Shown here piece by piece: positions 1 to 64,000 of a stretch of 64,000 nt of DNA. Where the stretch lies: positions 5,616 through 69,615 of the forward strand of contig JBGQLV010000002.1 in assembly GCA_041500225.1 (NCBI GenBank), in the 5' to 3' direction. Within the stretch, counting starts at the first letter, position 1. Each line of letters starts with the position of its first letter. Source of the stretch: Thermodesulfovibrionia bacterium (lineage in GTDB: Bacteria > Nitrospirota > Thermodesulfovibrionia > Thermodesulfovibrionales > SM23-35). The notes below the pieces were generated by a model. The model did not search any database. It saw only the letters and a program-made list of their open reading frames with translations, and had not been told where the DNA came from. Position numbers and translations under genes: made by a program.

Positions 1-88
1 TAATAAGATCAGATGTAATGCCTGTATATAAAGTCCCGTTTCGTTTGTTACAAAGAATGTAAACATAAAATATCTTCATTCAACATCT

Positions 89-115
89 CTGGATTCCTGC
101 CTCCGCAGGAATGAC
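89..115. repeat. REP-like palindromic element (CTGGATTCCTGC-CTCC-GCAGGAATGAC)
   Basis: The palindrome arms are ATTCCTGC and GCAGGAAT. It belongs to the GTCATTCC/GGAATGAC family seen repeatedly in this window. Confidence 0.8.
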
Positions 116-315
116 GGAACTAATTTATTACTCCTTTATCAAAAATAATATATTACTTTTCTATTAAAGAAACAAGTGGTCAACTTAACATGTGCAATTA
201 TGATTTTTACGTAACAGATGAGCCATTATTAATTAACATCCCTGACAGGGAGTTGCAAAGTAAATTATTTTTACCTATGCTTTAATTAGATACTGTCCAT
301 AAACTCAGGTTTTTT

Positions 316-402
316 GTCATTCCTGCGGAAGCAGGAATCCAGAACCTATTGAAATAACTGGATTCCCTCCGTCAATACGTAAGACGGATTCACGGGAATG
401 AC
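316..402. repeat. composite REP/MITE-like element bounded by GTCATTCC ... GGAATGAC
   Basis: GTCATTCCTGCGGAAGCAGGAATCCAG lies at 316..342. CTGGATTCCCTCCGTC...GACGGATTCACGGGAATGAC lies at 358..402. Confidence 0.8.
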
Positions 403-462
403 GTAAAGGCAATTTATAAACAGACTTTAATCAGACACAGTTTAAAGTATGAGGTAAGTAAC

Positions 463-1104
463 ATGATTTATAAAGATAGAAAAGATGCAGGGCTACAGCT
501 TGCTTCGAGGCTGACAAAATACAAAGACAGAGAAGATGTGCTTGTGCTTGCCCTTCCGAGGGGCGGGGTTGTTATTGGGTATGAAGTCGCAAAGGCATTG
601 AATTGTCTTCTCGATGTAATAATAATCAGAAAAATCGGCTTCCCGGGTCAGACTGAGCTGGCCATAGGTGCAGTCTCTGAGACAGGCGCTGTTGTATTAA
701 ATGAAGATATAATATCAACATACACGGTTTCAAAGGAATATATTGAAGAGGAAATTTCAAGGCAGAAGAAAGAGATTTCAAGAAGGATAACCCTTTATCG
801 CAGCGGAAAAGGTATCCCCCCTCTTGATGGAAAGATTATTATACTGGTTGATGACGGCGTTGCAACCGGTGCAACCATAAAGGCTGCTATATCCACTTTG
901 AAAAAGGAAAAAATAGTCAGGCTTGTTGCTGCCCTGCCTGTTTCATCGAAAGATGCAGAAGAAGAGATTAAGAAGACGGTTGATGAATGGGTCTGTCCTG
1001 AAACACCTCTTGATTTTGCAGCTGTTGGCAATTATTATCAGGATTTTACACAGGTAAGTGATGAAGAGGTAGTAGAACTTTTAAAGCAAAAGACAAAAGA
1101 TTAA
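463..1104 (+). CDS. phosphoribosyltransferase family protein
   Basis: 213-aa ORF. It has the PRPP-binding loop IILVDDGVATGATIKAAI and the N-terminal LALPRGGVVIG typical of type I phosphoribosyltransferases. A GAGG Shine-Dalgarno lies about 8 nt upstream of the ATG. Confidence 0.8.
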   Translation: MIYKDRKDAGLQLASRLTKYKDREDVLVLALPRGGVVIGYEVAKALNCLLDVIIIRKIGFPGQTELAIGAVSETGAVVLNEDIISTYTVSKEYIEEEISRQKKEISRRITLYRSGKGIPPLDGKIIILVDDGVATGATIKAAISTLKKEKIVRLVAALPVSSKDAEEEIKKTVDEWVCPETPLDFAAVGNYYQDFTQVSDEEVVELLKQKTKD

Positions 1105-1129
1105 ATTCCTTTTCATCAAAGCTATTCCT

Positions 1130-1564
1130 CTATAACTTTAAAAGAGTTAACCCTGACGCCTGATCAAACTCTCTTCGGGCAGTAACACCTTCTATCTCTA
1201 TGATTACAGCCTCAAGGACAAGGAATGTCTCAGAAGTTTCCCTCAGGCAGCCAACCTTTATCATATCCTTTTTCCCAAATGCTCCGTGGAAATGGATCTT
1301 TGGATCGTCTTCCTGCCAGAATATGGTGCCTATGCCCAAAACCTCATGGCTCTCTTTTATCTCTTTCCATACAGGTTTCGGAGGCAGCTCTTCCTTTTCC
1401 GGTCCAACAACAACCCTACCCTGCCTGAGACCCCCGATTAAATAGAATACAGCACTTCTTATATTCTCTTTTTTTGCAATATCAGCAATGTTCTTAAGCG
1501 CATCCTCTCTATCTTCAAATCTTGCGACAATAACCCGTCCAATTTCCCCTACCTGGTATTTCAT
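1130..1564 (-). CDS. PPC/DUF296-domain protein (PD1-like fold)
   Basis: 144-aa ORF. Its overall pattern (GRVIVARFEDREDAL...AVFYLIGGLRQGRVVVGPEKEE...HFHGAFGK) resembles the DUF296/PPC family as I remember it. No catalytic motif was identified. Confidence 0.55.
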   Translation of the reverse strand: MKYQVGEIGRVIVARFEDREDALKNIADIAKKENIRSAVFYLIGGLRQGRVVVGPEKEELPPKPVWKEIKESHEVLGIGTIFWQEDDPKIHFHGAFGKKDMIKVGCLRETSETFLVLEAVIIEIEGVTARREFDQASGLTLLKL

Positions 1565-1571
1565 ATTTCTC

Positions 1572-2150
1572 CTAAATACTCTGATATTGTTGGGAGATAA
1601 AGTTTAAAAGGCCCTGTACCCTTTTGACAAGATTCTCGGGATCAGGGTCGGTCCCTTTATTGACATAATGTGCAGGTGCAAGAAGTTCCATCTTCCTTCT
1701 AAAACCTTCGTCAGCCTTTATACCTGAAAAGAATACAATTGGAACCTTTATTATGCTGTCCTTCTCTTCGAGTGCCCTCAAAGTCCTTGCAGCAGTAAGG
1801 CCATCCATCACAGGCATATTAAGGTCAATTATTGCAAAGCTAACCCTGACATTTCTTTTCAATAGTTTCGCATACTCTGAGATGAGCTCAAGGCCATTTG
1901 TTACTGCCATAACCTCACTGGCTATTGCCTTTTTCAATATCAGCTCCTTAAGAAGTGTTCTTGTAAATTTCGAATCCTCTGCAATAAGTGCATATGTATT
2001 TATAGAACTCTTTGTGTCTTCCCAGAGGTTCTCTATACCCAGTGTAAAACCACAATAAGAACATGTAAGTTCCCTTCTCTCGTTTCTTACTACCACATTG
2101 TAAGGAACATCCTCACCACAGCATAGACAATATTTCTTACCTTCTTCCAT
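1572..2150 (-). CDS. response-regulator receiver protein with N-terminal zinc ribbon
   Basis: The N-terminus has CLCCG...CSYCG, a four-Cys ribbon. The C-terminal REC domain has the phospho-acceptor context IIDLNMPVMDG. No DNA-binding output domain is present. Confidence 0.7.
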   Translation of the reverse strand: MEEGKKYCLCCGEDVPYNVVVRNERRELTCSYCGFTLGIENLWEDTKSSINTYALIAEDSKFTRTLLKELILKKAIASEVMAVTNGLELISEYAKLLKRNVRVSFAIIDLNMPVMDGLTAARTLRALEEKDSIIKVPIVFFSGIKADEGFRRKMELLAPAHYVNKGTDPDPENLVKRVQGLLNFISQQYQSI

Positions 2151-2220
2151 GCTTATAATTTATAATTACCCGACAGTATTTGCAAGTAAACCCAAACGTT
2201 GCAAAAAAGACAGGGCAGAT

Positions 2221-2236
2221 CCCGAAAGCTTTCGGG
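2221..2236. repeat. 16-nt palindrome CCCGAAAGCTTTCGGG (repeat-family core)
   Basis: The identical 16-mer recurs at 34518..34533 and 50380..50395. A one-mismatch variant (CCCGAAAGCATTCGGG) lies at 22675..22690. Confidence 0.85.
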
Positions 2237-2267
2237 AAAAAACCCCGTCAAAGCGAAAGGAATTTGG

Positions 2268-4061
2268 ATGAAACAGATTACATGGAATCTTAAACAGCTC
2301 TTTGACAGTGATGATGATTCAGGGATAGAAGAAAAAAGAAAGGTAGTCGAACAAAATAGTTATGAATTTATTAATAAGTGGAAGAACCGTAAAGATTATC
2401 TAAAAGACCCTGTGATACTCAAGCAGGCGTTAGCCGAATATGAAAAATGGAAAAGAGATTGCGGCACTGACGGTGATGAAGGATATTATTTCTGGCTTCG
2501 AACTACACAGGATCAGAATAATCCAAAACTTAAAGCTAATTTCAATAAGATTGAAAGTTTCAGCAAAAGGATAGAAAACGACATCCAGTTTTTTCACCTT
2601 CGAATAGCCAATATCCCCAAAAGACATCAAACAAAATTTCTTGAATACATTGGACTGAAAGATTATAAGCATCTTCTGGAGCGCATGTTTGCAGGATCCA
2701 GATATTTACTGAGTGAACCTGAAGAAAAGATTTTGAACCTCAAGACATCAACTTCCTATTCTAACTGGGTAAAGATGACGTCTGGTTTTCTGGCAAAAGA
2801 AGAAAGAAAAGTCATCCTGGAGGATGGCAGCAAAGGCGTTAAGACTTTTTCAGAAATACTGAGCCTGATAAATAGTAAAAATAAAGAGGTGAGAGATTCT
2901 TCATCAAATGCCTTTAATGATATATTGTATAAAAACGTTGAAGTCGCTGAGGCTGAAATTAATTCTGTACTGGCAAACAAAAAGGTAGATGATGAACTCC
3001 GCACGGTATCGAGGCCAGACCTTACCAGACACATAAGTGACGATATAGACAGTGAAATCGTGGATGCCCTCATAAAAGCAGTTTCTGACAGGTTCAATAT
3101 TTCTTCAAGGTATTATGAGTTAAAGGCCAGGCTTATGAGAGTCAAAAGATTGAAATACCATGAAAGGAACGTGGAATATGGAAATATCAACAAGAAATAT
3201 TCCTATAATGAATCCATTAAACTCATTTATAAAGTCTTTAAAAATCTCGACAGTAAGTTTGCTGATATCCTTACTGGATTTGTGGGAAACAGCCAGTTTG
3301 ATGTTTATCCAAGAAAAGGAAAGGTAAGCGGTGCATTTTGTGCTCATCATCTTATTTCACAGCCGACCTATATTCTCTTAAACCATACTGAAAAACTCCG
3401 TGATGTCCTGACCTTAGCCCACGAACTGGGCCATGGAATAAATAATGAGCTGATCAGGGAAAAACAGAATGCACTGAATTTTGGGACACCGACGTCCACA
3501 GCCGAGGTTGCCAGTACCTTTATGGAAGATTTTGTACTTCAGGAAATACTCAAACAGGCTGATGATGAGTTAAGGCTTTCTATTATGGTTATGAAACTTA
3601 ACGATGACGTTTCAACTATATTCAGACAGATAGCTTGCTATAAATTTGAACAGGAACTTCATCAGGAATTCAGGCAAAAAGGTTATTTATCAAAAGAAGA
3701 AATGGGGAGACTTTTCCAGAAACACATGTCGTCGTATATGGGTGATTTTGTTGAACAGTCTGCCGGCTCAGAAAATTGGTGGGTGCATTGGAGCCATATC
3801 CGAAGCTTCTTCTATGTTTATTCATATGCGAGCGGTCTGTTGATATCCAAGTCACTCCAGAATTCTGTTAAAGACACGCCGAAATTTATAGAAAAGGTTA
3901 AAGAGTTTTTATCAGCAGGTTTATCAGATTCTCCAAAAAATATTTTCAAAAAACTCGGGGTGGATATAACAGACAGAAGTTTCTGGAACAAAGGACTTGA
4001 TGAAGTAGAAAACTTATTACAAGAAACCACAAATATAGCCAGAAAATTAGGCAAAATTTAG
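2268..4061 (+). CDS. pepF: oligoendopeptidase F (M3B metallopeptidase)
   Basis: It carries the HELGHG zinc motif (HEXXH) and has a typical M3B length. I moved the start to ATG 2268, which has GAAAGGA upstream, because 2199..2267 overlaps a palindromic repeat element (2221..2236). Confidence 0.85.
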   Translation: MKQITWNLKQLFDSDDDSGIEEKRKVVEQNSYEFINKWKNRKDYLKDPVILKQALAEYEKWKRDCGTDGDEGYYFWLRTTQDQNNPKLKANFNKIESFSKRIENDIQFFHLRIANIPKRHQTKFLEYIGLKDYKHLLERMFAGSRYLLSEPEEKILNLKTSTSYSNWVKMTSGFLAKEERKVILEDGSKGVKTFSEILSLINSKNKEVRDSSSNAFNDILYKNVEVAEAEINSVLANKKVDDELRTVSRPDLTRHISDDIDSEIVDALIKAVSDRFNISSRYYELKARLMRVKRLKYHERNVEYGNINKKYSYNESIKLIYKVFKNLDSKFADILTGFVGNSQFDVYPRKGKVSGAFCAHHLISQPTYILLNHTEKLRDVLTLAHELGHGINNELIREKQNALNFGTPTSTAEVASTFMEDFVLQEILKQADDELRLSIMVMKLNDDVSTIFRQIACYKFEQELHQEFRQKGYLSKEEMGRLFQKHMSSYMGDFVEQSAGSENWWVHWSHIRSFFYVYSYASGLLISKSLQNSVKDTPKFIEKVKEFLSAGLSDSPKNIFKKLGVDITDRSFWNKGLDEVENLLQETTNIARKLGKI

Positions 4062-5242
4062 GTAATATTGTTCTCTTTATGCTTCTTCAAAATTTTATCC
4101 GCTAACACATCCAGTGCTTTTAAATCTTCCTCTTTGGGGGAACCTTTGATAATAACTGGCTCAAGGACATCTATCTTGAGATTTGTCAGCATTCCTTTAA
4201 TCAGCTCTAACATTCTTCCACCCCAGCCATAAGAACCGATCACAGATGCAAATTTCAATTTTGGTCTTAAGGCATTCACAAGATAAGTTGCATAAACAAC
4301 ACTCGGATGCGGACCGACCAGAACAGTAGGTGTGGCGATTATTATAGTAGCGGCATCCACAAGAGCCATCGCCAGTTCTCCGATATCTGTTTTCGTTAAA
4401 TTAAATGGCTTTACAGTTATACCTCTTTCAATTAAAGCATCTACAAGGTGGTCTATCATTTTTTTCGTACTGCCATGCATTGAGATATACGGGATAATCA
4501 CCTCATTCTTTACTTCATCTGAAACCCATTCTTTGTATGCATTCAGGATGAATTCAGGCTTTGGGTAAACTAAACCATGGCTTGGCGCAATTATTTCGAC
4601 TTCTAATCCCTTTATGACTTCCAGATGTTTCTTTATACTCGTTCTAAATGGCATCATAATCTCTGCATAGTATCGCTTGGCTGACTCATATACTTTTGCC
4701 TCATCCGATACAAACAATTCGCTTGCCGCAAGATGTGAACCTAAGAAATCGCAGGTGAATAAGATTTTATCCTCTTTCAGAAAAGTAAACATTGTCTCAG
4801 GCCAGTGAACCCAGGGCGCTGAAATAAATTCCAGTGTTTTATTCCCCAGCGAAATCGTTTCCCTGTCATTAACAGTTATAAATTTGTCCTCAGGGAGTAA
4901 AAGCAAATCCTTGAGAAAGTCTTTGCATTTTGGATTAGTTACAACCTTAGCATCTGGATAAAGCTCCAGGATTTTCGGTATTGACCCTGAATGATCCTGC
5001 TCAGCGTGGTTAGCAATAACATAATCAATGACCTTAATGCCAAGTTTCCCAAGATTACTTATTAGTTCATATTCTTTTGTTGGGTCAACAGTATCTATCA
5101 ACGCTGTTTTTTCACTGCCTTTTATCAGATAGGAGTTATAACTTGTTCCGTCGGGAAGCGGTATAAGTTCATCAAATAATCTTCTATCCCAGTCTATTGC
5201 ACCGACTGAGTAAATACCGGTTTTTATTTCTCTTGCAGCCAT
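4058..5242 (-). CDS. flavodiiron protein (metallo-beta-lactamase-like diiron domain + flavodoxin-like domain)
   Basis: The diiron ligand motif is NHAEQDHSGS (H-x-E-x-D-H). The C-terminal flavodoxin-like segment is IIPYISMHGSTKKM. Its 394-aa length is typical of class A FDPs. Confidence 0.85.
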   Translation of the reverse strand: MAAREIKTGIYSVGAIDWDRRLFDELIPLPDGTSYNSYLIKGSEKTALIDTVDPTKEYELISNLGKLGIKVIDYVIANHAEQDHSGSIPKILELYPDAKVVTNPKCKDFLKDLLLLPEDKFITVNDRETISLGNKTLEFISAPWVHWPETMFTFLKEDKILFTCDFLGSHLAASELFVSDEAKVYESAKRYYAEIMMPFRTSIKKHLEVIKGLEVEIIAPSHGLVYPKPEFILNAYKEWVSDEVKNEVIIPYISMHGSTKKMIDHLVDALIERGITVKPFNLTKTDIGELAMALVDAATIIIATPTVLVGPHPSVVYATYLVNALRPKLKFASVIGSYGWGGRMLELIKGMLTNLKIDVLEPVIIKGSPKEEDLKALDVLADKILKKHKENNIT

Positions 5243-5350
5243 TTTTAAGTCTCCCTTTCAAGTATTTCCTTGAGCACAACAGCATTGTTATACTCAACAT
5301 CTTTTGCTGAAAATAAAAGAGTAATTCTCTTCTTTCTTGCCTCGGTTTTT

Positions 5351-5611
5351 TTACTCTTTTTCGATTATCTCAAAATTCTTTATGAATTGACCAACCTGGA
5401 CACCGAGATAAACGCATTTGATTCCATCTATACATTCATCGGCATCTTTTTTCTCAAGATGTGTTGTTAGTTCATGCTTGCCTTTCTTAAATGTTACAAT
5501 GTAAGCATTCTTTTCCTTATTAAAATCAAGACCAACTGAGATGCCATGTTTTGTTATATCCGGATACATCTCCATTATTTTATCCTTCAAAGCAACATTT
5601 GTGTAACCCAT
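5351..5611 (-). CDS. small hypothetical protein (86 aa)
   Basis: An ORF with normal composition sits between the FDP and rubrerythrin-like genes on the same strand. I recognised no motif. Confidence 0.45.
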   Translation of the reverse strand: MGYTNVALKDKIMEMYPDITKHGISVGLDFNKEKNAYIVTFKKGKHELTTHLEKKDADECIDGIKCVYLGVQVGQFIKNFEIIEKE

Positions 5612-5662
5612 AAGCCCTCCTTTTAATTAATAGAAGTCTAAGATTAACCCTGAACTTTTATA

Positions 5663-6169
5663 TTATGCCCAGGGAGTCCCGCCATCCACAATGCTGTGCT
5701 CCTCCCACATGAACCAGCTTCCAGAGTCTGAAAGGAAAAAGTATGTATTTGCAAATATGTCATAGTGCTGCTGTTCCTCTTTGATAAGCTTCTCAAAGAG
5801 AGCTTTTTCCTTTGGAGTTTGAACCTCATTTACTGCTTTCTTATAAAACTCAATGCTATCTTTCTCCATCTGCATGGCAATCTTCAGAGCCTCCATTTCA
5901 TCTGTTGTTGACTCAATCTTTTCAAGTAAGGCATCCTTATTTTCTTCAAAGACGTTCTTTATCTTTTCCATTGGTCTTGCAAGATCATGGACCTTTATAT
6001 CGAGCCCCTCCAATATGCACTCAAAGTTTTCAAGATGTCCCTCTTCATCTTCCATGATTGACAGGAACATTTTTTTTCCAATCGGATGTCTTGTCTTTTC
6101 TGCAGCCTCTTTATAGAAGGCTATTGCATCAGTCTCTGTCTTTATAGCTATTTTAATAGCATTCGTCAT
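5663..6169 (-). CDS. rubrerythrin-like ferritin-fold diiron protein (no rubredoxin domain)
   Basis: There are two helix pairs with E...ExxH ligand patterns (TETDAIAFY...EDEEGHLENF and QMEKDSIEFY...KEEQQHYDIF). No CxxC rubredoxin tail is present. Confidence 0.75.
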   Translation of the reverse strand: MTNAIKIAIKTETDAIAFYKEAAEKTRHPIGKKMFLSIMEDEEGHLENFECILEGLDIKVHDLARPMEKIKNVFEENKDALLEKIESTTDEMEALKIAMQMEKDSIEFYKKAVNEVQTPKEKALFEKLIKEEQQHYDIFANTYFFLSDSGSWFMWEEHSIVDGGTPWA

Positions 6170-6228
6170 AATGCCTCCTTTTATATATCTCTATAATCTG
6201 TTTTTAAAGGGCATTCCGCTCCGACTTC

Positions 6229-7476
6229 TTATTTCATGCGGCTTTTTTGGAGCTCTTTAGCCATCTCTTTAATTTCTGTCAAGTCCCGCTGCATTTCACT
6301 CCAGCCATACCAAAGTGCATAGTCAGGATTAGCATGAAATGTTCCCTGAAATGTCCTCATCCGGTGTTCGAGAAACATAACAAATAGTTTTTGTTCAATC
6401 ACAGTTGGTGCATCATGGAATGTGAGCAGGTCGGGAAATGGATAAGCGTAGTTCTTCGGTTTATCAATTATACCCTCTTTGTATAAAGCGGCGACAGTGC
6501 GAATCGCCTCAGCCATGAGCCTATCAGACTCTTTGATCATCTGATCGCCTTTTTCTAACTCTGCCTTAGCAAAATTAATGGAATGACATTGGTTACAGGT
6601 CTTCACCATCTTATCGCGTTCTTTTTGCCAATCCTCCTGCGTCAGCCGGGCAATATTTGCAGCCCTTACAACGTCAAGTCGGGCTGTTGGTTTCCCATCA
6701 GGGTCTAGCACGCCAAGCCCTTGAAGAACAGTCGTACGGTCAGCAGTCCATTGCTTGTCTTCAGGCATTGGCAGTCTCACAGCGAGGAATCCCCATGCTG
6801 TTTTATTAGCATGGTTGCCATCTTGCAGATGGCAGGTCTGGCATGTTGGTGCAGCAACAGTTTCGGGAAGGGTCTTGTTCTGCTTTAATAAATACCGGAC
6901 GCCATGTTTGGAAGATGAATACATCTCCCATTGAGGGTGGTCAAATCCCATATGGCAGGTTTGGCAGGCCTGTGGCTGACTTGCCTCCTTAACGGAGAAG
7001 GTATGCCTTGTATGGCAAGCATCGCATGAAGCAACACCAAATCCTGCACCACCTTTTTTCAACTCTTGTATCTCGGCCCCGGTCTTCAATCCGATTTTGT
7101 GGCAACCACCGCAACCTTTCATCCCTTCCATCAGGGCCATCGGCTGCCAGTGTGCTGTTGGCATAGCTTTCATTGCAGCCCATGCGACAGCGTGTTTCCC
7201 ACCCTTGAATTGTTGTACCTGCGTTCCATGGCAAATTGCACATGTTTCCGGCGTTGGAATTCGGACATTCGCTATATCCTGAGCAGATTTATGTTGATCG
7301 CTATGGCATACCGAGCAGTTGACGCCACCTTGACTGTGTTTGCTCAGTTGCCAATCAGAGACGATGCTGGGGGTAATCTGTTTATGGCAGTCCACACATT
7401 CTTGAGCTGAAGCACCAGAAACAATAAGGATGCCCCATAAAATAATAAAAAACGTCCGGAATATAAATGGCTGCAT
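6229..7476 (-). CDS. secreted octaheme cytochrome c, hydroxylamine oxidoreductase (HAO) family
   Basis: It has eight CxxCH motifs (CVDCH, CSVCH, CAICH, CGGCH, CDACH, CQTCH, CQTCH, CNQCH). The N-terminal signal peptide ends ASA-QE. The C-terminal CNQCHSINFAKAELEKGD...LYKEG pattern recalls the HAO family. Confidence 0.8.
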   Translation of the reverse strand: MQPFIFRTFFIILWGILIVSGASAQECVDCHKQITPSIVSDWQLSKHSQGGVNCSVCHSDQHKSAQDIANVRIPTPETCAICHGTQVQQFKGGKHAVAWAAMKAMPTAHWQPMALMEGMKGCGGCHKIGLKTGAEIQELKKGGAGFGVASCDACHTRHTFSVKEASQPQACQTCHMGFDHPQWEMYSSSKHGVRYLLKQNKTLPETVAAPTCQTCHLQDGNHANKTAWGFLAVRLPMPEDKQWTADRTTVLQGLGVLDPDGKPTARLDVVRAANIARLTQEDWQKERDKMVKTCNQCHSINFAKAELEKGDQMIKESDRLMAEAIRTVAALYKEGIIDKPKNYAYPFPDLLTFHDAPTVIEQKLFVMFLEHRMRTFQGTFHANPDYALWYGWSEMQRDLTEIKEMAKELQKSRMK

Positions 7477-7592
7477 ATTTACCTCCTTAACAATTTCTTC
7501 TTTTTTGACTGTTTGTTTAATTCTAAACCCTTTAATTAAATTGTATCGTAAAAACTTTGTCTGTCAATAAGAATATGTGTTCCTCTAATCTC

Positions 7593-8624
7593 TCACAACT
7601 TGATGCCAGGCCAGTTTTCGATGGGATCAGTAGAGCAGATCACATGCATTCCGGCATCGGCAAATCTCTGGAATGCGGCGTTAGCCTGATCCGTATAATC
7701 TATGACTCCAGGTACAACGACCGGAGATGTACAATCTTTTAGAAGATATACTTTCTCTACCAGGCGCCTATCTTGAGCAAGAATGTCTTTTAAGAAATCG
7801 GCAATTGTCCAGGCGACACAATGACTCTTGGCTTGCCCGGCGATGATAACGGCATCAAATTGCAGGAGTTTCTTGAAAAACTTGTCGCTTTTCCGGGCAA
7901 TCGACTCTCCGTCCGGACCATACAACACTTCCGGACCAAGAACAGAGTAATGCTCGGTAAATGGCTTGTCTCCTTTGATATGAAAATCAGGCTGACTATA
8001 TCGGGCTATTCCATGGAAAAAGATCGCTTCCTCAACAGACGCAACCAGGGCATGGCCAACACCTCCCAACATGGCATGATATGGCCATATTGTTAGATCA
8101 TATTTACCACCCTCTTTTAGTTTTTTTGCATAATGCAGGAGATGCCGCTGCCCGAAATCCTCATTGATCTGAAAACTGTAACAAAGCGCAGGGTTAAATT
8201 TCCAAACGCCTTTCTGAATATCTTCTTCGAAAATGAGCGTGAAAGGCGCAGGGTGTTCTCCCTTATCATTGACCAAATAGATGGAATGAAAAATCTGCAT
8301 CGCCTGGTGTGTATCCATCGTTGGACAAATCTGAGTGATCACATCAAGATTTCGGTAAATGAATTCACACAGCCTTCTATTGTCGTCAATCGCCCCTGTG
8401 CCTGAACGTCCACCCACATATAATTCAAATCCAGGGATACAAAACGTATTTTGTACGTCTACGGCAACTAAACAGACCTTGAATACATCATTGGCAGCAG
8501 GTCTTATGTTATGCTTCTCCGCCCACTTCCTGGCCTCTTCAGACATTTCCTGATAAGAAACTTTCCGAACCTCTCCAACTTTTGCGGGGTTAAAATGAGG
8601 TGGAACAGGTAAATCATCACGCAT
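7593..8624 (-). CDS. isochorismatase-family cysteine hydrolase (nicotinamidase-like)
   Basis: It has VAVDVQNTFC (catalytic Asp context) and AGQAKSHCVAWT (nucleophile Cys context). The fold family is inferred from these motifs only. Confidence 0.65.
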   Translation of the reverse strand: MRDDLPVPPHFNPAKVGEVRKVSYQEMSEEARKWAEKHNIRPAANDVFKVCLVAVDVQNTFCIPGFELYVGGRSGTGAIDDNRRLCEFIYRNLDVITQICPTMDTHQAMQIFHSIYLVNDKGEHPAPFTLIFEEDIQKGVWKFNPALCYSFQINEDFGQRHLLHYAKKLKEGGKYDLTIWPYHAMLGGVGHALVASVEEAIFFHGIARYSQPDFHIKGDKPFTEHYSVLGPEVLYGPDGESIARKSDKFFKKLLQFDAVIIAGQAKSHCVAWTIADFLKDILAQDRRLVEKVYLLKDCTSPVVVPGVIDYTDQANAAFQRFADAGMHVICSTDPIENWPGIKL

Positions 8625-8868
8625 TATATAGTTCCTCCTTTAATCACTCCCCTGAATCTCCGACTATTTTAACCTTAATGTTGCAAAAACTTTTCTTGAT
8701 TTGGCAGGCAGATGTGTTGAAAAAGCCATATCAGCAACTCCTTACAGCCCTTCAATGTGGCCAGCCAGCCTCATGCCAAAAGACACTCACTGTGAGATTT
8801 GCAGTCATGTGAATCAGGATGAAACCTTGTTGCTTTATATGGGTTTTTCAGCACGTCTGTCTGCCTTT

Positions 8869-9360
8869 TTATGCAACGTTTGGGTTAAATTTCTCTCTCA
8901 ATGCCCTTTCAACCTCTTTAGTGACAAGACCTTTAACAGCGCCGCCATAGGACGCTATTTCCTTTACTATGCTTGAAGTTAAAAAACTGTATTCCTCACT
9001 CGGCATCATAAATACTGTCTCGATATTTGTGTTAAGCCTCCTGTTCATGTGAGCCATCTGGAGTTCATACTCAAAGTCAGAGACTGCCCTTAAACCCCGG
9101 AGAATCGCAACTCCCCTCTTTTCCCTGACATATTCGATAAGCAGGCCGTTAAATGCCTCAACCTTTACTCTTTTAAACCTCTTAATCGCAGATCTTATCA
9201 TCTTTAACCTCTCCTTAAGAGGAAAAAGAGGTTGTTTTCTATGACTTGGCGCTACTGCAATTATCACCTCGTCGAATATCATTAGACCCCTTTTAACAAG
9301 ATCAAGATGTCCGTTGGTTATAGGATCAAAAGTACCAGGATAGATCGCTATTTTTTTCAT
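8869..9360 (-). CDS. coaD: phosphopantetheine adenylyltransferase
   Basis: The N-terminus [22 protein letters not shown] carries the T/HxGH nucleotidyltransferase motif. The 163-aa length also fits. Confidence 0.95.
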
Positions 9361-9377
9361 AACTCACCCTTTCCGTC

Positions 9378-9959
9378 TTACTTATTGACGGACTTTCTGT
9401 AAAATGTCAGCATCGTATCACCATACCTGTAGCTTCTGTCTATCTTTAATTCACCTGCTGTTTCAGGCATTTCCCTCTTAAAAAAGTGTTCCACTATTAC
9501 TACTCCACTTTTATTTAAAAGTCCTTTTTCTCCAATCATTGGAAGTACTTTCTTTATCTCCTCAGAATGGTATGGCGGATCAACGAAAAAAATATCGAAA
9601 TTCTCTTTTTTAGAAGATGATTTTTCAAGGAATTCGTGCGCCCTGCTCTTAAACACCTGTGCCTTTTCTCGAAATCCAAATTCATCAGCATTCTTCTTAA
9701 TTGTAATAGCTCTTAAATCATTCGGTTCCACAAATATAGCACTGCTTGCTCCTCTTGACAATGCCTCAAACCCTACAGTTCCTGTACCTGCATAAAGATC
9801 AACAAAACTTGCATCCAAGATTCTCTCTCTTAATATATCAAAAAGCGCTTCTCTTACCTTTGAAGAAGTTGGCCTGAGTTTTTCCCTTTCCGATGTCTTT
9901 GATAATAACCTTTTTGTAGCTGTGCGTCTTCCTTTAGCAATACCACCCGAAATCCTCAT
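9378..9959 (-). CDS. rsmD: 16S rRNA (guanine966-N2)-methyltransferase RsmD family
   Basis: The SAM motif is DLYAGTGTVGFEALSRGA and the DPPY motif is FFVDPPY. It is adjacent to coaD, which is a common arrangement. Confidence 0.85.
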   Translation of the reverse strand: MRISGGIAKGRRTATKRLLSKTSEREKLRPTSSKVREALFDILRERILDASFVDLYAGTGTVGFEALSRGASSAIFVEPNDLRAITIKKNADEFGFREKAQVFKSRAHEFLEKSSSKKENFDIFFVDPPYHSEEIKKVLPMIGEKGLLNKSGVVIVEHFFKREMPETAGELKIDRSYRYGDTMLTFYRKSVNK

Positions 9960-10029
9960 TGACCTATATATTACATTAAGTTATATATGGGTTCAAGGAT
10001 TTGGGGTTAGATGTAAATATCAGCAGGGA

Positions 10030-10533
10030 TTACTTTTTATCAGGGAAGTAAAATCTTCTAAATACCTTTCTTTCATTTTCATTAAGGCCTTCCCAGAATG
10101 GCGATCTGTTGAGGGCTCTCTCTCTTTCTTTCTCTGACATTTCCTGAAGCGTTTTATATTTTCTAAGTGCATTTTCTTTTTTTTCTGGAGGCATACTATT
10201 GACCTTTCTCAACTTCTCTTTGATCTGTTCTTTCTCGGTCTTATCAAGTTCCTTATAAACCCTGAATCTCCACTTAAGCTTATTTTTTTCTTCCGGGGAA
10301 AGTTCTTTGAATATCCTGAAATTTTCTTTTATTTTCTCTCGTTTTTCATGAGGAAGGTTTTTCCACTCCATATATCGCTTTTTTACCTCCTCGCGTTGTT
10401 GAGGGCTCATGTTCTCCCACTTTATCCTGTTATCTATCTTTATATTCTCTCCGGCAATAACAACAGACACAGGAAACGATAAAAATAACAACAGACTTAC
10501 GATAAGCAAAGTTTTCACCTGAAAATACCTCAA
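10030..10533 (-). CDS. secreted repeat protein (DUF3106-like), downstream of the ECF sigma/anti-sigma pair
   Basis: It has a signal peptide (KTLLIVSLLLFLSFPVSVVIAG) and repeated W..L..E.R/K motifs. The track ORF starts at a TTG inside a palindromic repeat. GTG at 10516..10518, preceded by GAGG, is the more likely start. Confidence 0.55.
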   Translation of the reverse strand: MRYFQVKTLLIVSLLLFLSFPVSVVIAGENIKIDNRIKWENMSPQQREEVKKRYMEWKNLPHEKREKIKENFRIFKELSPEEKNKLKWRFRVYKELDKTEKEQIKEKLRKVNSMPPEKKENALRKYKTLQEMSEKERERALNRSPFWEGLNENERKVFRRFYFPDKK

Positions 10534-10577
10534 ATCCCCCCTTCCCCCCCTTTTCTAAAGGGGGGAGTGGGGGGATT
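10533..10577. repeat. C/G-tract palindromic element (AATCCCCCC...GGGGGGATT)
   Basis: It is an imperfect hairpin, AATCCCCCCTTCCCCCCC-ttttctaaa-GGGGGGAGTGGGGGGATT, between the anti-sigma gene and the DUF3106-like gene. Confidence 0.75.
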
Positions 10578-10621
10578 ACCAATTTTCATCATCCTTTGTG
10601 TCTCGTTGAGACATGTGCGTT

Positions 10622-11155
10622 TCATGCTGAGAAATACCCCATTGAACTCTTTTTGTCATCGTGATTTTCTATCACCGGCAGATAGTCAATATTTTTAAGC
10701 ATTTCGATCGAATCAAAAAAGTCCTTTTCCTCGATTATCTGAAGATTTGCAATAATCTCATCCTCATCTAAATCACCCTTGGTAGTCTGTATTGAAATTT
10801 CGCCTTTTGTCTTTTCAGATATAAGAGTTTTCTTATCGTAGTGGTTAGTCTCATCGTAAAACAAGACTATACTGAATGTTATAATCAATAAAGCTGCGAC
10901 GGGTAAAAGTATTCTTAATAATTTTGAAGACCTTTCTCTCTTTATGCCCTTAAGTATGGCTTCCTTTAAATACAAAGGTGGTTGTTTATCTTCCCATAAC
11001 TTTAAGGCATCCCATGCCGTTAAAAGACGAGCGAATTCAGCCTTGCACCCAGAACATACCGATAGATGGCTATCTATCATCTTTTTCCGGCTTTCAGTCA
11101 GTTCACTGTCTATATAAGCTGAAATGTTTTCTCTGACCCATTCGCAGTTCATCAT
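10622..11155 (-). CDS. anti-sigma factor (zf-HC2 type, single-pass membrane)
   Basis: It has the N-terminal HLSVCSGC zinc-finger motif and a central TM helix (LLRILLPVAALLIITFSIVLF). It lies immediately downstream of the ECF sigma gene. Confidence 0.75.
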   Translation of the reverse strand: MMNCEWVRENISAYIDSELTESRKKMIDSHLSVCSGCKAEFARLLTAWDALKLWEDKQPPLYLKEAILKGIKRERSSKLLRILLPVAALLIITFSIVLFYDETNHYDKKTLISEKTKGEISIQTTKGDLDEDEIIANLQIIEEKDFFDSIEMLKNIDYLPVIENHDDKKSSMGYFSA

Positions 11156-11185
11156 TACCCTCCAATATATTAAACCTTAGAATAT

Positions 11186-11752
11186 CTATTTTGTTTCTTC
11201 TGACAGATACCCGATGCTTTTTGCAAGAAAATCCTTTGCCCTGTGTATCCTGAGTTTTACAGCATTCACTGTGCAGCCCAATATCTGTGCAACCTCTTCG
11301 TATGAGCGACCATGGTATTTAAGCAGCAGGACAGCAATTCTGAGATTCGCAGGAAGAGCCATTACAGCTTCACGTACTTTTGTCTTCATCTCTTCCTTCT
11401 CAAGTTTTAAGGCCGGGTTATCTGACTTTGAAGGTATTTCCGGTAGCATCTCATCTTCAATAGAAAGAATTTGTACAGACCGCAATTTTCTCAGCTCATT
11501 GAAACATAAATTTTTTGTTATTGTATACAGCCAAGTCGAAAACTTTGCCGTTGGGGTATATGACTTTGACGCCCTGAATACCCTTAGAAAAACCTCCTGT
11601 GTAATATCCTCTGCCTCTGACGTGCTGTAGAGAAACCTGTTAGCGAGATTATAAACCGAGTGATAATGTCTTGATACGATCTCCTCAAAAGCCGATTCAT
11701 CGCCCTTCTTGACCCTATCCATCAGTTTAAAGTCTATATCAATATCTTCCAT
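11186..11752 (-). CDS. ECF-type RNA polymerase sigma-70 factor
   Basis: Region 2 is DITQEVFLRVF...WLYTITKNLCFN. The region 4 HTH is SYEEVAQILGCTVNAVKLRIHRAK. Confidence 0.9.
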   Translation of the reverse strand: MEDIDIDFKLMDRVKKGDESAFEEIVSRHYHSVYNLANRFLYSTSEAEDITQEVFLRVFRASKSYTPTAKFSTWLYTITKNLCFNELRKLRSVQILSIEDEMLPEIPSKSDNPALKLEKEEMKTKVREAVMALPANLRIAVLLLKYHGRSYEEVAQILGCTVNAVKLRIHRAKDFLAKSIGYLSEETK

Positions 11753-11882
11753 TTATCGTTCACTGTCCTAAACTCGATAATTCAAATAAGATAATGCAGC
11801 CTTAACCGTTATTTATTGTGTTATTAATCCTTAAAGATCTTAACACTTGTTTAAGTTTCAGGATTATTATTAAATACTTTTC

Positions 11883-12012
11883 GTAACACACCCCCTACCC
11901 CTCTTTTTAGAGGGGAGTTTACCTCTTTCCCCTCTTGAGAAGGGCAGGGATGTGTCCCATCTATTAAGAGGGGCTTAATCCGCCTCAGGCGGATTAAGGG
12001 GGGTGTGTTAAC
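11883..12012. repeat. MITE-like element with terminal inverted repeats GTAACACACCCCC / GGGGGGTGTGTTAAC and nested palindromes
   Basis: Nested palindromes include CCCCTCTTTTTAGAGGGG and the 23-nt palindrome TTAATCCGCCTCAGGCGGATTAA (11975..11997). Confidence 0.7.
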
Positions 12013-12067
12013 ATAAAGTTTAGCATGACAAATTATTGGAACATAGCGCGCTGCGTATTGTATCGCT

Positions 12068-12736
12068 TTAATACTTTATGGGTGGGTTGACAATAGAGAT
12101 GTCAGAAGAAACATATCCTTTTATCCTCGTCCTCCTCCCTTCAACCTCAATCCTGCCCTCTGAAAATAATCGTATAGCCTCAGGGTATATACTATGTTCT
12201 AATTTTAATATTCTTTCAGAGAGGGTTTCTTCTGTATCATCCTGAAATACGGGTACCGCTGCCTGTATTATGACAGGGCCTGTATCTATGCCTTCATCCA
12301 CAAAATGGACAGTACAGCCGGAAATCTTTACACCGTATTCAATGGCCTGCTTCTGGCCGTGTAATCCTGGGAAGGAAGGAAGGAGTGCAGGATGGATATT
12401 CATTATCATGCCGGGGAATGCATCTATCAGGGGTTTCCCCACAATCCTCATAAAACCAGCTAAAACAACTAATCCAACATCCCTTTTCTTCAGTTCCTCT
12501 GCAATCTTTATAAAGAAATCATCCCTTTTGGCATATTCCTTTGGTCTGATTACAAGATATTCAATGCCATGTTTTTTTGCCCTCTCTATAGCAAATGCTG
12601 AGGTGTTATCAGTTATCAAAACAGCTATCTCGGCCTTCAATCTTCCGGAGTTGATAGCATCTATGATTGATTGAAAATTCGAACCCCGTCCTGATGCAAG
12701 TACACCGAGTCTCAGATTTGACATGATATCCACCAA
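12068..12736 (-). CDS. purN: phosphoribosylglycinamide formyltransferase
   Basis: It has VLASGRGSNFQ, NIHPALLPSFPG and HFVDEGIDTGPVI motifs. The start may instead be the second Met, at 12724. Confidence 0.9.
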   Translation of the reverse strand: MVDIMSNLRLGVLASGRGSNFQSIIDAINSGRLKAEIAVLITDNTSAFAIERAKKHGIEYLVIRPKEYAKRDDFFIKIAEELKKRDVGLVVLAGFMRIVGKPLIDAFPGMIMNIHPALLPSFPGLHGQKQAIEYGVKISGCTVHFVDEGIDTGPVIIQAAVPVFQDDTEETLSERILKLEHSIYPEAIRLFSEGRIEVEGRRTRIKGYVSSDISIVNPPIKY

Positions 12737-12739
12737 TAA

Positions 12740-13702
12740 TTATAACCTTATTACTATGTAAGCCTTCTCCCTTAAGCCTTTAATCCAGCTTTTATATCTC
12801 TCTGAAAACTGACTCTCAGTTAATTGTTTTAGTACAGATTCTCTTGCTTCGTCCGTACTTTGTGCAGCTACCTTTTCTTCAAGCTTTATAATATGAAGTC
12901 CCTTTTCAGTCCGGAACGGGTTGCTGAATTCGCCTACTTTCATAGAATTGAGTGCATCAATGAATTCTTTTGCCATTTGACTCTTTTTTATAAAACCAAG
13001 GTCGCCGCCCAGCTTCCCTGAAAGATCCTCGGAATACTCTTCTGCGAGTATAGAAAAATCCTCGCCTGCCTTCAATCTTTGAATAATTATGGAAGCTCTG
13101 TCTTCTATGACCTTTATATCCGCATCATCTTTTGGCCTCCCCAAAAATATCTGTTTTATCTTAAAAGTCTCGCCATCGGTGAAGCTTTCTTTATTTGCTT
13201 CCATGTATTTTTTCACTTCTTCCTCAGATACAACAACCTTGTTTCTTATCTGCTGGCTGACAACTTTGCTGATAACTATCTGTTCAGCTAGTCTTTTTTT
13301 GTACTCTTCAAAAGACAAACCTTCCTTTTTAAGAGATTCCTCCAAGGCGTTATCAGTCAATGAATATTTCTTTTTTATATTTTCTACAGCCTCTGTCACT
13401 TCTTCGGTAGTAACATCAAGTCCGAGCCTCCTTGCCTCCTGGATCTGGAGTTTTATATCAACAAGTTTTTCAAGAAAAGCTGCCTCACTATCTTTGAATA
13501 TTTTCAACCGTTCTTCTTCCTTCAATGCCCTAACCTGATCTGCTGCCTCGTTTTCCATCATCTTATATAGCTCACTCCACGTAATAACTTCCTTACTGAC
13601 CACTGCAACAACACGGTCGAGGAGAACAGCAGCATCAGATGCAACTGACAGCATAAGGATATACAATATTATGATAGTTAATTTGAATCTGAACATAATC
13701 AA
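12740..13702 (-). CDS. periplasmic peptidyl-prolyl isomerase/chaperone, SurA-like (parvulin domain)
   Basis: It has a signal peptide, an N-terminal SurA-like chaperone region, and a parvulin segment (FSILAEEYSED...GGDLGFIKKSQMAKEF...GLHIIKLEE). Confidence 0.8.
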   Translation of the reverse strand: MIMFRFKLTIIILYILMLSVASDAAVLLDRVVAVVSKEVITWSELYKMMENEAADQVRALKEEERLKIFKDSEAAFLEKLVDIKLQIQEARRLGLDVTTEEVTEAVENIKKKYSLTDNALEESLKKEGLSFEEYKKRLAEQIVISKVVSQQIRNKVVVSEEEVKKYMEANKESFTDGETFKIKQIFLGRPKDDADIKVIEDRASIIIQRLKAGEDFSILAEEYSEDLSGKLGGDLGFIKKSQMAKEFIDALNSMKVGEFSNPFRTEKGLHIIKLEEKVAAQSTDEARESVLKQLTESQFSERYKSWIKGLREKAYIVIRL

Positions 13703-13971
13703 ATCTTTTTAATTTTAGAGCTAATTATAAAACATAAACAATTTGTTTCTCAATATTTAAAAACAAAAATTATTAAGCAATGAACTACCTCTAACCTTAG
13801 CTTCGAGGAATTCTTTTGATTTAAAAGAAGATTGAATATATTATTATATTAATTTATAATATATAATATATATTAATTAACTGCGAATTTTAGTAGATAG
13901 CATGGTACTTTTCATGTTAATATGAATTCCCTAAAATATTTAAACATCCCCGAGGGGGAAAAACAAATATT

Positions 13972-14433
13972 ATGGAAAAAAAACTTGAGAGAATACTGAA
14001 AAATTATGTAAAAGACGAGTGTAATATAATATCTACACTGCAGGACGTCCAGGAGATTCTTGGTTATATTCCTGAAGAAGCAGTAAATGTTCTTTCAAAA
14101 AAACTTGATATTCCCACAAGCCGTTTATTCGGTATCATTACCTTTTATTCCCAGTTTCATTTAAAACCGAGGGGTGAAAATGTTATTACTGTCTGCCGTG
14201 GTACTGCCTGCCATGTTAATGGTTCTGAAAGGCTGATAAATAGACTTTTTATAGAACTTGAGATTCCGCCTGGAGGAGATACCACAGATGACCTCAGATT
14301 TACTGTAGAAAAGGTTAATTGCATTGGTGCATGCGGCATTGCTCCTGTAATAGTCGTAAATAACAAAGTGCACGGTAAAATGTCATTTGATAAAGTAATG
14401 AGAGAGATAAGAAATATAAAAACAGGTGAATAA
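13972..14433 (+). CDS. NuoE-like [2Fe-2S] subunit of NAD(P)-linked formate dehydrogenase (FdsG/HndA-like)
   Basis: It shows the thioredoxin-like 2Fe-2S Cys pattern CRGTACHVNG...CIGACGIAP. It is the first gene of a three-gene operon with NuoF-like and FdhA genes. Confidence 0.85.
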   Translation: MEKKLERILKNYVKDECNIISTLQDVQEILGYIPEEAVNVLSKKLDIPTSRLFGIITFYSQFHLKPRGENVITVCRGTACHVNGSERLINRLFIELEIPPGGDTTDDLRFTVEKVNCIGACGIAPVIVVNNKVHGKMSFDKVMREIRNIKTGE

Positions 14434-16204
14434 AGAAATCGCAATAAAAGTATGCACGGGCACTGGTGGAATTGCAGCCGGTGGGAATGAGGTATTGTCA
14501 TCATTTAAGAAAGCGCTGTCATCAGCCGGCGTCAAGGCATCTTTTCATGAAAATTGCTCAATACACAAGGTTGGCTGTAGGGGTTTCTGTGCAAAGGATG
14601 TCCTTGTAGATATTATCATTGATGGTGAAAAGACAACCTATCAGTACATAAAGCCTGATATGGTAACAAGGATTATTAGTGAACATATTATTGAAGGTAA
14701 CCCTGTCACGGAGTGGGCTGTTGGAGAGGAATACCACAACTTCCACAAAAAACAGCTAAGGGTAGTACTCTCTGACTGCGGTGAAATAGACCCGGAGGAT
14801 ATCAAGTCCTATTTAGCAGTTGGTGGTTACGAAGCTGCAAAAAAGGCCCTTACCTCAATGATATCTGAAGAGATACTCAGGGTTGTAAAAGACTCTAATT
14901 TAAGGGGTAGAGGCGGCGCAGGTTTCCCCACAGGACTAAAGTGGGAACTCGCGTTAAAAGCCAAGTCTGATGTGAAATATGTCATATGCAATGGTGATGA
15001 GGGTGATCCAGGGGCCTTCATGGACAGGGCGGTAATGGAAGGAGATCCCCATTCTGTTATTGAGGGGATGATTACATGTGCAAAGGCGATCGGTTCTCAT
15101 TTCGGCTATATCTATGTAAGGGCTGAATACCCTTTAGCCGTAAAACACCTTCAGATGGCTATAGACCAATGCCATAAGGCAGGATTTCTCGGCAAAAACA
15201 TTTTCAATACAGGGTTTGACTTTGACATAAAGATATTTAAAGGTGCAGGTGCATTTGTTTGTGGCGAAGCTACAGCCCTGATGCGTTCTATTGAGGGTAA
15301 ACGCGGTATGCCAAGCCCAAAGCTATGGCACTCTGCAATTAAAGGATTATGGGATAAACCAACAGTTCTGAACAATGTTGAGACCTTTGCAAACATTCCC
15401 CGGATTATATTAAAGGGAGCCGATTGGTACAAAAACATAGGGACTGAAAAAAGCGGTGGGACTAAAGTCTTTGCGCTAACGGGAAAAGTGAAAAATACCG
15501 GTCTGATCGAAGTCCCTCTCGGCATTTCCTTGAGGGAGATAATTTATGACATCGGCGGCGGGATTGAAGGTGACAGGAAATTCAAGGCAGTACAGACAGG
15601 CGGTCCGTCAGGAGGATGCATTCCCGCAGAGTTTCTTGATACAGAAGTAGATTATGAGCCCCTCGCACTTGCTGGCTCAATTATGGGTTCAGGCGGCATG
15701 ATTGTACTTGATGAGACTGATTGTATGGTTAATACAGCAAAGTTTTTCCTCGAGTTCACCCAGTCAGAGTCATGCGGCAAATGTACTCCATGCAGGATAG
15801 GTACAAAGAGACTGCTTGAAATATTAGACAGGATCACCTCGGGGAAAGGAAAAAAGGGCGACATAGAACTTCTCCAGGAACTCAGTGAAGATATAAAAGC
15901 AACCTCATTATGTGGATTGGGCATGACAGCACCTAACCCTGTATTAAGTACTATTAAATATTTCAGAAACGAATATGAGGCACACATTATAGATAAAAAA
16001 TGCCCTGCTGCTGTATGTAAAGATTTGATCAAATACTCTATCCTTGGAGAGGTCTGTACCGGCTGTGGCGCATGTAAACGAGTATGCCCTGCTGATGCGA
16101 TTAGGGGTATAAGAAAAACTGCGCATAGAATTGACCCCGCTCTGTGTATAAAATGTGGTACATGTTTTTATGCATGTAAGTTTAAGGCGGTATCAAAATC
16201 ATGA
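14426..16204 (+). CDS. NuoF-like FMN/NAD(P)H-binding iron-sulfur subunit (FdsB/HndC-like) with C-terminal 2x[4Fe-4S] ferredoxin domain
   Basis: Motifs are GRGGAGFPTGLKW, GDEGDPGAFMDR, GAGAFVCGEATAL, ESCGKCTPCR, and C-terminal CTGCGACKRVCP...CIKCGTCFYAC. The GTG start overlaps the upstream stop. Confidence 0.85.
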   Translation: MNKEIAIKVCTGTGGIAAGGNEVLSSFKKALSSAGVKASFHENCSIHKVGCRGFCAKDVLVDIIIDGEKTTYQYIKPDMVTRIISEHIIEGNPVTEWAVGEEYHNFHKKQLRVVLSDCGEIDPEDIKSYLAVGGYEAAKKALTSMISEEILRVVKDSNLRGRGGAGFPTGLKWELALKAKSDVKYVICNGDEGDPGAFMDRAVMEGDPHSVIEGMITCAKAIGSHFGYIYVRAEYPLAVKHLQMAIDQCHKAGFLGKNIFNTGFDFDIKIFKGAGAFVCGEATALMRSIEGKRGMPSPKLWHSAIKGLWDKPTVLNNVETFANIPRIILKGADWYKNIGTEKSGGTKVFALTGKVKNTGLIEVPLGISLREIIYDIGGGIEGDRKFKAVQTGGPSGGCIPAEFLDTEVDYEPLALAGSIMGSGGMIVLDETDCMVNTAKFFLEFTQSESCGKCTPCRIGTKRLLEILDRITSGKGKKGDIELLQELSEDIKATSLCGLGMTAPNPVLSTIKYFRNEYEAHIIDKKCPAAVCKDLIKYSILGEVCTGCGACKRVCPADAIRGIRKTAHRIDPALCIKCGTCFYACKFKAVSKS

Positions 16205-16230
16205 AACTTTGCTCCGAAAATACCTTCTTA

Positions 16231-16284
16231 TGTCATGCTGAACTTGATTCAGCATCTTTTGAGACCCTGAAACGAGTTCAGGGT
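16231..16284. repeat. double-hairpin REP-like element between the NuoF-like gene and fdhA
   Basis: The first hairpin is ATGCTGAA-cttga-TTCAGCAT (16235..16255). The second is ACCCTGAA-acgag-TTCAGGGT (16264..16284). It begins with TGTCATGC, like other family members. Confidence 0.75.
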
Positions 16285-16322
16285 AACAAGGAGGGTTTAG
16301 GAATAATACATAAGAGGTTTAT

Positions 16323-19088
16323 ATGGTTACTCTGACAATAGATGGCATGAAAGTTACAGTAAGGAAGCTGTCAACAGTTCTTGATGCTGCAAAAAAACTC
16401 GAAGTTCCAATACCCACACTATGCCACCATCCTGAACTTTCCCCATTTGGAGGTTGCAGGCTATGTATAGTTGAAATTCAAGGTATGGCAAGACCTGTTA
16501 CAGCCTGCACAACTATAGCAAAAGAAGGGATGGTAGTCACAACAACAAGCCCTTATTTAGAAAAATTAAGGAAAACAACCCTTGAACTTCTCCTATCTGA
16601 CCATCCAAATGACTGTATGGTGTGTGAAAGGGCAGGTGATTGCACACTCCAGGAACTTGCATATTTCTACGATATTAGGGAGAACAGATTCGTCGGCGAA
16701 AAAAGACCTTTTATTAAAAAGGACGAAAATCCATTTGTTGAAAGAGCTATGGAAAAATGCATACTCTGCGGGCAATGTGTGCGGGTATGTGAAGAAATTC
16801 AGGGTGTTAGTGCAGTTGATTTTGCTTATAAAGGATTTAATACAAGGGTATGCGCTTCTTATGAGAAAGATCTTGATTGTGAGTTCTGCGGCCAGTGTGT
16901 TGCGGTCTGCCCTACAGGAGCACTAACAGGTAAGATGTGGGCTCATAAAGGAAGGCAGAAAGACATAGAGCAAGTTGATACTGTTTGCCCGTACTGCGGA
17001 TGCGGCTGCAACCTTACACTCCATGTAAGGCGGAACGAAATTATCCGTGTCTCCTCAAGAGAAGATACGATTAACAAAGGCTGGCTCTGCGTAAAAGGTA
17101 GATTTGGTTATGGATTCATAAACAGCGCTGAGAGGCTCACAAAACCTCTTATCAGAATAGCTCCTAAAAAGCATTCGGCATCCGGCGCTAAGCATTCAGT
17201 CAAAAACTCCAAACTCCGAACTCCAAACTCCGAACTCTTCAGGGAGGCCTCATGGGAAGAGGCGTTGGATTATATCGCAAAGAGGTTGGGAGAGATAAAA
17301 GAAAAATATGGTCCGGACTCTATTGGCGGACTTTCTTCAGCAAGATGTACGAATGAAGAAAACTACCTCTTCCAGAAATTCATGCGTGCCGCCGTTGGTA
17401 CAAATAATGTTGACCATTGTGCAAGGTATTGACACAGCGCAACGGTGGCCGGTCTGGCCACAGTATTTGGTTCAGGGGCCATGACAAATTCCGTACCAGA
17501 GATTGAAAATCATGATGTAATCTTTGTCATCGGTTCAAATACAACAGAGACACACCCTATAATCGGTCTGAAAATGAAGAAGGCTGTTAAAAATGGAGCT
17601 GAACTTATTATTGCTGACCCAAGAAAGATTGACCTTGTAAGGTTTGCCAAGATATGGCTGCAGCACAGGCCAGGCACAGACGTTGCCCTTCTGAACTCTA
17701 TTATGCATGTAATTGTAAAAGAAAATTTAACAGATAAAAAATTTATAGAGGAACGGACAGAAGGCTTTGAATCCTTCGAGCAATCCCTCGCCGAATATAC
17801 ACCAGAGGAAGGCGAAAGGATTACAGGTGTTCCAAAGGAAGATATTATAAAGGTAGCGCTTCTTTATGGAAATGCCGTACGGCCCGGTATTTATTACACC
17901 ATGGGTATTACCCAGCATTCTCATGGAACAGAAAATGTCTATGCAATAGCAAACCTGGCGTTGATGACAGGTAATCTCGGAAGAGAAAGTACAGGGGTCA
18001 ACCCTCTCAGGGGACAGAACAATGTTCAGGGTGCAACAGATATGGGTTGCATACCTGACTTCTATCCCGGTTATCAAAAGGTAAATATACCGGGTATCAA
18101 GCAAAAATTTGAAATGGCGTGGGGTGTCAAGCTCTCTGACAAGGTCGGTTTAGCAGCAACGGAAATGATTGGCGCAACCTTCAAAGGCAAGTTGAAGGCC
18201 CTGTACATAATGGGAGAGAACCCTGTTTTAAGCGACCCGGATATGAACCATACAATAAAGGCACTTGGAAAACTGGATTTCCTTGTTGTACAGGACATAT
18301 TCATGACAGAGACAGCAGAGCTTGCGGATGTGGTATTGCCTGCAGCGTGCTTCGCGGAGAAAGATGGTACATTCACAAATACTGCAAGAAGGATTCAGAG
18401 GGTCAGAAAGGCAGTGGAACCACCAGGGGAGGCAAAAGAGGATTCATGGATAATTATGGAACTTGCAAATTTACTCGGGTATAAGATGAGATATAACTAT
18501 ATTGGAGAAGTATTTCATGAAGCTGGAAAGGTATGGCCGGCAGTAGCAGGTATAACTTACGGAAGAATTGAAAAGACAGGCCTTCAGTGGCCATGTCCTA
18601 CACTCGACCACCCCGGAACTCCCTATCTCTTCAAAGGAGGGTTTCCAAGAGGTAAAGCTGCATTCAGTACTGTCAGATACAGACCATCAGAGGAACTACC
18701 TGATAATGAGTATCCATTTTTATTCTCGACAGGAAGACAGCTTTTTCAGTATCATACAGGTTCAATGACAAGAAAAATTGATGCAATCAATAAGGTATCA
18801 CCAGATGCTTATATTGAGATTCATCCCGATGATGCAAAGCAATTGGGTGTAAATGATGGGAACAAAGTAAAAGTATCATCCCGGAGGGGCTCTGTAGATG
18901 TCAGAGTACGAATTTCTGAGCGTCCAGCAAAAGGTATGACCTTCATGCCGTTTCATTTTAAGGAGGCACCAGCAAATGTGCTTACAAATACTGCGCTTGA
19001 CCCAATCTCAAAGATACCTGAGCTAAAGGTATGCGCAGTTAAGATAGAACTAATAAAAAATGGAACCTTGAATGGAAACATGAAATGA
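16323..19088 (+). CDS. fdhA: formate dehydrogenase catalytic subunit, selenocysteine-containing (TGA 17430..17432 read as Sec)
   Basis: Track ORFs 16323..17432 and 17445..19088 share one frame. They are split only by a TGA inside the conserved active-site context [18 protein letters not shown]. The N-terminus has 2Fe-2S ([15 protein letters not shown]) and 4Fe-4S motifs ([23 protein letters not shown]) and the MopB motif [14 protein letters not shown]-like hairpin follows the TGA. Confidence 0.9.
17204..17238 (+). repeat. heptanucleotide tandem repeat (RAACTCC x5) inside fdhA
   Basis: The sequence reads aaactcc aaactcc gaactcc aaactcc gaactc(t). It encodes part of the low-complexity segment [12 protein letters not shown] in a linker. 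Confidence 0.8.
17430..17465 (+). promoter_or_regulatory. bacterial SECIS-like recoding hairpin downstream of the UGA codon
   Basis: The stem GTGGCC (17445..17450) pairs with GGCCAC (17456..17461) around the apical loop GGTCT. It begins about 13 nt after the TGA. The register and the GGUCU loop resemble the E. coli fdhF SECIS as I recall it. Confidence 0.75.
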
Positions 19089-19116
19089 AAAATAAGACAT
19101 TTAAAAAGGAGGCGTT

Positions 19117-19572
19117 ATGATTAAGGCGGATTTATTAAAACAACAGGTTTTGCTTGAGGATCTTGACAGCGAAGGACTGAACAAAATTTCTAAAATTATT
19201 AAAAAGTACTCCCTAAAAAAAGGAGAACAACTTTTTAAAGAAAAGGACGAAACAAAGGGCCTGTGGCTTATCCATTCAGGAAAGATTGAAATTTCCAGGG
19301 TAACTGCTGATGGGTGGAGACAAACACTCGCTGTCTTAACCCCTGGGCATTTTTTCGGGGAATTGTCCATCATTGAGAACAGGCGTCACGTTGCGTCTGC
19401 TGTCGCGATCGAAGAAACAGAACTCTTACTCCTTCCGAAAGAAGACTTCGAAAGGTTGTTCGAAGAAGATATGGCGCTGGCATGTAATATCATTAAAAGA
19501 ATTGCCATTGTGATGAGCAAAAACCTGCGACGGATGAACGATAAATTCCTGAGTGCATTAATAAGCTACTAA
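19117..19572 (+). CDS. standalone cyclic-nucleotide-binding (CAP effector) domain protein
   Basis: The 151-aa ORF has the cNMP-binding beta-roll signature GHFFGELSII...RHVASAVA. No HTH or other output domain is present. Confidence 0.75.
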   Translation: MIKADLLKQQVLLEDLDSEGLNKISKIIKKYSLKKGEQLFKEKDETKGLWLIHSGKIEISRVTADGWRQTLAVLTPGHFFGELSIIENRRHVASAVAIEETELLLLPKEDFERLFEEDMALACNIIKRIAIVMSKNLRRMNDKFLSALISY

Positions 19573-19716
19573 AAAAGAAAGTAGGCAGCAAGTAGTAAGT
19601 AGTAAATAGAAACTGGTAAGTAACAGTCAAGTGATTAATTATTAAATTTTTTTTATTCTCTTCTTACTTTTTCTCCTTATTACATACTACTTATTTTAGA
19701 AAGGAGGATTTTTAAA

Positions 19717-21489
19717 ATGTCGCTTGATCCAACCAAACATGCAGACTGGGAGATTGCAGAAGCAGCTGAAAAGACGATGAAGACATCTCAGCAATTAGCT
19801 GAGGAGTTGGGTATTGACAAAAAAGAGTTATTGCCGCATGGGCATTATATTGCAAAGGTTGATTATGCAAGGGTTCTGGAAAGGTTAAAGGATAAGCCTG
19901 ACGGGAAATTCATTGAAGTCACAGCCATAACACCAACGCCGCTCGGGGAAGGAAAATCAACTACAACGATGGGACTTCTTCAGGGAATGGGTAAACGCGG
20001 GAAAAAGGTTACTGCCTGCATACGCCAGCCATCCGGTGGACCCACTATGAACATCAAAGGGTCTGCTGCCGGAGGCGGTTTATCACAGTGTATTCCTCTT
20101 ACAGAGTTTTCACTCGGTCTCACAGGTGATATAAATGCTGTTATGAATGCCCATAACCTTGCCATGGTTGCATTGACAGCAAGGATGCAGCATGAATTCA
20201 ATTACACTGATGAACAGCTTGCAAAGAGAAAACTGAGACGTCTTAATATAGACCCCAGGAATGTTGAAATGGGCTGGATTATGGATTTTTGTGCACAGGC
20301 GCTAAGGAATATAATTATCGGTATCGGTGGCAAGATGGATGGGTTTATGATGCCCTCAAAATTTGGGATAGCCGTTTCTTCAGAGGTTATGGCCATACTT
20401 GCTGTCTTCAGCGATCTTGCGGACTTCAGGAAGAGAATAGGCGGGATCGTCGTTGCTTACGACAAACAGGGTACTCCAATTACTGCGGAAGATCTTGAGG
20501 TAGCAGGGGCCATGGCTGCATGGATGAGGGAGGCCATAAATCCGAATCTCCTTCAAAGCCTTGAGGGCCAACCTTGCTTTGTCCATGCCGGACCTTTCGC
20601 CAATATTGCTGTTGGTCAGTCATCTGTGGTTGCCGACAAGATATGTCTTAAGTTAGCTGATTATCATATTACCGAGTCTGGTTTTGGTGCTGATATTGGT
20701 TTTGAGAAGTTCTGGAATGTGAAGTGTCGCTACTCCGGAAACATTCCGAACGTTTCGGTTATTACGGCTACAATAAGGGCATTGAAACACCATGGCGTAA
20801 ATGCAGGCGCGCCACTGGTTGTGCCGGGCAGACCGATTCCAAAAGAATATTTTCAGGAAAATCTCGCGTGGCTTGAAGATGGAATGGCAAACGTAATACA
20901 TCACATAAACACTATTAAAAAGGCGGGGATAAACCCTGTTGTCTGTATAAACCGGTTCCACACTGATACGGATGAAGAGGTTAAATTGACCAAGAAGATG
21001 TGCGAGGCAGCCGGAGCGCGTGTCGCGGTGTCACAGCACTGGCAGTATGGAAGCGAAGGTGCCCTTGAGCTGGCTGACGCAGTTTCTGATGCATGTAATG
21101 ATAAAGTCAATTTCAAATTCCTTTATGACCTTGACACACCAATCCGTAAGAGGGTTGAACTGATAGCTAAAGAGGTTTACGGCGCAAATGGCGTAAGTTA
21201 TTCTCCGGAAGCAACTGCAAAGGCAGAGAGATTTGAAAAGGATCCAAAGTTTAAAGACTATGCAACTATGATGGTCAAAACCCATTTATCTCTCTCACAT
21301 GACCCTACGTTGAAAGGTGTACCGAAGAACTGGACTCTCCACATCAGAGATTTTCTCACTTATGGCGGATCCAGGTTTATCTGCCCTGTGGCGGGAAATA
21401 TCAGCCTTATGCCCGGAACATCCTCCGATCCAGCATATAGACGGGTTGATGTAGATGTTGAAACAGGCAAGGTTAAAGGATTGTTTTAA
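19717..21489 (+). CDS. fhs: formate--tetrahydrofolate ligase
   Basis: It has the [18 protein letters not shown]-loop. The 590-aa length and the C-terminal [10 protein letters not shown] pattern are typical of FTHFS. AGGAGG lies upstream. Confidence 0.95.
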
Positions 21490-21510
21490 ATAAATAATTT
21501 AATATACGAC

Positions 21511-21650
21511 ATAAGAGTATGACATAGTATTTTCGCTCATTCTCGTCCCGATAAAATCGGGACTCCGAGGCTTTTGCCTCTCGATTATTAAATATAAATA
21601 AGTTGACTATGGGCAAAAGAATCCGCTCAAATACTATGTCATACTCTTAT
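21511..21650. repeat. 140-bp element bounded by perfect 22-bp inverted repeats (MITE-like or long hairpin) downstream of fhs
   Basis: ATAAGAGTATGACATAGTATTT (21511..21532) is the exact reverse complement of AAATACTATGTCATACTCTTAT (21629..21650). The interior has two small hairpins, GTCCCGATAAAATCGGGAC and CGAGGCTTTTGCCTC. Confidence 0.85.
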
Positions 21651-21667
21651 ATTTTTAAATATCCTAT

Positions 21668-22600
21668 ATGAAAAAAGTCGGTTTTATATATGATGATATA
21701 TTCCTTAAACATGAAATGCCTGCTGGCCACCCAGAATCTCCCCAAAGGCTTATAAAAACATTAGATGCACTAAAAAATTCAGATATCTGGAATAATCTAA
21801 TACATATAAAGCCTCGACGCGCAGACGAAAAAGACATTCTGAAGGTTCATACCAGAGACTATTTCGATAATGTTAGGACCTTTACAGGCTATTATGACCC
21901 TGACACATACATTTCGAATAACTCATTTGAGACAGCAATGTTCGCTGCAGGCGCTGTTATTGAAGCGATTGATAGATGTAAAAAGGGGGAGATAGAAAGG
22001 GCATTTTGCGCTGTAAGGCCGCCAGGTCATCATGCTGAGGCAAACAGGGCTATGGGCTTTTGTATATTCAACAATATTGCCGTCGGTGCCAGGTATGCAC
22101 AGAAAATTGGTTATAAGAATGTCTTTATCATTGATTTTGATGTCCATCATGGAAACGGCAGCCAGCATATATTTGAAGAAGATGATACGGTTTTTTATTT
22201 CAGCACACACCAGTATCCACATTATCCCGGTACGGGAAGAGATTCCGAAAGAGGAAAAGGCAAAGGAGAAGGCTTCACTTATAATATCCCTATGCAGTAT
22301 GGCTCAGGAGATAAGGATTACTTCTCTGCCTATCATGATATTCTGCCACGTCTTGTTAGAGAATTCATTCCCGATATCATCCTCATTTCAGCAGGCTATG
22401 ACATTCACTCAAAAGACCCACTCTCAGAGATCAATGTAACAAATGAAGGGATACGGAGTATAGTCAGGGAAATTCTTTCATGTTCAACTGTCACACGTCA
22501 TCCGTTTCTGCCTTTTATTTTTGCCCTTGAAGGCGGATATAATCTTCATGCCCTGAGCGAATCTGTATTGATTACTATTGAGGAGCTGTTAGAAATTTGA
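21668..22600 (+). CDS. histone deacetylase-family (class II-like) deacetylase / acetoin-utilisation-type protein
   Basis: It has the catalytic motifs RPPGHHA and DFDVHHGNG, plus EGGY near the C-terminus. Confidence 0.85.
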   Translation: MKKVGFIYDDIFLKHEMPAGHPESPQRLIKTLDALKNSDIWNNLIHIKPRRADEKDILKVHTRDYFDNVRTFTGYYDPDTYISNNSFETAMFAAGAVIEAIDRCKKGEIERAFCAVRPPGHHAEANRAMGFCIFNNIAVGARYAQKIGYKNVFIIDFDVHHGNGSQHIFEEDDTVFYFSTHQYPHYPGTGRDSERGKGKGEGFTYNIPMQYGSGDKDYFSAYHDILPRLVREFIPDIILISAGYDIHSKDPLSEINVTNEGIRSIVREILSCSTVTRHPFLPFIFALEGGYNLHALSESVLITIEELLEI

Positions 22601-22613
22601 AGTTACTAAAGAA

Positions 22614-22742
22614 TTCATAAGTAAGATTACTTATTTGTCATTGCGGCTTGTCCGCAATTCTTCTGAAAAGAAATCCCGAAAGCATTCGGGACGACAAGCG
22701 GGAATGACAGAAATTAGAATGTTATGAATTGTTACTTATGAA
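22614..22742. repeat. MITE-like element with 11-bp terminal inverted repeats (TTCATAAGTAA / TTACTTATGAA)
   Basis: The interior carries TGTCATTGCGG...CCGCAATTC, CCCGAAAGCATTCGGG and GCGGGAATGACA. It lies between the convergent deacetylase and kinase genes. Confidence 0.75.
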
Positions 22743-22769
22743 CTTGTTAGTAAGTAGATCAATTTTGCT

Positions 22770-24707
22770 TTAAATTGAGCTTAACCTTCTCTTTATATCC
22801 ATCGCCTCTGAAACCAGATCTAAAACCTGATCTATTTTAAAGGGTTTGTTTAATATCAGATCTGCACCACTTTCCTTCATCTTTTCATCATCTATCTGAA
22901 TGCCCCAGCCAGTAATCAATGCTACCGGGACTCTTGGATCTTTGGCCTTTACAGATTTAGCTACCTCCCAACCGCTCATCCCCGGCATACCAAGGTCAGT
23001 AAAGACTAAATCAATCCCCTCTTTAAAAAAGATGTCTAATCCTTCTTTCCCAGAGGAAGCCTTAAAAACATTATGTCCACCCTGGGTTAGTAAACTCCCT
23101 AAAATATTCCGGACCATTTCTTCGTCCTCTATAACCAGGATATTTGCACGATTAACCTCTCTGGTCGTAATATGCCTTCCCACTTTCTCTTTGAGTTCCG
23201 CCGGGACAGGTAGATTTATTATAAAGGTAACACCTTTTCCTTCCTCAGTCTCAACCTCAATAGTTCCCTTATGCCTTGTGATAATGCTATAGGCAATGCT
23301 CAATCCCAATCCATCGCTTATGACACCTTTAGTAGTAAAAAATGGATCAAAAATCCTTTTTTTCACTTCTTTAGATATGCCTATTCCGGTATCAGTTACA
23401 AGTATCTGCACTTCCTCATTAATGGCTCTTGTCTCAATGGTAATCTTACCTCCTTCAGGCATAGCATCGATTGAGTTGAAGATTATATTGGTTAATACCT
23501 CCCTTATTTCTGACGGGTTTCCCATAATGTGCGGCAAATCCTTTTTTAACAAGGTTATCAATTCGATGTTAATACCTTTCCCCTGTGCCTGATCTTTCCA
23601 TCGTGGTTTTGACATCTCCTTCACTTCTTCAACGATCTCATTGATATCCACTTTAAAATATTCTTTATCTGCCCTTATTCTGGTAAACTCCTGTATGCGT
23701 CGTACAGTCTCAGCAGCATCTAAAGCAGCAATCTCAATTATCTTGAGTTGTTTTTTTATTTGTTCAGAATTCAATGTATCTACCTGCCTGACAAGTAACT
23801 CTGTATTACCCAGAATAATAGCCAACGCATTGTTGAAATCGTGTGCAACCCCTGAAGCCATCTGGCCTATAGCTCTTAGCTTCTCGGATTGGATGAGCTG
23901 CTCCTCAATTTTTTTCCTTTCGCTGACATCCCTCATGATAACCTCAACACCAATAGTCTCACCTTTTTGGGAATAGGGACGGTCACCAATTTCAAGAAAA
24001 ATTACCTCTCTATTTTTGTTTAATGCCCTGATCTCATAAATATCCGCTAATGCTTCCCCGACTATCTTTTTCTCAAAACGTTCCTGAGCCACGGGTAGGT
24101 CTTCCGGGTAAATAAAGTCTGAAAACCTTTTATCTTCCAATTCCTGCTCAGAATAACCAAACAATCCGCTAAATCTCGTGTTATAGATGCTGAGCTTACC
24201 ATCAGGGATCATAAATACGGCTAGCGCATCATTTATACTTTCAAATAATCCCCTGTATTTTTCCAGAGACTCTTTTAACTCTTTTTCTAATCTCTGCTTC
24301 TCTTTTGCCAGCATCTGTTTCTCTATAGACTTTTTAACTACAACCCTCAGTTCTTCAATATCAAAGGGTTTGGTAACAAAGGCATCTGCACCTTTGTTTA
24401 AAGCCTTAATAGCATTTTGAGTACTTGCATAGGCTGTCATCATGATTACACTCAAATCCGGATTATTCTTCTTAATAATTTCCAACAATTCTACTCCGTC
24501 TATATCCGGAAGTTTTATGTCCAATATAGCTATATTAAAGGGGCTTTCTTTTAAACAGGCAGCTCCATTTGAGCCCGTATTTGCTGTTAAAACCTTGTAC
24601 CCATCAAGCTCAAGGATGCGGGAAAGGGTTTTACACATGCCTTTATCGTCATCGATTATCAAAACATTTGGTATAGAGCCTGTCGAAATATCGAAATTAT
24701 TAGTCAT
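22770..24707 (-). CDS. hybrid sensor histidine kinase/response regulator (REC-PAS-HisKA-HATPase-REC)
   Basis: The N-terminal REC is ILDIKLPDIDG and is followed by a PAS segment. The H-box is SGVAHDFNNAL and the ATPase motif is DTGIGISKEVKKRIFDPFFTTK. The C-terminal REC is FTDLGMPGMSG. Confidence 0.85.
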   Translation of the reverse strand: MTNNFDISTGSIPNVLIIDDDKGMCKTLSRILELDGYKVLTANTGSNGAACLKESPFNIAILDIKLPDIDGVELLEIIKKNNPDLSVIMMTAYASTQNAIKALNKGADAFVTKPFDIEELRVVVKKSIEKQMLAKEKQRLEKELKESLEKYRGLFESINDALAVFMIPDGKLSIYNTRFSGLFGYSEQELEDKRFSDFIYPEDLPVAQERFEKKIVGEALADIYEIRALNKNREVIFLEIGDRPYSQKGETIGVEVIMRDVSERKKIEEQLIQSEKLRAIGQMASGVAHDFNNALAIILGNTELLVRQVDTLNSEQIKKQLKIIEIAALDAAETVRRIQEFTRIRADKEYFKVDINEIVEEVKEMSKPRWKDQAQGKGINIELITLLKKDLPHIMGNPSEIREVLTNIIFNSIDAMPEGGKITIETRAINEEVQILVTDTGIGISKEVKKRIFDPFFTTKGVISDGLGLSIAYSIITRHKGTIEVETEEGKGVTFIINLPVPAELKEKVGRHITTREVNRANILVIEDEEMVRNILGSLLTQGGHNVFKASSGKEGLDIFFKEGIDLVFTDLGMPGMSGWEVAKSVKAKDPRVPVALITGWGIQIDDEKMKESGADLILNKPFKIDQVLDLVSEAMDIKRRLSSI

Positions 24708-24745
24708 GCTCTTTATTTCTTTCTAACGTTTGTCCAGATACCTTA

Positions 24746-26008
24746 TTATAAATCTTGTTGATCGCCGATTTCTTCTTTAGCTATAGGCAGTCTGATAACA
24801 AAGGTAGTACCCTTACCAACCTCACTTTTTAGTTTTATTTGTCCTTCATGTCTTTCAATAATTCCCTGGGTAACTGCCAACCCCAATCCAATACCCTTGG
24901 CCTTAGTAGTAAAAAGGGGATCGAATATCTTCTTCTGGTCTTCTTCCTTAATTCCACCACCAGTATCTTTAAATTCGACCTCAATAAACCTTCCATCCTC
25001 CCGGCTGGTTATTGTTAATCTTCCACCCACTTCCATGGATTGACATGCATTTAAGATCAGATTATTAAAGGCCTGTCTTATTTGATAAGGGTCAACCGCA
25101 GCCTTCTTAAGGTTGGGTTTTAGATTTATCTCTACTTTAATATTCTCCGGCGACTTGGTAACCGATAAGGTATATTTAATAATTCTATTTATATCAGATG
25201 GCTTCACTATTGGTTTTGAAATCAGAGAAAAATTCAGAAGGTCTCTGATAATCTTGTCAGAAAGACCTATCTCGTTCTCTATAATATTAAGAAACTCAGA
25301 AATGCTCGGCTCTTCTGCTGCCAGACGACTTTTACCTATCTTTTCTCTTAAATAGTAGGCTGAGTTCTTTATTACTCCTAAAGGATTCCTCAATTCATGA
25401 GCAACACCAGCAGCCAACTGCCCTATGGCCGCCAATTTTTCAGACCGAATCAGTCTCTCCTGAGTTCTCCTTAATTCCAAACTGCTCCTTTCTATCTCTG
25501 CAGTTCTTTCCTCTAACTCTACCTTTGACTTTTCCATTTTTATCTGATTATCTACTAATTCTGCATAAATACGGTCTATCACCAGTATGATTTCCTGCCA
25601 CATTTTTTCTTCCATCTGACGGTGGACTACACTGTCCGTTACATCCTTAGCAATATGTACAAACCTAACAATTTCATCGTTTCCGTCTTTTATTGGATAG
25701 ACATTAATTAATACATGGTGTTGACTGCCACTATCATGGATACCGGCATGAACATGTGTCGTAGAGCTGGATCTACCTGTGGCTAAGACATCATAAATTG
25801 GACATATATCAAAAGGTCCCTGGCAGGGAAAATCAAGGCCATGTGTAACATAATAGCAATGTTTGTCAATAATGTTGGGCCCATAAATGTCTATTGATTT
25901 CTGGTTTGCCCATATAACCTTGTACTGTCTCGATATAAGCAAAATCTCTTCGTCAATTCCATCAACAATATTCTCATATACCCATTTATTCTTTCCCTGA
26001 AAATTCAT
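24746..26008 (-). CDS. cytoplasmic sensor histidine kinase with Cys/His-rich PAS-like N-terminal domain
   Basis: The H-box is AAGVAHELRNPL and the ATPase motif is DTGGGIKEEDQKKIFDPLFTTK. No TM segments are present. The N-terminal domain contains HCYYVTHGLDFPCQGPFDICP and a His-rich stretch. Confidence 0.85.
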   Translation of the reverse strand: MNFQGKNKWVYENIVDGIDEEILLISRQYKVIWANQKSIDIYGPNIIDKHCYYVTHGLDFPCQGPFDICPIYDVLATGRSSSTTHVHAGIHDSGSQHHVLINVYPIKDGNDEIVRFVHIAKDVTDSVVHRQMEEKMWQEIILVIDRIYAELVDNQIKMEKSKVELEERTAEIERSSLELRRTQERLIRSEKLAAIGQLAAGVAHELRNPLGVIKNSAYYLREKIGKSRLAAEEPSISEFLNIIENEIGLSDKIIRDLLNFSLISKPIVKPSDINRIIKYTLSVTKSPENIKVEINLKPNLKKAAVDPYQIRQAFNNLILNACQSMEVGGRLTITSREDGRFIEVEFKDTGGGIKEEDQKKIFDPLFTTKAKGIGLGLAVTQGIIERHEGQIKLKSEVGKGTTFVIRLPIAKEEIGDQQDL

Positions 26009-26029
26009 TTCTGTACCATGCGATCATGC

Positions 26030-27493
26030 CTACCTCTTTATTGTATGAACAGTGCATACAAGGCAGGGATCAAAGGATCTTACCACATGCCCAATCTCTA
26101 TGGGATTATCCACATTTTCGACTATGGTCCCGTTTAGCGCATGTTCACATGCCCCGTACTGATCAAAAGAATCCTTAGGAGAAAGGTTCCATGCAGTAGG
26201 AGTTATCACCTGATATCTCTCAATCTTGCCATTTTTAATGGTTAACCAGTGACCGAGTGACCCTCTCGCTGCCTCAATAAGACCAATCCCTTTTGCCTCT
26301 GGAGGCACCAAAGGCTTTTTATAGAATGGCTTACGGGCGTCTATCTCTCTTATCCAGATTCCAACCTGCCTTACCAGTCTCACCGCCTCATGAAGCCTTG
26401 CCAAAACCCTTAAAAAAACGCCTGAGCCTGATTTATTAAATATATCATAAATTAAGGAGTCTTTATCCAGTATCATCCTGGCTAAAGGACCTACCTCGAT
26501 TACGTTGTCATCATAGCGTGGTGATTTACACCAACTGTAAGCCCCTTCTTTATCCGGATCAGGGTCTGTTATGCCCTCAGAAGGATGCAGTCCACCTTGA
26601 TATCCCTTCAAAAAGGAATACTTGATGTATTCAGTTATCTTCTCCTGGTTAAATGGGTAAAAATCCCTGTCATAGTACCCGCTGGGAAGCCAGGTTTGTC
26701 CCTCAGAAAGTTCATATGCTCCATACGACAGAAATCTATCCGGGCCTTTACCGATTTTATCCAACCCTAATTCTCTCCCGTACCTCACATAAATCCCAAG
26801 GTCGCTATCATAGTGATTTGACTCTGTTAACCATTTATCCAGGTCATCCATACTCCTATTCTCCAGCCACCTATCAATATCGCATCCCAGTAAGCTTTCT
26901 TCCACATAATCCTGTAACTCCCTCAACAGTCCTAATGCCTTGGTTTGGCGTGAAATACTGATACTGCAGGTAACTCCTCCTGGCTGAAAGACAAGTGTAT
27001 TGGGCCATTTGCCTGCGAATACCCCCATAAGTTCTAACATACTGGGACGAGCCTTGATAGATTTCAGATACGACGTTCCCTTAAATGGAAGAAAGCGCTT
27101 CTCCAGCTCTTGAAATCCTGGATGCATTGAATATTTTTTATTGGTCAAATCAGGGGCAAATAAGGCATAGAAATGTACTATATGACTCATAAGATTCTCG
27201 ATTGCCAGAACAATATTTCTTACCCTGTACGCATTTTCCGGCATCTGAGATTTCCATGCATTCCTTATAGCTGTCGAGCTTGCTACTCCGTGTGATGCCC
27301 CACAGATTCCACAGATCCTTGGAGTAAATACTATGGCATCCATAGGATCTCTTCCCTTTAACAAGATTTCAAACCCTCTAAACATCACACCCTTGGATCT
27401 GGCATTTTGCACCTTTCCATCCTTAACCTCAGCAGTTATCTCCAGGTCACCTTCCACTCTATTAAATGGACTTAAATTTATCTTCTTAGACAT
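26030..27493 (-). CDS. [NiFe]-hydrogenase large subunit (group 2-like, no cleavable C-terminal extension)
   Basis: The N-terminal Ni-binding motif is RICGICGASHG and the C-terminal motif is DPCLVCTVH. Only four residues (TIKR) follow the motif before the stop. Confidence 0.9.
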   Translation of the reverse strand: MSKKINLSPFNRVEGDLEITAEVKDGKVQNARSKGVMFRGFEILLKGRDPMDAIVFTPRICGICGASHGVASSTAIRNAWKSQMPENAYRVRNIVLAIENLMSHIVHFYALFAPDLTNKKYSMHPGFQELEKRFLPFKGTSYLKSIKARPSMLELMGVFAGKWPNTLVFQPGGVTCSISISRQTKALGLLRELQDYVEESLLGCDIDRWLENRSMDDLDKWLTESNHYDSDLGIYVRYGRELGLDKIGKGPDRFLSYGAYELSEGQTWLPSGYYDRDFYPFNQEKITEYIKYSFLKGYQGGLHPSEGITDPDPDKEGAYSWCKSPRYDDNVIEVGPLARMILDKDSLIYDIFNKSGSGVFLRVLARLHEAVRLVRQVGIWIREIDARKPFYKKPLVPPEAKGIGLIEAARGSLGHWLTIKNGKIERYQVITPTAWNLSPKDSFDQYGACEHALNGTIVENVDNPIEIGHVVRSFDPCLVCTVHTIKR

Positions 27494-27503
27494 ATTAAAC
27501 TCC

Positions 27504-27526
27504 TTAATCCGCCTCAGGCGGATTAA
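27504..27526. repeat. 23-nt palindrome TTAATCCGCCTCAGGCGGATTAA between the hydrogenase small and large subunit genes
   Basis: It is identical to 11975..11997. It overlaps the small-subunit stop codon (27523..27525) and abuts the large-subunit Shine-Dalgarno (AAGGAG on the minus strand). Confidence 0.85.
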
Positions 27527-28488
27527 TCTACCCTTCTGAATGATACTGCATTTTTCTTTAATCTCTCAGGAGTGGCAAGTTTTGCTAAATTGGCCATCCC
27601 CACATACCAGGCTTTAGGAACATCAAGGGGCAACGTAACCGGGACCTCTCCTATCTTTCTGGTCTCAAAGAAAGGTACAGAACCATCTGGAAAATCTGGC
27701 GAGGTACAGGCAATACATGGAAAACCTGCCCGAGTGCAACTTCCTGTACGACCCAGCCACATACGCTCATTACAGTCTGATTCACATAAGGTTCCTTTAC
27801 AGCCCAGATATTCAAACAGACATCCCAGTTGACTATATTCAGTTGCTGAAGCTTTAAACTCATAAAATTCATTTCTTGGGCAGCCGTGATGAGCCAGTTT
27901 TTTATAGAAGGCCTTAGGACGATTGAAATCATCTAATTCTCCGGTGCCTAATTTCCCCATTATTAACCGCATTAGTGTCTCTATTATCCAATCCGGATGA
28001 CATGGGCAACCCGAAACGTTGACTACAGGATGGCCTGAACCTGATACATAATCCTTTCCTAAAGCCCCTCCTTTTTGTTTCCTCAAGAACTGGAGACCGG
28101 TAGCCTCAATAAGATTAGCCCCCGCTGCAACAATACCGCCAAAGGCAGCACAGGTACCAATCGCTATGGTGTATTGGCTAACCTTAGCAAGCATTTCTAT
28201 CCATTCCTTAAACGGACGACCATTGGATAGAAAATATTTTCCGCTATTTTCAGGTCCACAAATTACAGCGCCTTCCACTATTAAAACGTCAAGTTTTGTT
28301 TTTCTGGAAATACATTTATTAAAAATCTTTTCTACTTCTTCTCCTATTTCAAGGCTGAGAAAGGGGTGCCACAGTAAATTTATATCAAGCATCTTCAGCG
28401 CAGTAAGTACATGAGGCTGCTCTGCATTAAGGAATGATATAGTATCTCCATTGCAACCACCACTTTGTAACCATAATAAATTGACCAT
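27523..28488 (-). CDS. [NiFe]-hydrogenase small subunit, no Tat signal peptide (cytosolic)
   Basis: It starts directly at MVNLLWLQSGGCNGD. Cluster motifs are GTCAAFGG, GCPCHPDW, HHGCPRNEF, GCLFEYLGCKG and CTRAGFPCIACTSPDFP. Confidence 0.9.
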   Translation of the reverse strand: MVNLLWLQSGGCNGDTISFLNAEQPHVLTALKMLDINLLWHPFLSLEIGEEVEKIFNKCISRKTKLDVLIVEGAVICGPENSGKYFLSNGRPFKEWIEMLAKVSQYTIAIGTCAAFGGIVAAGANLIEATGLQFLRKQKGGALGKDYVSGSGHPVVNVSGCPCHPDWIIETLMRLIMGKLGTGELDDFNRPKAFYKKLAHHGCPRNEFYEFKASATEYSQLGCLFEYLGCKGTLCESDCNERMWLGRTGSCTRAGFPCIACTSPDFPDGSVPFFETRKIGEVPVTLPLDVPKAWYVGMANLAKLATPERLKKNAVSFRRVD

Positions 28489-28651
28489 TGCCTATGCCTC
28501 CTTTTTCCCTAAAAGACAGGGAAATATCAAATAAATACTATAAATACTATCTAATAAATATTACCATAAGGTCTATTTAAAATCAAATATAATATTTTAC
28601 ACTATTTCATACCCGAAAATGCCGATAGACTTCATAATGCATTGATTATAC

Positions 28652-28796
28652 TGTCATTGCGAGGTCGCATCGACCGTGGCAATCCGACCTGAAAGGTCGT
28701 TGCGAAGGCGAAGCCCGTGGTAATCCCAAATGAGATTCCTCGCTTCGCTCGGAATGACGCTTTGCGTCAGATTGCTTCGTTTCACTCGCAATGACA
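28652..28796. repeat. MITE-like element with 12-bp terminal inverted repeats TGTCATTGCGAG / CTCGCAATGACA
   Basis: The arms lie at 28652..28663 and 28785..28796. The interior has further GGAATGAC-type cores. It lies in the divergent region between the hydrogenase operon and nfeD. Confidence 0.8.
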
Positions 28797-28926
28797 ATTC
28801 TTATCGCTGGATTTGGGTTATACTGTCTTTATTGCAATTTAATGTCTTAATGTCTATAATCTTATCAAAATATGCGCAATGAACGTATAGCCCTTTGTAA
28901 GTTTCTTTGTTGTAAAGAATAAGTTC

Positions 28927-30213
28927 ATGTTTATTAAGACTATATTTCTAATTTTTCTAACCCTCTTTTCCTCTTCTGTTGCCCTTTCTGTAGAAAATAG
29001 GAAAGAAGTTATGGTCATCACTGTAAGCGGTGTTATTAATCCTGTTTCAGCAGAATTTATTGGAAAGAGTATTAAGAAGGCGAATGAGAAGAAAGCCGAG
29101 GCACTTATAATTGAGCTTGATACCCCGGGAGGGTTGGACACATCCATGAGAATTATTGTCAAAGATATCATAGGGAGTGAAGTACCTGTTGTTGTGTATG
29201 TTTCGCCGAGTGGCAGCAGGGCAGCCTCTGCGGGTGTATTTATAACTCTGGCTGCCCATATTGCAGCAATGGCACCCGGCACAAATATCGGAGCAGCCCA
29301 TCCAGTTGGCATTGGGGAAAAGATGGATAAGGTGATGGCTGAAAAGGCGACCAACGATGCAGCAGCTTATATAAAGTCTCTTGCAGCGAGAACCGGCAGG
29401 AATGCAAAGTGGGCTGAAGATGCTGTCAGAAAGAGTATCTCTGCGACAGAGGAAGAGGCTTTAAAGGAGACGGTTATAGATCTCGTGAGCAAAGACCTGA
29501 ACAGCCTTCTCTCAGACATAGACAGCAGAAAGGTCCGAACAATTATGGGAGAAAAGGTCCTGATGACTGCAAAAGCAAATGTCGTCAGAGAGGAAACAGG
29601 GATCAGGCATAAGATACTCAACCTCATTTCCGACCCGAATATCGCCTATATCCTTATGCTCCTTGGTTTTTATGGCCTGTTTTTTGAACTTACAAACCCC
29701 GGGACTCTCTTCCCCGGTGTAATGGGAGGAATATGTCTTATACTTGCCTTTTATGCATTTCAGACACTTCCTGTAAATTATGCAGGTCTTCTCCTAATCA
29801 TACTCGCAATCATTCTTTTCATTCTTGAAGTAAAGATCATATCCCATGGAGTATTAACAATCGGCGGAATAATCGCCATGATTATAGGCTCATTGATGCT
29901 CTTCGAATCACCGGCACCTTTTATGAAACTCTCACTTTCTATTATTCTTCCCGCTGTCATTATTACCACCCTTTTTTTTACGTTAACATTCGGCCTTGCA
30001 TTCAAGGCATACAGGAGAAAGCCGATTACCGGCTCTGAAGGCCTTGTAGGAGTAAATGGTATTACAGATACAGATATAACAAAAAATGGGGGTATGGTAT
30101 TATTACATGGTGAGCGCTGGGCAGCATATTCTGATGAGCCTGTATCAAAAGGCGAAAAGATAATAATCGAAGCTGTTTCAGGGTTGAGGGTAAAGGTTAG
30201 AAAATATCAATAA
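28927..30213 (+). CDS. NfeD-family membrane-bound ClpP-class serine protease
   Basis: It has a signal/TM segment and a ClpP-like domain (ELDTPGGLDTS...SRAASAGVFITLA). A block of TM helices follows, then a C-terminal NfeD OB-fold (HGERWAAYSDEPVSKGEKIIIEAVSGLRVKV). Confidence 0.8.
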   Translation: MFIKTIFLIFLTLFSSSVALSVENRKEVMVITVSGVINPVSAEFIGKSIKKANEKKAEALIIELDTPGGLDTSMRIIVKDIIGSEVPVVVYVSPSGSRAASAGVFITLAAHIAAMAPGTNIGAAHPVGIGEKMDKVMAEKATNDAAAYIKSLAARTGRNAKWAEDAVRKSISATEEEALKETVIDLVSKDLNSLLSDIDSRKVRTIMGEKVLMTAKANVVREETGIRHKILNLISDPNIAYILMLLGFYGLFFELTNPGTLFPGVMGGICLILAFYAFQTLPVNYAGLLLIILAIILFILEVKIISHGVLTIGGIIAMIIGSLMLFESPAPFMKLSLSIILPAVIITTLFFTLTFGLAFKAYRRKPITGSEGLVGVNGITDTDITKNGGMVLLHGERWAAYSDEPVSKGEKIIIEAVSGLRVKVRKYQ

Positions 30214-30228
30214 ATTAAGGAGGTTCAT

Positions 30229-31023
30229 ATGCCAAGTTTAGCACCGTCTTTCATGGGTTTTCTTTTAATAATATTCTTTGTAATATATTTCCTTTCGAGT
30301 GCAATAAAAATCTTAAGGGAATATGAAAGAGGAGTTGTATTCAGGCTTGGAAGGATTATTCCTGTAAAAGGACCCGGACTTGTTATTATCTGGCCGATTA
30401 TTGATAAACTCGTTAAGGTTAGCCTCCGTGTCGTTACAATGGATGTTCCTTCCCAGGACGTCATAACAAAAGACAATATTACGGTTAAAGTCAATGCAGT
30501 TGTTTATTTCAGGGTTATGGTCCCAATAAAGGCAATAACCGAGGTTGAGGATTTCTACTTTGCAACATCACAGATAGCACAGACAACTCTCAGGAGCATC
30601 CTTGGTCAGAGCCAGCTTGATGACTTGTTATCAAAGAGGGAAGAGGTCAATGCAGAGCTTCAGAAGGTTATTGACTTTCAGACAGAGCCATGGGGGATAA
30701 AGGTTACGGCAGTCGAGGTTAAGAATGTAGACCTGCCTGAAGCAATGCAGAGGGCAATAGCAAAGCAGGCAGAGGCCGAACGTGAAAGAAGGGCAAAGAT
30801 TATCCATGCAGAGGGAGAGTTTCAGGCTTCACAGAAGCTTGCAGATGCGGCAAAAATAATCGCAACAGCACCTTCTGCATTACAGCTCAGGTTCCTCCAG
30901 ACTCTCACAGAGATTGCTACAGAGAAGAACTCGACAATCATATTCCCTGTACCAATAGATCTGATTAAACTATTTCTTGAAAAGCCGGTACGACTCGATT
31001 CCGAGATAGAAAAATCAAAATAG
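30229..31023 (+). CDS. SPFH/band-7 (stomatin-like) protein
   Basis: It has an N-terminal TM segment and an SPFH core ([13 protein letters not shown]...[20 protein letters not shown]) with an Ala/Glu-rich coiled coil. It is paired with NfeD, as in known operons. Confidence 0.9.
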
Positions 31024-31110
31024 GTCTGTGACCTATTTACGACTTATAGTGCAAGGAGTTCGGCAATAGCATTATTTAAAAATAAGATATGGCTCAGGCT
31101 GTTAATACTC

Positions 31111-31794
31111 ATGTTCATAGTAGTTGGATTGGCATTAATAGCCTATAAAAATGGTCTAATTCCACTTTCAGTTCAAGAAAGCCGATTATTACAAGGACGA
31201 TTGTTACGCTTTCTTGATTCTCTTGGGCCTGCTGCATTTATAGGATTCATTCTTTTACAGGCTGCTCAGGTAATCGTTGCTCCAATCCCAGGAGAAGTTA
31301 CAGGTTTTTTAGGCGGCATTCTATATGGACCTTTCCTTGGGGTTATATTATCCACCATTGGACTGACTCTGGGCTCTTACATAGCCTTTGCTCTCTCGCG
31401 AGCCTTTGGAAGACCTTTTGTAGAAAAATTTGTGAACAAAAAAACTATGAGTCGATTCGATTATCTCCTCCATCACAAGGGTGCATTCTTGATCTTTCTC
31501 CTATTCCTTATACCAGGGTTCCCGAAGGATTTCTTATGTTACATACTTGGACTCGGACACCTCAACACAGCAGAATTCCTTGTGATTGGCGGCACCGGAA
31601 GGCTTATGGGAACAATCCTCTTAACCCTTGGCGGCTCATACATACGACACCATCAATATTATCGGCTATCTATTCTTTTAGGGATTGCAATTGTTATAAT
31701 ATTGGTTTCAATGGCTTACAAAGATAAGCTCGAGAAATTGTTTCAGAAATGGCATTCATACGCAGGTAAGGCAACATTAAAACACAAAAGATAG
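31111..31794 (+). CDS. DedA/TVP38-TMEM64 family membrane protein
   Basis: It is a multi-TM protein with IPGEVTGFLGGILYG and FLIPGFPKDFLCYILG motifs. The true start may be upstream, because the frame is open from 31024 and AAGGAG lies at 31053..31058. No canonical start codon was found there. Confidence 0.7.
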   Translation: MFIVVGLALIAYKNGLIPLSVQESRLLQGRLLRFLDSLGPAAFIGFILLQAAQVIVAPIPGEVTGFLGGILYGPFLGVILSTIGLTLGSYIAFALSRAFGRPFVEKFVNKKTMSRFDYLLHHKGAFLIFLLFLIPGFPKDFLCYILGLGHLNTAEFLVIGGTGRLMGTILLTLGGSYIRHHQYYRLSILLGIAIVIILVSMAYKDKLEKLFQKWHSYAGKATLKHKR

Positions 31795-31934
31795 ATAGTG
31801 GTACTATTACTGAGAACATCTCTTAAAGGAGGTGAACCGAATATGTATACCTGAAAACATTAACGGTTATTAGAATCGTCTCTTTTTAATCCCGTATTTA
31901 ATTAAAAACAATCTAATTAAAAAAGGAGGATATT

Positions 31935-33215
31935 ATGCAGAATTTATCACCTAACACAAATGGGGTGACAAGACAGTTTGAAAGAAGACCTTATTCAAAA
32001 ACCATTGATTTTTCTATAAGCGCTCTTGAATCAAAGGAACGTAAATGGTTGAATCTAAAAGGCAAGGCCATTGATATAAGTGAGGCAGGGATAGGCATAC
32101 AGACAGACTATCCGTTGGCTCCAGGTCATATGCTCTGGTTCAATGAGGGAATAGAAAATAAGGCTGGTTTTGTAAGGTGGTGCGTACAGCTTGATAATGA
32201 CTACAGGGTTGGGATTAAGTTAGATGGAAAACATGTCAAGCATCTCGATGATGTAACAGAACTATTCAATAGACGACTTGAGAAAATAGAGAAAAGATGT
32301 ATTGATTCTGAAGCAGACCCTGACAAACTTTTGCATGATGTTAAAATTGTTATTTCTGAAGTACTCGATGCCTGTGCAGAATTTGAAAGAGAAGTAAAAG
32401 ACAAGGATATTATTCGTGATGCCCGGATCAGGTTCCGTGAAAAAACTAATCCAATTTTGTCGAAGAGTTACTGTATAAACCGCGCAAGAACATGGCCTCA
32501 GGGTTCCCAGGGTGATTATAAAACGCTGGAATATGTGTACAAAAACACACCTCTCTCTGAAGGAATAGGATACTACCTGGATTTGTGTCTCTTGAATTCA
32601 GATCTTGCGCCTGCCGTAAGGAATAGGATCAAGAAACTTGAGGACATACTAAGAGATGAATTACTGAATAGAGAGAAACCTTCTGTCTTGAATATTGCCT
32701 GTGGTTCATGCCGTGAGGTTTTTGAACTGGCTCCTGTAATCGAAAAATCCGGTGCCAAATTTACTTGTATTGATTTGGACAATGATGCCCTTTCTTTCGC
32801 AGCAAACCGTTTATCGTATACCAGTATTTCACCTCTTACATCAAATCAGGTTAAGCTTCGCAAATATAATGCCCTCAGGATGTTTGACGATGAGCTTAAC
32901 ATGAGTGAATTCGGAAAGCAGGACATTATTTACAGTGTCGGGTTCTTTGACTATCTTGAATCCGATTTTCTATCAAGATTGCTAAAAGCTTCATATACCT
33001 TGCTCAATCCGGGCGGTAAGTTAATCGCTTCCTTTAAGGATGCAAGCCGGTACAGACATCAGGATTATCACTGGATCGTTGACTGGGACGGGTTCTTACA
33101 GAGATATGAAGAAGACTTCATGAGTATCTTTTCTGAGGCCCAAATACCTTTTTCTGCAATAACAGAAATGCGTGAAGAAACTGGTGTAATAGTTTTCTAT
33201 GTAATAACAAAGTAG
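31935..33215 (+). CDS. PilZ-domain / class I SAM-dependent methyltransferase fusion protein
   Basis: The N-terminus has a PilZ-like pattern (QFERRPYSK ... GKAIDISEAGIGIQ). The C-terminal Rossmann methyltransferase has VLNIACGSCREVFEL...FTCIDLDNDAL...DIIYSVGFFDYL...LNPGGKLIASF. AGGAGG lies upstream. Confidence 0.7.
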   Translation: MQNLSPNTNGVTRQFERRPYSKTIDFSISALESKERKWLNLKGKAIDISEAGIGIQTDYPLAPGHMLWFNEGIENKAGFVRWCVQLDNDYRVGIKLDGKHVKHLDDVTELFNRRLEKIEKRCIDSEADPDKLLHDVKIVISEVLDACAEFEREVKDKDIIRDARIRFREKTNPILSKSYCINRARTWPQGSQGDYKTLEYVYKNTPLSEGIGYYLDLCLLNSDLAPAVRNRIKKLEDILRDELLNREKPSVLNIACGSCREVFELAPVIEKSGAKFTCIDLDNDALSFAANRLSYTSISPLTSNQVKLRKYNALRMFDDELNMSEFGKQDIIYSVGFFDYLESDFLSRLLKASYTLLNPGGKLIASFKDASRYRHQDYHWIVDWDGFLQRYEEDFMSIFSEAQIPFSAITEMREETGVIVFYVITK

Positions 33216-33216
33216 T

Positions 33217-34446
33217 ATGGATAGAGTTGTTATCACAGGCATAGGCGTTCTTTCTCCTGTCGGTATTGGCCGGCAAGTATACTGGGAGGCATTATTTCTC
33301 GGAAAAACTGGATTTAAAGCGATAAACCTCTTTGATACTGTGCCTTATAAAGTCCATATTGCTGGGGAGATAAGCGATTTTGACCCCGTTTCCTTTCTCG
33401 GCAAAAAGGGACTTCGCACACTTGACCGAAGTACAAGATTGTTAAGCTCTGCTGCCAAACTTGCCATAGATGATGCCAAACTTCAGATTAATGATGAAAA
33501 CACAAATTCCATAGGGGTTTCCATAGGAACGACATTCGGAAGTCTTCACAGTATTTCACAGTTTGACCGTGAAGGACTTATTGAAGGGCCAAAATATGTA
33601 AACCCGTCGCATTTTCCAAATACAGTCATTAACTCTCCCGCAAGTCAAGTGTCAATACGTTTCAAGATAAAGGGCTTCAATACAACCATATCAACAGGGT
33701 TCTGTGCCGGTCTTGATGCAGTCATTTATGCTTCTGACTTTATACGCTTAAACAGAGCAGATGTAGTTCTTGCAGGTGGTGTAGAAGAGCTTTGCGAAGA
33801 GACCTTTCTCGGCTTTCATAACCTCGGATATTTATCAGGGTTAAACGGTTCAGAGCCAATTTGCTGTCCTTTTGATGCGAGAAGAAACGGTATAGTCCTT
33901 TCTGAAGGCGCGGCAGTTCTCGTTCTTGAAGACTTAGAGCATGCTTTAAAAATGGGCTCAGAAATACTTGCCACGGTTAAAGGTTATGGAAATTCCTTTG
34001 ATCCATTGGCTGACAGAGATTTTATAGATGCAGGAAGCGGGGTAAGAAATGCAATCACTCTTGCTTTAAGAGATGCTTCTTTAAAACCGGATGATATAGA
34101 CTATATATCTTCAAGCGCTAATTCAACAAAAAGACTTGATATGATGGAGACAAAGGTTATAAAAGAAGTATTTGGGGAACATGCCTCCAATATTCCTGTA
34201 AGTTCAATAAAATCAATGGTAGGTGAGTCTTTTTCTGCCTCAGGTGCGTTATCATTAGCAGCTACAGTTGGTGTAATAAAGAATGGGTTTATCCCACCGA
34301 CTGTAAATTACAAGGAAAAAGACCCTGAATGTGACCTTGATTATGTCCCGAATAAGGCAAGGCAAAAGGATATTAAAAATGTCCTTGTAATCTCATCCGA
34401 CCCTTATGGTCAAAATACAGCTATTGTGATAGGAAAATATGATTAA
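33217..34446 (+). CDS. beta-ketoacyl synthase-like protein lacking the catalytic His-His pair (KS-beta / chain-length-factor-like)
   Basis: It has a KS fold with Cys retained (ISTGFCAGLDAV). The positions of the two catalytic His read ISSSANST (versus AHGTGT) and KSMVGESFSASG (versus KSM.GH..GA.G). It starts 1 nt after the methyltransferase stop. Confidence 0.8.
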   Translation: MDRVVITGIGVLSPVGIGRQVYWEALFLGKTGFKAINLFDTVPYKVHIAGEISDFDPVSFLGKKGLRTLDRSTRLLSSAAKLAIDDAKLQINDENTNSIGVSIGTTFGSLHSISQFDREGLIEGPKYVNPSHFPNTVINSPASQVSIRFKIKGFNTTISTGFCAGLDAVIYASDFIRLNRADVVLAGGVEELCEETFLGFHNLGYLSGLNGSEPICCPFDARRNGIVLSEGAAVLVLEDLEHALKMGSEILATVKGYGNSFDPLADRDFIDAGSGVRNAITLALRDASLKPDDIDYISSSANSTKRLDMMETKVIKEVFGEHASNIPVSSIKSMVGESFSASGALSLAATVGVIKNGFIPPTVNYKEKDPECDLDYVPNKARQKDIKNVLVISSDPYGQNTAIVIGKYD

Positions 34447-34465
34447 AAATTAGAATACATGTTAT

Positions 34466-34548
34466 TGTCATTCCGCACTTGATGCGGAATCCAGTTTTTA
34501 TTCTTTCTGGATTCCTTCCCGAAAGCTTTCGGGATCCGCAGGAATGAC
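34466..34548. repeat. REP/MITE-like element inside the KS-beta / fabZ-like intergenic gap
   Basis: It reads TGTCATTCCGCACTTGATGCGGAATCCAG ... CCCGAAAGCTTTCGGG ... GCAGGAATGAC. It belongs to the same family as 316..402. Confidence 0.8.
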
Positions 34549-34573
34549 TAAAGGGCATGACGGAGAGCAAATT

Positions 34574-35014
34574 ATGCAGCTTGACTTTGAAGAGATAAAG
34601 AAGCTTATCCCTCAAAGATTTCCATTTATCATGATTGATAAAGTTCTGGAAGTCGAACCGGGTAAAGAGGCTACAGCAGTAAAAAGCGTTTCAGGTAATG
34701 AAACTTTTTTTCTTGGTCATTTTCCGGAAAAGGCTATTATGCCCGGCGCTTTAATAATAGAGGCAATGGCACAGACTGCGATAATCCTTTTTGCTACCGC
34801 GAAAGAAACAAAAAAAGATGACAAAAAACAGATTTATTACTTCGGGTCAGTCAAGGCACGTTTTTTTCATCCTGTGGTTCCAGGAGACCAGTTAAAGATA
34901 AAAGCAGTTAATGTTAAATCTTTACCAAATGGCGCCTTTGTATCAGCAGAAGCATTTGTTGATGACAAAAAGGTAGCAGAGGCAGAGCTTGTATTTAGTG
35001 TGAGGGATGAATAA
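34574..35014 (+). CDS. 3-hydroxyacyl-ACP dehydratase, FabZ family
   Basis: It has a hotdog-fold motif RFPFIMIDKV...FFLGHFPEKAIMPGALIIEAMAQ. I moved the start to ATG 34574, with GGAGAG upstream, because 34544..34573 lies in a repeat element. Confidence 0.85.
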   Translation: MQLDFEEIKKLIPQRFPFIMIDKVLEVEPGKEATAVKSVSGNETFFLGHFPEKAIMPGALIIEAMAQTAIILFATAKETKKDDKKQIYYFGSVKARFFHPVVPGDQLKIKAVNVKSLPNGAFVSAEAFVDDKKVAEAELVFSVRDE

Positions 35015-36215
35015 GAGGGTTGTTATAACAGGATTGGGGGTTATATCCTCAATCGGTATCGGCTGGGAAGAATTCTGGGATAGCCTCCTGAAAGGTAAAT
35101 CAGGCATAAGCCCTGTATCATCTTTTGATACCACAAATCATTTCACACATAATGGCGGTGAGGTAAAGAATTTTAAGCCAGAAGAATTCATTCCAAGAGA
35201 GCAGTTAAAATTCCTGAGCCGCGCATCACAACTTGCCCTTGTTGCGGCAAAACTTGCAATAAAAGACGCAAAACTATCCCAAAAGAATATTTCTAATATA
35301 AGGGTAGGTACCTGCATAGGTACAACCACAGGTTCAATACAAGTTATCGAAGAAATTGATGATAAACTTGTTAAAAATGAGGAGATACATGGAGATTTAA
35401 TATGTCAACTGCCAACCCATACAACACCTGCAGTTATAGCAAAAGAACTAAATCTAAATGGTCCTAATTTTATGTTCTCGACTGCATGTGCAGCGGGAAA
35501 TTATGCTATCGGCTATGGTTTTGATTTAATCAGATTGAATAGAGCGGATATTGTGTTTGCAGGGGGATCTGATCCTTTTTCACGCATTGAATATACTGGA
35601 TTTAATCAACTATCAGCAGTAGCTCCGGAAAAATGCCAGCCTTTTGATAAAAATAGAAAAGGAATGATGGTAGCAGAAGGAGCTGGGACACTTATTCTTG
35701 AAACATTAGAAAGCGCTTTAAAAAGAAAAGCGCCTATATATGCTGAGATTTTGGGATATGGACTTAGTTGTGACGCACAACATATGACACAACCATCTAT
35801 TGAAGGTATTTCTCAATGTATTATAAAGGCAATGCTCGAAGCTGGCATTGAAAAGGAAGATGTTGATTGCATCAGTGCACACGGCACAGGAACCATTGCT
35901 AATGACAGAGCAGAATGTGCTGCAATCAAAGAAGTCTTTGGACCATTTTATAAGCAAATACCTGTTAGCTCAATTAAATCAATGCTTGGCCATACAATGG
36001 GCGCTGCATCGGCACTTGAGGCGATCGCATGTGCCCTTGTTGTAAAAAATGACATTATTCCACCTACTATAAATTATGAAACACCTGATCCTGAATGTGA
36101 TATTGACTGTGTACCAAATGAGGTAAGAAAACACATTGTTAATATAGCTTTGAATAACTCTTTTGCCTTTGGAGGCAATAATGCCTCCCTGGTTTTGAAA
36201 AAATTTATAAATTAA
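35007..36215 (+). CDS. beta-ketoacyl-ACP synthase (FabF/FabB-like, catalytic Cys-His-His intact)
   Basis: It has FSTACAAGNYAIG (Cys), ISAHGTGTIAND (His) and KSMLGHTMGAASALE (His). It overlaps the FabZ-like gene by 8 nt. Confidence 0.9.
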   Translation: MNKRVVITGLGVISSIGIGWEEFWDSLLKGKSGISPVSSFDTTNHFTHNGGEVKNFKPEEFIPREQLKFLSRASQLALVAAKLAIKDAKLSQKNISNIRVGTCIGTTTGSIQVIEEIDDKLVKNEEIHGDLICQLPTHTTPAVIAKELNLNGPNFMFSTACAAGNYAIGYGFDLIRLNRADIVFAGGSDPFSRIEYTGFNQLSAVAPEKCQPFDKNRKGMMVAEGAGTLILETLESALKRKAPIYAEILGYGLSCDAQHMTQPSIEGISQCIIKAMLEAGIEKEDVDCISAHGTGTIANDRAECAAIKEVFGPFYKQIPVSSIKSMLGHTMGAASALEAIACALVVKNDIIPPTINYETPDPECDIDCVPNEVRKHIVNIALNNSFAFGGNNASLVLKKFIN

Positions 36216-36224
36216 GGAGGGCAT

Positions 36225-36488
36225 TTGTTGTCTACGAACAATGTTGAACAGGAAATCATATCAATAATCTCGGATGTTTCAGGATTTGATCCTGAAGAGA
36301 TAAAGCCCGATACAGATTTACAAAATCAATTAGAGATAGATTCCATTAAAGCAATTGAAATTACTGTTGCAATAGAAAAGAAATTCAAAATACAGGTAAG
36401 AGATGAGGACGTTCCGAACATTACTACGTTGAGGCAAGCTGTAGAACTTGTGAATGCACTGATAAGTCAGAAGGATGCCAATGCCTAA
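36225..36488 (+). CDS. acyl carrier protein (dedicated, cluster-associated)
   Basis: The 87-aa ORF has the phosphopantetheine attachment context LEIDSIKAIEI. It has a TTG start 5 nt after AAGGAGG. Confidence 0.8.
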   Translation: MLSTNNVEQEIISIISDVSGFDPEEIKPDTDLQNQLEIDSIKAIEITVAIEKKFKIQVRDEDVPNITTLRQAVELVNALISQKDANA

Positions 36489-37893
36489 AAAAGATAAGGA
36501 GATATATGATGCCATAATAATAGGTGCGGGCATAGGGGGTCTTGTCTGCGGCTGCTACCTTGCAAAGGCAGGTATGAAGGTACTCATTGCGGAGCAGCAT
36601 TATAAACCTGGAGGCTATTGTACTTCGTTTAAGAGACAAGGCTTTTCCTTTGATGCTGCACCCCATTGTTTCGGGTCTTATAGAGAAGGCGGGATTACAA
36701 GAAAGATCTTTCGAGATATTGGAGTAGATAATAAATTGAATATAATAAGACCTGATCCTTCAGATATTTTAATAACACCTGATTACAAAATCCCTTTCTG
36801 GAATGATTTGGAAAAAACAATAAACGAGTTTCAAACGGCCTTTCCAGATGAAGGTAATATCAAGAACTTTTTTTATTTCTTATTAGACACAGATCCTAAG
36901 TCTTTTTCCAAAATGAGAAGTTTGACATTTCAAGAATTATTAAACCAACATTTCACTAATAAAACACTGAAAGCAATCCTATCTTTTCCTTTGTTAGCAA
37001 TTAATGGATTATCCCCATCACTAATATCAGCATTTGTTGGGGCTAAACTTTATTCTGAATTTCTTATTGATGGTGGATATTACCCTAAGGGTGGTATGCA
37101 AGTACTTTCTGATGTTTTGTCAGAAAGATTTAAAGAGTTTGGTGGCGAATTGCAATTGTCATCTCTTGTGAAAAAAATAAGGATTAGAGATAATAAAGTT
37201 ATAGGTATAGTTATAGAAAATGACGGCTTCATACCATCAAGGTATGTGATTTCAAATTGCGATGCAAGACAGACTTTTTTTAAACTTTTAGGTAAAGAAA
37301 AAGTCGAACAGGGTTTTTATAACAGAATAAAGAAAATGGTTCCTTCAATATCGAATTTTATTATATATTTAGGAGTGAACAAATATTTTAAGCCAATGTA
37401 CAATCCGGGGACTTTTTTATTCTTTTTCCCGCATTATAATTTAGAAAAAATATGTCAAGCCTTACAAAAAGGCGATATCAGAGGTAATAGCGGTTACACT
37501 TTACGAGTATCTCACGATAAGTCAACTTTAAATGTCATCATGCTCGCACCCTTTAAAAACAAAAAATATTGGAGTGATAATAAATATAAAGTTTTAGAAT
37601 CATCTATTAAGATGATTGAAAAATCTTTAATCCCAGATTTATCAAAATATATAATATATAAGGATGCTGCAACACCTCAAACATTGCATAGATACACATT
37701 AAACTATAGAGGGGCTTCTTTCGGATGGGCCGGTATCCCTTCACAATTTGCTCTATCTGATTTGAGAAAACCTCCATTTATACAGAACCTTTATTTAGCA
37801 GGTCATTGGACAACTTTAGGCGTAGGAATCTCGGGAGTTGCTTATGTTGGTTATGACACTGCTAAATTAATCTTGAGAAAAGAAAAAACCTGA
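36475..37893 (+). CDS. FAD-dependent oxidoreductase, phytoene desaturase/CrtI (COG1233-like) family
   Basis: The N-terminal dinucleotide-binding motif is YDAIIIGAGIGGLVCGCYLAKAGMKVLIAEQ...PGGY. The C-terminal LYLAGHWT motif and the 472-aa length are typical of CrtI/CrtISO/RetSat-like enzymes. The start may be ATG 36481. Confidence 0.8.
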   Translation: MPMPKKDKEIYDAIIIGAGIGGLVCGCYLAKAGMKVLIAEQHYKPGGYCTSFKRQGFSFDAAPHCFGSYREGGITRKIFRDIGVDNKLNIIRPDPSDILITPDYKIPFWNDLEKTINEFQTAFPDEGNIKNFFYFLLDTDPKSFSKMRSLTFQELLNQHFTNKTLKAILSFPLLAINGLSPSLISAFVGAKLYSEFLIDGGYYPKGGMQVLSDVLSERFKEFGGELQLSSLVKKIRIRDNKVIGIVIENDGFIPSRYVISNCDARQTFFKLLGKEKVEQGFYNRIKKMVPSISNFIIYLGVNKYFKPMYNPGTFLFFFPHYNLEKICQALQKGDIRGNSGYTLRVSHDKSTLNVIMLAPFKNKKYWSDNKYKVLESSIKMIEKSLIPDLSKYIIYKDAATPQTLHRYTLNYRGASFGWAGIPSQFALSDLRKPPFIQNLYLAGHWTTLGVGISGVAYVGYDTAKLILRKEKT

Positions 37894-37908
37894 AATAAAC
37901 TGGTAGCT

Positions 37909-40056
37909 ATGGACAAAGAAAAATATATAAAGCAAGAGTTACTAAAATCGACTCAATCGTTTATTGCTTCGCTTCTGCTTATTGCAAGCATTGGAATTAT
38001 ATTATTAAGCCCATTAGATTATTTTGTTACACCTGAAAATTTTAAACTGTTCCTTATTTATAGACTAATTGCAGCTTCTTTGTATTTCACATTATTTCTA
38101 ATTTTTAAGAAAGTAAACAAATTCCCTCTCATCTTTATTGCTATGGCTACCCTAATAATTTCGGCAATGATTGAATTAATGATACTTTCTTTTGGAGGAC
38201 ATCAATCAACCTACTATGCAGGATTTATTATAGTTTTCATCTTTTTGTTCGGGCTGCTTCCCATGTCTTTTAAAACGACTTTGTTTCTTACTTCAATGAT
38301 ATATACAACTTATTTATTGCCTATTTTAGTCTTAGATAATATTACAAACCCACGGATTTTTGTTAATAATAACATCTTTTTAATAGCTACTCTTACTGGG
38401 GGGCTTATATGGAGATACATAAACTATAAGATTCATATTAAAAAGCTCTCCCTCGAATATGACCTTGCTAAGGATAAAGAGCAACTCGCAAAATATTCCA
38501 CGCAACTTGAAGAATTGGTTCAGGAGAGAACAAAAGATCTGTCCATGTCAGAACAAAGGTTCAGGGCGCTTTTTGATAATGCAAATGATGGCGTTGTTGT
38601 TCTTGATAAGAACGGAATTATCATTAATATGAACAATAAGTTCTGCGAGCTGCATGGTTTTGATAAAGAAGCATTGATCGGTACACATTTCAAATTTTTA
38701 GAGGTTGAAGATCATAAAGAAGAGAAAGAAGAAAGGCTGAAAAGAATCTTAGATGGCGAATCCCTTGTCTTTGAGACAGAGCATTATAAAAGGGATGGAA
38801 GCAAGATCCTCCTCGAGGTTAGTTCAAAAGGTATCAACATTGGTGGAGATTTATTTATTCAGTCATTCCACAGAGATATCACAGAGAAGAAGGCAATTCA
38901 GGAACAATTAATGCATTCGCAGAAGATGGAGTCCATAGGGCAACTTGCCGGAGGGATCGCCCATAACTTCAATAATTTACTGACTGCCATACTCGGTTAT
39001 GCAGAATTATTAAAGGAATATAGTGATCTGGATAATGATTCTAAACAGAAGGTAAATAGCATTGAGAGTTCAGCCCGAAAGGCAGGTATTTTGGTCTCAA
39101 AACTGCTGAGTTTTTCACGCAAAGAGACATCCGAAGTTCTCCCATTAAACCTGAATGATGTTATCAATGACTCAGTTAAACTCTTTGAGGGTGTTCTGGA
39201 TAAAAAAATAGGTCTAAAGACAAATCTAAGCAATAATATCCCTACTCTTGAAGGTGACCCTAACCAGCTTGAACAGGTTATCATGAATCTTATGGTCAAC
39301 GCCAGAGATGCCATGCCTGACGGCGGTCTTATAACAATCAAAACCAGTCTGGCTGAGATTGAAAGAGATCGATTCAATATGCCGTCTTACATAATACCTG
39401 GGAAATATGTTTTATTAACCATATCTGATACGGGTTGCGGTATTCCTAAGGAGATAACAAACAGGATTTTTGAGCCCTTCTTTACCACAAAGGAAAAAGG
39501 CAAAGGTACAGGTCTGGGCCTTGCAATGGTTTATGGAGTGATCAAAGACCATAAAGGATATATTACTGTTCAGAGTGAGGTGGGCAAAGGCTCTACCTTT
39601 GATGTTTATCTTCCAGTTTCAGGTAAGACCGCTTATAAAGCTTTAAAGCAAAAACTTTTTTCTGTATCAGGACATGAAAACATACTCTTGGTTGACGATG
39701 AGGAAGAAGTATTGAATTTCATCAAGGATATCCTGGAAACCCATGGATATAAGGTATTGCCTGCAAGAAATCCCCTTGCTGCAATTGATATATTTAAAAA
39801 ACTTGGGAGTGAGATACATCTTGTTATATCAGATATTGTCATGCCATTAATGGATGGGAAAGAGCTGATAAAAAATCTCAGGGCAATAAAACCTGATATC
39901 AGAATAATCGTTGTTTCAGGTTTTAGCGACGAAGCTGTCAATAAAGATATTTTAAAGATTGATGATTTTCTTAAAAAACCGTTTGAAATTAATCAACTGC
40001 TCTCAAAAGTCAGACGTGTCATAGATGCAGGTATCAGGAATCTACCACCTTATTAA
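37909..40056 (+). CDS. membrane hybrid sensor histidine kinase (multi-TM sensor, PAS, HisKA, HATPase, REC)
   Basis: It has about 6-7 N-terminal TM helices and a PAS segment. The H-box is [11 protein letters not shown], the ATPase motif is [22 protein letters not shown], and the REC motif is [11 protein letters not shown]. Confidence 0.85.
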
Positions 40057-41022
40057 GGCCGAGGCCCATGTGAATCCACCGCCAAAAGCCTCAAGAAGTA
40101 TATAATCTCCATCTCTGATTCTTTTAGTTCTTACAGCCTCATCAAGGGCTATCGGTATAGACGCAGCGGAAGTGTTTCCATACCTTTCGATATTTACGAT
40201 GACTTTATCCATTGGAATCCCGATCCTGTCAGCAGTTGCCTGTATTATCCTTAGGTTTGCCTGATGAGGTATAAGAAGTGAAAGCCTTGAAGAATCTAAC
40301 TTATTCTCATCAAGAGTTTTAACCACAAGGTCTTCCAATGTCCTTACAGCAACCTTAAATGTCTCATTCCCTTTCATCTTAATATAATGGAGCTTGTTTT
40401 TAATCGAATCTATAGACGCAGGGTATCTTGAACCGCCTCCGGGCACATACAAAAGCTCCCACATCCTTCCATCAGAATTGATATGCGTTGAAAGTATTCC
40501 CCGATCTTCCTCAGTCTGTTCAATAATTACCGCACCTGCTCCATCACCAAAGATAACGCATGTGTTTCTATCTTCCCAGTCCGTAATCCTTGAGAGTACC
40601 TCTGCTCCAACAATAAGTACCCTTCTATGCATAAGCGATTTGATTAAACTATCTGCAATATAAAGGCTGTATAAAAACCCTGAACAGGTTGCATTTATGT
40701 CAAATCCTACTGCCTTTACAGCTCCCAGTTTATCTTGAAGAATGCATGCGGTTGACGGGAAAGGCATATCACCCGTTACTGTTGCAACAATAATCAGGTC
40801 AATATCATCTGCCTTCAACCCCGCCCTCTCAAGGGCTATCTTTGATGCCTCATATGCGAGGTCTGATGCTGCCTGACTATCATCAGCTATTCTTCTCTCC
40901 TTTATCCCTGTCCTCTCTGTGATCCATTCATCCGAGGTATCAACCATCTTCTCTAAATCATAATTTGTAAGAACCTTTTCCGGGAGATAAGAACCTGTGG
41001 ATATGATTCTACTTCTTAGCAA
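40042..41022 (-). CDS. fabH: beta-ketoacyl-ACP synthase III
   Basis: The active-site Cys context is DINATCSGFLYSL. It also has PHQANLRI and YGNTSAASIP. Confidence 0.9.
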   Translation of the reverse strand: MLRSRIISTGSYLPEKVLTNYDLEKMVDTSDEWITERTGIKERRIADDSQAASDLAYEASKIALERAGLKADDIDLIIVATVTGDMPFPSTACILQDKLGAVKAVGFDINATCSGFLYSLYIADSLIKSLMHRRVLIVGAEVLSRITDWEDRNTCVIFGDGAGAVIIEQTEEDRGILSTHINSDGRMWELLYVPGGGSRYPASIDSIKNKLHYIKMKGNETFKVAVRTLEDLVVKTLDENKLDSSRLSLLIPHQANLRIIQATADRIGIPMDKVIVNIERYGNTSAASIPIALDEAVRTKRIRDGDYILLEAFGGGFTWASALIRW

Positions 41023-42037
41023 GCTTTGTCCGTTCGTGGTGGGCTATTCCCTTTTCAATAGCAGAAGCTATAGTCTCATAGACCTTATTTTCTGCGAAAT
41101 CGGATGCAACCTTGATGGCATTCTTTATCGCCTTTGAAGTTGATCTACCGTGACTTATTATACATGTACCATTTATCCCCAGGAGAGGTGCTCCACCGTA
41201 TTCGTCATAATCTGTCTTCTTTTTAAAATTTCTTAACGCTGGCTTCATAAAAAGGTACCCAATTCTTCCAGCTGTCAGATTAGCAACCTCCCTCTTCAGC
41301 ATTTTAATCAGTGCATCAGCAAGACCTTCGCTGATCTTCAGCACAACATTTCCAGTAAATCCATCACAAACAATGACATCAGCATTTCCGGTAAAGATAT
41401 CTTTGCCATCGACATTACCCATAAAGTTAATATCTGCCTCTTTCAGAAGTTTGAATGCCTCTCTCGTAAGTTCGTTCCCTTTTGTGTCTTCTTCCCCTGT
41501 GCTAACGAGCGCCACCTTCGGTTCTGACCTTCCGAGGATTACCCTGCAATAGGTACTTCCCATTAACGCAAACTGAAGAAGATTTTCAGGCTTGCAGTGA
41601 AGATTTGCACCTGCATCTATAAGAACAAACGGTGCCTTTAGAGTAGGCATAATAGCTGCTATGGCAGGTCTATCAACACAATTAGATGTTCCGAGGAGTA
41701 ATAGTGCTGTTGCCATTACAACGCCAGAGTTGCCGGCGCTTACAAAGCCATCTGCTTCAGCGTTTTTTACAAGTTCGCAAGCCTTTCTTATGGATGAATC
41801 TTTTTTCTTTCTGATTGCAACAGAAGGAGATTCATCCATCCTGACAATCTGTGAGGCATGTTTTATAGATATTCGATTAATAGGACATCTTTTACTATCA
41901 AGTTCTGCTCTTATAGAAGACTCGTCACCAACAAGGATGATATCTATATCCTCAAAATCACTTACAGTCTCGATAGCGCCCTCAATATTGACAGCAGGGG
42001 CATAATCACCCCCCATTGCATCAAGGGCAATTCTCAT
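41009..42037 (-). CDS. plsX: phosphate acyltransferase PlsX
   Basis: The N-terminus is MRIALDAMGGDYAP and it has a CDGFTGNVVLK motif. It sits in the canonical position between rpmF and fabH. Confidence 0.9.
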   Translation of the reverse strand: MRIALDAMGGDYAPAVNIEGAIETVSDFEDIDIILVGDESSIRAELDSKRCPINRISIKHASQIVRMDESPSVAIRKKKDSSIRKACELVKNAEADGFVSAGNSGVVMATALLLLGTSNCVDRPAIAAIMPTLKAPFVLIDAGANLHCKPENLLQFALMGSTYCRVILGRSEPKVALVSTGEEDTKGNELTREAFKLLKEADINFMGNVDGKDIFTGNADVIVCDGFTGNVVLKISEGLADALIKMLKREVANLTAGRIGYLFMKPALRNFKKKTDYDEYGGAPLLGINGTCIISHGRSTSKAIKNAIKVASDFAENKVYETIASAIEKGIAHHERTKLAKK

Positions 42038-42225
42038 GCTTCTTTTACAACTACATCGAGAACCTTGCGGCCATTATATGAACCACAATTAGGACATACC
42101 TTATAAGAAAGTTTTAATTCATTGCAATCAGGACAGAGGCTGAGGTTAGGAAGTTGACCTCTACAATTGGCACTTCTTCTTTTATCTCTCCTTGCCCTTG
42201 TATGTCTATGTGTAGGGTTTGCCAT
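42034..42225 (-). CDS. rpmF: 50S ribosomal protein L32 (zinc-ribbon form)
   Basis: The 63-aa ORF begins MANPTHRHTRARRDKRR and has CPDC...CPNCG. Confidence 0.9.
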   Translation of the reverse strand: MANPTHRHTRARRDKRRSANCRGQLPNLSLCPDCNELKLSYKVCPNCGSYNGRKVLDVVVKEA

Positions 42226-42323
42226 TTTTCACTCCTTTCAATTGAGAATAATCTCTAACTTGTGATTGCCTTTATTAATCCCCCTCCGCCACACTTTAGA
42301 AAAGGTGGGAATTTAAAAGAAGC

Positions 42324-42821
42324 TCACTGTTTTAATAACTTTTTTAAAACCTCAAGCCGGGAATCAACATCTTTTACGTTACAATTGCAACTGCCTAAAT
42401 TAAAGTCAGTTCCGCACTTCAAACATATACCTTTGCATAAATCTGTACATAAGGGTTTCATAGGGAGATTGAGTGCTACCTGCTCTGACACCAGGGTAAG
42501 CAAATCCATTTCCTCTCCGGAATAAAAATCCATATCAAGTTCTTCGGCCTTAATCTCATGTTTATCTTCTCCTTTAAGTTCTTCAGCAGGATGATATACA
42601 ACATCAACCGGAATGGATAGCTCACTCCAAAAATCTTTCAGACATCTACTGCATTGAAGTTTGACATCGGTTATTATCTCACCCTTTACCAAAATCTCAC
42701 TACCAACTTTCTCTATCCTTAACCGTGCTCTTACAGGTAAGAGGATGCAATCAGATTCGATTGTCTCCTGCAGTTCTAACTCAAACCCTTCTTCGGGTAT
42801 ATCTGGAATTAATAACTTCAT
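42324..42821 (-). CDS. yceD: DUF177/YceD family protein
   Basis: It sits in the conserved position upstream of rpmF. It has a C-terminal Cys cluster CKGICLKCGTDFNLGSCNC. Confidence 0.8.
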   Translation of the reverse strand: MKLLIPDIPEEGFELELQETIESDCILLPVRARLRIEKVGSEILVKGEIITDVKLQCSRCLKDFWSELSIPVDVVYHPAEELKGEDKHEIKAEELDMDFYSGEEMDLLTLVSEQVALNLPMKPLCTDLCKGICLKCGTDFNLGSCNCNVKDVDSRLEVLKKLLKQ

Positions 42822-42874
42822 TAACTAAAAGATTCTTGGTAAAGTGTTTAATTATAAAAATTATTACAAAAATC

Positions 42875-42899
42875 TGTCAAGCATATTACTTCCTTGACA
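42875..42899 (+). promoter_or_regulatory. inverted repeat TGTCAAG-N11-CTTGACA upstream of gcvH (candidate operator; right arm contains TTGACA)
   Basis: Perfect 7-bp arms lie at 42875..42881 and 42893..42899, about 60 nt upstream of the gcvH ATG. Confidence 0.3.
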
Positions 42900-42958
42900 A
42901 AGAAGAAAAACCTATGATAAGAAATCAGAGTTTAGAAATTTTCAAAAAGGAGGAGACA

Positions 42959-43345
42959 ATGAATCCGGATGATCTCAAATACCATAAAGAACACACATGG
43001 ATTAAAGTATCAGGTAGAAAGGCAACAGTTGGCATTACTGATTATGCACAAAATGCACTTGGTGATATCGTTTATATTGACCTGCCGGAGGTAGATATGG
43101 ATTTCGAAATAAATAACGAGATTGGCGAGATAGAGTCAACAAAAGCAACTTCATCCATAATCGCGCCTTTGACTGGAAGAGTTATCGAGGTAAACGAAGA
43201 CCTTTCAGAATCCCCAGAGATAATAAACGAAGATCCATACGGGAAAGGGTGGATAGCCATCCTCGAAATTGATGATATATCGGAGCTCGATGATATGATG
43301 GACTCTTCTGAATATGAGAAATATGTTGAAGAGGAAGCAAAGTGA
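42959..43345 (+). CDS. gcvH: glycine cleavage system H protein
   Basis: It has the lipoyl-lysine context EIGEIESTKATSSIIAP and N-terminal KYHKEHTWIK...ATVGITDYAQ. The ATG at 42959 lies 6 nt after AGGAGG. The longer track ORF from 42725 is an upstream read-through. Confidence 0.9.
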   Translation: MNPDDLKYHKEHTWIKVSGRKATVGITDYAQNALGDIVYIDLPEVDMDFEINNEIGEIESTKATSSIIAPLTGRVIEVNEDLSESPEIINEDPYGKGWIAILEIDDISELDDMMDSSEYEKYVEEEAK

Positions 43346-44727
43346 AATTAGCCATACTCGGCGCTGGTCCCGGGGGATATGTTGCTGCAATTAAGGCTGC
43401 TCAGTTGGGTGCTCAAGTAACCGTGATTGAGGAAACAGAGGTTGGCGGAACCTGTCTTAACCGGGGCTGCATCCCCACAAAGTCCCTGGCTGCATCATCA
43501 GAGATGTTAGCCAAGTTGAGACAATCGGAGGACTTTGGAATTGAACTTAAAGGCGAAATAATTCCAAATCTTTCTAAAATTATCGAAAGGAAAAACAAGA
43601 TAGTTAATACCCAGGTAAAAGGCATAAGAGGCCTCTTTAAAAGCTGGGGGATAACACTCAAGGAAGGACGCGGGGTACTTCAGTCTCCATCAGAGATAGA
43701 AGTAACATTAAAGGATGGCTCTAAAGAGACTACTGCAGCAGATAAGATAATCATAGCAACAGGCTCAAGGCCGTCTCAGATACCCGCATTCCCGTTTGAT
43801 GGAGATAGAATAATCTCAAGTAATGATGCTATTAACCTTACAGATATACCAAAGAGCCTTCTAATTGTAGGAGCTGGAGTAATAGGCTGTGAATTTGCAT
43901 GCATTTTTAAAGAACTTGGTTCTGAAGTATCAATTATAGAAATGCTACCGAGGGCAGTTGCTACAGAAGATATAGAGATATCCGAACAACTTGAAAGAGA
44001 ACTAAAGAAGAAAAAGATAAAATTATATACAAATGTTAAGGTTGAAAAGGTAGATGTAAAAGACGATGGAGTACACGCCTGGCTCACTGATGGGAAAGAA
44101 ACAGTTGCTGAGAAAACACTTGTTTCTATAGGAAGGGCGTTCAATAGCAACGGGATTGGCCTTGAAACAATCGGTATAAATAAAGACATCCGCGGTGAGA
44201 TTATTGTAAATGAAAAGATGGAAACTAATGTGCCCGGCATATATGCTATAGGCGATGTTATCGGTGGTTTGCTGCTTGCACATGTCGCTTCAAAAGAAGG
44301 GATAACAGCCGCAAAAAATGTTATGGGTGGAGATGAAAGGATAGATTATTCGGTTGTTCCAGCCGGGATATTTACCTCACCAGAGATAGGCTCTGTAGGA
44401 TTAAGGGAACATCAGGCAGCAGAAAAGGGTATAAAAGTCAGGACAGGCCATTTCCAGTTCAGAACCCTCGCCAAAGCTCACATAATGGGAGAGATTTCAG
44501 GCTTTTTCAAGATAGTCTCAGAGGAAACGACAGACAGGATATTAGGTGTACACATCATAGGTCCCCATGCGTCTGACCTTATACATGAAGCAGCTATAGC
44601 TATAAAAAAAGGCTTGAAGACAAAGGACATTGCAGAAACAATCCATGCCCACCCTACCCTTTCAGAGGGCATGATGGAAGCAGCAGACGATGTCCATGGT
44701 GAAGCAATTCATACAATTAAGAGATGA
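43342..44727 (+). CDS. lpdA: dihydrolipoyl dehydrogenase
   Basis: The redox-active disulfide motif is GGTCLNRGCIPTK. It also has FAD/NAD Rossmann motifs and C-terminal HAHPTLSE. Confidence 0.9.
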   Translation: MKLAILGAGPGGYVAAIKAAQLGAQVTVIEETEVGGTCLNRGCIPTKSLAASSEMLAKLRQSEDFGIELKGEIIPNLSKIIERKNKIVNTQVKGIRGLFKSWGITLKEGRGVLQSPSEIEVTLKDGSKETTAADKIIIATGSRPSQIPAFPFDGDRIISSNDAINLTDIPKSLLIVGAGVIGCEFACIFKELGSEVSIIEMLPRAVATEDIEISEQLERELKKKKIKLYTNVKVEKVDVKDDGVHAWLTDGKETVAEKTLVSIGRAFNSNGIGLETIGINKDIRGEIIVNEKMETNVPGIYAIGDVIGGLLLAHVASKEGITAAKNVMGGDERIDYSVVPAGIFTSPEIGSVGLREHQAAEKGIKVRTGHFQFRTLAKAHIMGEISGFFKIVSEETTDRILGVHIIGPHASDLIHEAAIAIKKGLKTKDIAETIHAHPTLSEGMMEAADDVHGEAIHTIKR

Positions 44728-46091
44728 GTTTTAAAAAAGTTGAACCAGAGAGATGGGTCGTAAATTCAAAAAAGAAATATAAAGAAATATTTTCTGAACT
44801 CGATGTACTCCTTAAAGCACTCGATAGATTTTTCTATATTGAAAATCTTCCAATATCAAAAGAGGATCTCACACACAGGAATTTTTATGATGAGCTGACC
44901 GCTGTGAGGGATGTTATCTTCAGGATACTCGGCATACTCGAGGTTGTAATCCCTGAAAGCAAGAAGAATGCTTACTGGTTCCAGAAATTTGCAGAGTCAA
45001 AATTCTTTTCTGACCATACGAGAGACTCATTTAAAGAGGAACTTTATAAACAGGATACCACGGAAAAAGGATTATATCTCCTGTATGATTTGTTCATAAA
45101 CCTTAAAGGTATCGTCTCAGACCTCCTTAAGGCTGGAAAAATATCATACCTTGGTTATACAAATATAGGACAGCTTATAAGCAAGGAGATAAGGGAGAAT
45201 AATTTCTTTAACCCTTTCAGGAAGGAGATAAATCCTGAATTCGATATAATCAAAAATCATGAGATATCCGACATTGTCAGGTCTATAAAAGACAGAGAAG
45301 TCAAAAAATACATTTCTGTGTTCTACCTTTATCTTTTCAGGTTTTTAAGATATATAAGCCATATCGATATCACATCGCAGCACTCAATTGCCCTGAATTC
45401 TTCATTGTTAATTCTCATCCTGCTCAGGTCTGAGATTAACATGTTCCATAACTATATTAAAAAGGCAAGCGACAGGATAAAAGACGAGGAGCTCAAGATT
45501 CTTCTGAAATCTATCTCTTATCAGTTCTCTATGGAGACTAAAAGGGTATATTTCCAGGAATTAAAAGAGATAATGCGAAAGAAGGCGCCACAGCATTTCA
45601 GGGGAAAGATAGAGAACAGTCAGGGCATATTGAAAAACCTGACTGAGCAGAGTATTGTCCAGATAGCACAGTTCTTCAAGCCTGATGTTATGGGAGAAAA
45701 TATCTTCGAAAGTTTTACGACAAGGCTCTGGCAGTCCCTGAAATTAAGAGAAGACCTCTTTGTCCTGCACAGGCTTCTCATACTCCTTGAAGAAAAGGCC
45801 GGCTTACCCGAAAAAAGGTCAGATGTTTTTGAATCAACGAAAAATTTTATGCTTTATTTCGAGAGCTTAACCTTTAAACTACTGCGCTATGACGACTATG
45901 ATGAGTTTGCCTCTTTTTTTAATGACGTATTTTCTTTTAAAGAATCTGATTATAATAAAATACTTGAAAAGATTCATAACTTTAACATCTTTTTAGAGAC
46001 AACTTTACGCCACATAGATAACAGGGCAGAACTCAGGGATAAACCGATGGATATTAAGAAGATAGAGGAAATTGTAAATCAATATTTATAA
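44724..46091 (+). CDS. hypothetical protein (455 aa, predicted all-alpha, no recognised domain)
   Basis: This long ORF has host-like composition. Its ATG overlaps the lpdA stop (ATGA). I could not recognise any motif. Confidence 0.6.
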
Positions 46092-46105
46092 TAAGGGGGT
46101 CTCAG

Positions 46106-47380
46106 ATGGGAGAGATTACAGACATAATTGCAAGAGAGATTATTGATTCGAGGGGAAATCCAACAATTGAGGTAGAGATATTTCTTGAAAGCGGTGTTCG
46201 GGAAAGGGCTTCTATCCCATCAGGTGCATCTACAGGCGAAAAAGAGGCACTCGAGCTCAGGGATGGTGGAAGCCGTTTTAACGGAAAAGGGGTACTGAAT
46301 GCAGTCAGGAACGTCAGTGAGGAGATAGCACCACGTTTGAGGGGACTCGATTCAGAAAACCAGATATATATAGATAACCTTTTGATAGAGCTTGACGGTA
46401 CAGAGAACAAAAGCAGGCTTGGGGCAAATGCTATTCTTGGTGTCTCAATGGCGGTATGCAAAGCAACCTCGATAGAGATGGGAATACCACTATTTAGATA
46501 CATAGGGGGGTGCAATGCAAAAGAGCTTCCTGTACCGATGATGAATATACTTAACGGCGGAGCCCACGCTGATAATAATCTTGACATACAGGAGTTTATG
46601 ATAGTGCCGGCAGGATTAAGCAATTTTCCAAATGCTATCAGGGCAGGTGCAGAGGTCTTCCATACCCTGAAGGGAATACTCAAAAAGAAGGGACTCAATA
46701 CCTCTGTAGGTGATGAGGGAGGTTTTGCACCTGCTCTATCGAGTGCAGAGGATGCCATTACACTCATAATACAGGCAATAGAACTTTCTGGTTATAAACC
46801 GGGTAAAGATATCTATCTCGCACTCGATGTCGCAGCATCAGAATTTTATAAAGATGGATATTATAATTTCGAGGGGAAGAAAGTCTCATCAGATGATATG
46901 ATTTCGTATTACGAAGTGATGATATCTAAATATCCTCTAATTTCTATAGAGGATGGGCTTTCAGAAAATGACTGGGATGGATGGAAGGTTCTGACACGCA
47001 GGCTTGGCAAAAAAGTACAGCTTGTAGGTGACGATATATTCGTCACAAACAAAATAATAATAAAAAAAGGCATAGAAGATGGGATTGCAAATTCGGTACT
47101 TATAAAACTCAATCAGATAGGGACTTTGACAGAGACACTTGATGCTATAGAGATTGCAAAGAAGGCTGGATATACTGCTATAATCTCACATAGGTCCGGA
47201 GAGACAGAAGACACAACTATTGCTGATTTATCAGTCGCATATAATACAGGTTTTATAAAAACAGGCTCACTCGCAAGAGGTGAGCGTGTAGCAAAATATA
47301 ATAGACTTCTCAGGATTGAGGAAGAGCTGTCAGGCTCTGCTATATACAAAGGGAAAAAAGCGTTTTATAATTTAAGATAA
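46106..47380 (+). CDS. eno: enolase
   Basis: It has [27 protein letters not shown] and the [11 protein letters not shown] motif. Confidence 0.95.
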
Positions 47381-47706
47381 TGAGTAACCCGGTTAACCTT
47401 TTAAGAAAACAGGTGGTATCAGAGATTAGAAAGAGAAGGCTGATATTCTTCACCATCATTCTCCTTAGCTTTATATATCTTTTTATAAGTTTGATCTTCG
47501 GGGATATGGGCCTTCTCAAATACAGGGAACTTAATAAGACAAAGATACGTTTAGGAACACAGATAGAAGAGATATCAAAGGAAAACGAGCAACTCAGGTC
47601 ACATATAAATTCACTCAAAGAGGAACCTTTTTATACAGAGAAATATGCAAGAGAGGACTTCGGATTAGCAAAGCCTGACGAGTATATCTTCCAGTATGAC
47701 AGATAG
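47380..47706 (+). CDS. ftsB: septum formation initiator family protein (FtsB/DivIC-like)
   Basis: It has a single N-terminal TM segment followed by a coiled coil, then the C-terminal EKYAREDFGLAKPDE motif typical of FtsB/DivIC. It is located after eno, as in many bacteria. Confidence 0.7.
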   Translation: MSNPVNLLRKQVVSEIRKRRLIFFTIILLSFIYLFISLIFGDMGLLKYRELNKTKIRLGTQIEEISKENEQLRSHINSLKEEPFYTEKYAREDFGLAKPDEYIFQYDR

Positions 47707-49870
47707 CCCGCTTTATATCTCTTTTCTCTGGCATATGCATCAGCCATTTTACAAAGACCCTATGACAGGGCTTTACAGGCTTCCATGGGTTAGGTTTCAC
47801 GGCACAAAGGACTACCTTGATATGGCAGAAATCCTTATTGATTTTCCGTATATAAAACAGACATACAATTTTACACCTTCTCTTCTTGAGCAGATCGTAG
47901 ACTATACAGAAAACAATGCAAAAGACCAATATTTAAATCTCACTCTTAAAAAGGCATCTGAACTGGATATGGAAGAAAAATTCTTTATACTCGAGAATTT
48001 CTTCCTCGCAAACTGGGACAATATGATAAAGCCATTCCCGAGATATTATGAACTACTTATGAAGAGAGGTTTACACTTCATAAGAAACGACCTTATTCGA
48101 GCTATAAGATATTTCAGCGATGGTGATTTTCTCGACCTGCAGGTTCTTTTCAACCTTTGCTGGATAGATCCGCTCTTCAGAAAAAAAGACCCCTTTCTTA
48201 AAATGCTTGTAGATAAAGGCAGAGATTATACAGAAGAAGATAAATATATGCTCATTTCAAAACAATTTTCTATCTTAAAAGAGATAATTCCTCGGTATAG
48301 TGAGATGGTGAAAAGAGGGCAGATCGAACTTTCTGTCTCTCCGTTCTATCATCCCATTCTTCCACTACTTTGTGATACAAGCTCTGCGAGGATTGCCATG
48401 CCTGGTGTAAACCTGCCGCAAAAGAGGTTCTCCCATCCTGAGGATGCAGAAAAACAGATCAGAATGGGCCTAGACTACTTTGAAAGGCTCTTTGGATACA
48501 GGCCTACAGGTATGTGGCCATCAGAGGGCTCTGTTAGCGAAGAGGCTTTAAGGATTGCGTCTAACGAAGGAATAAAGTGGATCGGAACTGATGAAGACAT
48601 CCTTTCAATTTCAATAGGGAAACAACTAAGGGACGCATCGAGGAACGTCATCGAACCAGGTATTCTTTATAAACCATATATATTTGAGAATGTCTCCGTC
48701 ATCTTCAGGGACCATAATCTGTCCGACCTCATCGGTTTTGTATATCCGAAGTGGGATTCAAAAAAAGCAGCAGAGGATTTTATCAGTAAACTTATCCATG
48801 TATGGACCATCATGCCAAAAGATAAACCACAACTTTTATCCATAATACTTGATGGTGAAAATGCATGGGAATATTATAAAAACGATGGACATGACTTTCT
48901 GAGATATCTCTACGAAGGACTGTCTAAAGAAAAAAGATTAAAGACAGTCACGGTATCAGAATACATCAACGAACATGATAAGGGTGAACCTTTGAACAGG
49001 CTTCATGCAGGTTCATGGATCAATGCAAATTATGGTGTATGGATCGGCCATGAGGAAGACAATATAGCATGGGATTACCTCACAGAAACAAGGAATGATT
49101 TAGACATATTCCAGAAGATGAACCCTGAGAAAAACTTAGCAGAGGCATGGAAGGCAATCTATATCGCAGAAGGAAGCGACTGGAACTGGTGGTATGGCGA
49201 TGAACATTCAACAGAAACGCAAAAAGATTTTGACGAACTCTTCAGAACGAATCTGATGAAGGTCTATAAAGAGATTGGGAAAGATGCTCCCCAGCATCTA
49301 TTTATTCCGGTACTCAGAGAAGACAGGAGTATTTCTCCTGCAATCACAATAAGAGGGTTTATAGAACCCAAGATTGACGGCGTTGTAACAAGCTACTACG
49401 AATGGTATCAGGGCGCTCATATGGATATCAAAAAATACGGCGGCAGCATGCACAAGGCAGAAAGCATTTTATCTAATCTTTATTACGGCTTCAACAAAGA
49501 TAATCTTTTCTTGAGAATAGACCCTGCGATTCCATTCATTGAGCTTCCCGATAATACTAAATTTTCTATTAATATAGTAAAACCTTCACAGATTAAAATT
49601 ATAATTTCAGTTAAGCCCTTGTTAAATGCAGAACTTTTCAGAAAGAGCGATGAAAACTGGGAAAAAATAAAAGATATCAGCGATTTTGCGGTTCAGGATA
49701 TTTTTGAGATAGGTATCTCATTTACTGATTTAAATGCCAGGGAAAAAGATGAGATAAACCTGTTCATCTCTATTATTAAAAATGGTGAGGAACTGGAACG
49801 GTGCCCATGGAGAGGGTACATCACACTTACTGTTCCCACGCCTGATTTTGAGGCAATGATGTGGTATTAA
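47696..49870 (+). CDS. glycoside hydrolase family 57 protein (alpha-amylase/branching or amylopullulanase-like)
   Basis: It has GH57 region I (FLWHMHQPFY), later GH57 blocks (GQIELSVSPFYHPILPLL, WPSEGSVS) and ILDGENAWEYY. Confidence 0.85.
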   Translation: MTDSPLYISFLWHMHQPFYKDPMTGLYRLPWVRFHGTKDYLDMAEILIDFPYIKQTYNFTPSLLEQIVDYTENNAKDQYLNLTLKKASELDMEEKFFILENFFLANWDNMIKPFPRYYELLMKRGLHFIRNDLIRAIRYFSDGDFLDLQVLFNLCWIDPLFRKKDPFLKMLVDKGRDYTEEDKYMLISKQFSILKEIIPRYSEMVKRGQIELSVSPFYHPILPLLCDTSSARIAMPGVNLPQKRFSHPEDAEKQIRMGLDYFERLFGYRPTGMWPSEGSVSEEALRIASNEGIKWIGTDEDILSISIGKQLRDASRNVIEPGILYKPYIFENVSVIFRDHNLSDLIGFVYPKWDSKKAAEDFISKLIHVWTIMPKDKPQLLSIILDGENAWEYYKNDGHDFLRYLYEGLSKEKRLKTVTVSEYINEHDKGEPLNRLHAGSWINANYGVWIGHEEDNIAWDYLTETRNDLDIFQKMNPEKNLAEAWKAIYIAEGSDWNWWYGDEHSTETQKDFDELFRTNLMKVYKEIGKDAPQHLFIPVLREDRSISPAITIRGFIEPKIDGVVTSYYEWYQGAHMDIKKYGGSMHKAESILSNLYYGFNKDNLFLRIDPAIPFIELPDNTKFSINIVKPSQIKIIISVKPLLNAELFRKSDENWEKIKDISDFAVQDIFEIGISFTDLNAREKDEINLFISIIKNGEELERCPWRGYITLTVPTPDFEAMMWY

Positions 49871-49888
49871 GTAGTAATCAGTTAATGT

Positions 49889-50332
49889 ATGAAAGCATTA
49901 ATACAGCGTGTTTCTGAGGCAAGAGTTGACATAGAAGGAAATACTGTTGCTAAAATCGGCAACGGCATGCTTGTATTTTTAGGCATTGAAAAGAGCGATA
50001 CAGAAAACGATATTAAATACATAGTTAAAAAAGTATCTACCCTGAGGATATTCGAAGATGCACAGGAGAAGATGAACTTCTCTGTTCAGGACATTAAAGG
50101 TGAGGTTCTTGTCGTATCTCAGTTTACCTTATCTGCTGATTGTAAAAAGGGTAATCGACCTTCATTCGACAGTGCAGAAGAACCGGTAAGGGCAAAAGAT
50201 ATGTATATGAAATTTATAGATAGACTAATAGAAAATAGTCTCAAGGTAGCCACCGGAGATTTTGGTGCCAATATGCAGGTACATCTTATTAACGATGGGC
50301 CGGTGACAATAATGCTGGATTCTAAAAAATAA
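49889..50332 (+). CDS. dtd: D-aminoacyl-tRNA deacylase
   Basis: It begins MKALIQRV, has the VSQFTL motif, ends with GPVTIMLD, and is 147 aa long. Confidence 0.9.
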
Positions 50333-50355
50333 ATAACTCAAATAATGCAAAATGT

Positions 50356-50404
50356 GTCATGATTCCTTGCAGCCGCAGGCCCGAAAGCTTTCGGGGTCGC
50401 GGCT
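50356..50404. repeat. REP-like extended hairpin (possible terminator of dtd) containing CCCGAAAGCTTTCGGG
   Basis: It reads GTCATGATTCC... AGCCGC-AGG-CCCGAAAGCTTTCGGG-GTC-GCGGCT. A T-rich tract (acacttttgtatatttt) follows. Confidence 0.6.
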
Positions 50405-50435
50405 ACACTTTTGTATATTTTGATTTAAGAACAAT

Positions 50436-52649
50436 ATGGCGAAAAACGATTTAAAAGAGCAAATAAAACTTATTATTAACGCAAACCACTGGGACCCGTT
50501 TCAGGTGCTCGGCATTCATATCATTAAGAAAGAAGACAAGAAAGCAGTTACGGTGCGTGCATTTCTTCCTGAGGCTAAAGAGGCATGGGTAGTGGATATA
50601 AATACAAAAGGATTGTATCAGATGGAGAAGATTCACAAGTCCGGCTTCTTCGAATCAATATCTGCTGAAAAGAAAGATGTGTTCCCTTACCGCATCAGGC
50701 TAAAGTCTTATGAAGGAATGATATCAGAGTTTTACGATCCATATTCGTTTATGCCTGTATTAACAGATTTCGATCTTCATCTTTTCGGTGAAGGAAGTCA
50801 TTACAAAAAATATGAGAAGCTTGGTGCCCATATAATGGAAATAAACGGCATAAAAGGTGTTCACTTTGCTGTGTGGGCACCGAATGCAAAACGTGTTAGT
50901 GTTATCGGCGATTTTAATAAATGGGACGGCAGAAGGCATCCAATGAGGGTGCTCGGTTCATCAGGGATATGGGAGATTTTTATACCGGGCTTCAATGAAG
51001 GGGACCTTTATAAATTCGAGATAAAATCGAAGTTTAATAATTATATTGCAGTAAAGTCAGACCCATATGCTTTCTATTTTGAATTAAGGCCAAAGAGCGC
51101 ATCAATTGTTTATGACATGAACAAATATCAGTGGGATGACAGTAAATGGATGGAGATGCGTCCCAAAAAGAACTTATTTGAATCCCCGATATCAATATAC
51201 GAAGTGCATCTCGGCTCATGGATGAGGGTACCTGCGGAAAATAACAGGTGGCTCACTTACAGGGAGACCGCAGACAGACTGATTAGATATGTTAAAGAGA
51301 TGGGGTATACCCATATCGAACTCATGCCTGTAACAGAGCACCCTCTTGATGCATCATGGGGTTACCAGACCATTGGTTATTTTGCTCCCACAAGCAGGTT
51401 TGGGAAACCAGAGGACTTTATGTATTTCGTAGATAAATGTCATCAGGACAATATAGGAGTTATCCTTGACTGGGCCCCTGCCCATTTCCCAACAGATGGC
51501 CACGGACTTGGCTTTTTCGATGGCACATGCCTTTATGAACATGAAGACCCGAGAAAGGGGTTCCATCCTGATTGGGGCACCAAGATATTCAATTACGGAA
51601 GAAATGAGGTAGGAAATTTTCTGCTGTCAAATGCACTTTTCTGGTTTGAGAAATACCATATTGACGGTCTGCGTGTAGATGCAGTGGCATCAATGATTTA
51701 TCTCGATTATTCGAGAAATGAAGGTGAATGGATACCAAATGTATTTGGCGGCAGGGAAAACCTTGAGGCTATCGATTTCCTTAAAAAATTTAATGAGATT
51801 GTCCATCAAAATCATCCCGGCATCCTTACCATTGCTGAGGAATCAACAGCATGGCCAAGCGTCTCAAGACCGACATACCTGGGCGGTCTTGGCTTCTGCA
51901 TGAAATGGAATATGGGCTGGATGAACGATACCCTTGAATACTTTTTAAAGGAACCTGTACACAGGAAGTATCATCAAAACAACCTGACTTTCAGCCTGCT
52001 CTATGCATTTACAGAAAACTTTATCCTTGTCCTTTCACACGATGAGGTTGTTCATGGAAAACGTTCAATGCTAAGCAAAATGCCGGGAGACATGTGGCAG
52101 AAATTTGCAAACCTCAGGCTTCTTTATGGCTTCATGTATAGTCACCCGGGGAAAAAACTGATATTTATGGGTGGAGAATTCGGACAATGGGATGAGTGGT
52201 ACCATGAGAAAAGCATCGATTGGCATCTCCTGAGGCTCACCCCGCACAGGAGTCTTCAAAAGTTTGTCATGGTTCTAAACCACATTTATCAATCTGAACC
52301 AGCCCTTTATGAGGTAGATTTTAACTACCAGGGCTTTGAATGGATAGATTTTCGTGACACTGAAAATAGCATTATATCTTTCATAAGAAAGGCTAAAGAC
52401 CCTGAAAATTTTCTTGTAATCGTCTGTAATTTCACGCCTGTTCCAAGGACAGGGTATCGTATTGGTGTTCCTGAGAATTGCTTTTACAAAGAGATACTGA
52501 ACAGCGATTCACAAATTTACTGGGGCAGCAATCTGGGTAATGCCGGAGGTATAAATGCAGATAAAATTTCATGTCATGGTAAGTCATATTCAATAAACAT
52601 CACTCTCCCGCCTTTATCAGTTTTGATATTTAAGCCAGTTAGAATTTAA
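50436..52649 (+). CDS. glgB: 1,4-alpha-glucan branching enzyme (GH13)
   Basis: It has N-terminal GlgB modules and the GH13 catalytic blocks [25 protein letters not shown] and [10 protein letters not shown]. Confidence 0.95.
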
Positions 52650-52655
52650 AGAAAC

Positions 52656-53774
52656 ATGAATCCTTTAGAACAAAAAATAATCGGGAAAATCAAAAAAAAT
52701 GGTCCGATCACCTTTGAAACCTTTATGGATATTGTACTCTATGAGCCGGGTCTTGGCTATTATGCATCAGACAAGACAGAGATAGGAAGGGCAGGAGATT
52801 TTTATACAAGCCAGCATCTTCATCCTGCATTCGGTGCAATGATAGGAAAACAGATAGAGGAGATGTGGGAAATAATAGAAAAGCCCGCTGACTTTTATGC
52901 TGTTGAGCCTGGTGCAGGAGCAGGTCTTATGTGCAAAGATGTCCTGGATTATTTGCACAGCAGAGAGGTCTTCAGCTCATTGAAATATGTAATGATAGAA
53001 CCCAGTCCTTTCATGCAGTATAAACAGAAGAAATTGCTTGAAGGCTATTTAGATAAGTTAAAATGGGTCCCTTCATTAAAAGAACTCAGTAATATAAAGG
53101 GCTGTGTCCTTTCTAATGAACTTCTCGATGCATTTCCTGTTCACCTTATAGAAATGGAAGATGAATTGAAAGAGATTTATGTTACGGCTGATAATGATGA
53201 TATTAAAGAAATAAAAGGAGCTCTCAGTACAGATGCGATATCTTATTGTCTCAAAGAATTTTCTATAGAACTTCCCAGGGGATACAGAACAGAGATTAAC
53301 CTCAGGATAAAAGACTGGCTCAAGACCGTTAATGAAGTATTGTCAGAAGGATTTATTTTGACAATAGACTATGGTCATCCTGCGTGGGACTATTATAGCG
53401 AGGATAGAAACAGGGGTACATTACTCTGCTATTACAAACATCAGGTATTTGAAGACCCATATAAGAATATTGGCGAACAGGATATTACAGCACATGTTAA
53501 TTTCTCATCAGTAAAGAAATGGGGAAAAGAATTTGGATTTGAGACACTTGGATTCTGCCGGCAGGGCACTTTTTTTATCGCCCTCGGGATTGACAGGATA
53601 ATTAAAGAACTTTATGAGAATTCCCCAAATTATCTTTTTGAGATTGCAAACATAAAGAGGCTAATTTTTCCGGGGACAATCGGGGAAACGCATAAGGTAA
53701 TGATACAGTATAAGGGTAAGGCCAAACCTTCACTGAGAGGATTTTCCATAAAGAATCAGAAGGATAGGCTTTGA
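52656..53774 (+). CDS. SAM-dependent methyltransferase, DUF185 (MidA/NDUFAF7-like) family
   Basis: It has EPGAGAGLM (SAM loop), LSNELLDAFPVH and DITAHVNFS motifs characteristic of the family. Confidence 0.75.
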   Translation: MNPLEQKIIGKIKKNGPITFETFMDIVLYEPGLGYYASDKTEIGRAGDFYTSQHLHPAFGAMIGKQIEEMWEIIEKPADFYAVEPGAGAGLMCKDVLDYLHSREVFSSLKYVMIEPSPFMQYKQKKLLEGYLDKLKWVPSLKELSNIKGCVLSNELLDAFPVHLIEMEDELKEIYVTADNDDIKEIKGALSTDAISYCLKEFSIELPRGYRTEINLRIKDWLKTVNEVLSEGFILTIDYGHPAWDYYSEDRNRGTLLCYYKHQVFEDPYKNIGEQDITAHVNFSSVKKWGKEFGFETLGFCRQGTFFIALGIDRIIKELYENSPNYLFEIANIKRLIFPGTIGETHKVMIQYKGKAKPSLRGFSIKNQKDRL

Positions 53775-53903
53775 TTGAGTTACAAGTCAACGGCCTGACA
53801 CTTTTCTGCTACTCCAGGATTATTATAAGGCGGATAAGCTAAAATAACATATGAAGAACACCTAAGAGGTGAAATCAATACTCCAAAAGAGGTAAAGCCT
53901 GTC

Positions 53904-54845
53904 ATGGACGAATCCAAATTTGAACAATGTAAAATCGAAATGGAAAAAACAAAAAAGTTCCGTGAAGAAATACCGGGCATTGTTGAAAATCTTGTGCTCT
54001 CGTGTAACACTGAGGATTGTTTCGATCATGTAGATCTGGAACCCCTGCCCTCCAAAGAAGCAGTCATAGATATTATTTATATGGCATGCCGCATTCTCTA
54101 CCCGGGTTACTTTACCCGCACACGTATCGACAAAGTGAACCTGATTTATTACTTTGGACAGGAAGTTACAGCGTTTTTTGAAGCGCTGTCCGAACAGATA
54201 ACCCTCGCAATACGACATGAATGCCGTCGTCATAATATGGCCTGTGTAAACTGCGAAGAACGGGGTCAGGAAATCGCAATTAATTTTACGAATGAGTTTC
54301 CGCGTTTGAGGACTCTTCTCGCTAAGGATATTCGTGCCGCCTATGAAGGTGACCCGGCAGCGAAGAGTTATGACGAGATCATATTCAGTTATCCCGGCCT
54401 TTTTGCCATTACCGTTTACCGGATAGCACATCAGCTTCACGAACAAGGCGTATCATTAATTCCCCGGATCATGTCAGAATATGCACACAGCTTGACCGGG
54501 ATTGATATCCATCCCGGTGCTCATATCGGGAAGAGTTTTTTCATCGATCATGGAACCGGTGTGGTTATAGGTGAGACGACGCAGATTGGTAAACGCGTGA
54601 GGATCTATCAGGGAGTTACGCTTGGAGCCCTGTCTCTTCCAAAAGATGCAGTGGAACAGCTCAGAAACGAAAAGCGCCATCCGACAATTGAAGATGACGT
54701 GGTAATCTATTCAGGGGTTACCATACTCGGTGGGGAAACCATTATAGGTGCCCGTTCAGTAATCGGAGGAAACGTATGGATTACAACTTCAGTACCGCCT
54801 GATACAAAAGTGTTCATGAAAAAACCTGAACTGGTTTTTAAATAA
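53904..54845 (+). CDS. cysE: serine O-acetyltransferase (long form)
   Basis: It has left-handed beta-helix hexapeptide repeats with DIHPGAHIGKSFFIDHGTGVVIGET. It lies immediately upstream of cysK. Confidence 0.85.
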   Translation: MDESKFEQCKIEMEKTKKFREEIPGIVENLVLSCNTEDCFDHVDLEPLPSKEAVIDIIYMACRILYPGYFTRTRIDKVNLIYYFGQEVTAFFEALSEQITLAIRHECRRHNMACVNCEERGQEIAINFTNEFPRLRTLLAKDIRAAYEGDPAAKSYDEIIFSYPGLFAITVYRIAHQLHEQGVSLIPRIMSEYAHSLTGIDIHPGAHIGKSFFIDHGTGVVIGETTQIGKRVRIYQGVTLGALSLPKDAVEQLRNEKRHPTIEDDVVIYSGVTILGGETIIGARSVIGGNVWITTSVPPDTKVFMKKPELVFK

Positions 54846-54851
54846 AACATT

Positions 54852-55784
54852 ATGTCACAGATTTACCATGATATTACCCAAACAATAGGTGCTACGCCTT
54901 TAGTAAGGCTGAACTGGATTACAGAAGGGCTTCATGCGACAATCCTGGCTAAACTTGAATTCAAGAATCCTTTGGGAAGCGTGAAAGACCGTATCGGTCT
55001 TGCCATGATAAAGGCAGCAGAAGAGCAGGGCCTTATTAAAAACGATACGCTTATCGTAGAACCAACGAGCGGGAATACAGGGATTGCCCTTGCTTTTGTG
55101 TGTGCGACCAGAAAATACCGCCTGATTTTGACCATGCCCGAGACAATGAGTATCGAAAGGAGAAAACTCCTCAAGCACCTTGGCGCAGAGATAGTTCTTA
55201 CACCGGGAAGTGAAGGTATGAAAGGGGCTATCAATAAGGCCGGGGAAATACTATCTCAGAACCCGCATGCCTTTATGCCCGATCAATTCAGCAATCCGGC
55301 AAATCCCGAAATTCACCGCAGGACAACTGCAGAAGAGATCTGGCGGGACACCGATGGAGGTGTTGATATCTTCATTTCCGGGGTAGGAACAGGCGGCACT
55401 ATCACAGGAGTTGCAGAAGCAATAAAAGAGCGGACCCCATCCTTTAAGGCAGTTGCGGTTGAACCTGCTGACTCACCTGTACTGTCCGGTGGTAAACCTG
55501 GACCTCATAAGATTCAGGGTATCGGAGCAGGCTTCATTCCTAAAGTGCTGAATACCAAAATCATTGATGAGATTATCACGGTAACGAACGATCAGGCCTT
55601 TGAAACAGCCAGGGCTGTAGCTAAAATTGAAGGAATCTTGTGCGGCATTTCTTCCGGTGCAGCTGTTTGGGCTGCTCTTCAAATAGCCATGCGTCCTGAA
55701 AACAAAGGGAAGCAGATCGTGGTTATATTGCCGAGTACCGGCGAGCGCTATTTGAGTACAGATTTGTTCAAAGATTCATTATAG
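54852..55784 (+). CDS. cysK: cysteine synthase A (O-acetylserine sulfhydrylase)
   Basis: The PLP-lysine context is NPLGSVKDR. It also has [11 protein letters not shown] and [10 protein letters not shown]. Confidence 0.9.
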
Positions 55785-55832
55785 ATTCATACTGCCTAAT
55801 AGAAATACCTCAACGTTAACCCACCGTTCAAA

Positions 55833-56069
55833 TCAAGGCCTAACACTATTCTCCTGATTTCCTTTAATAATAATTTTATGCCCCTCAAATTCAACAAGTT
55901 GCCCTTTGCGTACTTTATAGCGCTTACGTAATTCCACATTACCATTAACCCTGACACGACCGTCAGCGATCACAGTTTTTGCTATACCTCCGCTATCGCA
56001 TAGCCCCATGACTTTCAAAGGGTTATTTAATTCGATAAATTCATTGTTTCCCAAATTAAACTCTTTCAT
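55833..56069 (-). CDS. S4-domain RNA-binding protein (YbcJ-like)
   Basis: The 78-aa ORF has IELNNPLKVMGLCDSGGIAKTVIADGRVRVNG...RKGQLVEF, typical of small S4-fold proteins. Confidence 0.7.
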   Translation of the reverse strand: MKEFNLGNNEFIELNNPLKVMGLCDSGGIAKTVIADGRVRVNGNVELRKRYKVRKGQLVEFEGHKIIIKGNQENSVRP

Positions 56070-56378
56070 CGATTATCCCTGCAATATTATTCGGCACACC
56101 TCTCGTTACTTTTTTAAACTAACGATTACCACTTGTGCCTGGCACAATTATATCATGGTTGATAGATGCGGAAGAAAGTGAGTGAAAAAGTGTTTGCTCG
56201 CCGTCGAGGTACCATTTTACTTGTTTCACCTGCTAATAGAGAGTTACGGCACATGACGAAATATGATAATTTTCATTTGAACTATTGTGTTTCCATGAGC
56301 ACTAAGTAGCATTGTAAGGAAGTAACTAAATATTGTGACCTGAACCTACAGCAGCCAACTATTTGCAATAAACAAGTC

Positions 56379-56412
56379 TGACCCCCTTCCTCCCCTGACC
56401 CCCTTCCTCCCC
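56379..56412. repeat. tandem direct repeat TGACCCCCTTCCTCCCC x2
   Basis: Two exact adjacent 17-nt copies lie at 56379..56395 and 56396..56412, upstream of the promoter-like element. Confidence 0.85.
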
Positions 56413-56457
56413 TTCTCAAATATTTTACTGTTAGCAATTTTACATTTGTATTTTCCC

Positions 56458-56486
56458 TTGACAAAGGGGGATATCGCGTGAATAAT
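56458..56486 (+). promoter_or_regulatory. sigma-70-like promoter (TTGACA-17 nt-AATAAT) upstream of the cas relics / cas operon
   Basis: TTGACA lies at 56458..56463. A 17-nt spacer ending in TG follows, then AATAAT at 56481..56486. The whole element lies 18 nt before the cas6-fragment ATG. Confidence 0.4.
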
Positions 56487-56503
56487 CTATCTTGTGTGAA
56501 CGT

Positions 56504-56653
56504 ATGAAAACACATCCTGTCACATTAGGTGTTTTTCAATTTACCATAAACCCCCTCGAACCTCTTATTCTACCCCCATATAAAGGCGCTACCCTGCGAG
56601 GCGGGTTCGGATATGCCTTTAATTGTGTTGTCTGTGCGATCAAGGACAAATAA
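56504..56653 (+). pseudogene. cas6: truncated cas6-like (RAMP endoribonuclease) 5' fragment, 49 codons
   Basis: The translation is MKTHPVTLGVFQFTINPLEPLILPPYKGATLRGGFGYAFNCVVCAIKDK*. The segment PPYKGATLRGGFGYAF matches the N-terminal signature of Cas6-family RAMP proteins as I recall it. It stops far short of a full Cas6 (over 200 aa). Confidence 0.55.
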
Positions 56654-56869
56654 TATCCCCTACTAATTTTGGTAGGTTATTTTACAGATACCGGCAGGAT
56701 AGACTTTGGCAACTTGTGAAATCCGTGTACATATCTCACTTAAACCTAAAAATCGTCACCCCGGGGATTTTTAAAAGTATTTCAGAGAATACGTCGAATA
56801 ATTCCTGTTGAGAGATACAGAGATTTGGTCAGATTGGTTGCTAAGGGAGCAGCCTAAGATTTAAAGGGG

Positions 56870-57117
56870 ATGAATTGCAAAAGTTTTATGCCCATAGCAT
56901 TGACGGAAGGCCGGTTGATGACTGGCACCGGCTTGTCGAAGACTCGTAGAGAGGAGCACGAGGGGACTGTCCCAGATTTACGGACGGAGCGAAGCGGAGT
57001 CGTAGAATCGGGACTGTCCCCGGCCAAGAGGGACGTGGCAAATTTCGCGGTAGAATTCGGTTGCGGGGAGTGGGGACGAATAGCGGGGCTGTGGCATGAT
57101 TTGGGGAAGGGAGATAA
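56870..57117 (+). pseudogene. cas3: degenerate cas3 HD-domain 5' fragment (frameshifted, with stop), abutting the intact cas3
   Basis: One frame gives QKFYAHSIDGRPVDDWHRLVEDS* (56878..56949). The +1 frame continues EEHEG...VANFAVEFGCGEWGRIAGLWHDLGK up to 57109. This parallels the intact Cas3 N-terminus FYADG...AFGCEAWGALLGDWHDLGK. An 11-nt direct repeat GGGACTGTCCC lies at 56963..56973 and 57010..57020. Confidence 0.65.
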
Positions 57118-59325
57118 ATGGATTTTTATGCTGATGGAAACAAGAGTCAGAAGCTGATAACGCATATTGATGGCGTTAGGAATAATGCATCTTTATTTTC
57201 CAAAGCTTTTGGGTGTGAAGCTTGGGGCGCATTATTAGGTGACTGGCATGACTTGGGAAAGTTCATGGAGGCGTTCCAGAGATATATGCTTGAAGATGAA
57301 CAGCGTATTGAGCATGCCGTTGTGGGAGGGCGGTACGCAACAGATCAATTTGATGACCCTCTTCGTAAATTGGCCTTACAGCTTACAATTACTTGTCACC
57401 ATACCGGATTGCAAAATAGCGAAGCTCTCAGAGAACGATTAGTTAATGCGGCACAATTGGTACGCGATGCTATCAAAAATGCGCCGAATGATTTGTTGGA
57501 TAGAAAACTTCCTGAGTGGCCTGAGTGGCTGATTCCTCCAGATGTTACCGCTGAAGAAAAGAAAATAAATGAGTGGAAGAGAAGCTTGGAATTTTGGATA
57601 CGAATGCTTCATTCCTGTCTGGTTGATGCTGATTGGCTTGATGCTGAAAAACGGGACTCAGATGCACTGAAAAGACCCGATTTTCCTTTGATTGATGAAC
57701 TTAGAGATGAACTGGATGGATATATTGATGTAAAAGTTTCTGATGCGAAAAAAAATAATTGGACACCAGTCAATGCTCAAAGAAAAAATGTGTTGGATGC
57801 TTGTAGAGAGTCTGCAATAACCCAAACAGGATATTTTTCATTAACGGTTCCAACAGGTGGCGGGAAAACACTTTCCGGGATGTCCTTTGCTTTAAATCAT
57901 GCTGTAGAAAATAAAATGAAACGTGTGATTGTTGTTATCCCGTACACAAGCATTATCGAACAAAATGCATCCGTTTACGCAGAGGTTTTTGGGCGCGAAA
58001 ACGTAATTGAGCATCACTCAAATATTGAACCTGAAAAGGATACAGAAAGAAACCGTCTGGCATCAGAAAATTGGGATGCGCCTATCATTGTCACAACGAA
58101 TGTTCAATTTTTCGAATCGTTGTACGCAAACAAAAATACCAGACTTCGGAAACTTCATAACATTTCCAGAAGTGTCATTATTTTAGACGAAGTGCAATCA
58201 CTGCCTCCGGGGTTGTTGTATCCGATATTGGATGCAATACAGGAATTACGAGAACATTACGGTTGTTCAGTCGTTCTTTCTACAGCAACTCAGCCAGCCT
58301 TAAAAAAGCGCAAATCATTTATGTGCGGATTGGATACGGTGAGAGAAATTATTCCGGCCGCAATGAAGCTGTCGCAAAATTTAGCTCGTGTGAATATTGA
58401 ATGGGAAACAGGTAGCGCTATAGAATATCCAGATATTTCGGAACGTATCCTAAAAGAAAATATGCAACGTGTTTTGGTGGTCACACATAAGCGTAAGGAT
58501 GCCCGAGTGCTTGCCGGTTTGCTACCTGAGAATACTTATCATCTTTCGGCATCAATGTGTCCTTTTCACCGGAAGGATACTCTTAATAAAGTAAAAGAGG
58601 AGTTGTTGAAAAATGAATCCTCGACCGTTAGGGTAGTAAGTACGCAATTAATCGAGGCGGGGGTAGATATTGATTTCCCTGTCGTTTTCAGGGCATTAGC
58701 CGGTTTGGACAGTATTTCACAGACGGCAGGGCGTTGTAACCGTGAAGGCAAAGATGTTAATGGAGGTCGTCTAATTGTCTTTCGCGCACCAACAGAACCT
58801 CCGGCGGGAGTTTTGCGCTTGGGAAAGGGTATTACGGAAAGTTTACTTAATTCCAGTGAATCTGACGGCGTTTTGCGGGGCGATGATGGTTCTCTGGATT
58901 TAACGTCTCCTGCAATTTATGATACATACTTTCGTCTGTTTTATTCTGGTGTTCAACTGGATGGGGCAGGGGTTCAAAATGCCCGCGCAAGTCTGGATTT
59001 CCCTGAAGTCGCAAAGCGTTTCCGTATAATTGACAGCGTTGCATATCCTGTCGTTGTTCCTTACAAAGACGCATACGACAAGCTGGATGCCGTCCGTGCT
59101 AAATTCAAACCATCGCGGGATGACTTCAGATCACTTCAACCTTTTATTGTTCAAATATATTTTCAGGAGTTTCAGGCGCTGAATAACGTAGGCGCACTTG
59201 GATCTATACATGAGAAAGCGTTCTTTTATTTAACGCCGCCATATGAACGGCTTTATGATGAACGATTTGGTTTGGTTGTGTCTGAAGAAAATCTTTTTCC
59301 TAATTATTCAAAATTCAATGTTTAA
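57118..59325 (+). CDS. cas3: CRISPR-associated helicase/nuclease Cas3 (HD + SF2 helicase), type I-C context
   Basis: It has the HD motif WHDLGK and the helicase motif I PTGGGKT. The DEAH-like motif is ILDEVQ, followed by STATQP. The C-terminal SQTAGRCNREG is also present. Confidence 0.9.
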   Translation: MDFYADGNKSQKLITHIDGVRNNASLFSKAFGCEAWGALLGDWHDLGKFMEAFQRYMLEDEQRIEHAVVGGRYATDQFDDPLRKLALQLTITCHHTGLQNSEALRERLVNAAQLVRDAIKNAPNDLLDRKLPEWPEWLIPPDVTAEEKKINEWKRSLEFWIRMLHSCLVDADWLDAEKRDSDALKRPDFPLIDELRDELDGYIDVKVSDAKKNNWTPVNAQRKNVLDACRESAITQTGYFSLTVPTGGGKTLSGMSFALNHAVENKMKRVIVVIPYTSIIEQNASVYAEVFGRENVIEHHSNIEPEKDTERNRLASENWDAPIIVTTNVQFFESLYANKNTRLRKLHNISRSVIILDEVQSLPPGLLYPILDAIQELREHYGCSVVLSTATQPALKKRKSFMCGLDTVREIIPAAMKLSQNLARVNIEWETGSAIEYPDISERILKENMQRVLVVTHKRKDARVLAGLLPENTYHLSASMCPFHRKDTLNKVKEELLKNESSTVRVVSTQLIEAGVDIDFPVVFRALAGLDSISQTAGRCNREGKDVNGGRLIVFRAPTEPPAGVLRLGKGITESLLNSSESDGVLRGDDGSLDLTSPAIYDTYFRLFYSGVQLDGAGVQNARASLDFPEVAKRFRIIDSVAYPVVVPYKDAYDKLDAVRAKFKPSRDDFRSLQPFIVQIYFQEFQALNNVGALGSIHEKAFFYLTPPYERLYDERFGLVVSEENLFPNYSKFNV

Positions 59326-59343
59326 GCCTAAAAAGGAGGAACT

Positions 59344-60069
59344 ATGAAAAAACGGAGAGGCCCGACATTAAGCCTTCGGGCAAAAGGCCCGCTTGCTATA
59401 TTTACGCGGCCTGAACTTAAAACAGAACGGGTGAGTTATGAGGTTCCAACCCCTTCATCTGTTCGCGGAATGTTTGAAGCTGTTTGCTGGAAACCCGCCA
59501 TTCAATGGCATGTGGAGCGCATCTATGTGTTCAATGAAATATCCTTTACTGCGATGAAGCGAAATGAGCTGAACACCAAAAGCAGTGTACCTTCAAGGCA
59601 GATGATGGACTCCGGTATGCGGGAATTCACATATGGGATATATGGTATAAATGCTGATGATCCTGACAGCAGGGCGCAACGAAATACGGTGGCTTTGCGG
59701 AATGTGGATTATCAGTTCGAAGCTTTTTTTACGCTTACCGAGAGAGCTGGGGCAGATGATAATATCTATAAATTTGTTGATATGTTTACCCGACGGGTGG
59801 AAAATGGACAGCATTTTCACCAGCCCTATTTCGGTTGCCGGGAGTGTATTGCTGAAATTCTTCCTCCCATAGAAAAGCCGGAAGAGCGGACAATTTCCAT
59901 ATCCAAAGAACTCGGAATTATGCTTTGGGATATTGAGTTCGGAACTGGTGAGGAACGGCAAAACACGTCTCTTTTTTTCAATGCAAAAATGGAAAATGGA
60001 AAAATGGAAATCCCATTGCATCCAATCGGTCGGGAGGAGGTGTCGTATGATATTGAAAGCGCTTTATGA
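59344..60069 (+). CDS. cas5: Cas5, subtype I-C (Cas5c/Cas5d)
   Basis: The 241-aa RAMP begins [39 protein letters not shown], typical of Cas5d. AGGAGG lies upstream. It sits between cas3 and cas8c as in I-C operons. Confidence 0.85.
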   Translation: MKKRRGPTLSLRAKGPLAIFTRPELKTERVSYEVPTPSSVRGMFEAVCWKPAIQWHVERIYVFNEISFTAMKRNELNTKSSVPSRQMMDSGMREFTYGIYGINADDPDSRAQRNTVALRNVDYQFEAFFTLTERAGADDNIYKFVDMFTRRVENGQHFHQPYFGCRECIAEILPPIEKPEERTISISKELGIMLWDIEFGTGEERQNTSLFFNAKMENGKMEIPLHPIGREEVSYDIESAL

Positions 60070-62038
60070 TTTAGCACAACGGGGAGAGCTTGTTCCGGAT
60101 TCTGATTTTGAGATCAAGCCGGTCGCTTGGGTCATTCGAGTGGGTGATAGTGGACGTTTTTTGGGTATTGAACCGTTGAAACAAGCAGAAAAGCTTCCTG
60201 AAGGGTCAAAGAAAAAACCAAGAATGTTAGGCACGCCAAAATTAGTTCCTAAGCGATTACCCAGTCGTTCAGGGAAACACCCTCAGGCTGAATTTTTTGT
60301 CGATAACCCGTTGTATGTTTTGGGCAAATCAATTCCTGCCGAGAAATATAAACCTTTGGTTTGTAAGACACGCCAAGGTATGTTTGCCGATAGAATAAAG
60401 CCATGCGCAGAAGAATCAGGTGATAATGCGGTCAAGGATTGCACATTGTTTTTACAAAAACATGCACGTGGTGAATTAGAGGTTGCAATACCTTCAGAGA
60501 TGAAAGGAAATGACCTGATTGCCTTTTCTTATCAAACGGAAGAGTCATTTGTCCATAAGAGGCCGGCTGTTATTGAATATTGGAGAAAAATTAATGCGGA
60601 TAGTCTTAGAGCGCAAGAGGGTTCCGTGTGCCTCATTACTGGAGAATTCTGCACACCTGCCAAAAAGCATAAAAAATTAAAAAATGTACCTCAAAAGAAA
60701 ATCAGCGACATAGCTTTAGCGCCTTGTAACCAACCTGCCTTTGAAAGCTATGGCTGGAAGGAAGCTGCCAATGCTGTGATTGGCGAGGAATCGTCCGATT
60801 TTGCAATGACAGCTCTAAACCGTCTTTTGCATCCCAATCCACCCGATCCGCAAGATCCGAATCAGACCTTATCAAAGCAAAATGTACATTTAAGCTCAGA
60901 TACGGTGGTTTGTTATTGGACACGGAATAAGAGTGCGTTGTCCGATTCTTTTGGTTTGGCCATTGAGGTGGATGAAGAAAAGGTCGAAGCGAAGCCAGCG
61001 CAGGTTGCGGAGATGTATAAAAGCCTTTGGAAAGGTATCCCCTATAAATTGGACAAGCCCGATGAATTTTACTCATTGGTTCTGTCTGGTGGCCAGGGAC
61101 GGGCAACCGTACGGGATTGGATAGAGTCGAACACACAGCATGTGGTGGATAGTCTGGCACAATATTTTGCAGACTTGAGAATTGAGCGCTGTTGCCCTTC
61201 GCCTAAAAAAGGAAGACATCCTGAAAGCTTTTCGCTGCCTTTATTGCTTGAGTCGCTTGCTGATCCGAAAGACCGCCGAAAAGAAGGTATCCCTTCTGCG
61301 ATCGGCACACAGTTCTACCGGGCATCAATTGACAAAAAACTATTGTTTCCACAGCCGGCATTTAGTCGGGCAATTTTGCGTTATAGAGCTGAATTGGGGA
61401 AGGAAAGCGACGAAAAAAAGGGCTGGTTCGTAAAGAATTGGAACGATGCCCGAGCGGCAATTATTAAAGCGTATCTAAATCGAAAACATCGGAAAGAATC
61501 CAAACAAGAGGAGGTATCAGAAAAAATGAATCCAACCTGTACAGATAAAGGATATTTACTTGGACAGCTTATGTCCGTATTGGAAAAACTACAGACAGCG
61601 GCCCTGGGGAGTGTTAATGCGAGTATTGTTGATCGTTATTTTGCTGGGGCCTCTGCGTCTCCCAAAAGTGTATTTGGAAGTTTACTTAGAAACGCACGGC
61701 ATCACGCCCGCAAAGCTAAAGATGAATCAAGAAACAAAGGACAAATATTTAATTTGGAGCGGTTAATTGACCAAATTTGCAGCCAGTTTGATGTTTCTTT
61801 GAAGAAAACAGAAGATCCAAAATCCGTCTATGAGAATGGATTCCCTGCGTATCTTTCCCAAGAGCAACAGGGAATGTTTGTTTTGGGATACCATCAAATG
61901 CGCAAATGGCTGTGGATGACACGCGAAGAGCGGGATATCTGGAATGACGAACATTCCGATGCTTCCCGTGCATATTTGTGGGAAAAGAAGGAAAATGATT
62001 TAGAAAATTCAACTGAAGAAAAAGGAGAAAACCAATGA
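60047..62038 (+). CDS. cas8c: Cas8c (Csd1) large subunit, type I-C
   Basis: ATG 60047 follows GGGAGGAGG. The N-terminus MILKALYDLAQR is typical of Csd1. The track ORF from 59933 is an upstream extension that overlaps cas5. Confidence 0.85.
   Translation: MILKALYDLAQRGELVPDSDFEIKPVAWVIRVGDSGRFLGIEPLKQAEKLPEGSKKKPRMLGTPKLVPKRLPSRSGKHPQAEFFVDNPLYVLGKSIPAEKYKPLVCKTRQGMFADRIKPCAEESGDNAVKDCTLFLQKHARGELEVAIPSEMKGNDLIAFSYQTEESFVHKRPAVIEYWRKINADSLRAQEGSVCLITGEFCTPAKKHKKLKNVPQKKISDIALAPCNQPAFESYGWKEAANAVIGEESSDFAMTALNRLLHPNPPDPQDPNQTLSKQNVHLSSDTVVCYWTRNKSALSDSFGLAIEVDEEKVEAKPAQVAEMYKSLWKGIPYKLDKPDEFYSLVLSGGQGRATVRDWIESNTQHVVDSLAQYFADLRIERCCPSPKKGRHPESFSLPLLLESLADPKDRRKEGIPSAIGTQFYRASIDKKLLFPQPAFSRAILRYRAELGKESDEKKGWFVKNWNDARAAIIKAYLNRKHRKESKQEEVSEKMNPTCTDKGYLLGQLMSVLEKLQTAALGSVNASIVDRYFAGASASPKSVFGSLLRNARHHARKAKDESRNKGQIFNLERLIDQICSQFDVSLKKTEDPKSVYENGFPAYLSQEQQGMFVLGYHQMRKWLWMTREERDIWNDEHSDASRAYLWEKKENDLENSTEEKGENQ
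61526..62038 (+). CDS. cas11: probable internally translated small subunit Cas11c (in-frame within the cas8c 3' end)
   Basis: An in-frame ATG at 61526 is preceded by GAGGAGG (61508..61514). The product begins MNPTCTDKGYLLGQLMSVLEKLQ. Type I-C systems are reported to make Cas11 from an internal start in cas8c. Confidence 0.5.
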   Translation: MNPTCTDKGYLLGQLMSVLEKLQTAALGSVNASIVDRYFAGASASPKSVFGSLLRNARHHARKAKDESRNKGQIFNLERLIDQICSQFDVSLKKTEDPKSVYENGFPAYLSQEQQGMFVLGYHQMRKWLWMTREERDIWNDEHSDASRAYLWEKKENDLENSTEEKGENQ

Positions 62039-63165
62039 AAGAAGCTATCAAAAATCGTTATGAATTTGTTTATCTGTTTGATGTAAATAAAGGAAATCCA
62101 AATGGGGACCCAGATGCAGGGAATGCTCCTCGTCAGGACTATGAAACGGGGAAAGGATTAGTTACGGATGTTTGCCTGAAACGGAAGATTAGAAACTATG
62201 TTGATATCACAAAAAACAACCAGGCGCCTTATGAAATTCATGTGAGAGAAGGCGCTTTTCTTTCCGAGCATCATAAGCGCGCACATTTGGCGATTGAAAA
62301 TGAAACGATCCAGATGATTGTTCCCGATGATTTGGTAGCCGAGTTTAAAGCATTTGAAGCATATCCGGATGGAATCGTTTTTTCTGCTAAAGGCGAGCGT
62401 CCATGCTTGGTCTTGTCTTTATCTGGACTGGAAGAAACAGAGAAAGATGTGAAAAAACTGAAAGAGAAAGAGAAGAAAGAAGATGCCGGGAACAAGAAAC
62501 TGATATCGCCTGCAGCAAAAGCAAAGCTCCGTGAACTATTCATTGATTCAAAAGAGAAAAAAGCGGCGCAGTGGATGTGCAAAAACTTTTTTGACGTTCG
62601 TACATTCGGTGCGGTTATGTCTACCGGCGATATGCGATGTGGGCAGATTAGAGGGCCTGTTCAATTTGGATTTGCGGAAAGCATTGATTCAATTGTGGGG
62701 AAAGAAATATCAATGTCGCGGACTGCTGCAGTAAGTATAGATGACCCTGATCAAAAAGGGTTAGGTGCTCGAAAATCAATTGTTCCTTATGGGTTGTATC
62801 GGGTTCATGGATATATTTCTGCACATCTATCAAGTCAGACTAACTTTTCAGAGGATGATTTGGAAATGTTGTGGTCTGCGCTGATGAATATGTTTGATCA
62901 AGATCCCGCCGCTGCTCGAACTGGGATGCACGCTCAGAAGTTGATCGTTTTTAAACATGTTGGAACTGATAAAGATGAAAAGCAAAAAAAAGAACAAGCA
63001 AAATTAGGATGTGCACCTGCGCATAAATTATTTGAAATGGTAAATGTTGAATTAATCAATAAAGACAAGCCTCCACGTTCTTTTGCTGATTATAAAAAGA
63101 TTGACTTTGCGGATATTAAATCTAAGGCAATAGTGTTGGGCGTTGAAGCAATTGAAATGCTGTAG
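62035..63165 (+). CDS. cas7: Cas7, subtype I-C (Csd2)
   Basis: It begins IKNRYEFVYLFDVNKGNPNGDPDAGN. It also has VTDVCLKRKIRNY and CKNFFDVRTFGAVMSTG...IRGPVQFGFAESID, hallmarks of Csd2. At 376 aa it is longer than I expect. Confidence 0.9.
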   Translation: MKEAIKNRYEFVYLFDVNKGNPNGDPDAGNAPRQDYETGKGLVTDVCLKRKIRNYVDITKNNQAPYEIHVREGAFLSEHHKRAHLAIENETIQMIVPDDLVAEFKAFEAYPDGIVFSAKGERPCLVLSLSGLEETEKDVKKLKEKEKKEDAGNKKLISPAAKAKLRELFIDSKEKKAAQWMCKNFFDVRTFGAVMSTGDMRCGQIRGPVQFGFAESIDSIVGKEISMSRTAAVSIDDPDQKGLGARKSIVPYGLYRVHGYISAHLSSQTNFSEDDLEMLWSALMNMFDQDPAAARTGMHAQKLIVFKHVGTDKDEKQKKEQAKLGCAPAHKLFEMVNVELINKDKPPRSFADYKKIDFADIKSKAIVLGVEAIEML

Positions 63166-63299
63166 TCATGAAGGAATTTGGCACTTCCACAAAGACCGAA
63201 CTGAAGCTGATAGGCGTGGCATGTCTACTGGAAGGAGCTCGCGCTGGCTAATACCGGTGAGGCGGGTATGCGAGGACATGACAGAAAGGAGGTTTAAAC

Positions 63300-64000
63300 T
63301 TGGAATCAAATATAGCCGTATTTAAGGGCAAAAAGATTCGTAAGACCCTATACAACAAAGAATGGTGGTTTTCTGTAGTAGATGTTGTTGGAGTGCTCAC
63401 TGACAGCCCTGATGCTGGCGCATATTGGAGAAAGCTAAAACAACGGTTAAAAGAGGAAGGAAGCGAAGTCGTGACATTTTGTCACGGGTTGAAGCTGCCT
63501 GCTCCTGACGGGAAACTGAGAGAGACTGACTGTGCCAATACTGAGGGTATATTCCGACTTATCCAATCCATCCCTTCTCCCAAGGCAGAGCCTTTTAAAC
63601 GCTGGCTTGCAAAAGTCGGCTATGAGCGCGTACAGGAAATAGAAAATCCGGAGCTTGCCACAAAAAGGACGCGGATGCTTTATAAGCTCAAAGGTTATTC
63701 CGATGATTGGATTGAAAAGCGTATGCGCGGCATCGCCATCCGGGAAGAATTGACTGATGAATGGCAGAAGCGGGGCGCGGAGGAAGAAAAGAACTATGAA
63801 ATTTTAACCGCGGAAATATCAAAGGCAACTTTTGGCATTACTCCCGGAGAATACAAAAAGCTCAAAGGACTTAAGCGGCAGAATCTGCGCGACCATATGG
63901 ATGATTTCGAGCTGATTTTTACGATGCTTGGAGAGCGCGCTACCACGGAAATTCATCGCACAGAAGACTCTGAGGGTATGAAAAAGCTTAAAACGGACGC
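63300..64000 (+). CDS. Bro-N domain protein, DinD/antirepressor-like (3' end beyond window)
   Basis: A TTG at 63300 lies 7 nt after AAGGAGG (63286..63292), and the frame stays open to the window edge. It is absent from the ORF track because there is no stop. The translation reads ...WWFSVVDVVGVLTDS...KLRETDCANTEGIFRLIQSIPSPKAEPFKRWLAKVGYERVQEIENPE..., which matches the widespread Bro-N/DNA-damage-inducible-protein-D-like family. Confidence 0.8.
   Translation, partial: MESNIAVFKGKKIRKTLYNKEWWFSVVDVVGVLTDSPDAGAYWRKLKQRLKEEGSEVVTFCHGLKLPAPDGKLRETDCANTEGIFRLIQSIPSPKAEPFKRWLAKVGYERVQEIENPELATKRTRMLYKLKGYSDDWIEKRMRGIAIREELTDEWQKRGAEEEKNYEILTAEISKATFGITPGEYKKLKGLKRQNLRDHMDDFELIFTMLGERATTEIHRTEDSEGMKKLKTD

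Follow-up and report, generated by a model that had tools for sequence, protein, structure and literature searches.

The closest described counterpart of the locus reported here is the HoxBC-HoxJ-HoxA system of Cupriavidus necator (HupUV-HupT-HupR in Rhodobacter; HydDB group 2b), the textbook case of H2 sensing in aerobic bacteria. The last 50 amino acids of its small subunit, HoxB, are required for HoxJ binding and for double-dimer formation (PMC5665086, PMC8229454), the Cupriavidus sensor matures without a C-terminal extension or a protease (PMC8229454), and its electron acceptor in the cytoplasm has yet to be identified (PMC5665086). We have analyzed a 64-kb stretch of DNA (the window) from an anaerobic, Thermodesulfovibrionia-type Nitrospirota bacterium, and describe in it a four-gene operon that, in our judgment, is quite likely to encode an H2-sensing signalling complex, for which a mechanism is proposed below.

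The four-gene locus and its hydrogenase subunits

The features under discussion are these:

22770-28488, minus strand: whole locus, four co-directional genes in the order small subunit, large subunit, kinase 1, kinase 2
28489..28926, minus strand: intergenic region of 438 nt, upstream of the small-subunit gene and common to it and a divergent NfeD gene
27523..28488, minus strand: small subunit, 321 aa (Pfam Oxidored_q6 and NiFe_hyd_SSU_C)
27526..27705, minus strand: small-subunit C-terminal tail, residues about 262-321, containing LPLDVPKAWYVGMANLAKLATPERLKKNAVSF
26030..27493, minus strand: large subunit, 487 aa (Pfam NiFeSe_Hases, E 9e-90)
24746..26008, minus strand: kinase 1, 420 aa (Pfam PAS_9-HisKA-HATPase_c)
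25634..25957, minus strand: Cys/His-rich PAS of kinase 1, residues 18-125 (PAS_9, E 1.5e-8)
25499..25624, minus strand: HoxJ-type helix in kinase 1 (residues about 129-170, HRQMEEKMWQEIILVIDRIYAELVDNQIKMEKSKVELEERTA), a candidate element for docking to the hydrogenase
22770..24707, minus strand: kinase 2, 645 aa (Pfam Response_reg-PAS-HisKA-HATPase_c-Response_reg)
22673..22692, minus strand: terminator-like hairpin, then a T-run, 78 nt past the kinase 2 stop

All four reading frames are intact, and the gaps between them are 29, 21 and 38 nt in gene order, as an earlier note on this DNA had described (four co-directional minus-strand genes, gaps of 21-38 nt). This close spacing suggests that the genes are co-transcribed. 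The phrase "translationally linked" in the same note overstates the case, because the genes do not overlap and a Shine-Dalgarno sequence is visible only 5' of the two hydrogenase genes. The 438-nt intergenic region contains, besides the AGGAGG that serves as ribosome-binding site, an inverted repeat with perfect 12-nt arms (28652-28663 and 28785-28796); no promoter was identified in it. The hairpin beyond kinase 2 is the probable end of the operon, a suggestion that its position alone makes, since sites of this kind are, over the region as a whole, no more numerous than chance predicts. The flanking genes are unrelated (NfeD and SPFH, divergent, upstream; a histone-deacetylase-family gene and formate-THF ligase downstream). 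We confirmed that genes for a protease, cytochrome b or diaphorase are absent from the immediate neighbourhood. The operon has no partner of the HucM-like, cytochrome, diaphorase or ferredoxin type, and the window carries neither hyp nor protease genes. A NuoE/NuoF-like diaphorase module within the window, at 13972-16204 (+), is part of a formate dehydrogenase operon on the opposite strand.

The small subunit begins MVNLLWLQSGGC. Its ATG is preceded, two codons 5', by an in-frame TAG, with AGGAGG 7 nt upstream, and a longer N-terminus or Tat signal is therefore impossible; the earlier note had allowed for a missed upstream start, and there is none. By this reading of the sequence, the small subunit is a cytoplasmic, Tat-less protein. 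It is 48% identical to HoxB over 318 aa, and its top PDB match is HucS (E 6e-86). Ligands predicted by alignment are C12/D15/C113/C161 for the proximal cluster, H200/C203/C223/C230 for the distal cluster, and C239/C251/C258/C261 for the medial cluster; C163 and C235 are additional cysteines. The proximal motif, C12-x-x-D15, reads C-x-G-D, whereas canonical 2b enzymes have C-G-G-C. The His-Cys3 distal cluster is as in HoxB, as are the four medial cysteines, of which 2a and group 1 enzymes have only three (alignment; PMC5665086), and because of these four ligands the medial cluster is predicted to be [4Fe-4S], as in HoxB. The C-terminal tail, in which PKAWY occupies residues 291-295 (nt 27604-27618), shares the PKAW motif of the HoxJ-binding domain of HoxB. 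A profile built solely from 34 canonical 2b tails matched it with 68.8 bits (E 6e-20) and matched no 2a or group 1 tails. We conclude from these sequence matches that the tail is homologous to the 2b HoxJ-binding domain.

The large subunit, for which the top PDB match is HucL (E 2e-124), is only 38% identical to HoxC. Its Ni-Fe ligands are C61, C64, C477 and C480, and every catalytic and Fe-S cluster ligand is present in the two subunits. The L1 motif is RICGICGASH, with His68 in place of the Gln of canonical 2b enzymes, and the gas-channel pair is I63 and L111 rather than Ile/Phe, with Leu111 replacing Phe at the channel bottleneck; the L1 His and the gas-channel Leu are as in catalytic enzymes. 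The protein ends DPCLVCTVH-TIKR, four residues (TIKR) past the L2 His, H483, exactly as the earlier note had it. Like HoxC, it is essentially devoid of a C-terminal extension and has no accompanying protease gene, although canonical 2b enzymes do not have these four residues.

So unusual a tail, together with the lack of hyp and protease genes across the window, could be taken to mean that the locus is a decaying remnant whose hydrogenase is unable to mature. We regard this as very improbable: the frames are intact, all the metal ligands are conserved, and relatives with 73-85% large-subunit identity retain both the four-residue tail and the gene order, which points to purifying selection. As noted above, the Cupriavidus sensor likewise matures without extension or protease.

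Kinase 1: proposed docking helix and PAS domain

Kinase 1 is soluble and consists, in order, of a Cys3-His PAS, the proposed docking helix, HisKA (H204) and HATPase_c, with the catalytic boxes identified by reading the sequence. Residues 130-174 are predicted as one long helix that runs straight into the DHp domain. We made a helix profile solely from 28 HoxJ/HupT-type kinases and searched it against 3831 ORFs. Kinase 1 was matched with E 4.4e-7, its HoxJ-type helix covering residues about 131-165, there were no matches among these ORFs outside hydrogenase-adjacent transducers, and the reciprocal helix profile recovered all 2b kinases.

The Cys/His-rich N-terminus, described as PAS-like in the earlier note, was modelled by AlphaFold2 as a PAS fold (mean pLDDT 72.8, with moderate confidence in the Cys region), and Foldseek against the PDB gave the NifL FAD-PAS, LOV domains and DosP as best matches. 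The model thus indicates a real PAS fold. C51, C62, C69 and H85 are invariant in four lineages, and all PAS modules sharing them are located within sensor-hydrogenase clusters; H98 and H118 are invariant among closer homologs. The Cys3-His site is the probable binding site of a metal or Fe-S cofactor.

These observations raise the alternative that sensing of redox state or metal is the main task of kinase 1, in which case the hydrogenase would be a dedicated electron donor, reduction of the PAS cofactor by H2-derived electrons the signal, and helix and tail only a tether. The invariant residues, the resemblance to cofactor-binding PAS domains and the as yet unidentified cytoplasmic electron acceptor of the Cupriavidus sensor (PMC5665086) would all fit. 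Yet most kinases of the wider clade, like HoxJ, do without a Cys3-His PAS and retain the helix, which makes this PAS an accessory to the mechanism rather than its core; also, its cofactor is putative, and the Cys region was modelled with only moderate confidence. We consider this alternative rather unlikely. In HoxJ the helix is followed by the PAS, whereas here the Cys3-His PAS precedes the helix, which precedes DHp. The Cys3-His PAS is thus no equivalent of the HoxJ PAS, but an extra module ahead of the common helix, and it is accordingly a less likely contact for the small subunit.

Conservation of the kinase linkage and signal output

The same four-gene order was observed in five Nitrospirota loci of about 80% identity. 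In homologs of 44-60% identity from other lineages, a kinase gene comes next almost always. Distant relatives of 41-60% identity (L008, L009, L011-L014, L019, L020, L022, L065, L098-L100), from Chloroflexi-like, Desulfobulbaceae and other metagenomic lineages, have it either directly after the hydrogenase genes or past a HycI protease gene. Among loci with an adjacent kinase, 40 have both tail and helix and 7 have neither; the 2 discordant loci are both truncated by the end of a contig (Fisher p = 7e-7, a value that ignores phylogeny and is inflated by shared ancestry). Some members of the wider clade (L004, L011, L012, L100) retain a HycI protease along with a long extension of the large subunit, so the short tail is not clade-wide. 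The 2a loci in the survey have a protease, and none of 10 has an adjacent kinase.

The outputs appear, from gene content, to be interchangeable across distant relatives: a sigma54 regulator in L008, L012, L020, L022, L065 and L098-L100, REC-GGDEF plus HD-GYP in L009, REC-HD-GYP in L013 and a class III cyclase in L011. Several relatives adjoin other hydrogenase operons, Hdr/Mvh-like ones among them, the kind of location to be expected of an H2-metabolism regulator. Here the next component is kinase 2, a hybrid (REC with D63, PAS, HisKA with H289, HATPase_c, REC with D571) whose REC-PAS-kinase-REC make-up had been recognized earlier and agrees with Pfam. Neither docking-helix profile matches it, and it is retained after kinase 1 in L001-L003, L005 and L018; we propose it as a second phosphorelay tier. 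As the earlier note stated, the operon encodes no DNA-binding response regulator, and we found neither such a regulator nor an Hpt protein in the 64-kb window. This absence is specific to this Nitrospirota lineage; clade relatives do use NtrC-type sigma54 regulators.

Starting from what can be read directly in the sequence, namely the gene order, the lack of a Tat signal, the intact ligands, the 2b homology of tail and helix and the conserved kinase linkage, we propose the following mechanism. The subunits would form a cytoplasmic, low-turnover [NiFe]-hydrogenase that oxidizes H2 and passes electrons onto three Fe-S clusters. The PKAWY-region tail would dock on the HoxJ-type helix, directly before DHp, the domain for dimerisation and phospho-acceptance. 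Autophosphorylation of kinase 1 at H204 would then change with the redox or conformational state that H2 imposes on the hydrogenase. If HoxJ is a guide, H2 would turn kinase 1 off, and the Cys3-His PAS, through its presumed cofactor, would supply a second, redox-type input. Phosphoryl groups would then go to kinase 2 and from there to a partner whose gene lies at another place in the genome, with a presumed regulon.

Several observations weaken this proposal: the missing 2b hallmarks (His68, Ile63/Leu111, C-x-G-D), the placement of the clade outside canonical 2b in NJ trees, the lack of a DNA-binding regulator or Hpt in the window, the HycI and long extensions of some clade members, and the identity of the best solved relative, Huc, a respiratory, energy-conserving group 2a enzyme. 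Some of these, together with the catalytic-type L1 His and gas-channel Leu, would fit an ordinary cytosolic, 2a-like uptake enzyme whose expression the two kinases regulate, or beside which they lie by chance, with H2 not read via the enzyme. That explanation is, we believe, distinctly improbable, given the lack of protease and electron-acceptor partner, the HoxJ-binding type of tail (missing from 2a enzymes), the four-Cys medial cluster, the helix found only in hydrogenase-adjacent transducers, and the protease-bearing, kinase-free 2a loci. The same features of the present locus support H2 sensing, as do its cytoplasmic group 2 enzyme with all catalytic and cluster ligands, the four residues past the L2 His, the linkage in distant relatives, the hydrogenase operons next to several of these, and the co-occurrence of tail and helix. 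Judged on these sequence features, the hydrogenase most likely serves H2 detection rather than harvesting.

Comparison with known hydrogenases

The sequences place the enzyme in group 2 of the [NiFe]-hydrogenases and not in an energy-converting clade. The earlier note had named such a clade, with kinase linkage lost in relatives, as evidence against a sensor; the subunits fall outside it, and the linkage is kept beyond close relatives. Its proposal of an analogous, group 2b/2c-like sensory hydrogenase in an anaerobe agrees with this assignment and with the HoxBC-HoxJ signatures. Its claim of "exactly" the regulatory-hydrogenase traits goes too far, given His68, Ile63/Leu111, C12-x-x-D15 and the four residues past the final His. 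In our NJ trees, deep nodes were without resolution and the Nitrospirota clade lay outside canonical 2b. A cytoplasmic small subunit without Tat signal and a soluble kinase encoded directly downstream, with the HoxJ N-terminal helix, are common to this locus and the HoxBC-HoxJ system. The two differ in the next component (a hybrid kinase here, an NtrC-type regulator there) and in their anaerobic and aerobic hosts.

Like HydDB group 2c (putative sensory, diguanylate cyclase/phosphodiesterase-linked), the enzyme is a cytosolic group 2 hydrogenase of an anaerobe with predicted H2 sensing, and GGDEF or HD-GYP proteins follow in wider-clade relatives (L009, L013, P0124 contig); unlike 2c, this operon encodes no cyclic-di-GMP enzyme. 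Its L2 matches the published 2c consensus, SFDxCLVCTVH (PMC4853749), which is not discriminating because Huc also matches. Another clade, "X", is a candidate for the original 2c: it includes a sequence bearing the Thiomargarita "2c" L2 motif, its small subunits have a CGGCGGDT[WM] motif and weak tail similarity, and its kinases are without the helix.

Huc of Mycobacterium smegmatis (PDB 7UTD; HydDB group 2a), the closest solved structure, is cytoplasmic too and likewise has Ile in CGIC. In contrast to the present locus, Huc-type loci have a protease, a large-subunit extension of 15-19 residues and no adjacent kinase, and their small subunits have a C-x-G-N proximal motif, Lys for the fourth medial Cys, no distal His and a different tail. 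The sensory [FeFe]-hydrogenases of Thermotoga/Thermoanaerobacter (HydS, group C) follow the same concept: low in activity, they serve anaerobes as H2 sensors and have a signalling module of the PAS type (PMC11023054). Their catalytic family is unrelated to [NiFe] enzymes, and the PAS is fused to the hydrogenase. To our knowledge, their partners are not two-component kinases. By sequence, then, the present system differs from canonical 2b at several points and is a probable variant of the known H2-sensor type; the docking elements of the textbook hydrogen sensor also occur in an uncultured anaerobic Nitrospirota bacterium where, if our reading is true, they signal to a kinase.

The four-gene locus and its surroundings

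An earlier note described the segment at 22770-28488 as a [NiFe] hydrogenase without a Tat signal, joined to two histidine kinases, and proposed it as a candidate H2-sensing signal system. The sequence bears out that observation. The host is an uncultured member of the Nitrospirota, of Thermodesulfovibrionia type. Pfam supports all domains of the four genes, which are listed below in order of transcription.

Genes of the hydrogenase-kinase locus
27523-28488, minus strand: [NiFe]-hydrogenase small subunit, 321 aa (Pfam)
26030-27493, minus strand: [NiFe]-hydrogenase large subunit, 487 aa (PF00374, E 9e-90)
24746-26008, minus strand: kinase 1, soluble PAS-HisKA-HATPase protein, 420 aa (Pfam)
22770-24707, minus strand: kinase 2, hybrid REC-PAS-HisKA-HATPase-REC protein, 645 aa (Pfam)

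The genes are co-directional, with gaps of 29, 21 and 38 nt that place kinase 1 only 21 nt after the large subunit, and the natural reading is that they form an operon. The description of them as translationally linked was overstated, since none of the four overlap. An AGGAGG stands before the small-subunit ATG, an in-frame TAG lies two codons upstream of it, and the protein begins at the LWLQ motif; the TAG excludes a hidden upstream Tat signal, so that the small subunit indeed lacks one and no upstream start had been missed.

The flanking genes, namely divergent NfeD and SPFH genes upstream and a deacetylase-family gene and formate-THF ligase downstream, are unrelated to the hydrogenase locus. 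A terminator-like hairpin follows kinase 2. A promoter and terminator scan gave counts no higher than in shuffled controls. It yielded no assignable promoter upstream of the small-subunit gene, where a crude GG-N10-GC search gave weak sigma54-like matches only. The 438-nt intergenic region upstream of that gene contains a 12-nt perfect inverted repeat, TGTCATTGCGAG at 28652-28663 and CTCGCAATGACA at 28785-28796 (arms 121 nt apart), which is the sole such pair in the window and may be what is left of a small mobile element, or else a structure with a regulatory role. Also, a short perfect hairpin, TCCGCCTGAGGCGGA, is present at 27494-27522 on the minus strand, between the small-subunit stop and the large-subunit ribosome-binding site.

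Elsewhere in the window, NuoE-like, NuoF-like and FdhA-type molybdopterin genes at 13972-19088 (plus strand) make up a soluble formate dehydrogenase operon. Its FdhA probably contains selenocysteine, since the motif HCARY-U-HSA includes an in-frame TGA at 17430-17432. The operon is followed by a gene for a cNMP-binding protein (19117-19572) and by formate-THF ligase (19717-21489). Three large ORFs at 57118-63165 (plus strand) resemble, by eye, type I-C cas3 (HD motif), cas8c and cas7 (NPNGDP motif); no CRISPR repeat array was found in 55700-57200. PADLOC returned only weak, generic HATPase and REC matches for the two kinases of the hydrogenase locus, and hence no link of either to a defence system.

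Hydrogenase subunits and their place in group 2

The large subunit has L1 and L2 motifs RICGICGASH (residues 59-68) and DPCLVCTVH (475-483), which fit the patterns RxCGxCxxxH and DPCxxCxxH, with the four Ni-Fe ligands C61, C64, C477 and C480, and by alignment the Fe-S ligands for three clusters are all present in the small subunit. That the locus is decaying is a very remote prospect, given this complete ligand set. The proximal motif, C12-N-G-D15, has Asp in place of the second Cys. The corresponding motif is C-G-G-C in 2b sensors and C-x-G-N in 2a enzymes. In group 2b sensors all three clusters are cubanes, with Cys4 ligation at the proximal and medial sites and His-Cys3 at the distal one, and the window protein matches them in its medial ligands, which are four Cys as in HoxB of the Cupriavidus necator sensor and unlike 2a and group 1, and in its His-Cys3 distal ligands. 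Two further cysteines were observed close to cluster-binding motifs of the small subunit: C163 (nt about 27998-28000), in G-C-P-C-H-P, is specific to the Nitrospirota lineage, and C235 (nt about 27782-27784), in C-E-S-D-C-N, is conserved across the clade of kinase-linked, tail-bearing sequences and replaced by Ala in 2b.

The large subunit differs from 2b at several positions. L1 has His68 (CGASHG) where 2b has Gln (CSVSQS), and the gas-channel bottleneck is Ile63/Leu111 (HFYALF) rather than the Ile/Phe pair of 2b sensors (HFYLFF in HoxC), which has been linked to O2 resistance (PMC11023054). The protein ends DPCLVCTVH-TIKR, four residues beyond His483, whereas canonical 2b large subunits end at the final His (35/35); 2b sensors have neither an extension cleaved off by a protease nor an endopeptidase of their own.

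Searches of the PDB identified HucL (E 2e-124) and HucS (E 6e-86), of the Mycobacterium smegmatis group 2a enzyme Huc, as the nearest solved relatives of the large and small subunits, respectively; for both, group 1 and group 3 structures scored far below Huc. The top matches in a plasmid search were of the 2a and HupV/HoxC types, identity to the pHG1 sensor of C. necator was 48% for the small subunit (HoxB) and 38% for the large (HoxC), and HupV of Hydrogenovibrio was among the cluster members of the ten nearest 50% representatives. NJ trees agree in placing the window hydrogenase with group 2 and not groups 1, 3 or 4. The subunits are not those of an energy-converting clade, as the earlier note had anticipated. 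In two NJ trees, whose deep nodes are unreliable, the Nitrospirota clade lies outside canonical 2b and 2a, together with kinase-linked, tail-bearing sequences. Bootstrap support for motif-defined classes was zero, the regex classes having mislabelled sequences in which the small subunit was missing or mis-called, and the classification rests on the plain NJ trees and motif tables. No curated NCBIfam model reached its cut-off for either subunit, the best being NF045520 for the small (163.7 bits against 470) and NF033181 for the large (409.6 bits against 600). Because this lineage fits no curated NCBI model and is cleanly neither 2a nor 2b, hydrogenase surveys may misclassify it.

The likeness to Huc raises the alternative that we are dealing with an ordinary 2a-like uptake enzyme that happens to stand beside regulators. 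We regard this as quite unlikely: the 2a loci in our survey had HycI in 10/10 cases, large-subunit tails of 15-19 residues and a kinase in 0/10, whereas the window locus has a 4-residue tail and two kinases, and a search of the operon and of the whole 64-kb window found no protease gene.

Group 2c of HydDB comprises putative sensory enzymes linked to cyclic-di-GMP. The window L2, RSFDPCLVCTVH, fits the published 2c consensus SFDxCLVCTVH (PMC4853749), but Huc carries the same motif, so that the consensus does not discriminate. The 2c hallmark, a co-transcribed diguanylate cyclase/phosphodiesterase, is not shared, in that by Pfam no gene of the operon encodes a GGDEF, EAL or HD-GYP domain; cyclic-di-GMP-type genes do occur in relatives, at loci L009 and L013 and on contig P0124, the last of which is GGDEF-linked and falls near the window's superclade in the NJ tree. 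Full-text literature on group 2c yielded passing mentions only. A distinct group 2 clade, here called X (loci L023-L027, L031, L047, L054 and L066), is marked by the small-subunit N-terminal motif CGGCGGDT[WM], an L1 ending in HL and weak HoxB-tail similarity; its kinases adjoin the hydrogenase and have no HoxJ-type helix, and GGDEF or HD-GYP genes are also found at some loci. One member sequence has the exact Thiomargarita "2c" L2 motif, and clade X may for this reason be the original HydDB 2c. Its helix-less adjacent kinases suggest a second, independent coupling of hydrogenase to signalling.

Signatures shared with HoxBC-HoxJ and kinase linkage in relatives

The small-subunit tail of the window protein, LPLDVPKAWYVGMANLAKLATPERLKKNAVSF, aligns with HoxB LPTDMPKAWFVALASLSKSATPKRVKLNATAD. 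A profile built solely from 34 canonical 2b tails gave the window small subunit 68.8 bits (E 6e-20), other kinase-linked relatives 55-74 bits and clade X 27-35 bits, and gave no score for 2a or group 1 tails. HoxB needs its last 50 residues to form the double dimer and to bind HoxJ (PMC5665086, PMC8229454).

On the kinase side, a helix of ~35 residues, W-x-E-[IV]-[IL]-x3-[DE]-x-[IL]-Y-x2-L...E-x-K-N-x-x-L, is common to the hydrogenase-adjacent kinases, at residues 9-44 in HoxJ and 131-165 in kinase 1. Kinase 1, soluble and encoded next to the hydrogenase, is of the HoxJ/HupT type, but with a domain order unlike that of HoxJ. To avoid circularity in cross-validation, a profile was built solely from 28 HoxJ/HupT-type kinases and searched against 3831 ORFs; it detected kinase 1 (E 4.4e-7) and all remaining kinases in the window-like clade, and the reciprocal profile recovered all 2b kinases. 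Kinase 2 and other second-tier kinases did not match. The sole non-kinase match was a hydrogenase-adjacent cyclase at locus L011. This protein (10418-11557 of L011), a class III nucleotide cyclase (PF00211) that follows hydrogenase and protease genes, has its own HoxJ-type helix (E 3e-8, 2b-only profile), which indicates that the helix is a portable module not restricted to kinases.

Of the loci with an adjacent kinase, 40 had both tail and helix and 7 had neither; the 2 discordant loci are cut off by the ends of their contigs (p = 7e-7 by Fisher's test, without correction for phylogeny). Three loci added later, L098-L100, have both. From these sequence patterns, we infer that tail and helix may be the two halves of a docking interface.

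The linkage of kinase to hydrogenase is conserved, as the earlier note would require of a sensor. Five close Nitrospirota loci keep the identical four-gene set, and among the more informative distant relatives with 41-60% large-subunit identity, whose contexts came from exact-protein look-ups and from scanning 80 group 2 loci in metagenomes, a kinase follows the hydrogenase pair, sometimes with a HycI gene between. What comes after the kinase varies: an NtrC-type sigma54 regulator at L008, L012, L020, L022, L065 and L098-L100; REC-GGDEF and GAF-HD-GYP proteins at L009; a REC-HD-GYP protein at L013; and at L011, the class III cyclase and a hybrid kinase. At L014 and L019, the hydrogenase-adjacent kinase is itself a hybrid kinase. 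Several kinase-linked clusters adjoin Hdr/Mvh-like or other hydrogenase operons, as would be expected for a regulator of H2 metabolism. For example, hydrogenase-kinase-sigma54 cassettes at L008 (1-6800, 14382-17497) and L098 (8813-12788) lie beside HdrA/MvhD/HdrBC-like and group 3-like hydrogenase genes, which are likely their regulated targets.

An NtrC-type sigma54 regulator of the HoxA/HupR type was found neither in the window operon nor in the 64-kb window, and the operon, as noted earlier, encodes no DNA-binding response regulator, nor does the rest of the window. Only two other two-component proteins were observed there, both without a DNA-binding domain: a membrane-anchored PAS-HisKA-HATPase-REC hybrid kinase of 715 aa, ~10 kb away (37909-40056, plus strand), and a zinc-ribbon-plus-REC protein (1572-2150, minus strand).

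The Cys3-His PAS domain

AlphaFold2, with a five-sequence alignment (mean pLDDT 72.8), predicted a PAS fold at about residues 20-122 of kinase 1, followed by one long helix (130-174) that contains the shared motif. Foldseek matched the PAS domain to cofactor-binding PAS domains, namely the NifL FAD-PAS, LOV domains and DosP; as a lone query in a homolog search, the N-terminus returned four fragments of close orthologs. Four settings, all within sensor-hydrogenase clusters, keep C51, C62, C69-P70 and H85 invariant: the kinases of the Nitrospirota, those of Desulfobulbaceae at L014 and L019, and the second-tier kinases of L012 and of L065. In the last two (L012 13070-14890, which Pfam describes as REC-HTH_17-PAS-HATPase, and L065 7421-9163, assigned by similarity only) the residues take the form C-x10-C-x4-CP...H, as in kinase 1. 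This repetition of the invariant residues shows that the domain recurs in sensor-hydrogenase clusters, and from its sequence a metal or Fe-S site is plausible.

We had considered the Cys/His PAS domain as the equivalent of the HoxJ contact domain and rejected this, because the PAS domain comes before the element in common with HoxJ and is missing from most relatives. Its position before the helix, and its absence from most relatives and from HoxJ, argue for an additional input and not the core contact. A PAS-centred redox sensor, for which the hydrogenase serves as electron donor, is an alternative that we hold to be unlikely; the same distribution among relatives speaks against it.

Proposed signalling route and comparison with known sensors

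In the aggregate, the conserved kinase linkage, the 2b-type tail and the HoxJ-type helix support, with refinements, interpretation of the locus as an H2 sensor, and we consider it probable that it is an H2-sensing module. Oxidation of H2 by the cytoplasmic enzyme would leave the Fe-S chain in a different redox or conformational state; from docking onward, the steps are those we infer. Contact between tail and helix would alter autophosphorylation of kinase 1 at H204, and H2 probably turns the kinase off, by analogy with HoxJ, which phosphorylates HoxA and renders it inactive when no H2 is present (PMC10073562). The Cys3-His PAS domain would supply kinase 1 with a second input, and kinase 2 (D63 or D571, H289) would then receive phosphoryl groups and relay them to a partner whose gene lies elsewhere.

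A broader reading, which we offer only tentatively and which, taken as a whole, is rather doubtful, would join these elements. Possibly, the tail (PKAW) and helix make up a single, portable interface for docking, through which sensory [NiFe]-hydrogenases are linked to outputs that can be exchanged (the helix is seen in histidine kinases and in nucleotide cyclases; diguanylate cyclases are perhaps a further case) and which is common to aerobic Proteobacteria and strict anaerobes. In the Nitrospirota, the PAS site would then take up electrons from H2 or provide another redox input, and a kinase-to-hybrid-kinase phosphorelay without its own transcription factor might control the nearby formate and Wood-Ljungdahl genes.

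H2 is a central currency in anaerobic communities. Yet, to our knowledge, the [NiFe] H2 sensors studied by experiment come solely from a few aerobic or phototrophic Proteobacteria, and we know of no structure of the sensing complex and no established route by which the signal passes from hydrogenase to kinase. Lineages that are very far apart, with different output domains, retain two putative docking elements, the tail and a helix that precedes the dimerisation domain of the kinase, and this points to a concrete and testable interface. The compact anaerobe sensor, with its helix fused straight to DHp, may ease dissection of that interface or engineering of H2 biosensors; its PAS domain suggests that a second input, based on Cys/His residues, is combined with H2 sensing; and the family around the locus is widespread and experimentally untouched.

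The earlier note held that HoxBC and its Rhodobacter counterpart HupUV share exactly the traits that it listed for the locus. The likeness extends to the tail and the adjacent kinase, and not to the L1 Gln, the Phe bottleneck, the sigma54 output or placement in the HoxC/HupV clade. The locus is probably, then, a HoxBC-HoxJ-like H2 sensor in an anaerobe. It departs from its proteobacterial counterparts in the motif of the proximal cluster, in an L1 and a gas channel of catalytic type, in the rearranged input of its kinase and in having a phosphorelay as output.

Follow-up and report, generated by a model that had tools for sequence, protein, structure and literature searches.

Introduction

In defence-island hotspots cargo is turned over between conserved flanks, and in homology-facilitated illegitimate recombination one flank may be anchored by homology and the other joint be illegitimate. 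It has been inferred from phylogenies that CRISPR-cas effector modules are exchanged next to an adaptation module that stays fixed; the physical boundaries and mechanism of the exchange are poorly defined. Such exchange is described as taking place in situ, beside fixed adaptation genes and cas6, with cas6, cas1, cas2 and cas4 acting as fixed 'attractor' genes (Koonin and Makarova 2019, PMC6452270).

The locus described here, in a 64-kb window (the whole stretch of DNA that was analysed), resembles in situ exchange in that the adaptation side (Bro-N, cas4, cas1, cas2 and array) is kept and the interference genes are replaced, with cas6 at the fixed edge, here as its stub only. Swaps involve variants within a single subtype and, in the case of the cas6 stub, cross from one type to another. 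It differs in its left edge, where, in place of an intact attractor gene, there is the dead 5' stub of a cas3, broken off at the HD motif; this stub recurs before many modules, sometimes as tandem copies around small cargo. A full-text search of the literature found no description of such cas3 stubs. By analogy, the variable cargo between short conserved flanks may also be likened to defence-island hotspots and homology-facilitated illegitimate recombination, although the conserved flank in the window is a pseudogene fragment of ~165 nt and not a core gene, as in the hotspots.

Our reading is that at positions 56458–57117 successive replacements at a single CRISPR-cas locus have piled up dead gene ends, which would now make up the conserved flank to the left of a type I-C interference module that can be exchanged; we put the probability of this at roughly 0.7. 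The identities of the relics, their presence in other loci and the sharp limits of the swapped block are all three established by the data.

Gene remnants upstream of cas3

The features of the region are listed in Table 1. The promoter-like site that an earlier, sequence-only reading had placed ahead of a 49-codon ORF is present, and is the sole + strand sigma-70-like site within 55700–57400; the scan of both strands, with 5 sites against 3.9 expected, is not significant by itself. The site lies inside the block that is 96.5% identical in the metagenome locus L051, and a conserved terminator-like hairpin, right after the cas6 stub, stands between this inherited putative promoter and cas3.

Table 1. 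Features of the relic region, the type I-C module and its right flank (window positions)
Feature	Position	Strand	Basis
Putative sigma-70-like promoter, TTGACA (56458–56463), 17-nt spacer, AATAAT (56481–56486)	56458–56486	+	11/12 matches
cas6 stub, codons 1–49 of a Cas6 of the PF10040/AF_1859 type, and TAA	56504–56653	+	PADLOC and HMMER matches; match to the L125 Cas6
Terminator-like hairpin CCTACTAATTTTGGTAGG with T-rich tail, right after the cas6 truncation point	56659–56686	+	Sequence
PIN-toxin 3' tail (...HLNLKIVTPGIF...), third relic	56698–56811 (approximate)	+	BLASTP and nucleotide homology
cas3 stub, part A, LQKFYAHSIDGRPVDDWHRLVEDS (56875–56946), then TAG	56875–56949	+	Nucleotide identity to lineage members
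16-nt insertion TCGAAGACTCGTAGAG, source of stop and frameshift	56936–56951	+	Comparison with L031 and L051
60-nt imperfect palindrome with both GGGACTGTCCC copies, separate in-frame insertion	56962–57021	+	Fold, comparison
cas3 stub, part B, VANFAVEFGCGEWGRIAGLWHDLGK, other frame, ending at HD motif	57035–57109	+	TIGR01596 cas3_HD, E=7.8e-4
Linker GGAGATAA, 8 nt, left junction of the swapped block	57110–57117	+	Homology limits of L051 and clade
Exchangeable type I-C interference module	57118–63165	+	HMM matches above curated cut-offs
cas3; cas5c; cas8c; cas7c	57118–59325; 59344–60069; 60047–62038; 62035–63165	+	HMM
Right flank, L051 homology resuming; Bro-N from TTG 63300, running off the window	63285–64000	+	Comparison

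The ORF (ATG at 56504, TAA at 56651–56653, product MKTHP...PPYKGATLRGGFGYAFNCVVCAIKDK) had been taken for a Cas6 N-terminus, and the profile searches bear this out. The PADLOC Cas6 model matches it with E=3.6e-9, residues 7–46 aligning with profile positions 4–43 of 296, and an exhaustive HMMER search of 1.84 billion proteins with the 49-aa query gave 157 matches, all of them to protein N-termini, the best being P0019 (70% identity, E=2e-12). Compared with the 328-aa Cas6 of L125, the E-value is 5e-16. A tblastn search against plasmids gave weak matches only, to annotated cas6 N-termini, while a word-indexed protein search and a PDB sequence search returned no candidates for the 49-aa ORF. Pfam and NCBIfam gave no match to it; the Cas6 model of Pfam covers the C-terminal half only, which is also where the full-length relatives carry PF10040. 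The stub is like other Cas6 proteins of the PF10040/AF_1859 type in its N-terminal strand-loop with LPxYKGSTLRGGFGxAF...VVC (60–70% identity to full-length members) and differs in being cut at codon 49, ahead of the Cys-rich segment and the PF10040 domain, the full length of the family being ~240–340 aa. No continuation of cas6 was found after codon 49 in any frame and, judged by what is left of it, the stub cannot be an active Cas6.

The cas6 piece had been described as foreign to type I-C, in keeping with the type III-like gene set that this cas6 family heads in L125. The same kind of truncation is found in P0020 and in L041–L043, where the stub lies ahead of a Cas6b-containing type I operon. 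The hairpin is kept with the cas6 stub in L042 (window 56558–56707, 80% nucleotide identity), L060 and L095; an Rfam search (E<=1) of 55700–57400 found nothing.

Between the cas6 and cas3 fragments a gap of ~220 nt had been noted. The gap is there but is not empty, since it holds a third relic, the tail of a PIN toxin, which matches residues 126–149 of a 158-aa protein of L125 (BLASTP, E=3e-5) that itself matches PF13470 PIN_3. Nucleotide homology extends to L105, L070, L125 and L110, each with a more complete gene end. The match covers a C-terminal tail of ~25 residues, without the PIN fold and its catalytic acidic residues, and by this homology the relic is the last ~25–35 codons of a predicted toxin gene.

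The remnant next to the operon had been recognized as a second Cas3 HD-domain N-terminus, split over two frames and ending 8 nt before the ATG of the intact cas3, all of which stands. It comprises the first ~55 codons (56875–57109) and is cut just past the HD motif. When its parts are concatenated it matches the Cas3c model with E=4e-7, colinear with positions 12–57, and the N-terminus of the full-length type I-C Cas3 of L080 with E=4e-22 (62% identity). HMM matches are thus significant for both the cas6 and the cas3 fragment. The relation to the adjacent intact Cas3, also claimed before, is one of paralogy (E=3e-9), with 42% identity. Part A has 92–96% nucleotide identity to the corresponding part in full-length and truncated members of the lineage. 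Like type I-C Cas3 (Cas3c; TIGR01596 HD and TIGR01587 helicase) the stub has the N-terminal YAHS and HD(L)GK motifs, in the form YAHS...EH...GLWHDLGK. Its intact lineage relatives are proteins of 733–744 aa that head cas5c-cas8c-cas7c operons, and it differs from them in its ~55 codons, its two interruptions and the lack of any further HD-domain motif or of the DEAD/DEAH helicase, the frame being broken at 56947. The assignment of this relic to another subtype did not hold: the Cas3c model fits it best and the intact members of its lineage head cas3-cas5c-cas8c-cas7c operons. By these matches it is the cas3 of another type I-C lineage and not of another subtype. The GC content peaks at 0.61 in the stub (56925–57074) against ~0.42 around it.

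Both interruptions can be traced by comparison. The TAG at 56947 and the change of frame are caused by the 16-nt insertion, and the 11-nt direct repeat of the sequence-only reading (copies at 56963 and 57010, nowhere else in the 64 kb) can be refined to the arms of the 60-nt palindrome, which folds with z=-3.8 as DNA and z=-2.3 as RNA. L051 lacks the palindrome, having 46 nt there against 116 in the window. The LVEDS* lesion produced by the insertion is common to L093, L104, L119 and L050, whose downstream genes differ, and the palindrome is also present in the cas3 stubs of L031, L032, L087, L105, L113 and L125. Because these lesions are common to loci with different downstream genes, the cas3 stub was already dead when the module changed. 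The stubs in the window probably have no protein function.

Probable exchange of the interference module

The operon downstream has the composition of type I-C (cas3, cas5c, cas8c and cas7c, no cas6, and a repeat ending ATTGAAAC), with TIGR01876, TIGR01863 and TIGR02589 all above cut-off and a score of 655 bits for the Cas3c model. In L001 the Bro-N gene is followed by cas4-cas1-cas2 and then by an array of 27 repeats, GTCGCCCCTCGCACAGGGGCGTGGATTGAAAC. A search for orphan arrays, proposed with the sequence-only reading, found none in the 64-kb window, and no window site matches the type I-C repeat at 20 or more of 32 positions. Nor was a crRNA-like mini-array of the CreR/crlRNA type found in 56201–57120, where the best local alignment to the type I-C repeat reaches a score of 8 (mean of shuffled sequences, 8.3).

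The structure is identical in eight independent assemblies and is therefore not an assembly accident. Window positions 55863–64000 are 99.9% identical to L001, L002 and L007, where they are located behind Fic/HTH_17 genes, and the window up to 56237 is 99.5% identical to L009, L010 and L014, which are without cas genes. The comparison with L051 speaks for a module swap. Its left side matches 56444–56927 at 96.5% and 57044–57108 at 89%, and on its right side the match resumes at 63285 (90%), with a Bro-N protein that is 92% identical. The interior is a different type I-C cas3-cas5c-cas8c-cas7 set, with 25–39% amino-acid identity to that of the window. Flanks of 89–96% nucleotide identity around an interior of 25–39% amino-acid identity are what effector exchange leads one to expect. 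In the clade of the present module, whose members come from several phyla, nucleotide identity is 82–94% over exactly the block between the start of cas3 and the stop of cas7 and 64–73% in cas4, cas1 and cas2, and the cas3 stub is a different one in each locus. Because of the L051 swap and of the restriction of clade identity to cas3–cas7, the stubs are seen as scars bordering an exchangeable interference module on its left. The left joint is narrow: L051 homology stops at 57108 and homology to clade members L020–L030 starts at 57056–57116. Direct repeats bounding the swapped block were not found beyond chance.

From comparison, recombination would have brought the present cas3-cas5c-cas8c-cas7c block (57118 to ~63284) in between the stubs on one side and Bro-N, cas4-cas1-cas2 and the array on the other, crossing over in the cas3 stub on the left and at or beyond Bro-N on the right. 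A left crossover at this place would turn the stub into a portable homology arm for the left side, and type I-C cas3 genes are presumably most alike in its HD-coding tail. The purine-rich end of the stub (GGGGAAG GGAG) may give the incoming cas3 its ribosome-binding region, for which the linker with the preceding GGGGAAG is the putative site. Recombinational exchange has against it that the flank identity of 64–73% between distant clade members is a poor substrate for homologous recombination. Crossover in the stub also explains the spread of existing junctions and not the first origin of ~15 junction types within ~30 nt.

The stub family in metagenomes

Patterns taken from the stub itself retrieved eighty loci, most of them belonging to a small number of sediment and groundwater studies, so that the counts are neither independent nor unbiased. 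The stub family in 55 of these 80 loci is truncated within ~30 nt of the HD codons, near GLWHDLGKYS, and none of the 80 has a truncation between about residues 100 and 700; a single frame is longer, the 293-aa in-frame fusion of a stub with cas5c in L060. The gene that comes first after the truncated stubs is of at least 8 kinds, with ~15 junction types, some of which differ by substitutions only (L070, L078 and L079 have one and the same junction). The open frame is retained in ~40 of the 55, and these stubs may have some function; the other ~15 are visibly disrupted or 5'-truncated. A full-length parent had seemed to be lacking, a word-indexed search having given only short proteins, a view overturned by the metagenome scan, which found 18 full-length Cas3, the parent lineage accounting for at least 8, and 7 more running off contig ends. 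A spacer targeting the cas3 stub was considered as the start of the deletion and rejected, as 0 of the 130 spacers in the fetched arrays match any stub.

A further and more tentative proposal is that the ~55-codon stub is a working left landing pad of a widespread system exchanging type I-C modules as well as small cassettes with toxin-antitoxin pairs or ORF6N/Bro-N genes, its hot spot being in the HD-motif codons. The G-rich HD stretch would then be the only sequence common to divergent cas3 genes, a site of breakage or crossover, and a ready-made ribosome-binding site in one; GGGGAGTGGGGACGAATAGCGGGGCTGTGGCATGATTTGGGG is a candidate G-quadruplex or fragile-site sequence. This goes well beyond the reading of the stubs as scars, and we consider it possible, with the odds somewhat against it.

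Alternative explanations

The stub could instead be a translated upstream ORF or leader, a promoterless incoming operon using translational coupling to the signals of the resident cas3 for its expression, in which case selection on expression would hold stubs short, with ends near the new start codon. Such coupling, for which GGGGAAGGGAG is a putative ribosome-binding region, fits the ATGA overlap of stop and start in L070, L078, L079 and L093, the TAAATG adjacency in L077 and L083, the three junction classes with the new ATG 8 nt past a Lys codon, the open frames of ~40 of the 55 stubs, and the lack in the window of any other + strand promoter-like site before cas3. The stub of the window is, however, broken by a stop, a frameshift and the palindrome, the ~15 disrupted or 5'-truncated stubs elsewhere tell the same way, and coupling gives no reason for a break at the HD codons rather than elsewhere in the first gene. 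We regard this explanation as unlikely.

Somewhat less likely again is targeted insertion, by which mobile cassettes with a copy of the cas3 5' end would integrate as circles by a single crossover into cas3, duplicating the stub and sometimes silencing cas3; their cargo would be toxin-antitoxin pairs, ORF6N/Bro-N genes, Y1 transposases or whole cas modules. Two or more matches to the stub consensus do occur in 22 loci, about a dozen of which have two stub copies around 0.6–1.6 kb of cargo (MNT/HEPN, a nucleotidyltransferase/HEPN toxin-antitoxin pair, or ORF6N), the second match in the remaining loci being the adjacent intact cas3. L032 has a stub-plus-Phd/ParE cassette with a second palindrome-bearing stub piece behind it, L031 an ORF6N gene between stubs, L052 and L064 a stub, cargo and then a full-length cas3, and L024 a 5-kb insertion between duplicated stub starts, while Y1 transposases follow stubs in L105, L120, L083 and L085. 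Beyond the Y1 transposases of these four loci, though, there is no consistent integrase or recombinase. The junctions vary, with no single precise nucleotide, the window has a single stub copy, and zero stubs were found on IMG/VR viral contigs, leaving phage carriage unsupported.

A single displacement at this place, in which a type I-C cassette arrived and overwrote, once only, a resident locus of another subtype led by cas6 or cas3, was the explanation of the sequence-only reading. The relics are genuine, the cas6 family is alien to type I-C, heading the type III-like set in L125, and the stub GC of 0.61 stands out from its surroundings. An earlier cas3 was indeed replaced by the present cassette, but not locally, since relics and cassette occur together in at least two upstream contexts, the second at 99.9% joint identity. 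The relic block precedes another type I-C module in L051 at 96.5% identity, the same truncated cas6 lies ahead of the type I operon of L041–L043, the cas3 stub derives from type I-C, and like cas3 stubs occur in dozens of metagenome loci. As one local event, displacement is already contradicted and has become improbable.

Tandem duplication of the resident cas3 5' end with decay of the upstream copy, suggested by two adjacent and paralogous N-termini, is likewise contradicted and of negligible probability, given 42% identity and a 10-residue gap to the adjacent cas3 against 62% to another lineage, a very different composition, and no clade stub of the FYADG type.

Implications of the module boundaries

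The locus and its relatives set limits at nucleotide level to a type I-C interference module, which reaches from 8 nt before cas3 to ~120 nt beyond cas7. A cas3 stub ending at the HD motif is a recognisable scar, by which a systematic search could count and date swaps. Should the clustering at the HD codons be the mark of a mechanism, it would explain how a Cascade-Cas3 set can be changed without loss of spacer memory, e.g. in escaping anti-CRISPR proteins, and would be directly testable in recombination assays. Were the landing-pad proposal true, communities would swap Cascade-Cas3 at one fixed point, keeping their spacer arrays and adaptation genes. For annotation, short ORFs upstream of cas3 that are labelled 'Cas3' or 'hypothetical' should be viewed with caution as pseudogene stubs.

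Repeats around and within the stubs

An inverted repeat of 23–27 nt brackets the stubs, the operon and the array. Its motif is also present in unrelated intergenic regions of L008, L012, L093 and L044, and the left copy is absent from L051; the dispersed motif and this absence weaken the case for these ~25-nt repeats as transposon ends.

REP-like palindromic elements pair with RAYT/IS200-type Y1 transposases, and the palindrome in the cas3 stub resembles them as a ~60-nt GC-rich imperfect palindrome within a gene. It differs in having no copies beyond cas3 stubs among 125 loci, with one occurrence in the 64-kb window, and any mobility is hypothetical. The palindrome is read in frame in P0001, P0010 and P0011, and in 2 of the ~9 loci with palindrome-bearing stubs, L105 and L120, the stub is immediately followed by a Y1 transposase gene.

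Exchange of a cas3-to-cas7 block

Upstream of the intact cas3 of the type I-C operon, the window carries remnants of a cas6 (cas6 stub), of a PIN-toxin gene (PIN tail) and of a second cas3 (cas3 stub), listed in the table. The same arrangement is found in the metagenome locus L051, which is 96.5% identical to window 56444-56927 (promoter, cas6 stub, hairpin, PIN tail and start of the cas3 stub) and 89% identical to 57044-57108, and which lacks the palindrome present in the window's cas3 stub. The interior of L051 is another type I-C cas3-cas5c-cas8c-cas7 set, with 25-39% amino-acid identity to that of the window, and homology resumes at 63285, 15 nt before the start of a Bro-N domain gene, at 90% nucleotide identity. 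This gene is located between cas7 and cas4 of the operon (window 63300-64000, off the window end; 16183-17004 in locus L001), and its product is 92% identical between L051 and the window despite interference genes of different lineage.

When genomes were scanned with the intact Cas3, proteins 83-95% identical to it turned up in MAGs labelled Desulfobacterales, Desulfobacula, Omnitrophota, Smithella, Syntrophorhabdus and Gammaproteobacteria. Nucleotide identity among these loci is 82-94% over a stretch that opens immediately ahead of the cas3 ATG and closes with the cas7 stop codon, while Bro-N, cas4, cas1 and cas2 reach only 64-73%. Upstream homology to the window starts no earlier than 57056-57116, and nearly every locus has its own distinct, variably decayed cas3 N-terminal stub immediately before the ATG. 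Taken together, the matching flanks of L051 around a different interior and the sharp block limits in the scanned genomes indicate that the cas3-to-cas7 block is a discrete unit moving between loci, with the stub as its left edge. Effector modules are known to be exchanged in situ beside fixed adaptation genes and cas6 (PMC6452270), and the window locus is an instance of this. Full-text literature searches gave no account of a left boundary formed recurrently by cas3 5' stubs that break off at the HD motif, nor of tandem stubs enclosing cargo.

Features of the interval upstream of the intact cas3 (window positions)
Feature	Position	Strand	Basis
17-mer CTGACCCCCTTCCTCCC, two perfect tandem copies	56378-56413		
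Sigma-70-like promoter site	TTGACA 56458-56463, AATAAT 56481-56486, spacing 17 nt	+	consensus match only
cas6 stub ORF, 49 codons	ATG 56504, end 56653	+	reading of sequence
PIN tail (…HLNLKIVTPGIF…)	frame end 56811		
cas3 stub, first frame	from 56875, LQKFYAHSIDGRPVDDWHRLVEDS then stop	+	reading of sequence
16-nt insertion in cas3 stub	56936-56951		
60-nt imperfect palindrome	56962-57021		
cas3 stub, second frame	57035-57109, VANFAVEFGCGEWGRIAGLWHDLGK	+	reading of sequence
Intact cas3 start	57118, eight bases past cas3 stub	+	reading of sequence

Identity of the relics

All elements listed by the sequence-only reading (promoter, ORF, split cas3 piece, repeats and 8-nt gap) are present. The promoter-like site is the single sigma-70-like site on the + strand of 55700-57400, a scan in which the both-strand total is not above shuffles. 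The tandem 17-mer lies just upstream of it, and L051 has another tandem pair, AAGAACGTCCCACAAAGCTTTTCCC twice, at the equivalent place.

The 49 residues of the cas6 stub have no match in Pfam or NCBIfam, and a word-indexed protein search returned zero candidates. Residues 7-46 align to positions 4-43 of the 296 positions of the PADLOC Cas6 profile (E=3.6e-9), and HMMER, run exhaustively against 1.84 billion proteins (E<=1e-3), gave 157 matches, every one N-terminal in its protein and the top one 70% identical (E=2e-12), so that the fragment proposed earlier is a genuine Cas6 N-terminus. Full-length matches have 238-386 aa, and Pfam is blind to this piece because PF10040 (Pfam Cas6 domain) sits in their C-terminal half. 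A 328-aa member in L125 (E=5e-16) heads a type III-like set, with a Cas_NE0113 protein and then RAMP-like genes behind it. The cas6 stub is thus foreign to type I-C, as had been suggested. The database protein P0020 and its loci L041-L043 have the identical break (between …VVCAIKDKEC and SLLILVGYF…). L041-L043 also share the hairpin CCCTACTAATTTTGGTAGG and T-run after the stub, terminator-like by consensus match only, with 80% nucleotide identity over window 56558-56707, and there the stub precedes a very different type I operon (split cas3'/cas3'', DevR-type cas7, Cas6b). The cas6 truncation is old.

The gap of ~220 nt between the two cas fragments does exist, but it is not the plain spacer it was taken for, since it holds the PIN tail. 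This matches the C-terminus of a 158-aa PIN protein of L125 (E=3e-5; the protein matches PF13470), and L070 and L105 retain a longer remnant of this gene end before their cas3 stubs.

With its two halves joined, the cas3 stub is colinear with positions 12-57 of the Cas3c (type I-C) profile (E=4e-7) and 62% identical to the L080 Cas3 (740 aa) at its N-terminus (E=4e-22), compared with only 42% for the adjacent intact Cas3. L080 and L047 have cas3 followed by cas5c, cas8c and cas7c, all above NCBIfam cut-offs. The second Cas3 HD N-terminus is thus genuine, and its source is another type I-C lineage rather than another subtype. The split frame and the 11-nt direct repeat noticed earlier are also real, and the stub is disabled by two lesions. 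The 16-nt insertion produces a TAG and a frameshift, and the repeats (GGGACTGTCCC at 56963 and 57010, with no others in the 64-kb window; GC is at its maximum of 0.61 in the stub region) are the arms of the palindrome (DNA fold z=-3.8), borne by a separate in-frame insertion and read through in frame in the database proteins P0001, P0010 and P0011. In all fetched loci the palindrome is confined to cas3 stubs; a REP-like origin is suggested by the Y1 (IS200-like) transposase gene directly after it in L105 and L120. The LVEDS-stop lesion is common to the window, L093, L104, L119 and one L050 copy, and the palindromic insert to the window, L031, L032, L087, L105, L113 and L125. Loci with the same lesion or palindrome differ downstream (three unrelated cas3 lineages, cas5, ORF6N, Y1 transposase, type III-like set). 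The stub was already dead when the modules changed.

Recurrence of cas3 stubs

Scanning metagenomes with aligned stub sequences gave 80 loci, a pattern-based set from related environments whose members are not independent events. Cas3 is truncated in 55/80, full-length in 18/80 and runs off the contig end in 7/80; in none of the 80 does a truncation fall between about residues 100 and 700. Stub frames of the truncated loci end at most about 30 nt from the GLWHDLGKYS codons, the only longer frame being that of L060 (293 aa), an in-frame fusion of the stub to cas5c. The stub is followed by diverse genes, namely cas3 of at least seven different lineages (type I-C confirmed for several), operons that start with cas5, toxin-antitoxin pairs, ORF6N or Bro-N genes, Y1 transposases or restriction-modification genes. 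The next start codon comes at most about 60 nt past the stub; frequently it lies 8 nt beyond the Lys codon or overlaps the stub's stop (ATGA, TAAATG). About a dozen loci have two stub copies separated by 0.6-1.6 kb of cargo, and 'parent' full-length cas3 genes also have a decayed stub upstream. We estimate about 15 distinct junctions. The full-length Cas3 of L074 resembles the stub lineage over its first ~45 residues and another family (as in L089 and L101) in the remainder, and appears to be an in-frame chimera (13-2184) with the crossover next to the HD motif.

Origin of the junctions

The exchange probably proceeds via recombination in the stub at the left end and on the Bro-N/adaptation side at the right end. 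Retention of the stub tail would have two reasons: no other nucleotides of type I-C cas3 genes would be as well conserved as the HD-motif codons, and the purine-rich end of the tail (GGGGAAG, then GGAG) would act as the ribosome-binding region of the incoming gene. This scheme leaves unexplained the first formation of each new junction within the same ~30 nt.

The sequence-only reading had an older cas locus displaced by an incoming I-C cassette, and is partly supported. As a local event in this genome, the displacement conflicts with other contexts of the same sequence. The intact Cas3 occurs on eight contigs from independent assemblies, with an upstream structure 99.9-100% identical in all, and in L001, L002 and L007 the identical segment, from window 55863 on, lies behind Fic and HTH_17 genes and not cysE-cysK. 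In the cysK context, the contigs end before the right flank of the locus. L009, L010 and L014 have the cysK-S4 side as in the window (99.5% identity up to 56237) and no cas genes. The relics are thus unlikely to be the product of a local event. Transposon-type element ends found no support: the 25-nt motif GGGGTCAGACTTGTTTATTGCAA is inverted around stubs, operon and array (window 56358-56385; L001 20893-20919 and 20999-21025), but further copies lie between genes in unrelated regions (L008 13292, L012 5167, L093 twice, L044), so that it is more likely a regulatory or repeat motif in dispersed copies. Nor was there support for targeting of the stub by array spacers, phage carriage of the stub, a crRNA-like mini-array in the interval or direct repeats at both block ends.

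Other observations

A junction zone is formed by a small S4-domain gene together with the region upstream of it (window 55833-56285; L009 11386-12233; L051 1394-2339). The gene encodes 78 aa when next to cysK but 69 aa behind Fic/HTH_17. Insertions here are a VapBC-like pair in L051 and, in L009, 615 nt flanked by a duplicate of window 56054-56285 with 87% identity. ORF6N, Bro-N or KilA-N genes lie beside the cas3 stubs of L031, L104, L087, L048, L062, L079, L083 and L024, and inside the L042 operon. The cas3-stub start (KYYAHSLKGRPKEE) is duplicated in L024, on either side of a 5-kb insertion (4886-9912) with a KilA-N-like gene, an AAA ATPase, a SEC-C motif protein and Bro-N. L042 (1470-1600) has a 23-residue Cas3' helicase N-terminal stub (MHNINLKIGPRFVRQNKDEFRPF; cf. 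L117 from 835) before a complete cas3', which shows that HD-type cas3 is not the only first gene to leave 5' stubs. In L057, L060, L062, L063, L067 and L118 the stub precedes an operon ordered cas5-cas8-cas7-cas3, whose Cas5, Cas8 and Cas7 fall below type I-C cut-offs; they may represent a divergent I-C-like variant in which cas3 comes last. The intact Cas3 of the window begins MDFYADG (57118-57135), with Asp in place of the near-invariant His of the HD-domain YAHS motif, a change seen in all clade members (L020-L030).

Follow-up and report, generated by a model that had tools for sequence, protein, structure and literature searches.

The window, meaning the whole 64-kb stretch of DNA analysed here, ends inside a gene for a Bro-N domain protein that follows type I-C cas7, at the position where cas4-cas1-cas2 would be expected. 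This raises the question of what such a gene does at the seam of a CRISPR-Cas operon, for which the first-pass annotation had offered three readings: a mobile-element insertion that separates or replaces the adaptation module, a cas-associated accessory gene, or an interference-only system. The features on which the answer depends are as follows, in window coordinates.

57118–59325, + strand: cas3 (HD nuclease and helicase), which opens the I-C interference module (TIGR01587, E=1.4e-30; TIGR01596, E=2.5e-23; PF22590)
59344–60069, + strand: cas5c (TIGR01876, type I-C Cas5c, E=4.1e-37; PF09704, E=5e-31)
60047–62038, + strand: cas8c/csd1 (TIGR01863, E=2e-89; PF09709, E=1.6e-102)
62035–63165, + strand: cas7/csd2, 376 aa (PF05107, E=1.1e-90; TIGR02589, type I-C Cas7/Csd2, E=8.3e-87)
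63166–63299, + strand: the 134-nt "spacer", where the interference module meets the adaptation module
63180–63251, + strand: relic of a truncated PF05635-family gene (23S rRNA IVP, four-helix bundle), last 23 codons and stop
63286–63292, + strand: Shine-Dalgarno site AAGGAGG, read from the sequence, 7 nt before the TTG start
63300–64000 (the part in the window), + strand: Bro-N/DdrC-DinD-like gene, PADLOC family PDC-S13, TTG start (PDLC04920 match)
63336–63614, + strand: Bro-N domain, aa 13–105 (PF02498, E=3.6e-13; 50.4 bits against a threshold of 25.6 bits)
63717–64000, + strand: start of the helical C-terminal domain, aa ~140–253, related to those of DdrC and DinD

The profile searches indicated that the window ORFs exceed the cut-offs of the I-C-specific NCBIfam models TIGR01876, TIGR01863 and TIGR02589 as well as those of the Cas3 models. 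The start of cas8c was taken from a 663-aa gene call on an identical contig (L001), and cas7 has ~90 residues more than its family profile, its match to TIGR02589 and PF05107 being split into two stretches. Within the 64-kb window, neither cas4, cas1 and cas2 (ORF profile scan) nor a CRISPR array (tandem-repeat search) was found, and an Rfam scan of the whole window gave no matches. Contigs 100% identical to window positions 63100–64000, including L001, were therefore used to see past the window end. On L001, the Bro-N gene is completely visible at 11266–12087 and is followed by cas4 (12090–12713), cas1 (12710–13741), cas2 (13751–14041) and an array with 27 copies of GTCGCCCCTCGCACAGGGGCGTGGATTGAAAC, the canonical 32-nt I-C repeat. 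The type I-C system is complete, with no part missing or broken. The claims that the system is interference-only and that the gene replaced the adaptation module were thus overturned by the genes and array that directly follow it. A mobile-element insertion that disables adaptation, as the window by itself might suggest in showing no adaptation genes or array, is almost certainly the wrong explanation, given that intact cas4, cas1 and cas2 under purifying selection and the repeat array follow, and that neither an integrase nor att-like repeats were detected.

The Bro-N gene frame stays open to position 64000, which covers 233 of its 273 codons, and its stop would be at 64121; the TTG start at 63300 is consistent with the N-termini of homologues. 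The end of cas7 at 63165, the 134-nt GC-rich spacer, the strong ribosome-binding site, the TTG start and the run-off without a stop, all reported earlier, were confirmed from the sequence. Only 2 nt separate the stop codon of the Bro-N gene from the cas4 ATG, and the two genes overlap by 1–4 nt in other loci. The Bro-N gene probably shares a transcript with the cas genes and has its translation coupled to that of cas4, and, as no promoter-like site was recognised in the junction, its expression seems to depend on the cas operon.

The junction has a GC content of 51.5% compared with 40.4% for the window, and its origin could be read from related loci. Homology to L034 (87.6% at the nucleotide level) ends at the cas7 stop codon, and homology to L011 (86%) begins 15 nt before the start of the Bro-N gene. 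Window positions 63180–63330 are 98.7% identical to L109 4437–4587 and 98% identical to L107 3757–3907, where the counterpart of 63180–63251 forms the 3′ end of a 92-aa and a 107-aa ORF, respectively. These ORFs align with embedded proteins of ~190 aa in other loci, 12 members of which match PF05635. On these alignments, the "spacer" is what remains of a PF05635 gene that was truncated. The idea that the junction encodes a structured or regulatory RNA was considered and dropped, because the 134 nt contain no recognisable sigma-70-like promoter or terminator, fold no better than their shuffles (z=0.59), and coincide with the gene relic.

The Bro-N assignment of the first-pass annotation was borne out by PF02498, which lies above its gathering threshold, and the embedded protein matched PDLC04920 (PDC-S13) over its full length (aa 2–271 against profile positions 2–275 of 286, E=3.6e-121). 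No NCBIfam family was matched at E<=0.01 by the 233 aa encoded in the window. An AF2 model of the protein reached a pLDDT of 91.8, with ~90 for the Bro-N domain, and six DdrC chains were its only significant fold matches in the PDB by Foldseek (E=3.8e-7 to 8e-5), the best of them with a probability of 1.0 over ~250 aligned columns. Supportively, a sequence-profile search of the PDB retrieved the DdrC C-terminal domain (E=1.4e-3 to 4.8e-3), and a W-x3-R...G(L/V)K...RD..T..EL motif is common to this domain and the embedded protein. The isolated DdrC N-terminal domain (8U1J) gave a weak Foldseek match (E=0.64, probability 0.54); most of the support for a link to DdrC comes from the C-terminal domain. 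The likeness to DinD, also proposed earlier, held for the two-domain layout, the length and the C-terminal domain, which aligned with that of DinD by hhalign (E=2.3e-5, probability 76%), but did not extend to direct similarity, as a plain BLASTP comparison with E. coli DinD fell short of significance (E=0.21). The profile and model comparisons together argue for homology of the C-terminal domain with those of DdrC and DinD, and the DdrC-like fold suggests that the embedded protein may bind nicks or breaks. Neither the Pfam scan nor the AF2 model revealed an enzymatic or membrane effector domain. Among phage families, PHROG "anti-repressor Ant" families matched the N-terminus weakly (E=4e-5 to 1e-4), the full-length PHROG match is a family of unknown function, and structural matches to viral proteins had TM values of 0.25–0.35 with 11–18% identity.

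The distribution of the gene was determined in a sample of I-C loci consisting of the 80 closest Cas1 relatives, 49 of which were informative. It is present in 8 of the 49 (~1 in 6). In L111, whose Cas1 is 95% identical and whose adaptation module is 90% identical at the nucleotide level, the Bro-N gene is absent, cas7 abuts cas4, and the homology starts exactly at the Bro-N gene stop codon; in L107, the flanks are 94–98% identical and the Bro-N allele is 71% identical. Neither an integrase nor a transposase was found within 10 kb on either side of the gene, and no direct or inverted repeats bracket it, the matches found being short chance ones inside the gene. The Bro-N gene is an optional, discrete single-gene cassette at the interference/adaptation seam. 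Its dN/dS was 0.077, compared with 0.065–0.073 for cas4, cas1 and cas2, and on this substitution pattern the gene is judged intact and under strong selection. Between L001 and L011, its dS of 0.55 is similar to those of cas1 (0.60) and cas2 (0.62), which indicates that it was co-inherited with the adaptation module; its divergence has kept pace with that of cas4, cas1 and cas2 through exchanges of the interference module.

The Bro-N gene shares its location with other cargo. At the effector|cas4 and cas4|cas1 junctions of related I-C loci, PF05635 (12 ORFs), RhuM (10), Fic (6) and toxin genes were found, and the cargo at these junctions, which also includes Fic/DOC, AbiEii, PIN, YoeB and MazF, is always co-oriented. 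Some embedded non-cas gene occupies the seam in nearly two-thirds of the sampled I-C loci, and several loci carry RhuM-, Fic-, PF05635- or toxin-type cargo together with a gene of the Bro-N family. An obligate pairing of PF05635 with the Bro-N gene was tried and rejected, their co-occurrence in the 49 Cas1-anchored loci being not above expectation. Together with RhuM, Fic/DOC, PF05635 and toxin-antitoxin genes, the Bro-N gene forms one guild of embedded cargo whose members are interchangeable.

Beyond these loci, more than 8000 relatives of the embedded protein were found, the best 120 of them 79–98% identical and labelled from many phyla, and clustering at 50% identity divides this very large chromosomal family into 10,184 clusters. 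Identity across phyla is 67–86%. The family is scarce on mobile elements, with matches in 4 of 50,697 phage genome records, all of them short metagenomic fragments at <=52% identity, and with 9 full-length matches in 72,556 plasmids. In I-C systems, the family gene occupies three different slots and is followed by cas4-cas1-cas2 in many independent genomes, which refutes the mobile insertion as first proposed; of that proposal, the discrete optional cassette stands, and the mobility genes, the flanking repeats and a phage or plasmid reservoir do not. The gene is also placed between cas6e and cas1 in type I-E, between cas12a and cas4 in type V-A, and inside type I and type III restriction-modification operons. 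In the I-C, I-E and V-A operons it is co-oriented and mostly lies just upstream of cas4 or cas1. Many copies are solitary, some of them in genomes without CRISPR, including those of CPR bacteria, and the majority of 80 species-level loci lie outside a recognisable defence operon, with neighbours such as tRNA synthetases, gyrA and TIM, so the protein may serve in housekeeping DNA repair and have nothing to do with immunity. The accessory reading came nearest of the three offered at the outset, but a core or dedicated I-C Cas accessory would be expected to be consistently present, and the gene is found in 8 of 49 loci, is missing from L111, and is equally at home in restriction-modification operons. 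The low presence in I-C loci and the embedding in restriction-modification operons therefore point to generic embedded cargo, not to a dedicated I-C component.

The explanation that we prefer, and to which we give an even chance of being right, is that the Bro-N gene is selected embedded cargo acting on broken DNA, neither a core Cas component nor a disruptive insertion. The protein would bind a universal ligand, namely DNA with breaks or nicks or the recombination machinery assembled on such DNA, and would bind no locus-specific operator. A protein with such a ligand would therefore be useful with any DNA-cutting immune system, whether I-C, I-E or V-A CRISPR or type I or III restriction. One possibility is that it retains or sequesters the invader DNA once this has been cut and keeps it from recombinational repair; another is that it reduces the collateral damage suffered by the host chromosome.

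Several other explanations draw on the same observations. An autonomous single-gene abortive-infection or defence system nested in the cas operon, which would act independently of CRISPR and might, for instance, compact the nucleoid or the DNA of the phage once breaks arise, is unlikely. In its favour, the match to PDC-S13, which the PADLOC guilt-by-embedding scheme treats as an autonomous defence candidate, is full-length, a toxin/Abi-type guild (RhuM, Fic, AbiEii, PIN, YoeB, MazF) populates the same junctions, and many copies are solitary. BstA, a KilA-N-containing protein, provides a precedent for single-gene Abi. The lack of an enzymatic or membrane effector domain speaks against such a system, as does a conservation across phyla that is extreme and unusual for arms-race genes, and the literature search found no experimental test. 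More doubtful is a dedicated adaptation accessory, which would capture or protect ends made by Cas3, RecBCD or Cas12a for Cas4-Cas1-Cas2, or restrain RecA and thereby leave prespacers. Here the position of the gene is the chief argument, since it lies immediately 5′ of cas4 or cas1 in I-C, I-E and V-A systems, and ~7 of 11 apparently independent placements fall in these two slots (P=0.008 against 2 of 8 slots at random), a preference which hints at a tie to adaptation more specific than the preferred explanation allows. The co-divergence with cas4, cas1 and cas2 amid swapped interference modules, an Elusimicrobia lineage that retains the family gene and a truncated cas4 with no other cas genes, and the DNA-end binding suggested by the modelled DdrC-like fold are in line with it. 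Nevertheless, the occurrence in 8 of 49 related I-C loci and the closely similar L111 module without the gene weigh against this role, the family is as often found in restriction operons or solitary in CRISPR-less genomes, and the slot preference may merely reflect a permissive module boundary, as unrelated cargo sits in the same slots.

Selfish or neutral hitchhiking, in which cargo is tolerated at operon junctions and spread by recombination with no benefit to CRISPR, is improbable. It would account for the polymorphic presence of the gene, whose borders coincide exactly with the breakpoints, the allele swapped between near-identical flanks in L107, the relic of another cargo gene adjoining the Bro-N gene, and the spread of CRISPR-embedded copies over 5 or more clades in the tree of the family; however, a dN/dS like that of cas1 and cas2 and the high identity across phyla reveal strong protein-level selection, neither a mobility gene nor terminal repeats were found, and plasmids and phages seldom carry the family. 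It is very improbable that the protein regulates cas transcription or acts as an antirepressor of the cas operon, as Bro-N/Ant proteins do in phages. Bro-N is a DNA-binding module and the weak N-terminal "anti-repressor Ant" matches fit this role, but a regulator tied to one locus would be expected to change along with its operator, whereas this protein keeps 70–85% identity in unrelated operons and phyla; moreover, the family is near-absent from sequenced phages and its full-length PHROG match has no known function. A further reading appears as doubtful as the adaptation accessory: the protein would be a true break-sensing partner of DNA-cutting immune systems that recognises nicks or ends from Cas3, Cas12a or restriction enzymes and then either passes the fragments to Cas4-Cas1-Cas2 for spacer capture or blocks RecA-dependent rescue of the cut invader, with DdrC and DinD as domesticated damage-inducible offshoots of a huge defence-embedded family.

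The literature search retrieved no paper naming PDC-S13; Bro-N with Cas4 returned only unrelated papers, DdrC with DinD nothing relevant, and neither the CRISPRicity preprint nor the network-based cas-gene paper mentions Bro-N or DinD. The available parts of Payne et al. (bioRxiv 10.1101/2024.01.29.577857) contain no "CRISPR-Cas", "cas4" or "Bro-N" in the text and neither PDC-S13 nor Bro-N in the supplements, nor was a functional test of PDC-S13 found there. An anti-phage role of PDC-S13 is a candidate one, predicted from its genomic embedding. The seam cargo of I-C loci is the same guild as that in restriction operons, which, if it holds up, would extend "guilt by embedding" to CRISPR. If the DdrC link holds up, DdrC, published as Deinococcus-only, would acquire very many relatives and a function that can be put to the test, and DNA-break sensing would be connected to prokaryotic immunity; if the break-sensing-partner reading is true, DdrC and DinD would not be lineage-specific inventions.

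Among known systems, PADLOC PDC-S13 (Payne et al., bioRxiv 10.1101/2024.01.29.577857) is alike in being a single gene nested co-oriented in DNA-targeting defence operons; the host operon here is type I-C CRISPR-Cas, with relatives in I-E and V-A. DdrC (PDB 7UDI, 8U0G, 7QVB) likewise combines a small N-terminal DNA-binding domain with a helical C-terminal domain, both proteins having ~230–275 aa, but is only 12–14% identical to the embedded protein. As an asymmetric homodimer, DdrC detects both nicks and double-strand breaks and compacts the broken DNA; it is described as lacking homologues beyond Deinococcus and as part of the radiation response, not of immunity (PMC11347143). E. coli DinD (b3645) is similar in length (274 against 273 aa) and in the position of its Bro-N domain (aa 10–105, E=1.5e-7), whereas its gene, which belongs to the SOS response, stands alone between yicC and yicG, outside any defence operon; DinD is described by Uranga 2011, as cited in PMC4849656, as an SOS protein that inhibits or removes RecA filaments. 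The phage Bro/Ant/KilA-N antirepressors (PHROG 2011, 130 and 2899) share the N-terminal Bro-N fold, but the match is weak (E about 1e-4 to 1e-5) and confined to the N-terminal domain. RhuM, Fic/DOC, PF05635, AbiEii and PIN/YoeB/MazF, the fellow cargo of the same junctions, differ from PDC-S13 in having unrelated folds and presumed activities, and they are typically far less conserved across phyla.

The last part of the window holds a canonical type I-C interference module, in which the cas genes matched I-C-specific Pfam and NCBIfam models, followed by the start of the Bro-N gene:

57118-59325, cas3
59344-60069, cas5c
ending at 62038, cas8c
62035-63165, cas7
63286-63292, Shine-Dalgarno-type AAGGAGG upstream of the TTG at 63300
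63300 to the window end, Bro-N gene, frame open, 233 residues

The first-pass annotation, made from the sequence alone, had correctly described the cas7 end, the 134-nt GC-rich spacer (63166-63299; GC 51.5% vs 40.4% for the window), the TTG at 63300 and the open frame. No CRISPR array, cas4, cas1 or cas2 was detected within the 64-kb window, and an Rfam scan of the window gave no match. Cas7 is 376 aa long against a family profile of ~250-285 positions, which it matched in two stretches, and carries roughly 90 extra residues within its N-terminal third; the Cas7 of another I-C locus, L034, is similar in size (384 aa). Upstream of cas3, a perfect 17-nt tandem repeat, CTGACCCCCTTCCTCCC, is present in 2.1 copies (56378-56413).

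Contigs encoding exactly this Cas7 were looked up to read past the window edge. L001, a 93-kb JGI metagenome contig with 100% identity to window 63100-64000, carries the Bro-N gene at its full length of 273 codons, and only 2 nt separate its TAA from the ATG of cas4, which is followed by cas1, cas2 and 27 copies of the 32-nt repeat GTCGCCCCTCGCACAGGGGCGTGGATTGAAAC. The NCBI assembly GCA_041479265.1 has the same gene order as far as cas1, where its contig ends. Because cas4-cas1-cas2 and an array directly follow the Bro-N gene on L001, the suggestion of an interference-only system was refuted, and the apparent position of the gene in place of cas4-cas1-cas2 proved to be an artefact of the window edge, the adaptation module being neither replaced nor lost. 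Two successive spacers in the L001 array (14686-14850) are identical (ATCAATGTAGTCTCAATGAGATATGCCGAGTACG), thus a repeat-spacer unit has been duplicated; downstream of the array, a BrnT/BrnA toxin-antitoxin pair is accompanied by an AbiEi-like gene. Copies of this identical I-C locus differ in what lies upstream (L001 1-5000 vs window 52656-56069): L001 and L002 carry a sigma-54 activator, Fic and HTH_17 there, whereas the window and L003 carry Methyltransf_28, a serine acetyltransferase-like gene and a PALP enzyme. Since, in addition, the labels Desulfobacterales, Smithella and Vecturithrix are attached to proteins that share at least 90% identity with this Cas7, the whole I-C locus is mobile.

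The gene is real and was correctly typed; its 233 window residues matched Pfam Bro-N at aa 13-105 (E=3.6e-13). The full protein matched the PADLOC model PDC-S13 end to end (E=3.6e-121) and a PHROG of unknown function (E=1.6e-93), while matches to phage "Ant" families were weak and confined to the N-terminus. PDC systems are predicted "phage defence candidates", named on the basis of embedding in BREX, DISARM or type I restriction-modification (RM) operons (bioRxiv 10.1101/2024.01.29.577857). The Bro-N gene adds a member to this catalogued, still uncharacterised candidate family, and its CRISPR-Cas host context is one that the source paper left unanalysed. AlphaFold, run on a 54-sequence alignment, gave a confident model (pLDDT 91.8), and a Foldseek search of solved structures returned six chains of D. 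radiodurans DdrC as the only significant matches (7UDI, 8U0G and 7QVB), with alignments of about 250 columns at probability 1.0 and E=3.8e-7 to 8e-5; the next match had E=0.2. The DdrC C-terminal domain was recovered independently by the family sequence profile (E=1.4e-3), the motifs W-x3-RL-S...R-EL and G(L/V)K...RD-x-T-x2-EL are common to the family and DdrC, and the isolated DdrC N-terminal domain matched weakly (Foldseek E=0.64). E. coli DinD equals the Bro-N protein in length and also carries Bro-N, at aa 10-105, and its C-terminal half aligned with the family profile (hhalign E=2.3e-5, probability 76%), whereas BLASTP of the Bro-N protein against it was not significant (E=0.21). The earlier label "Bro-N/DinD-like" thus holds for the architecture but not for identity, the family being distinct from DinD itself. 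DdrC forms homodimers that recognise nicked or double-strand-broken DNA and compact it, and was described as lacking homologues outside Deinococcus (PMC11347143); judged from the predicted fold and the C-terminal profile, it seems to be distantly related to this very large Bro-N/DinD-like family. A search of a limited literature collection found no earlier report of a structural link from this family to DdrC and DinD.

The family comprises more than 8000 relatives, a lower bound, and when grouped at 50% identity it forms 10,184 clusters. The best 120 of these relatives are 79-98% identical and labelled Kiritimatiellae, Elusimicrobiota, Omnitrophota, Actinobacteria, Nitrospiraceae, Planctomycetota and others, which points to an unusual conservation across phyla. 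By contrast with this abundance, the family occurs in 4 of 50,697 sequenced phage records, all short fragments, and gave 9 full-length matches in 72,556 plasmids; because of this near-absence from phages and rarity on plasmids, a typical phage antirepressor was rejected. Neither mobility genes near the Bro-N gene nor repeats flanking it were found.

A gene-anchored survey covered 80 species-level genomes, whose copies are 67-84% identical and many of which are CPR bacteria, together with the loci of close homologues.

Genomic contexts of family copies
Type I-C, between cas7 and cas4: window, L012, L050, L068, L101
Type I-C, variant gene order, between cas3 and cas4: L011
Type I-C, between cas4 and cas1: L034, L058, L088
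Type I-C, upstream of cas3: L043
CRISPR array, just after 82 repeats: L040
Type I-E, between cas6e and cas1: L041, L042, L046
Type V-A, between cas12a and cas4: L047
Type III RM, between Mod and Res: L021, L022, L087
Type I RM, inside or beside the operon: L033, L045, L102
Non-defence, beside tRNA synthetases, gyrA and similar: many loci

Of the 80 species-level loci, about 13 lie within a CRISPR operon and about 9 or 10 within a restriction operon, which by our estimate, rather than a computed statistic, is far above the level for a random gene. A neighbour-joining tree, drawn without support values, places the CRISPR-embedded copies in five or more clades. In L040 the array (3920-9902) follows cas1-cas2-cas4 and ends ~100 nt before the gene, a further placement type at the distal end of an array. 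Elusimicrobia contigs (L014-L019) carry an 84% identical copy (10001-10858 in L014) that runs, with a 1-nt overlap, into a downstream gene for a 126-aa truncated Cas4, an HTH protein coming next; since housekeeping genes lie upstream and the surrounding 10 kb has no further cas genes, the gene and cas4 look like a pair left stranded. L104 has two paralogous copies 2.6 kb apart (3574-4404 and 7001-7828); a T5orf172/MUG113 (GIY-YIG-like) gene stands immediately before the second, and a gene for a DUF1016/YhcG nuclease is nearby. In the I-C locus L071 (8679-10317), short ORFs on either side of the gene matched only the N-terminal part of RhuM, and the gene may have inserted into a RhuM gene at the cas7-cas4 junction or undergone recombination with one there.

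Comparisons among close loci demonstrated that the Bro-N gene is a discrete, exchangeable and optional cassette. The nucleotide sequences of L001 and L011 are 86% identical from a point 15 nt before the gene start through cas2, whereas their interference modules are unrelated and differently ordered. L001 and L034 are 87.6% identical through the cas7 stop codon and 66-73% identical thereafter, and in L034 the gene occupies the other slot, between cas4 and cas1. L111, with a 95% identical Cas1, has no copy: its cas7 abuts cas4, and the region of 90% nucleotide identity to L001 begins precisely at the stop codon of the gene. Between L107 (3757-5365) and L001 (11143-12705) the flanks are 94-98% identical and the gene body 56-77% (71% in protein), a pattern indicating that one cassette allele was swapped for another by recombination. 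For the L001/L011 pair, the gene's dN/dS of 0.077 vs 0.065-0.073 for cas4, cas1 and cas2, and its dS of 0.55, close to that of cas1 (0.60) and cas2 (0.62), indicated that strong purifying selection acts on it in this lineage and that it has been inherited together with the adaptation module.

Much of the 134-nt spacer has a close counterpart in other loci. In L107 and L109, the stretch that precedes the Bro-N gene, together with the gene's first 31 nt, is 98-99% identical to window 63180-63330, and the counterpart of 63180-63251 there is the last 23 codons and stop of a 92-aa and a 107-aa ORF, truncated forms of ~190-aa proteins embedded at the same junction elsewhere and of the size class behind the PF05635 matches. 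This match to ORF 3' ends shows the spacer to be what is left of an earlier cargo gene, a truncated member of the PF05635 family (23S rRNA IVP, four-helix-bundle) that was shortened when the present interference module became attached. The spacer was also searched for promoter-like and terminator-like sites, of which it has none, and its RNA fold was not significant.

As to function, the near-identity across phyla and in unrelated host operons favours a universal ligand, and it makes a regulator of the cas genes, which would be locus-specific, highly improbable. By the relationship to DdrC and to DinD, which is described as removing RecA filaments (Uranga 2011, as cited in PMC4849656 and PMC10602874), the ligand would be nicked or broken DNA, or RecA on such DNA. 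This relationship, together with the fact that all host systems of the embedded copies cut DNA, favours a break-binding protein that would work beside DNA-cutting immunity as a helper or second-line factor, a function that we infer with about even confidence. A dedicated helper of adaptation would fit the slot preference, since about 7 of 11 placements that appear to be independent lie directly 5' of cas4 or cas1 (P=0.008 against 2 of 8 slots at random), but the same slots are used by other cargo and close relatives lack the gene, and we regard it as unlikely. An autonomous Abi-like defence gene is a somewhat better prospect, although still a minor one, and purely selfish cargo is quite improbable.

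The Bro-N gene shares its junctions with other cargo. Among the 80 closest metagenomic relatives of this locus's Cas1 (67-96% identity; L107-L186), 49 I-C loci were informative, with sequence covering everything between the last effector gene and cas1. A full copy of the Bro-N gene was found in eight of them and a relic in one, and 31 of the 49 carried a non-cas ORF, always co-oriented, between the effector gene and cas4 or between cas4 and cas1. In Pfam, the other junction ORFs matched PF05635 (12), RhuM (10) and Fic (6), as well as PIN, YoeB, AbiEii, BrnA, MazF-like and HEAT proteins. Both junctions thus look like cargo hot spots in the manner of restriction operons, whose known cargo guild is the same as that found here at the type I-C junctions.
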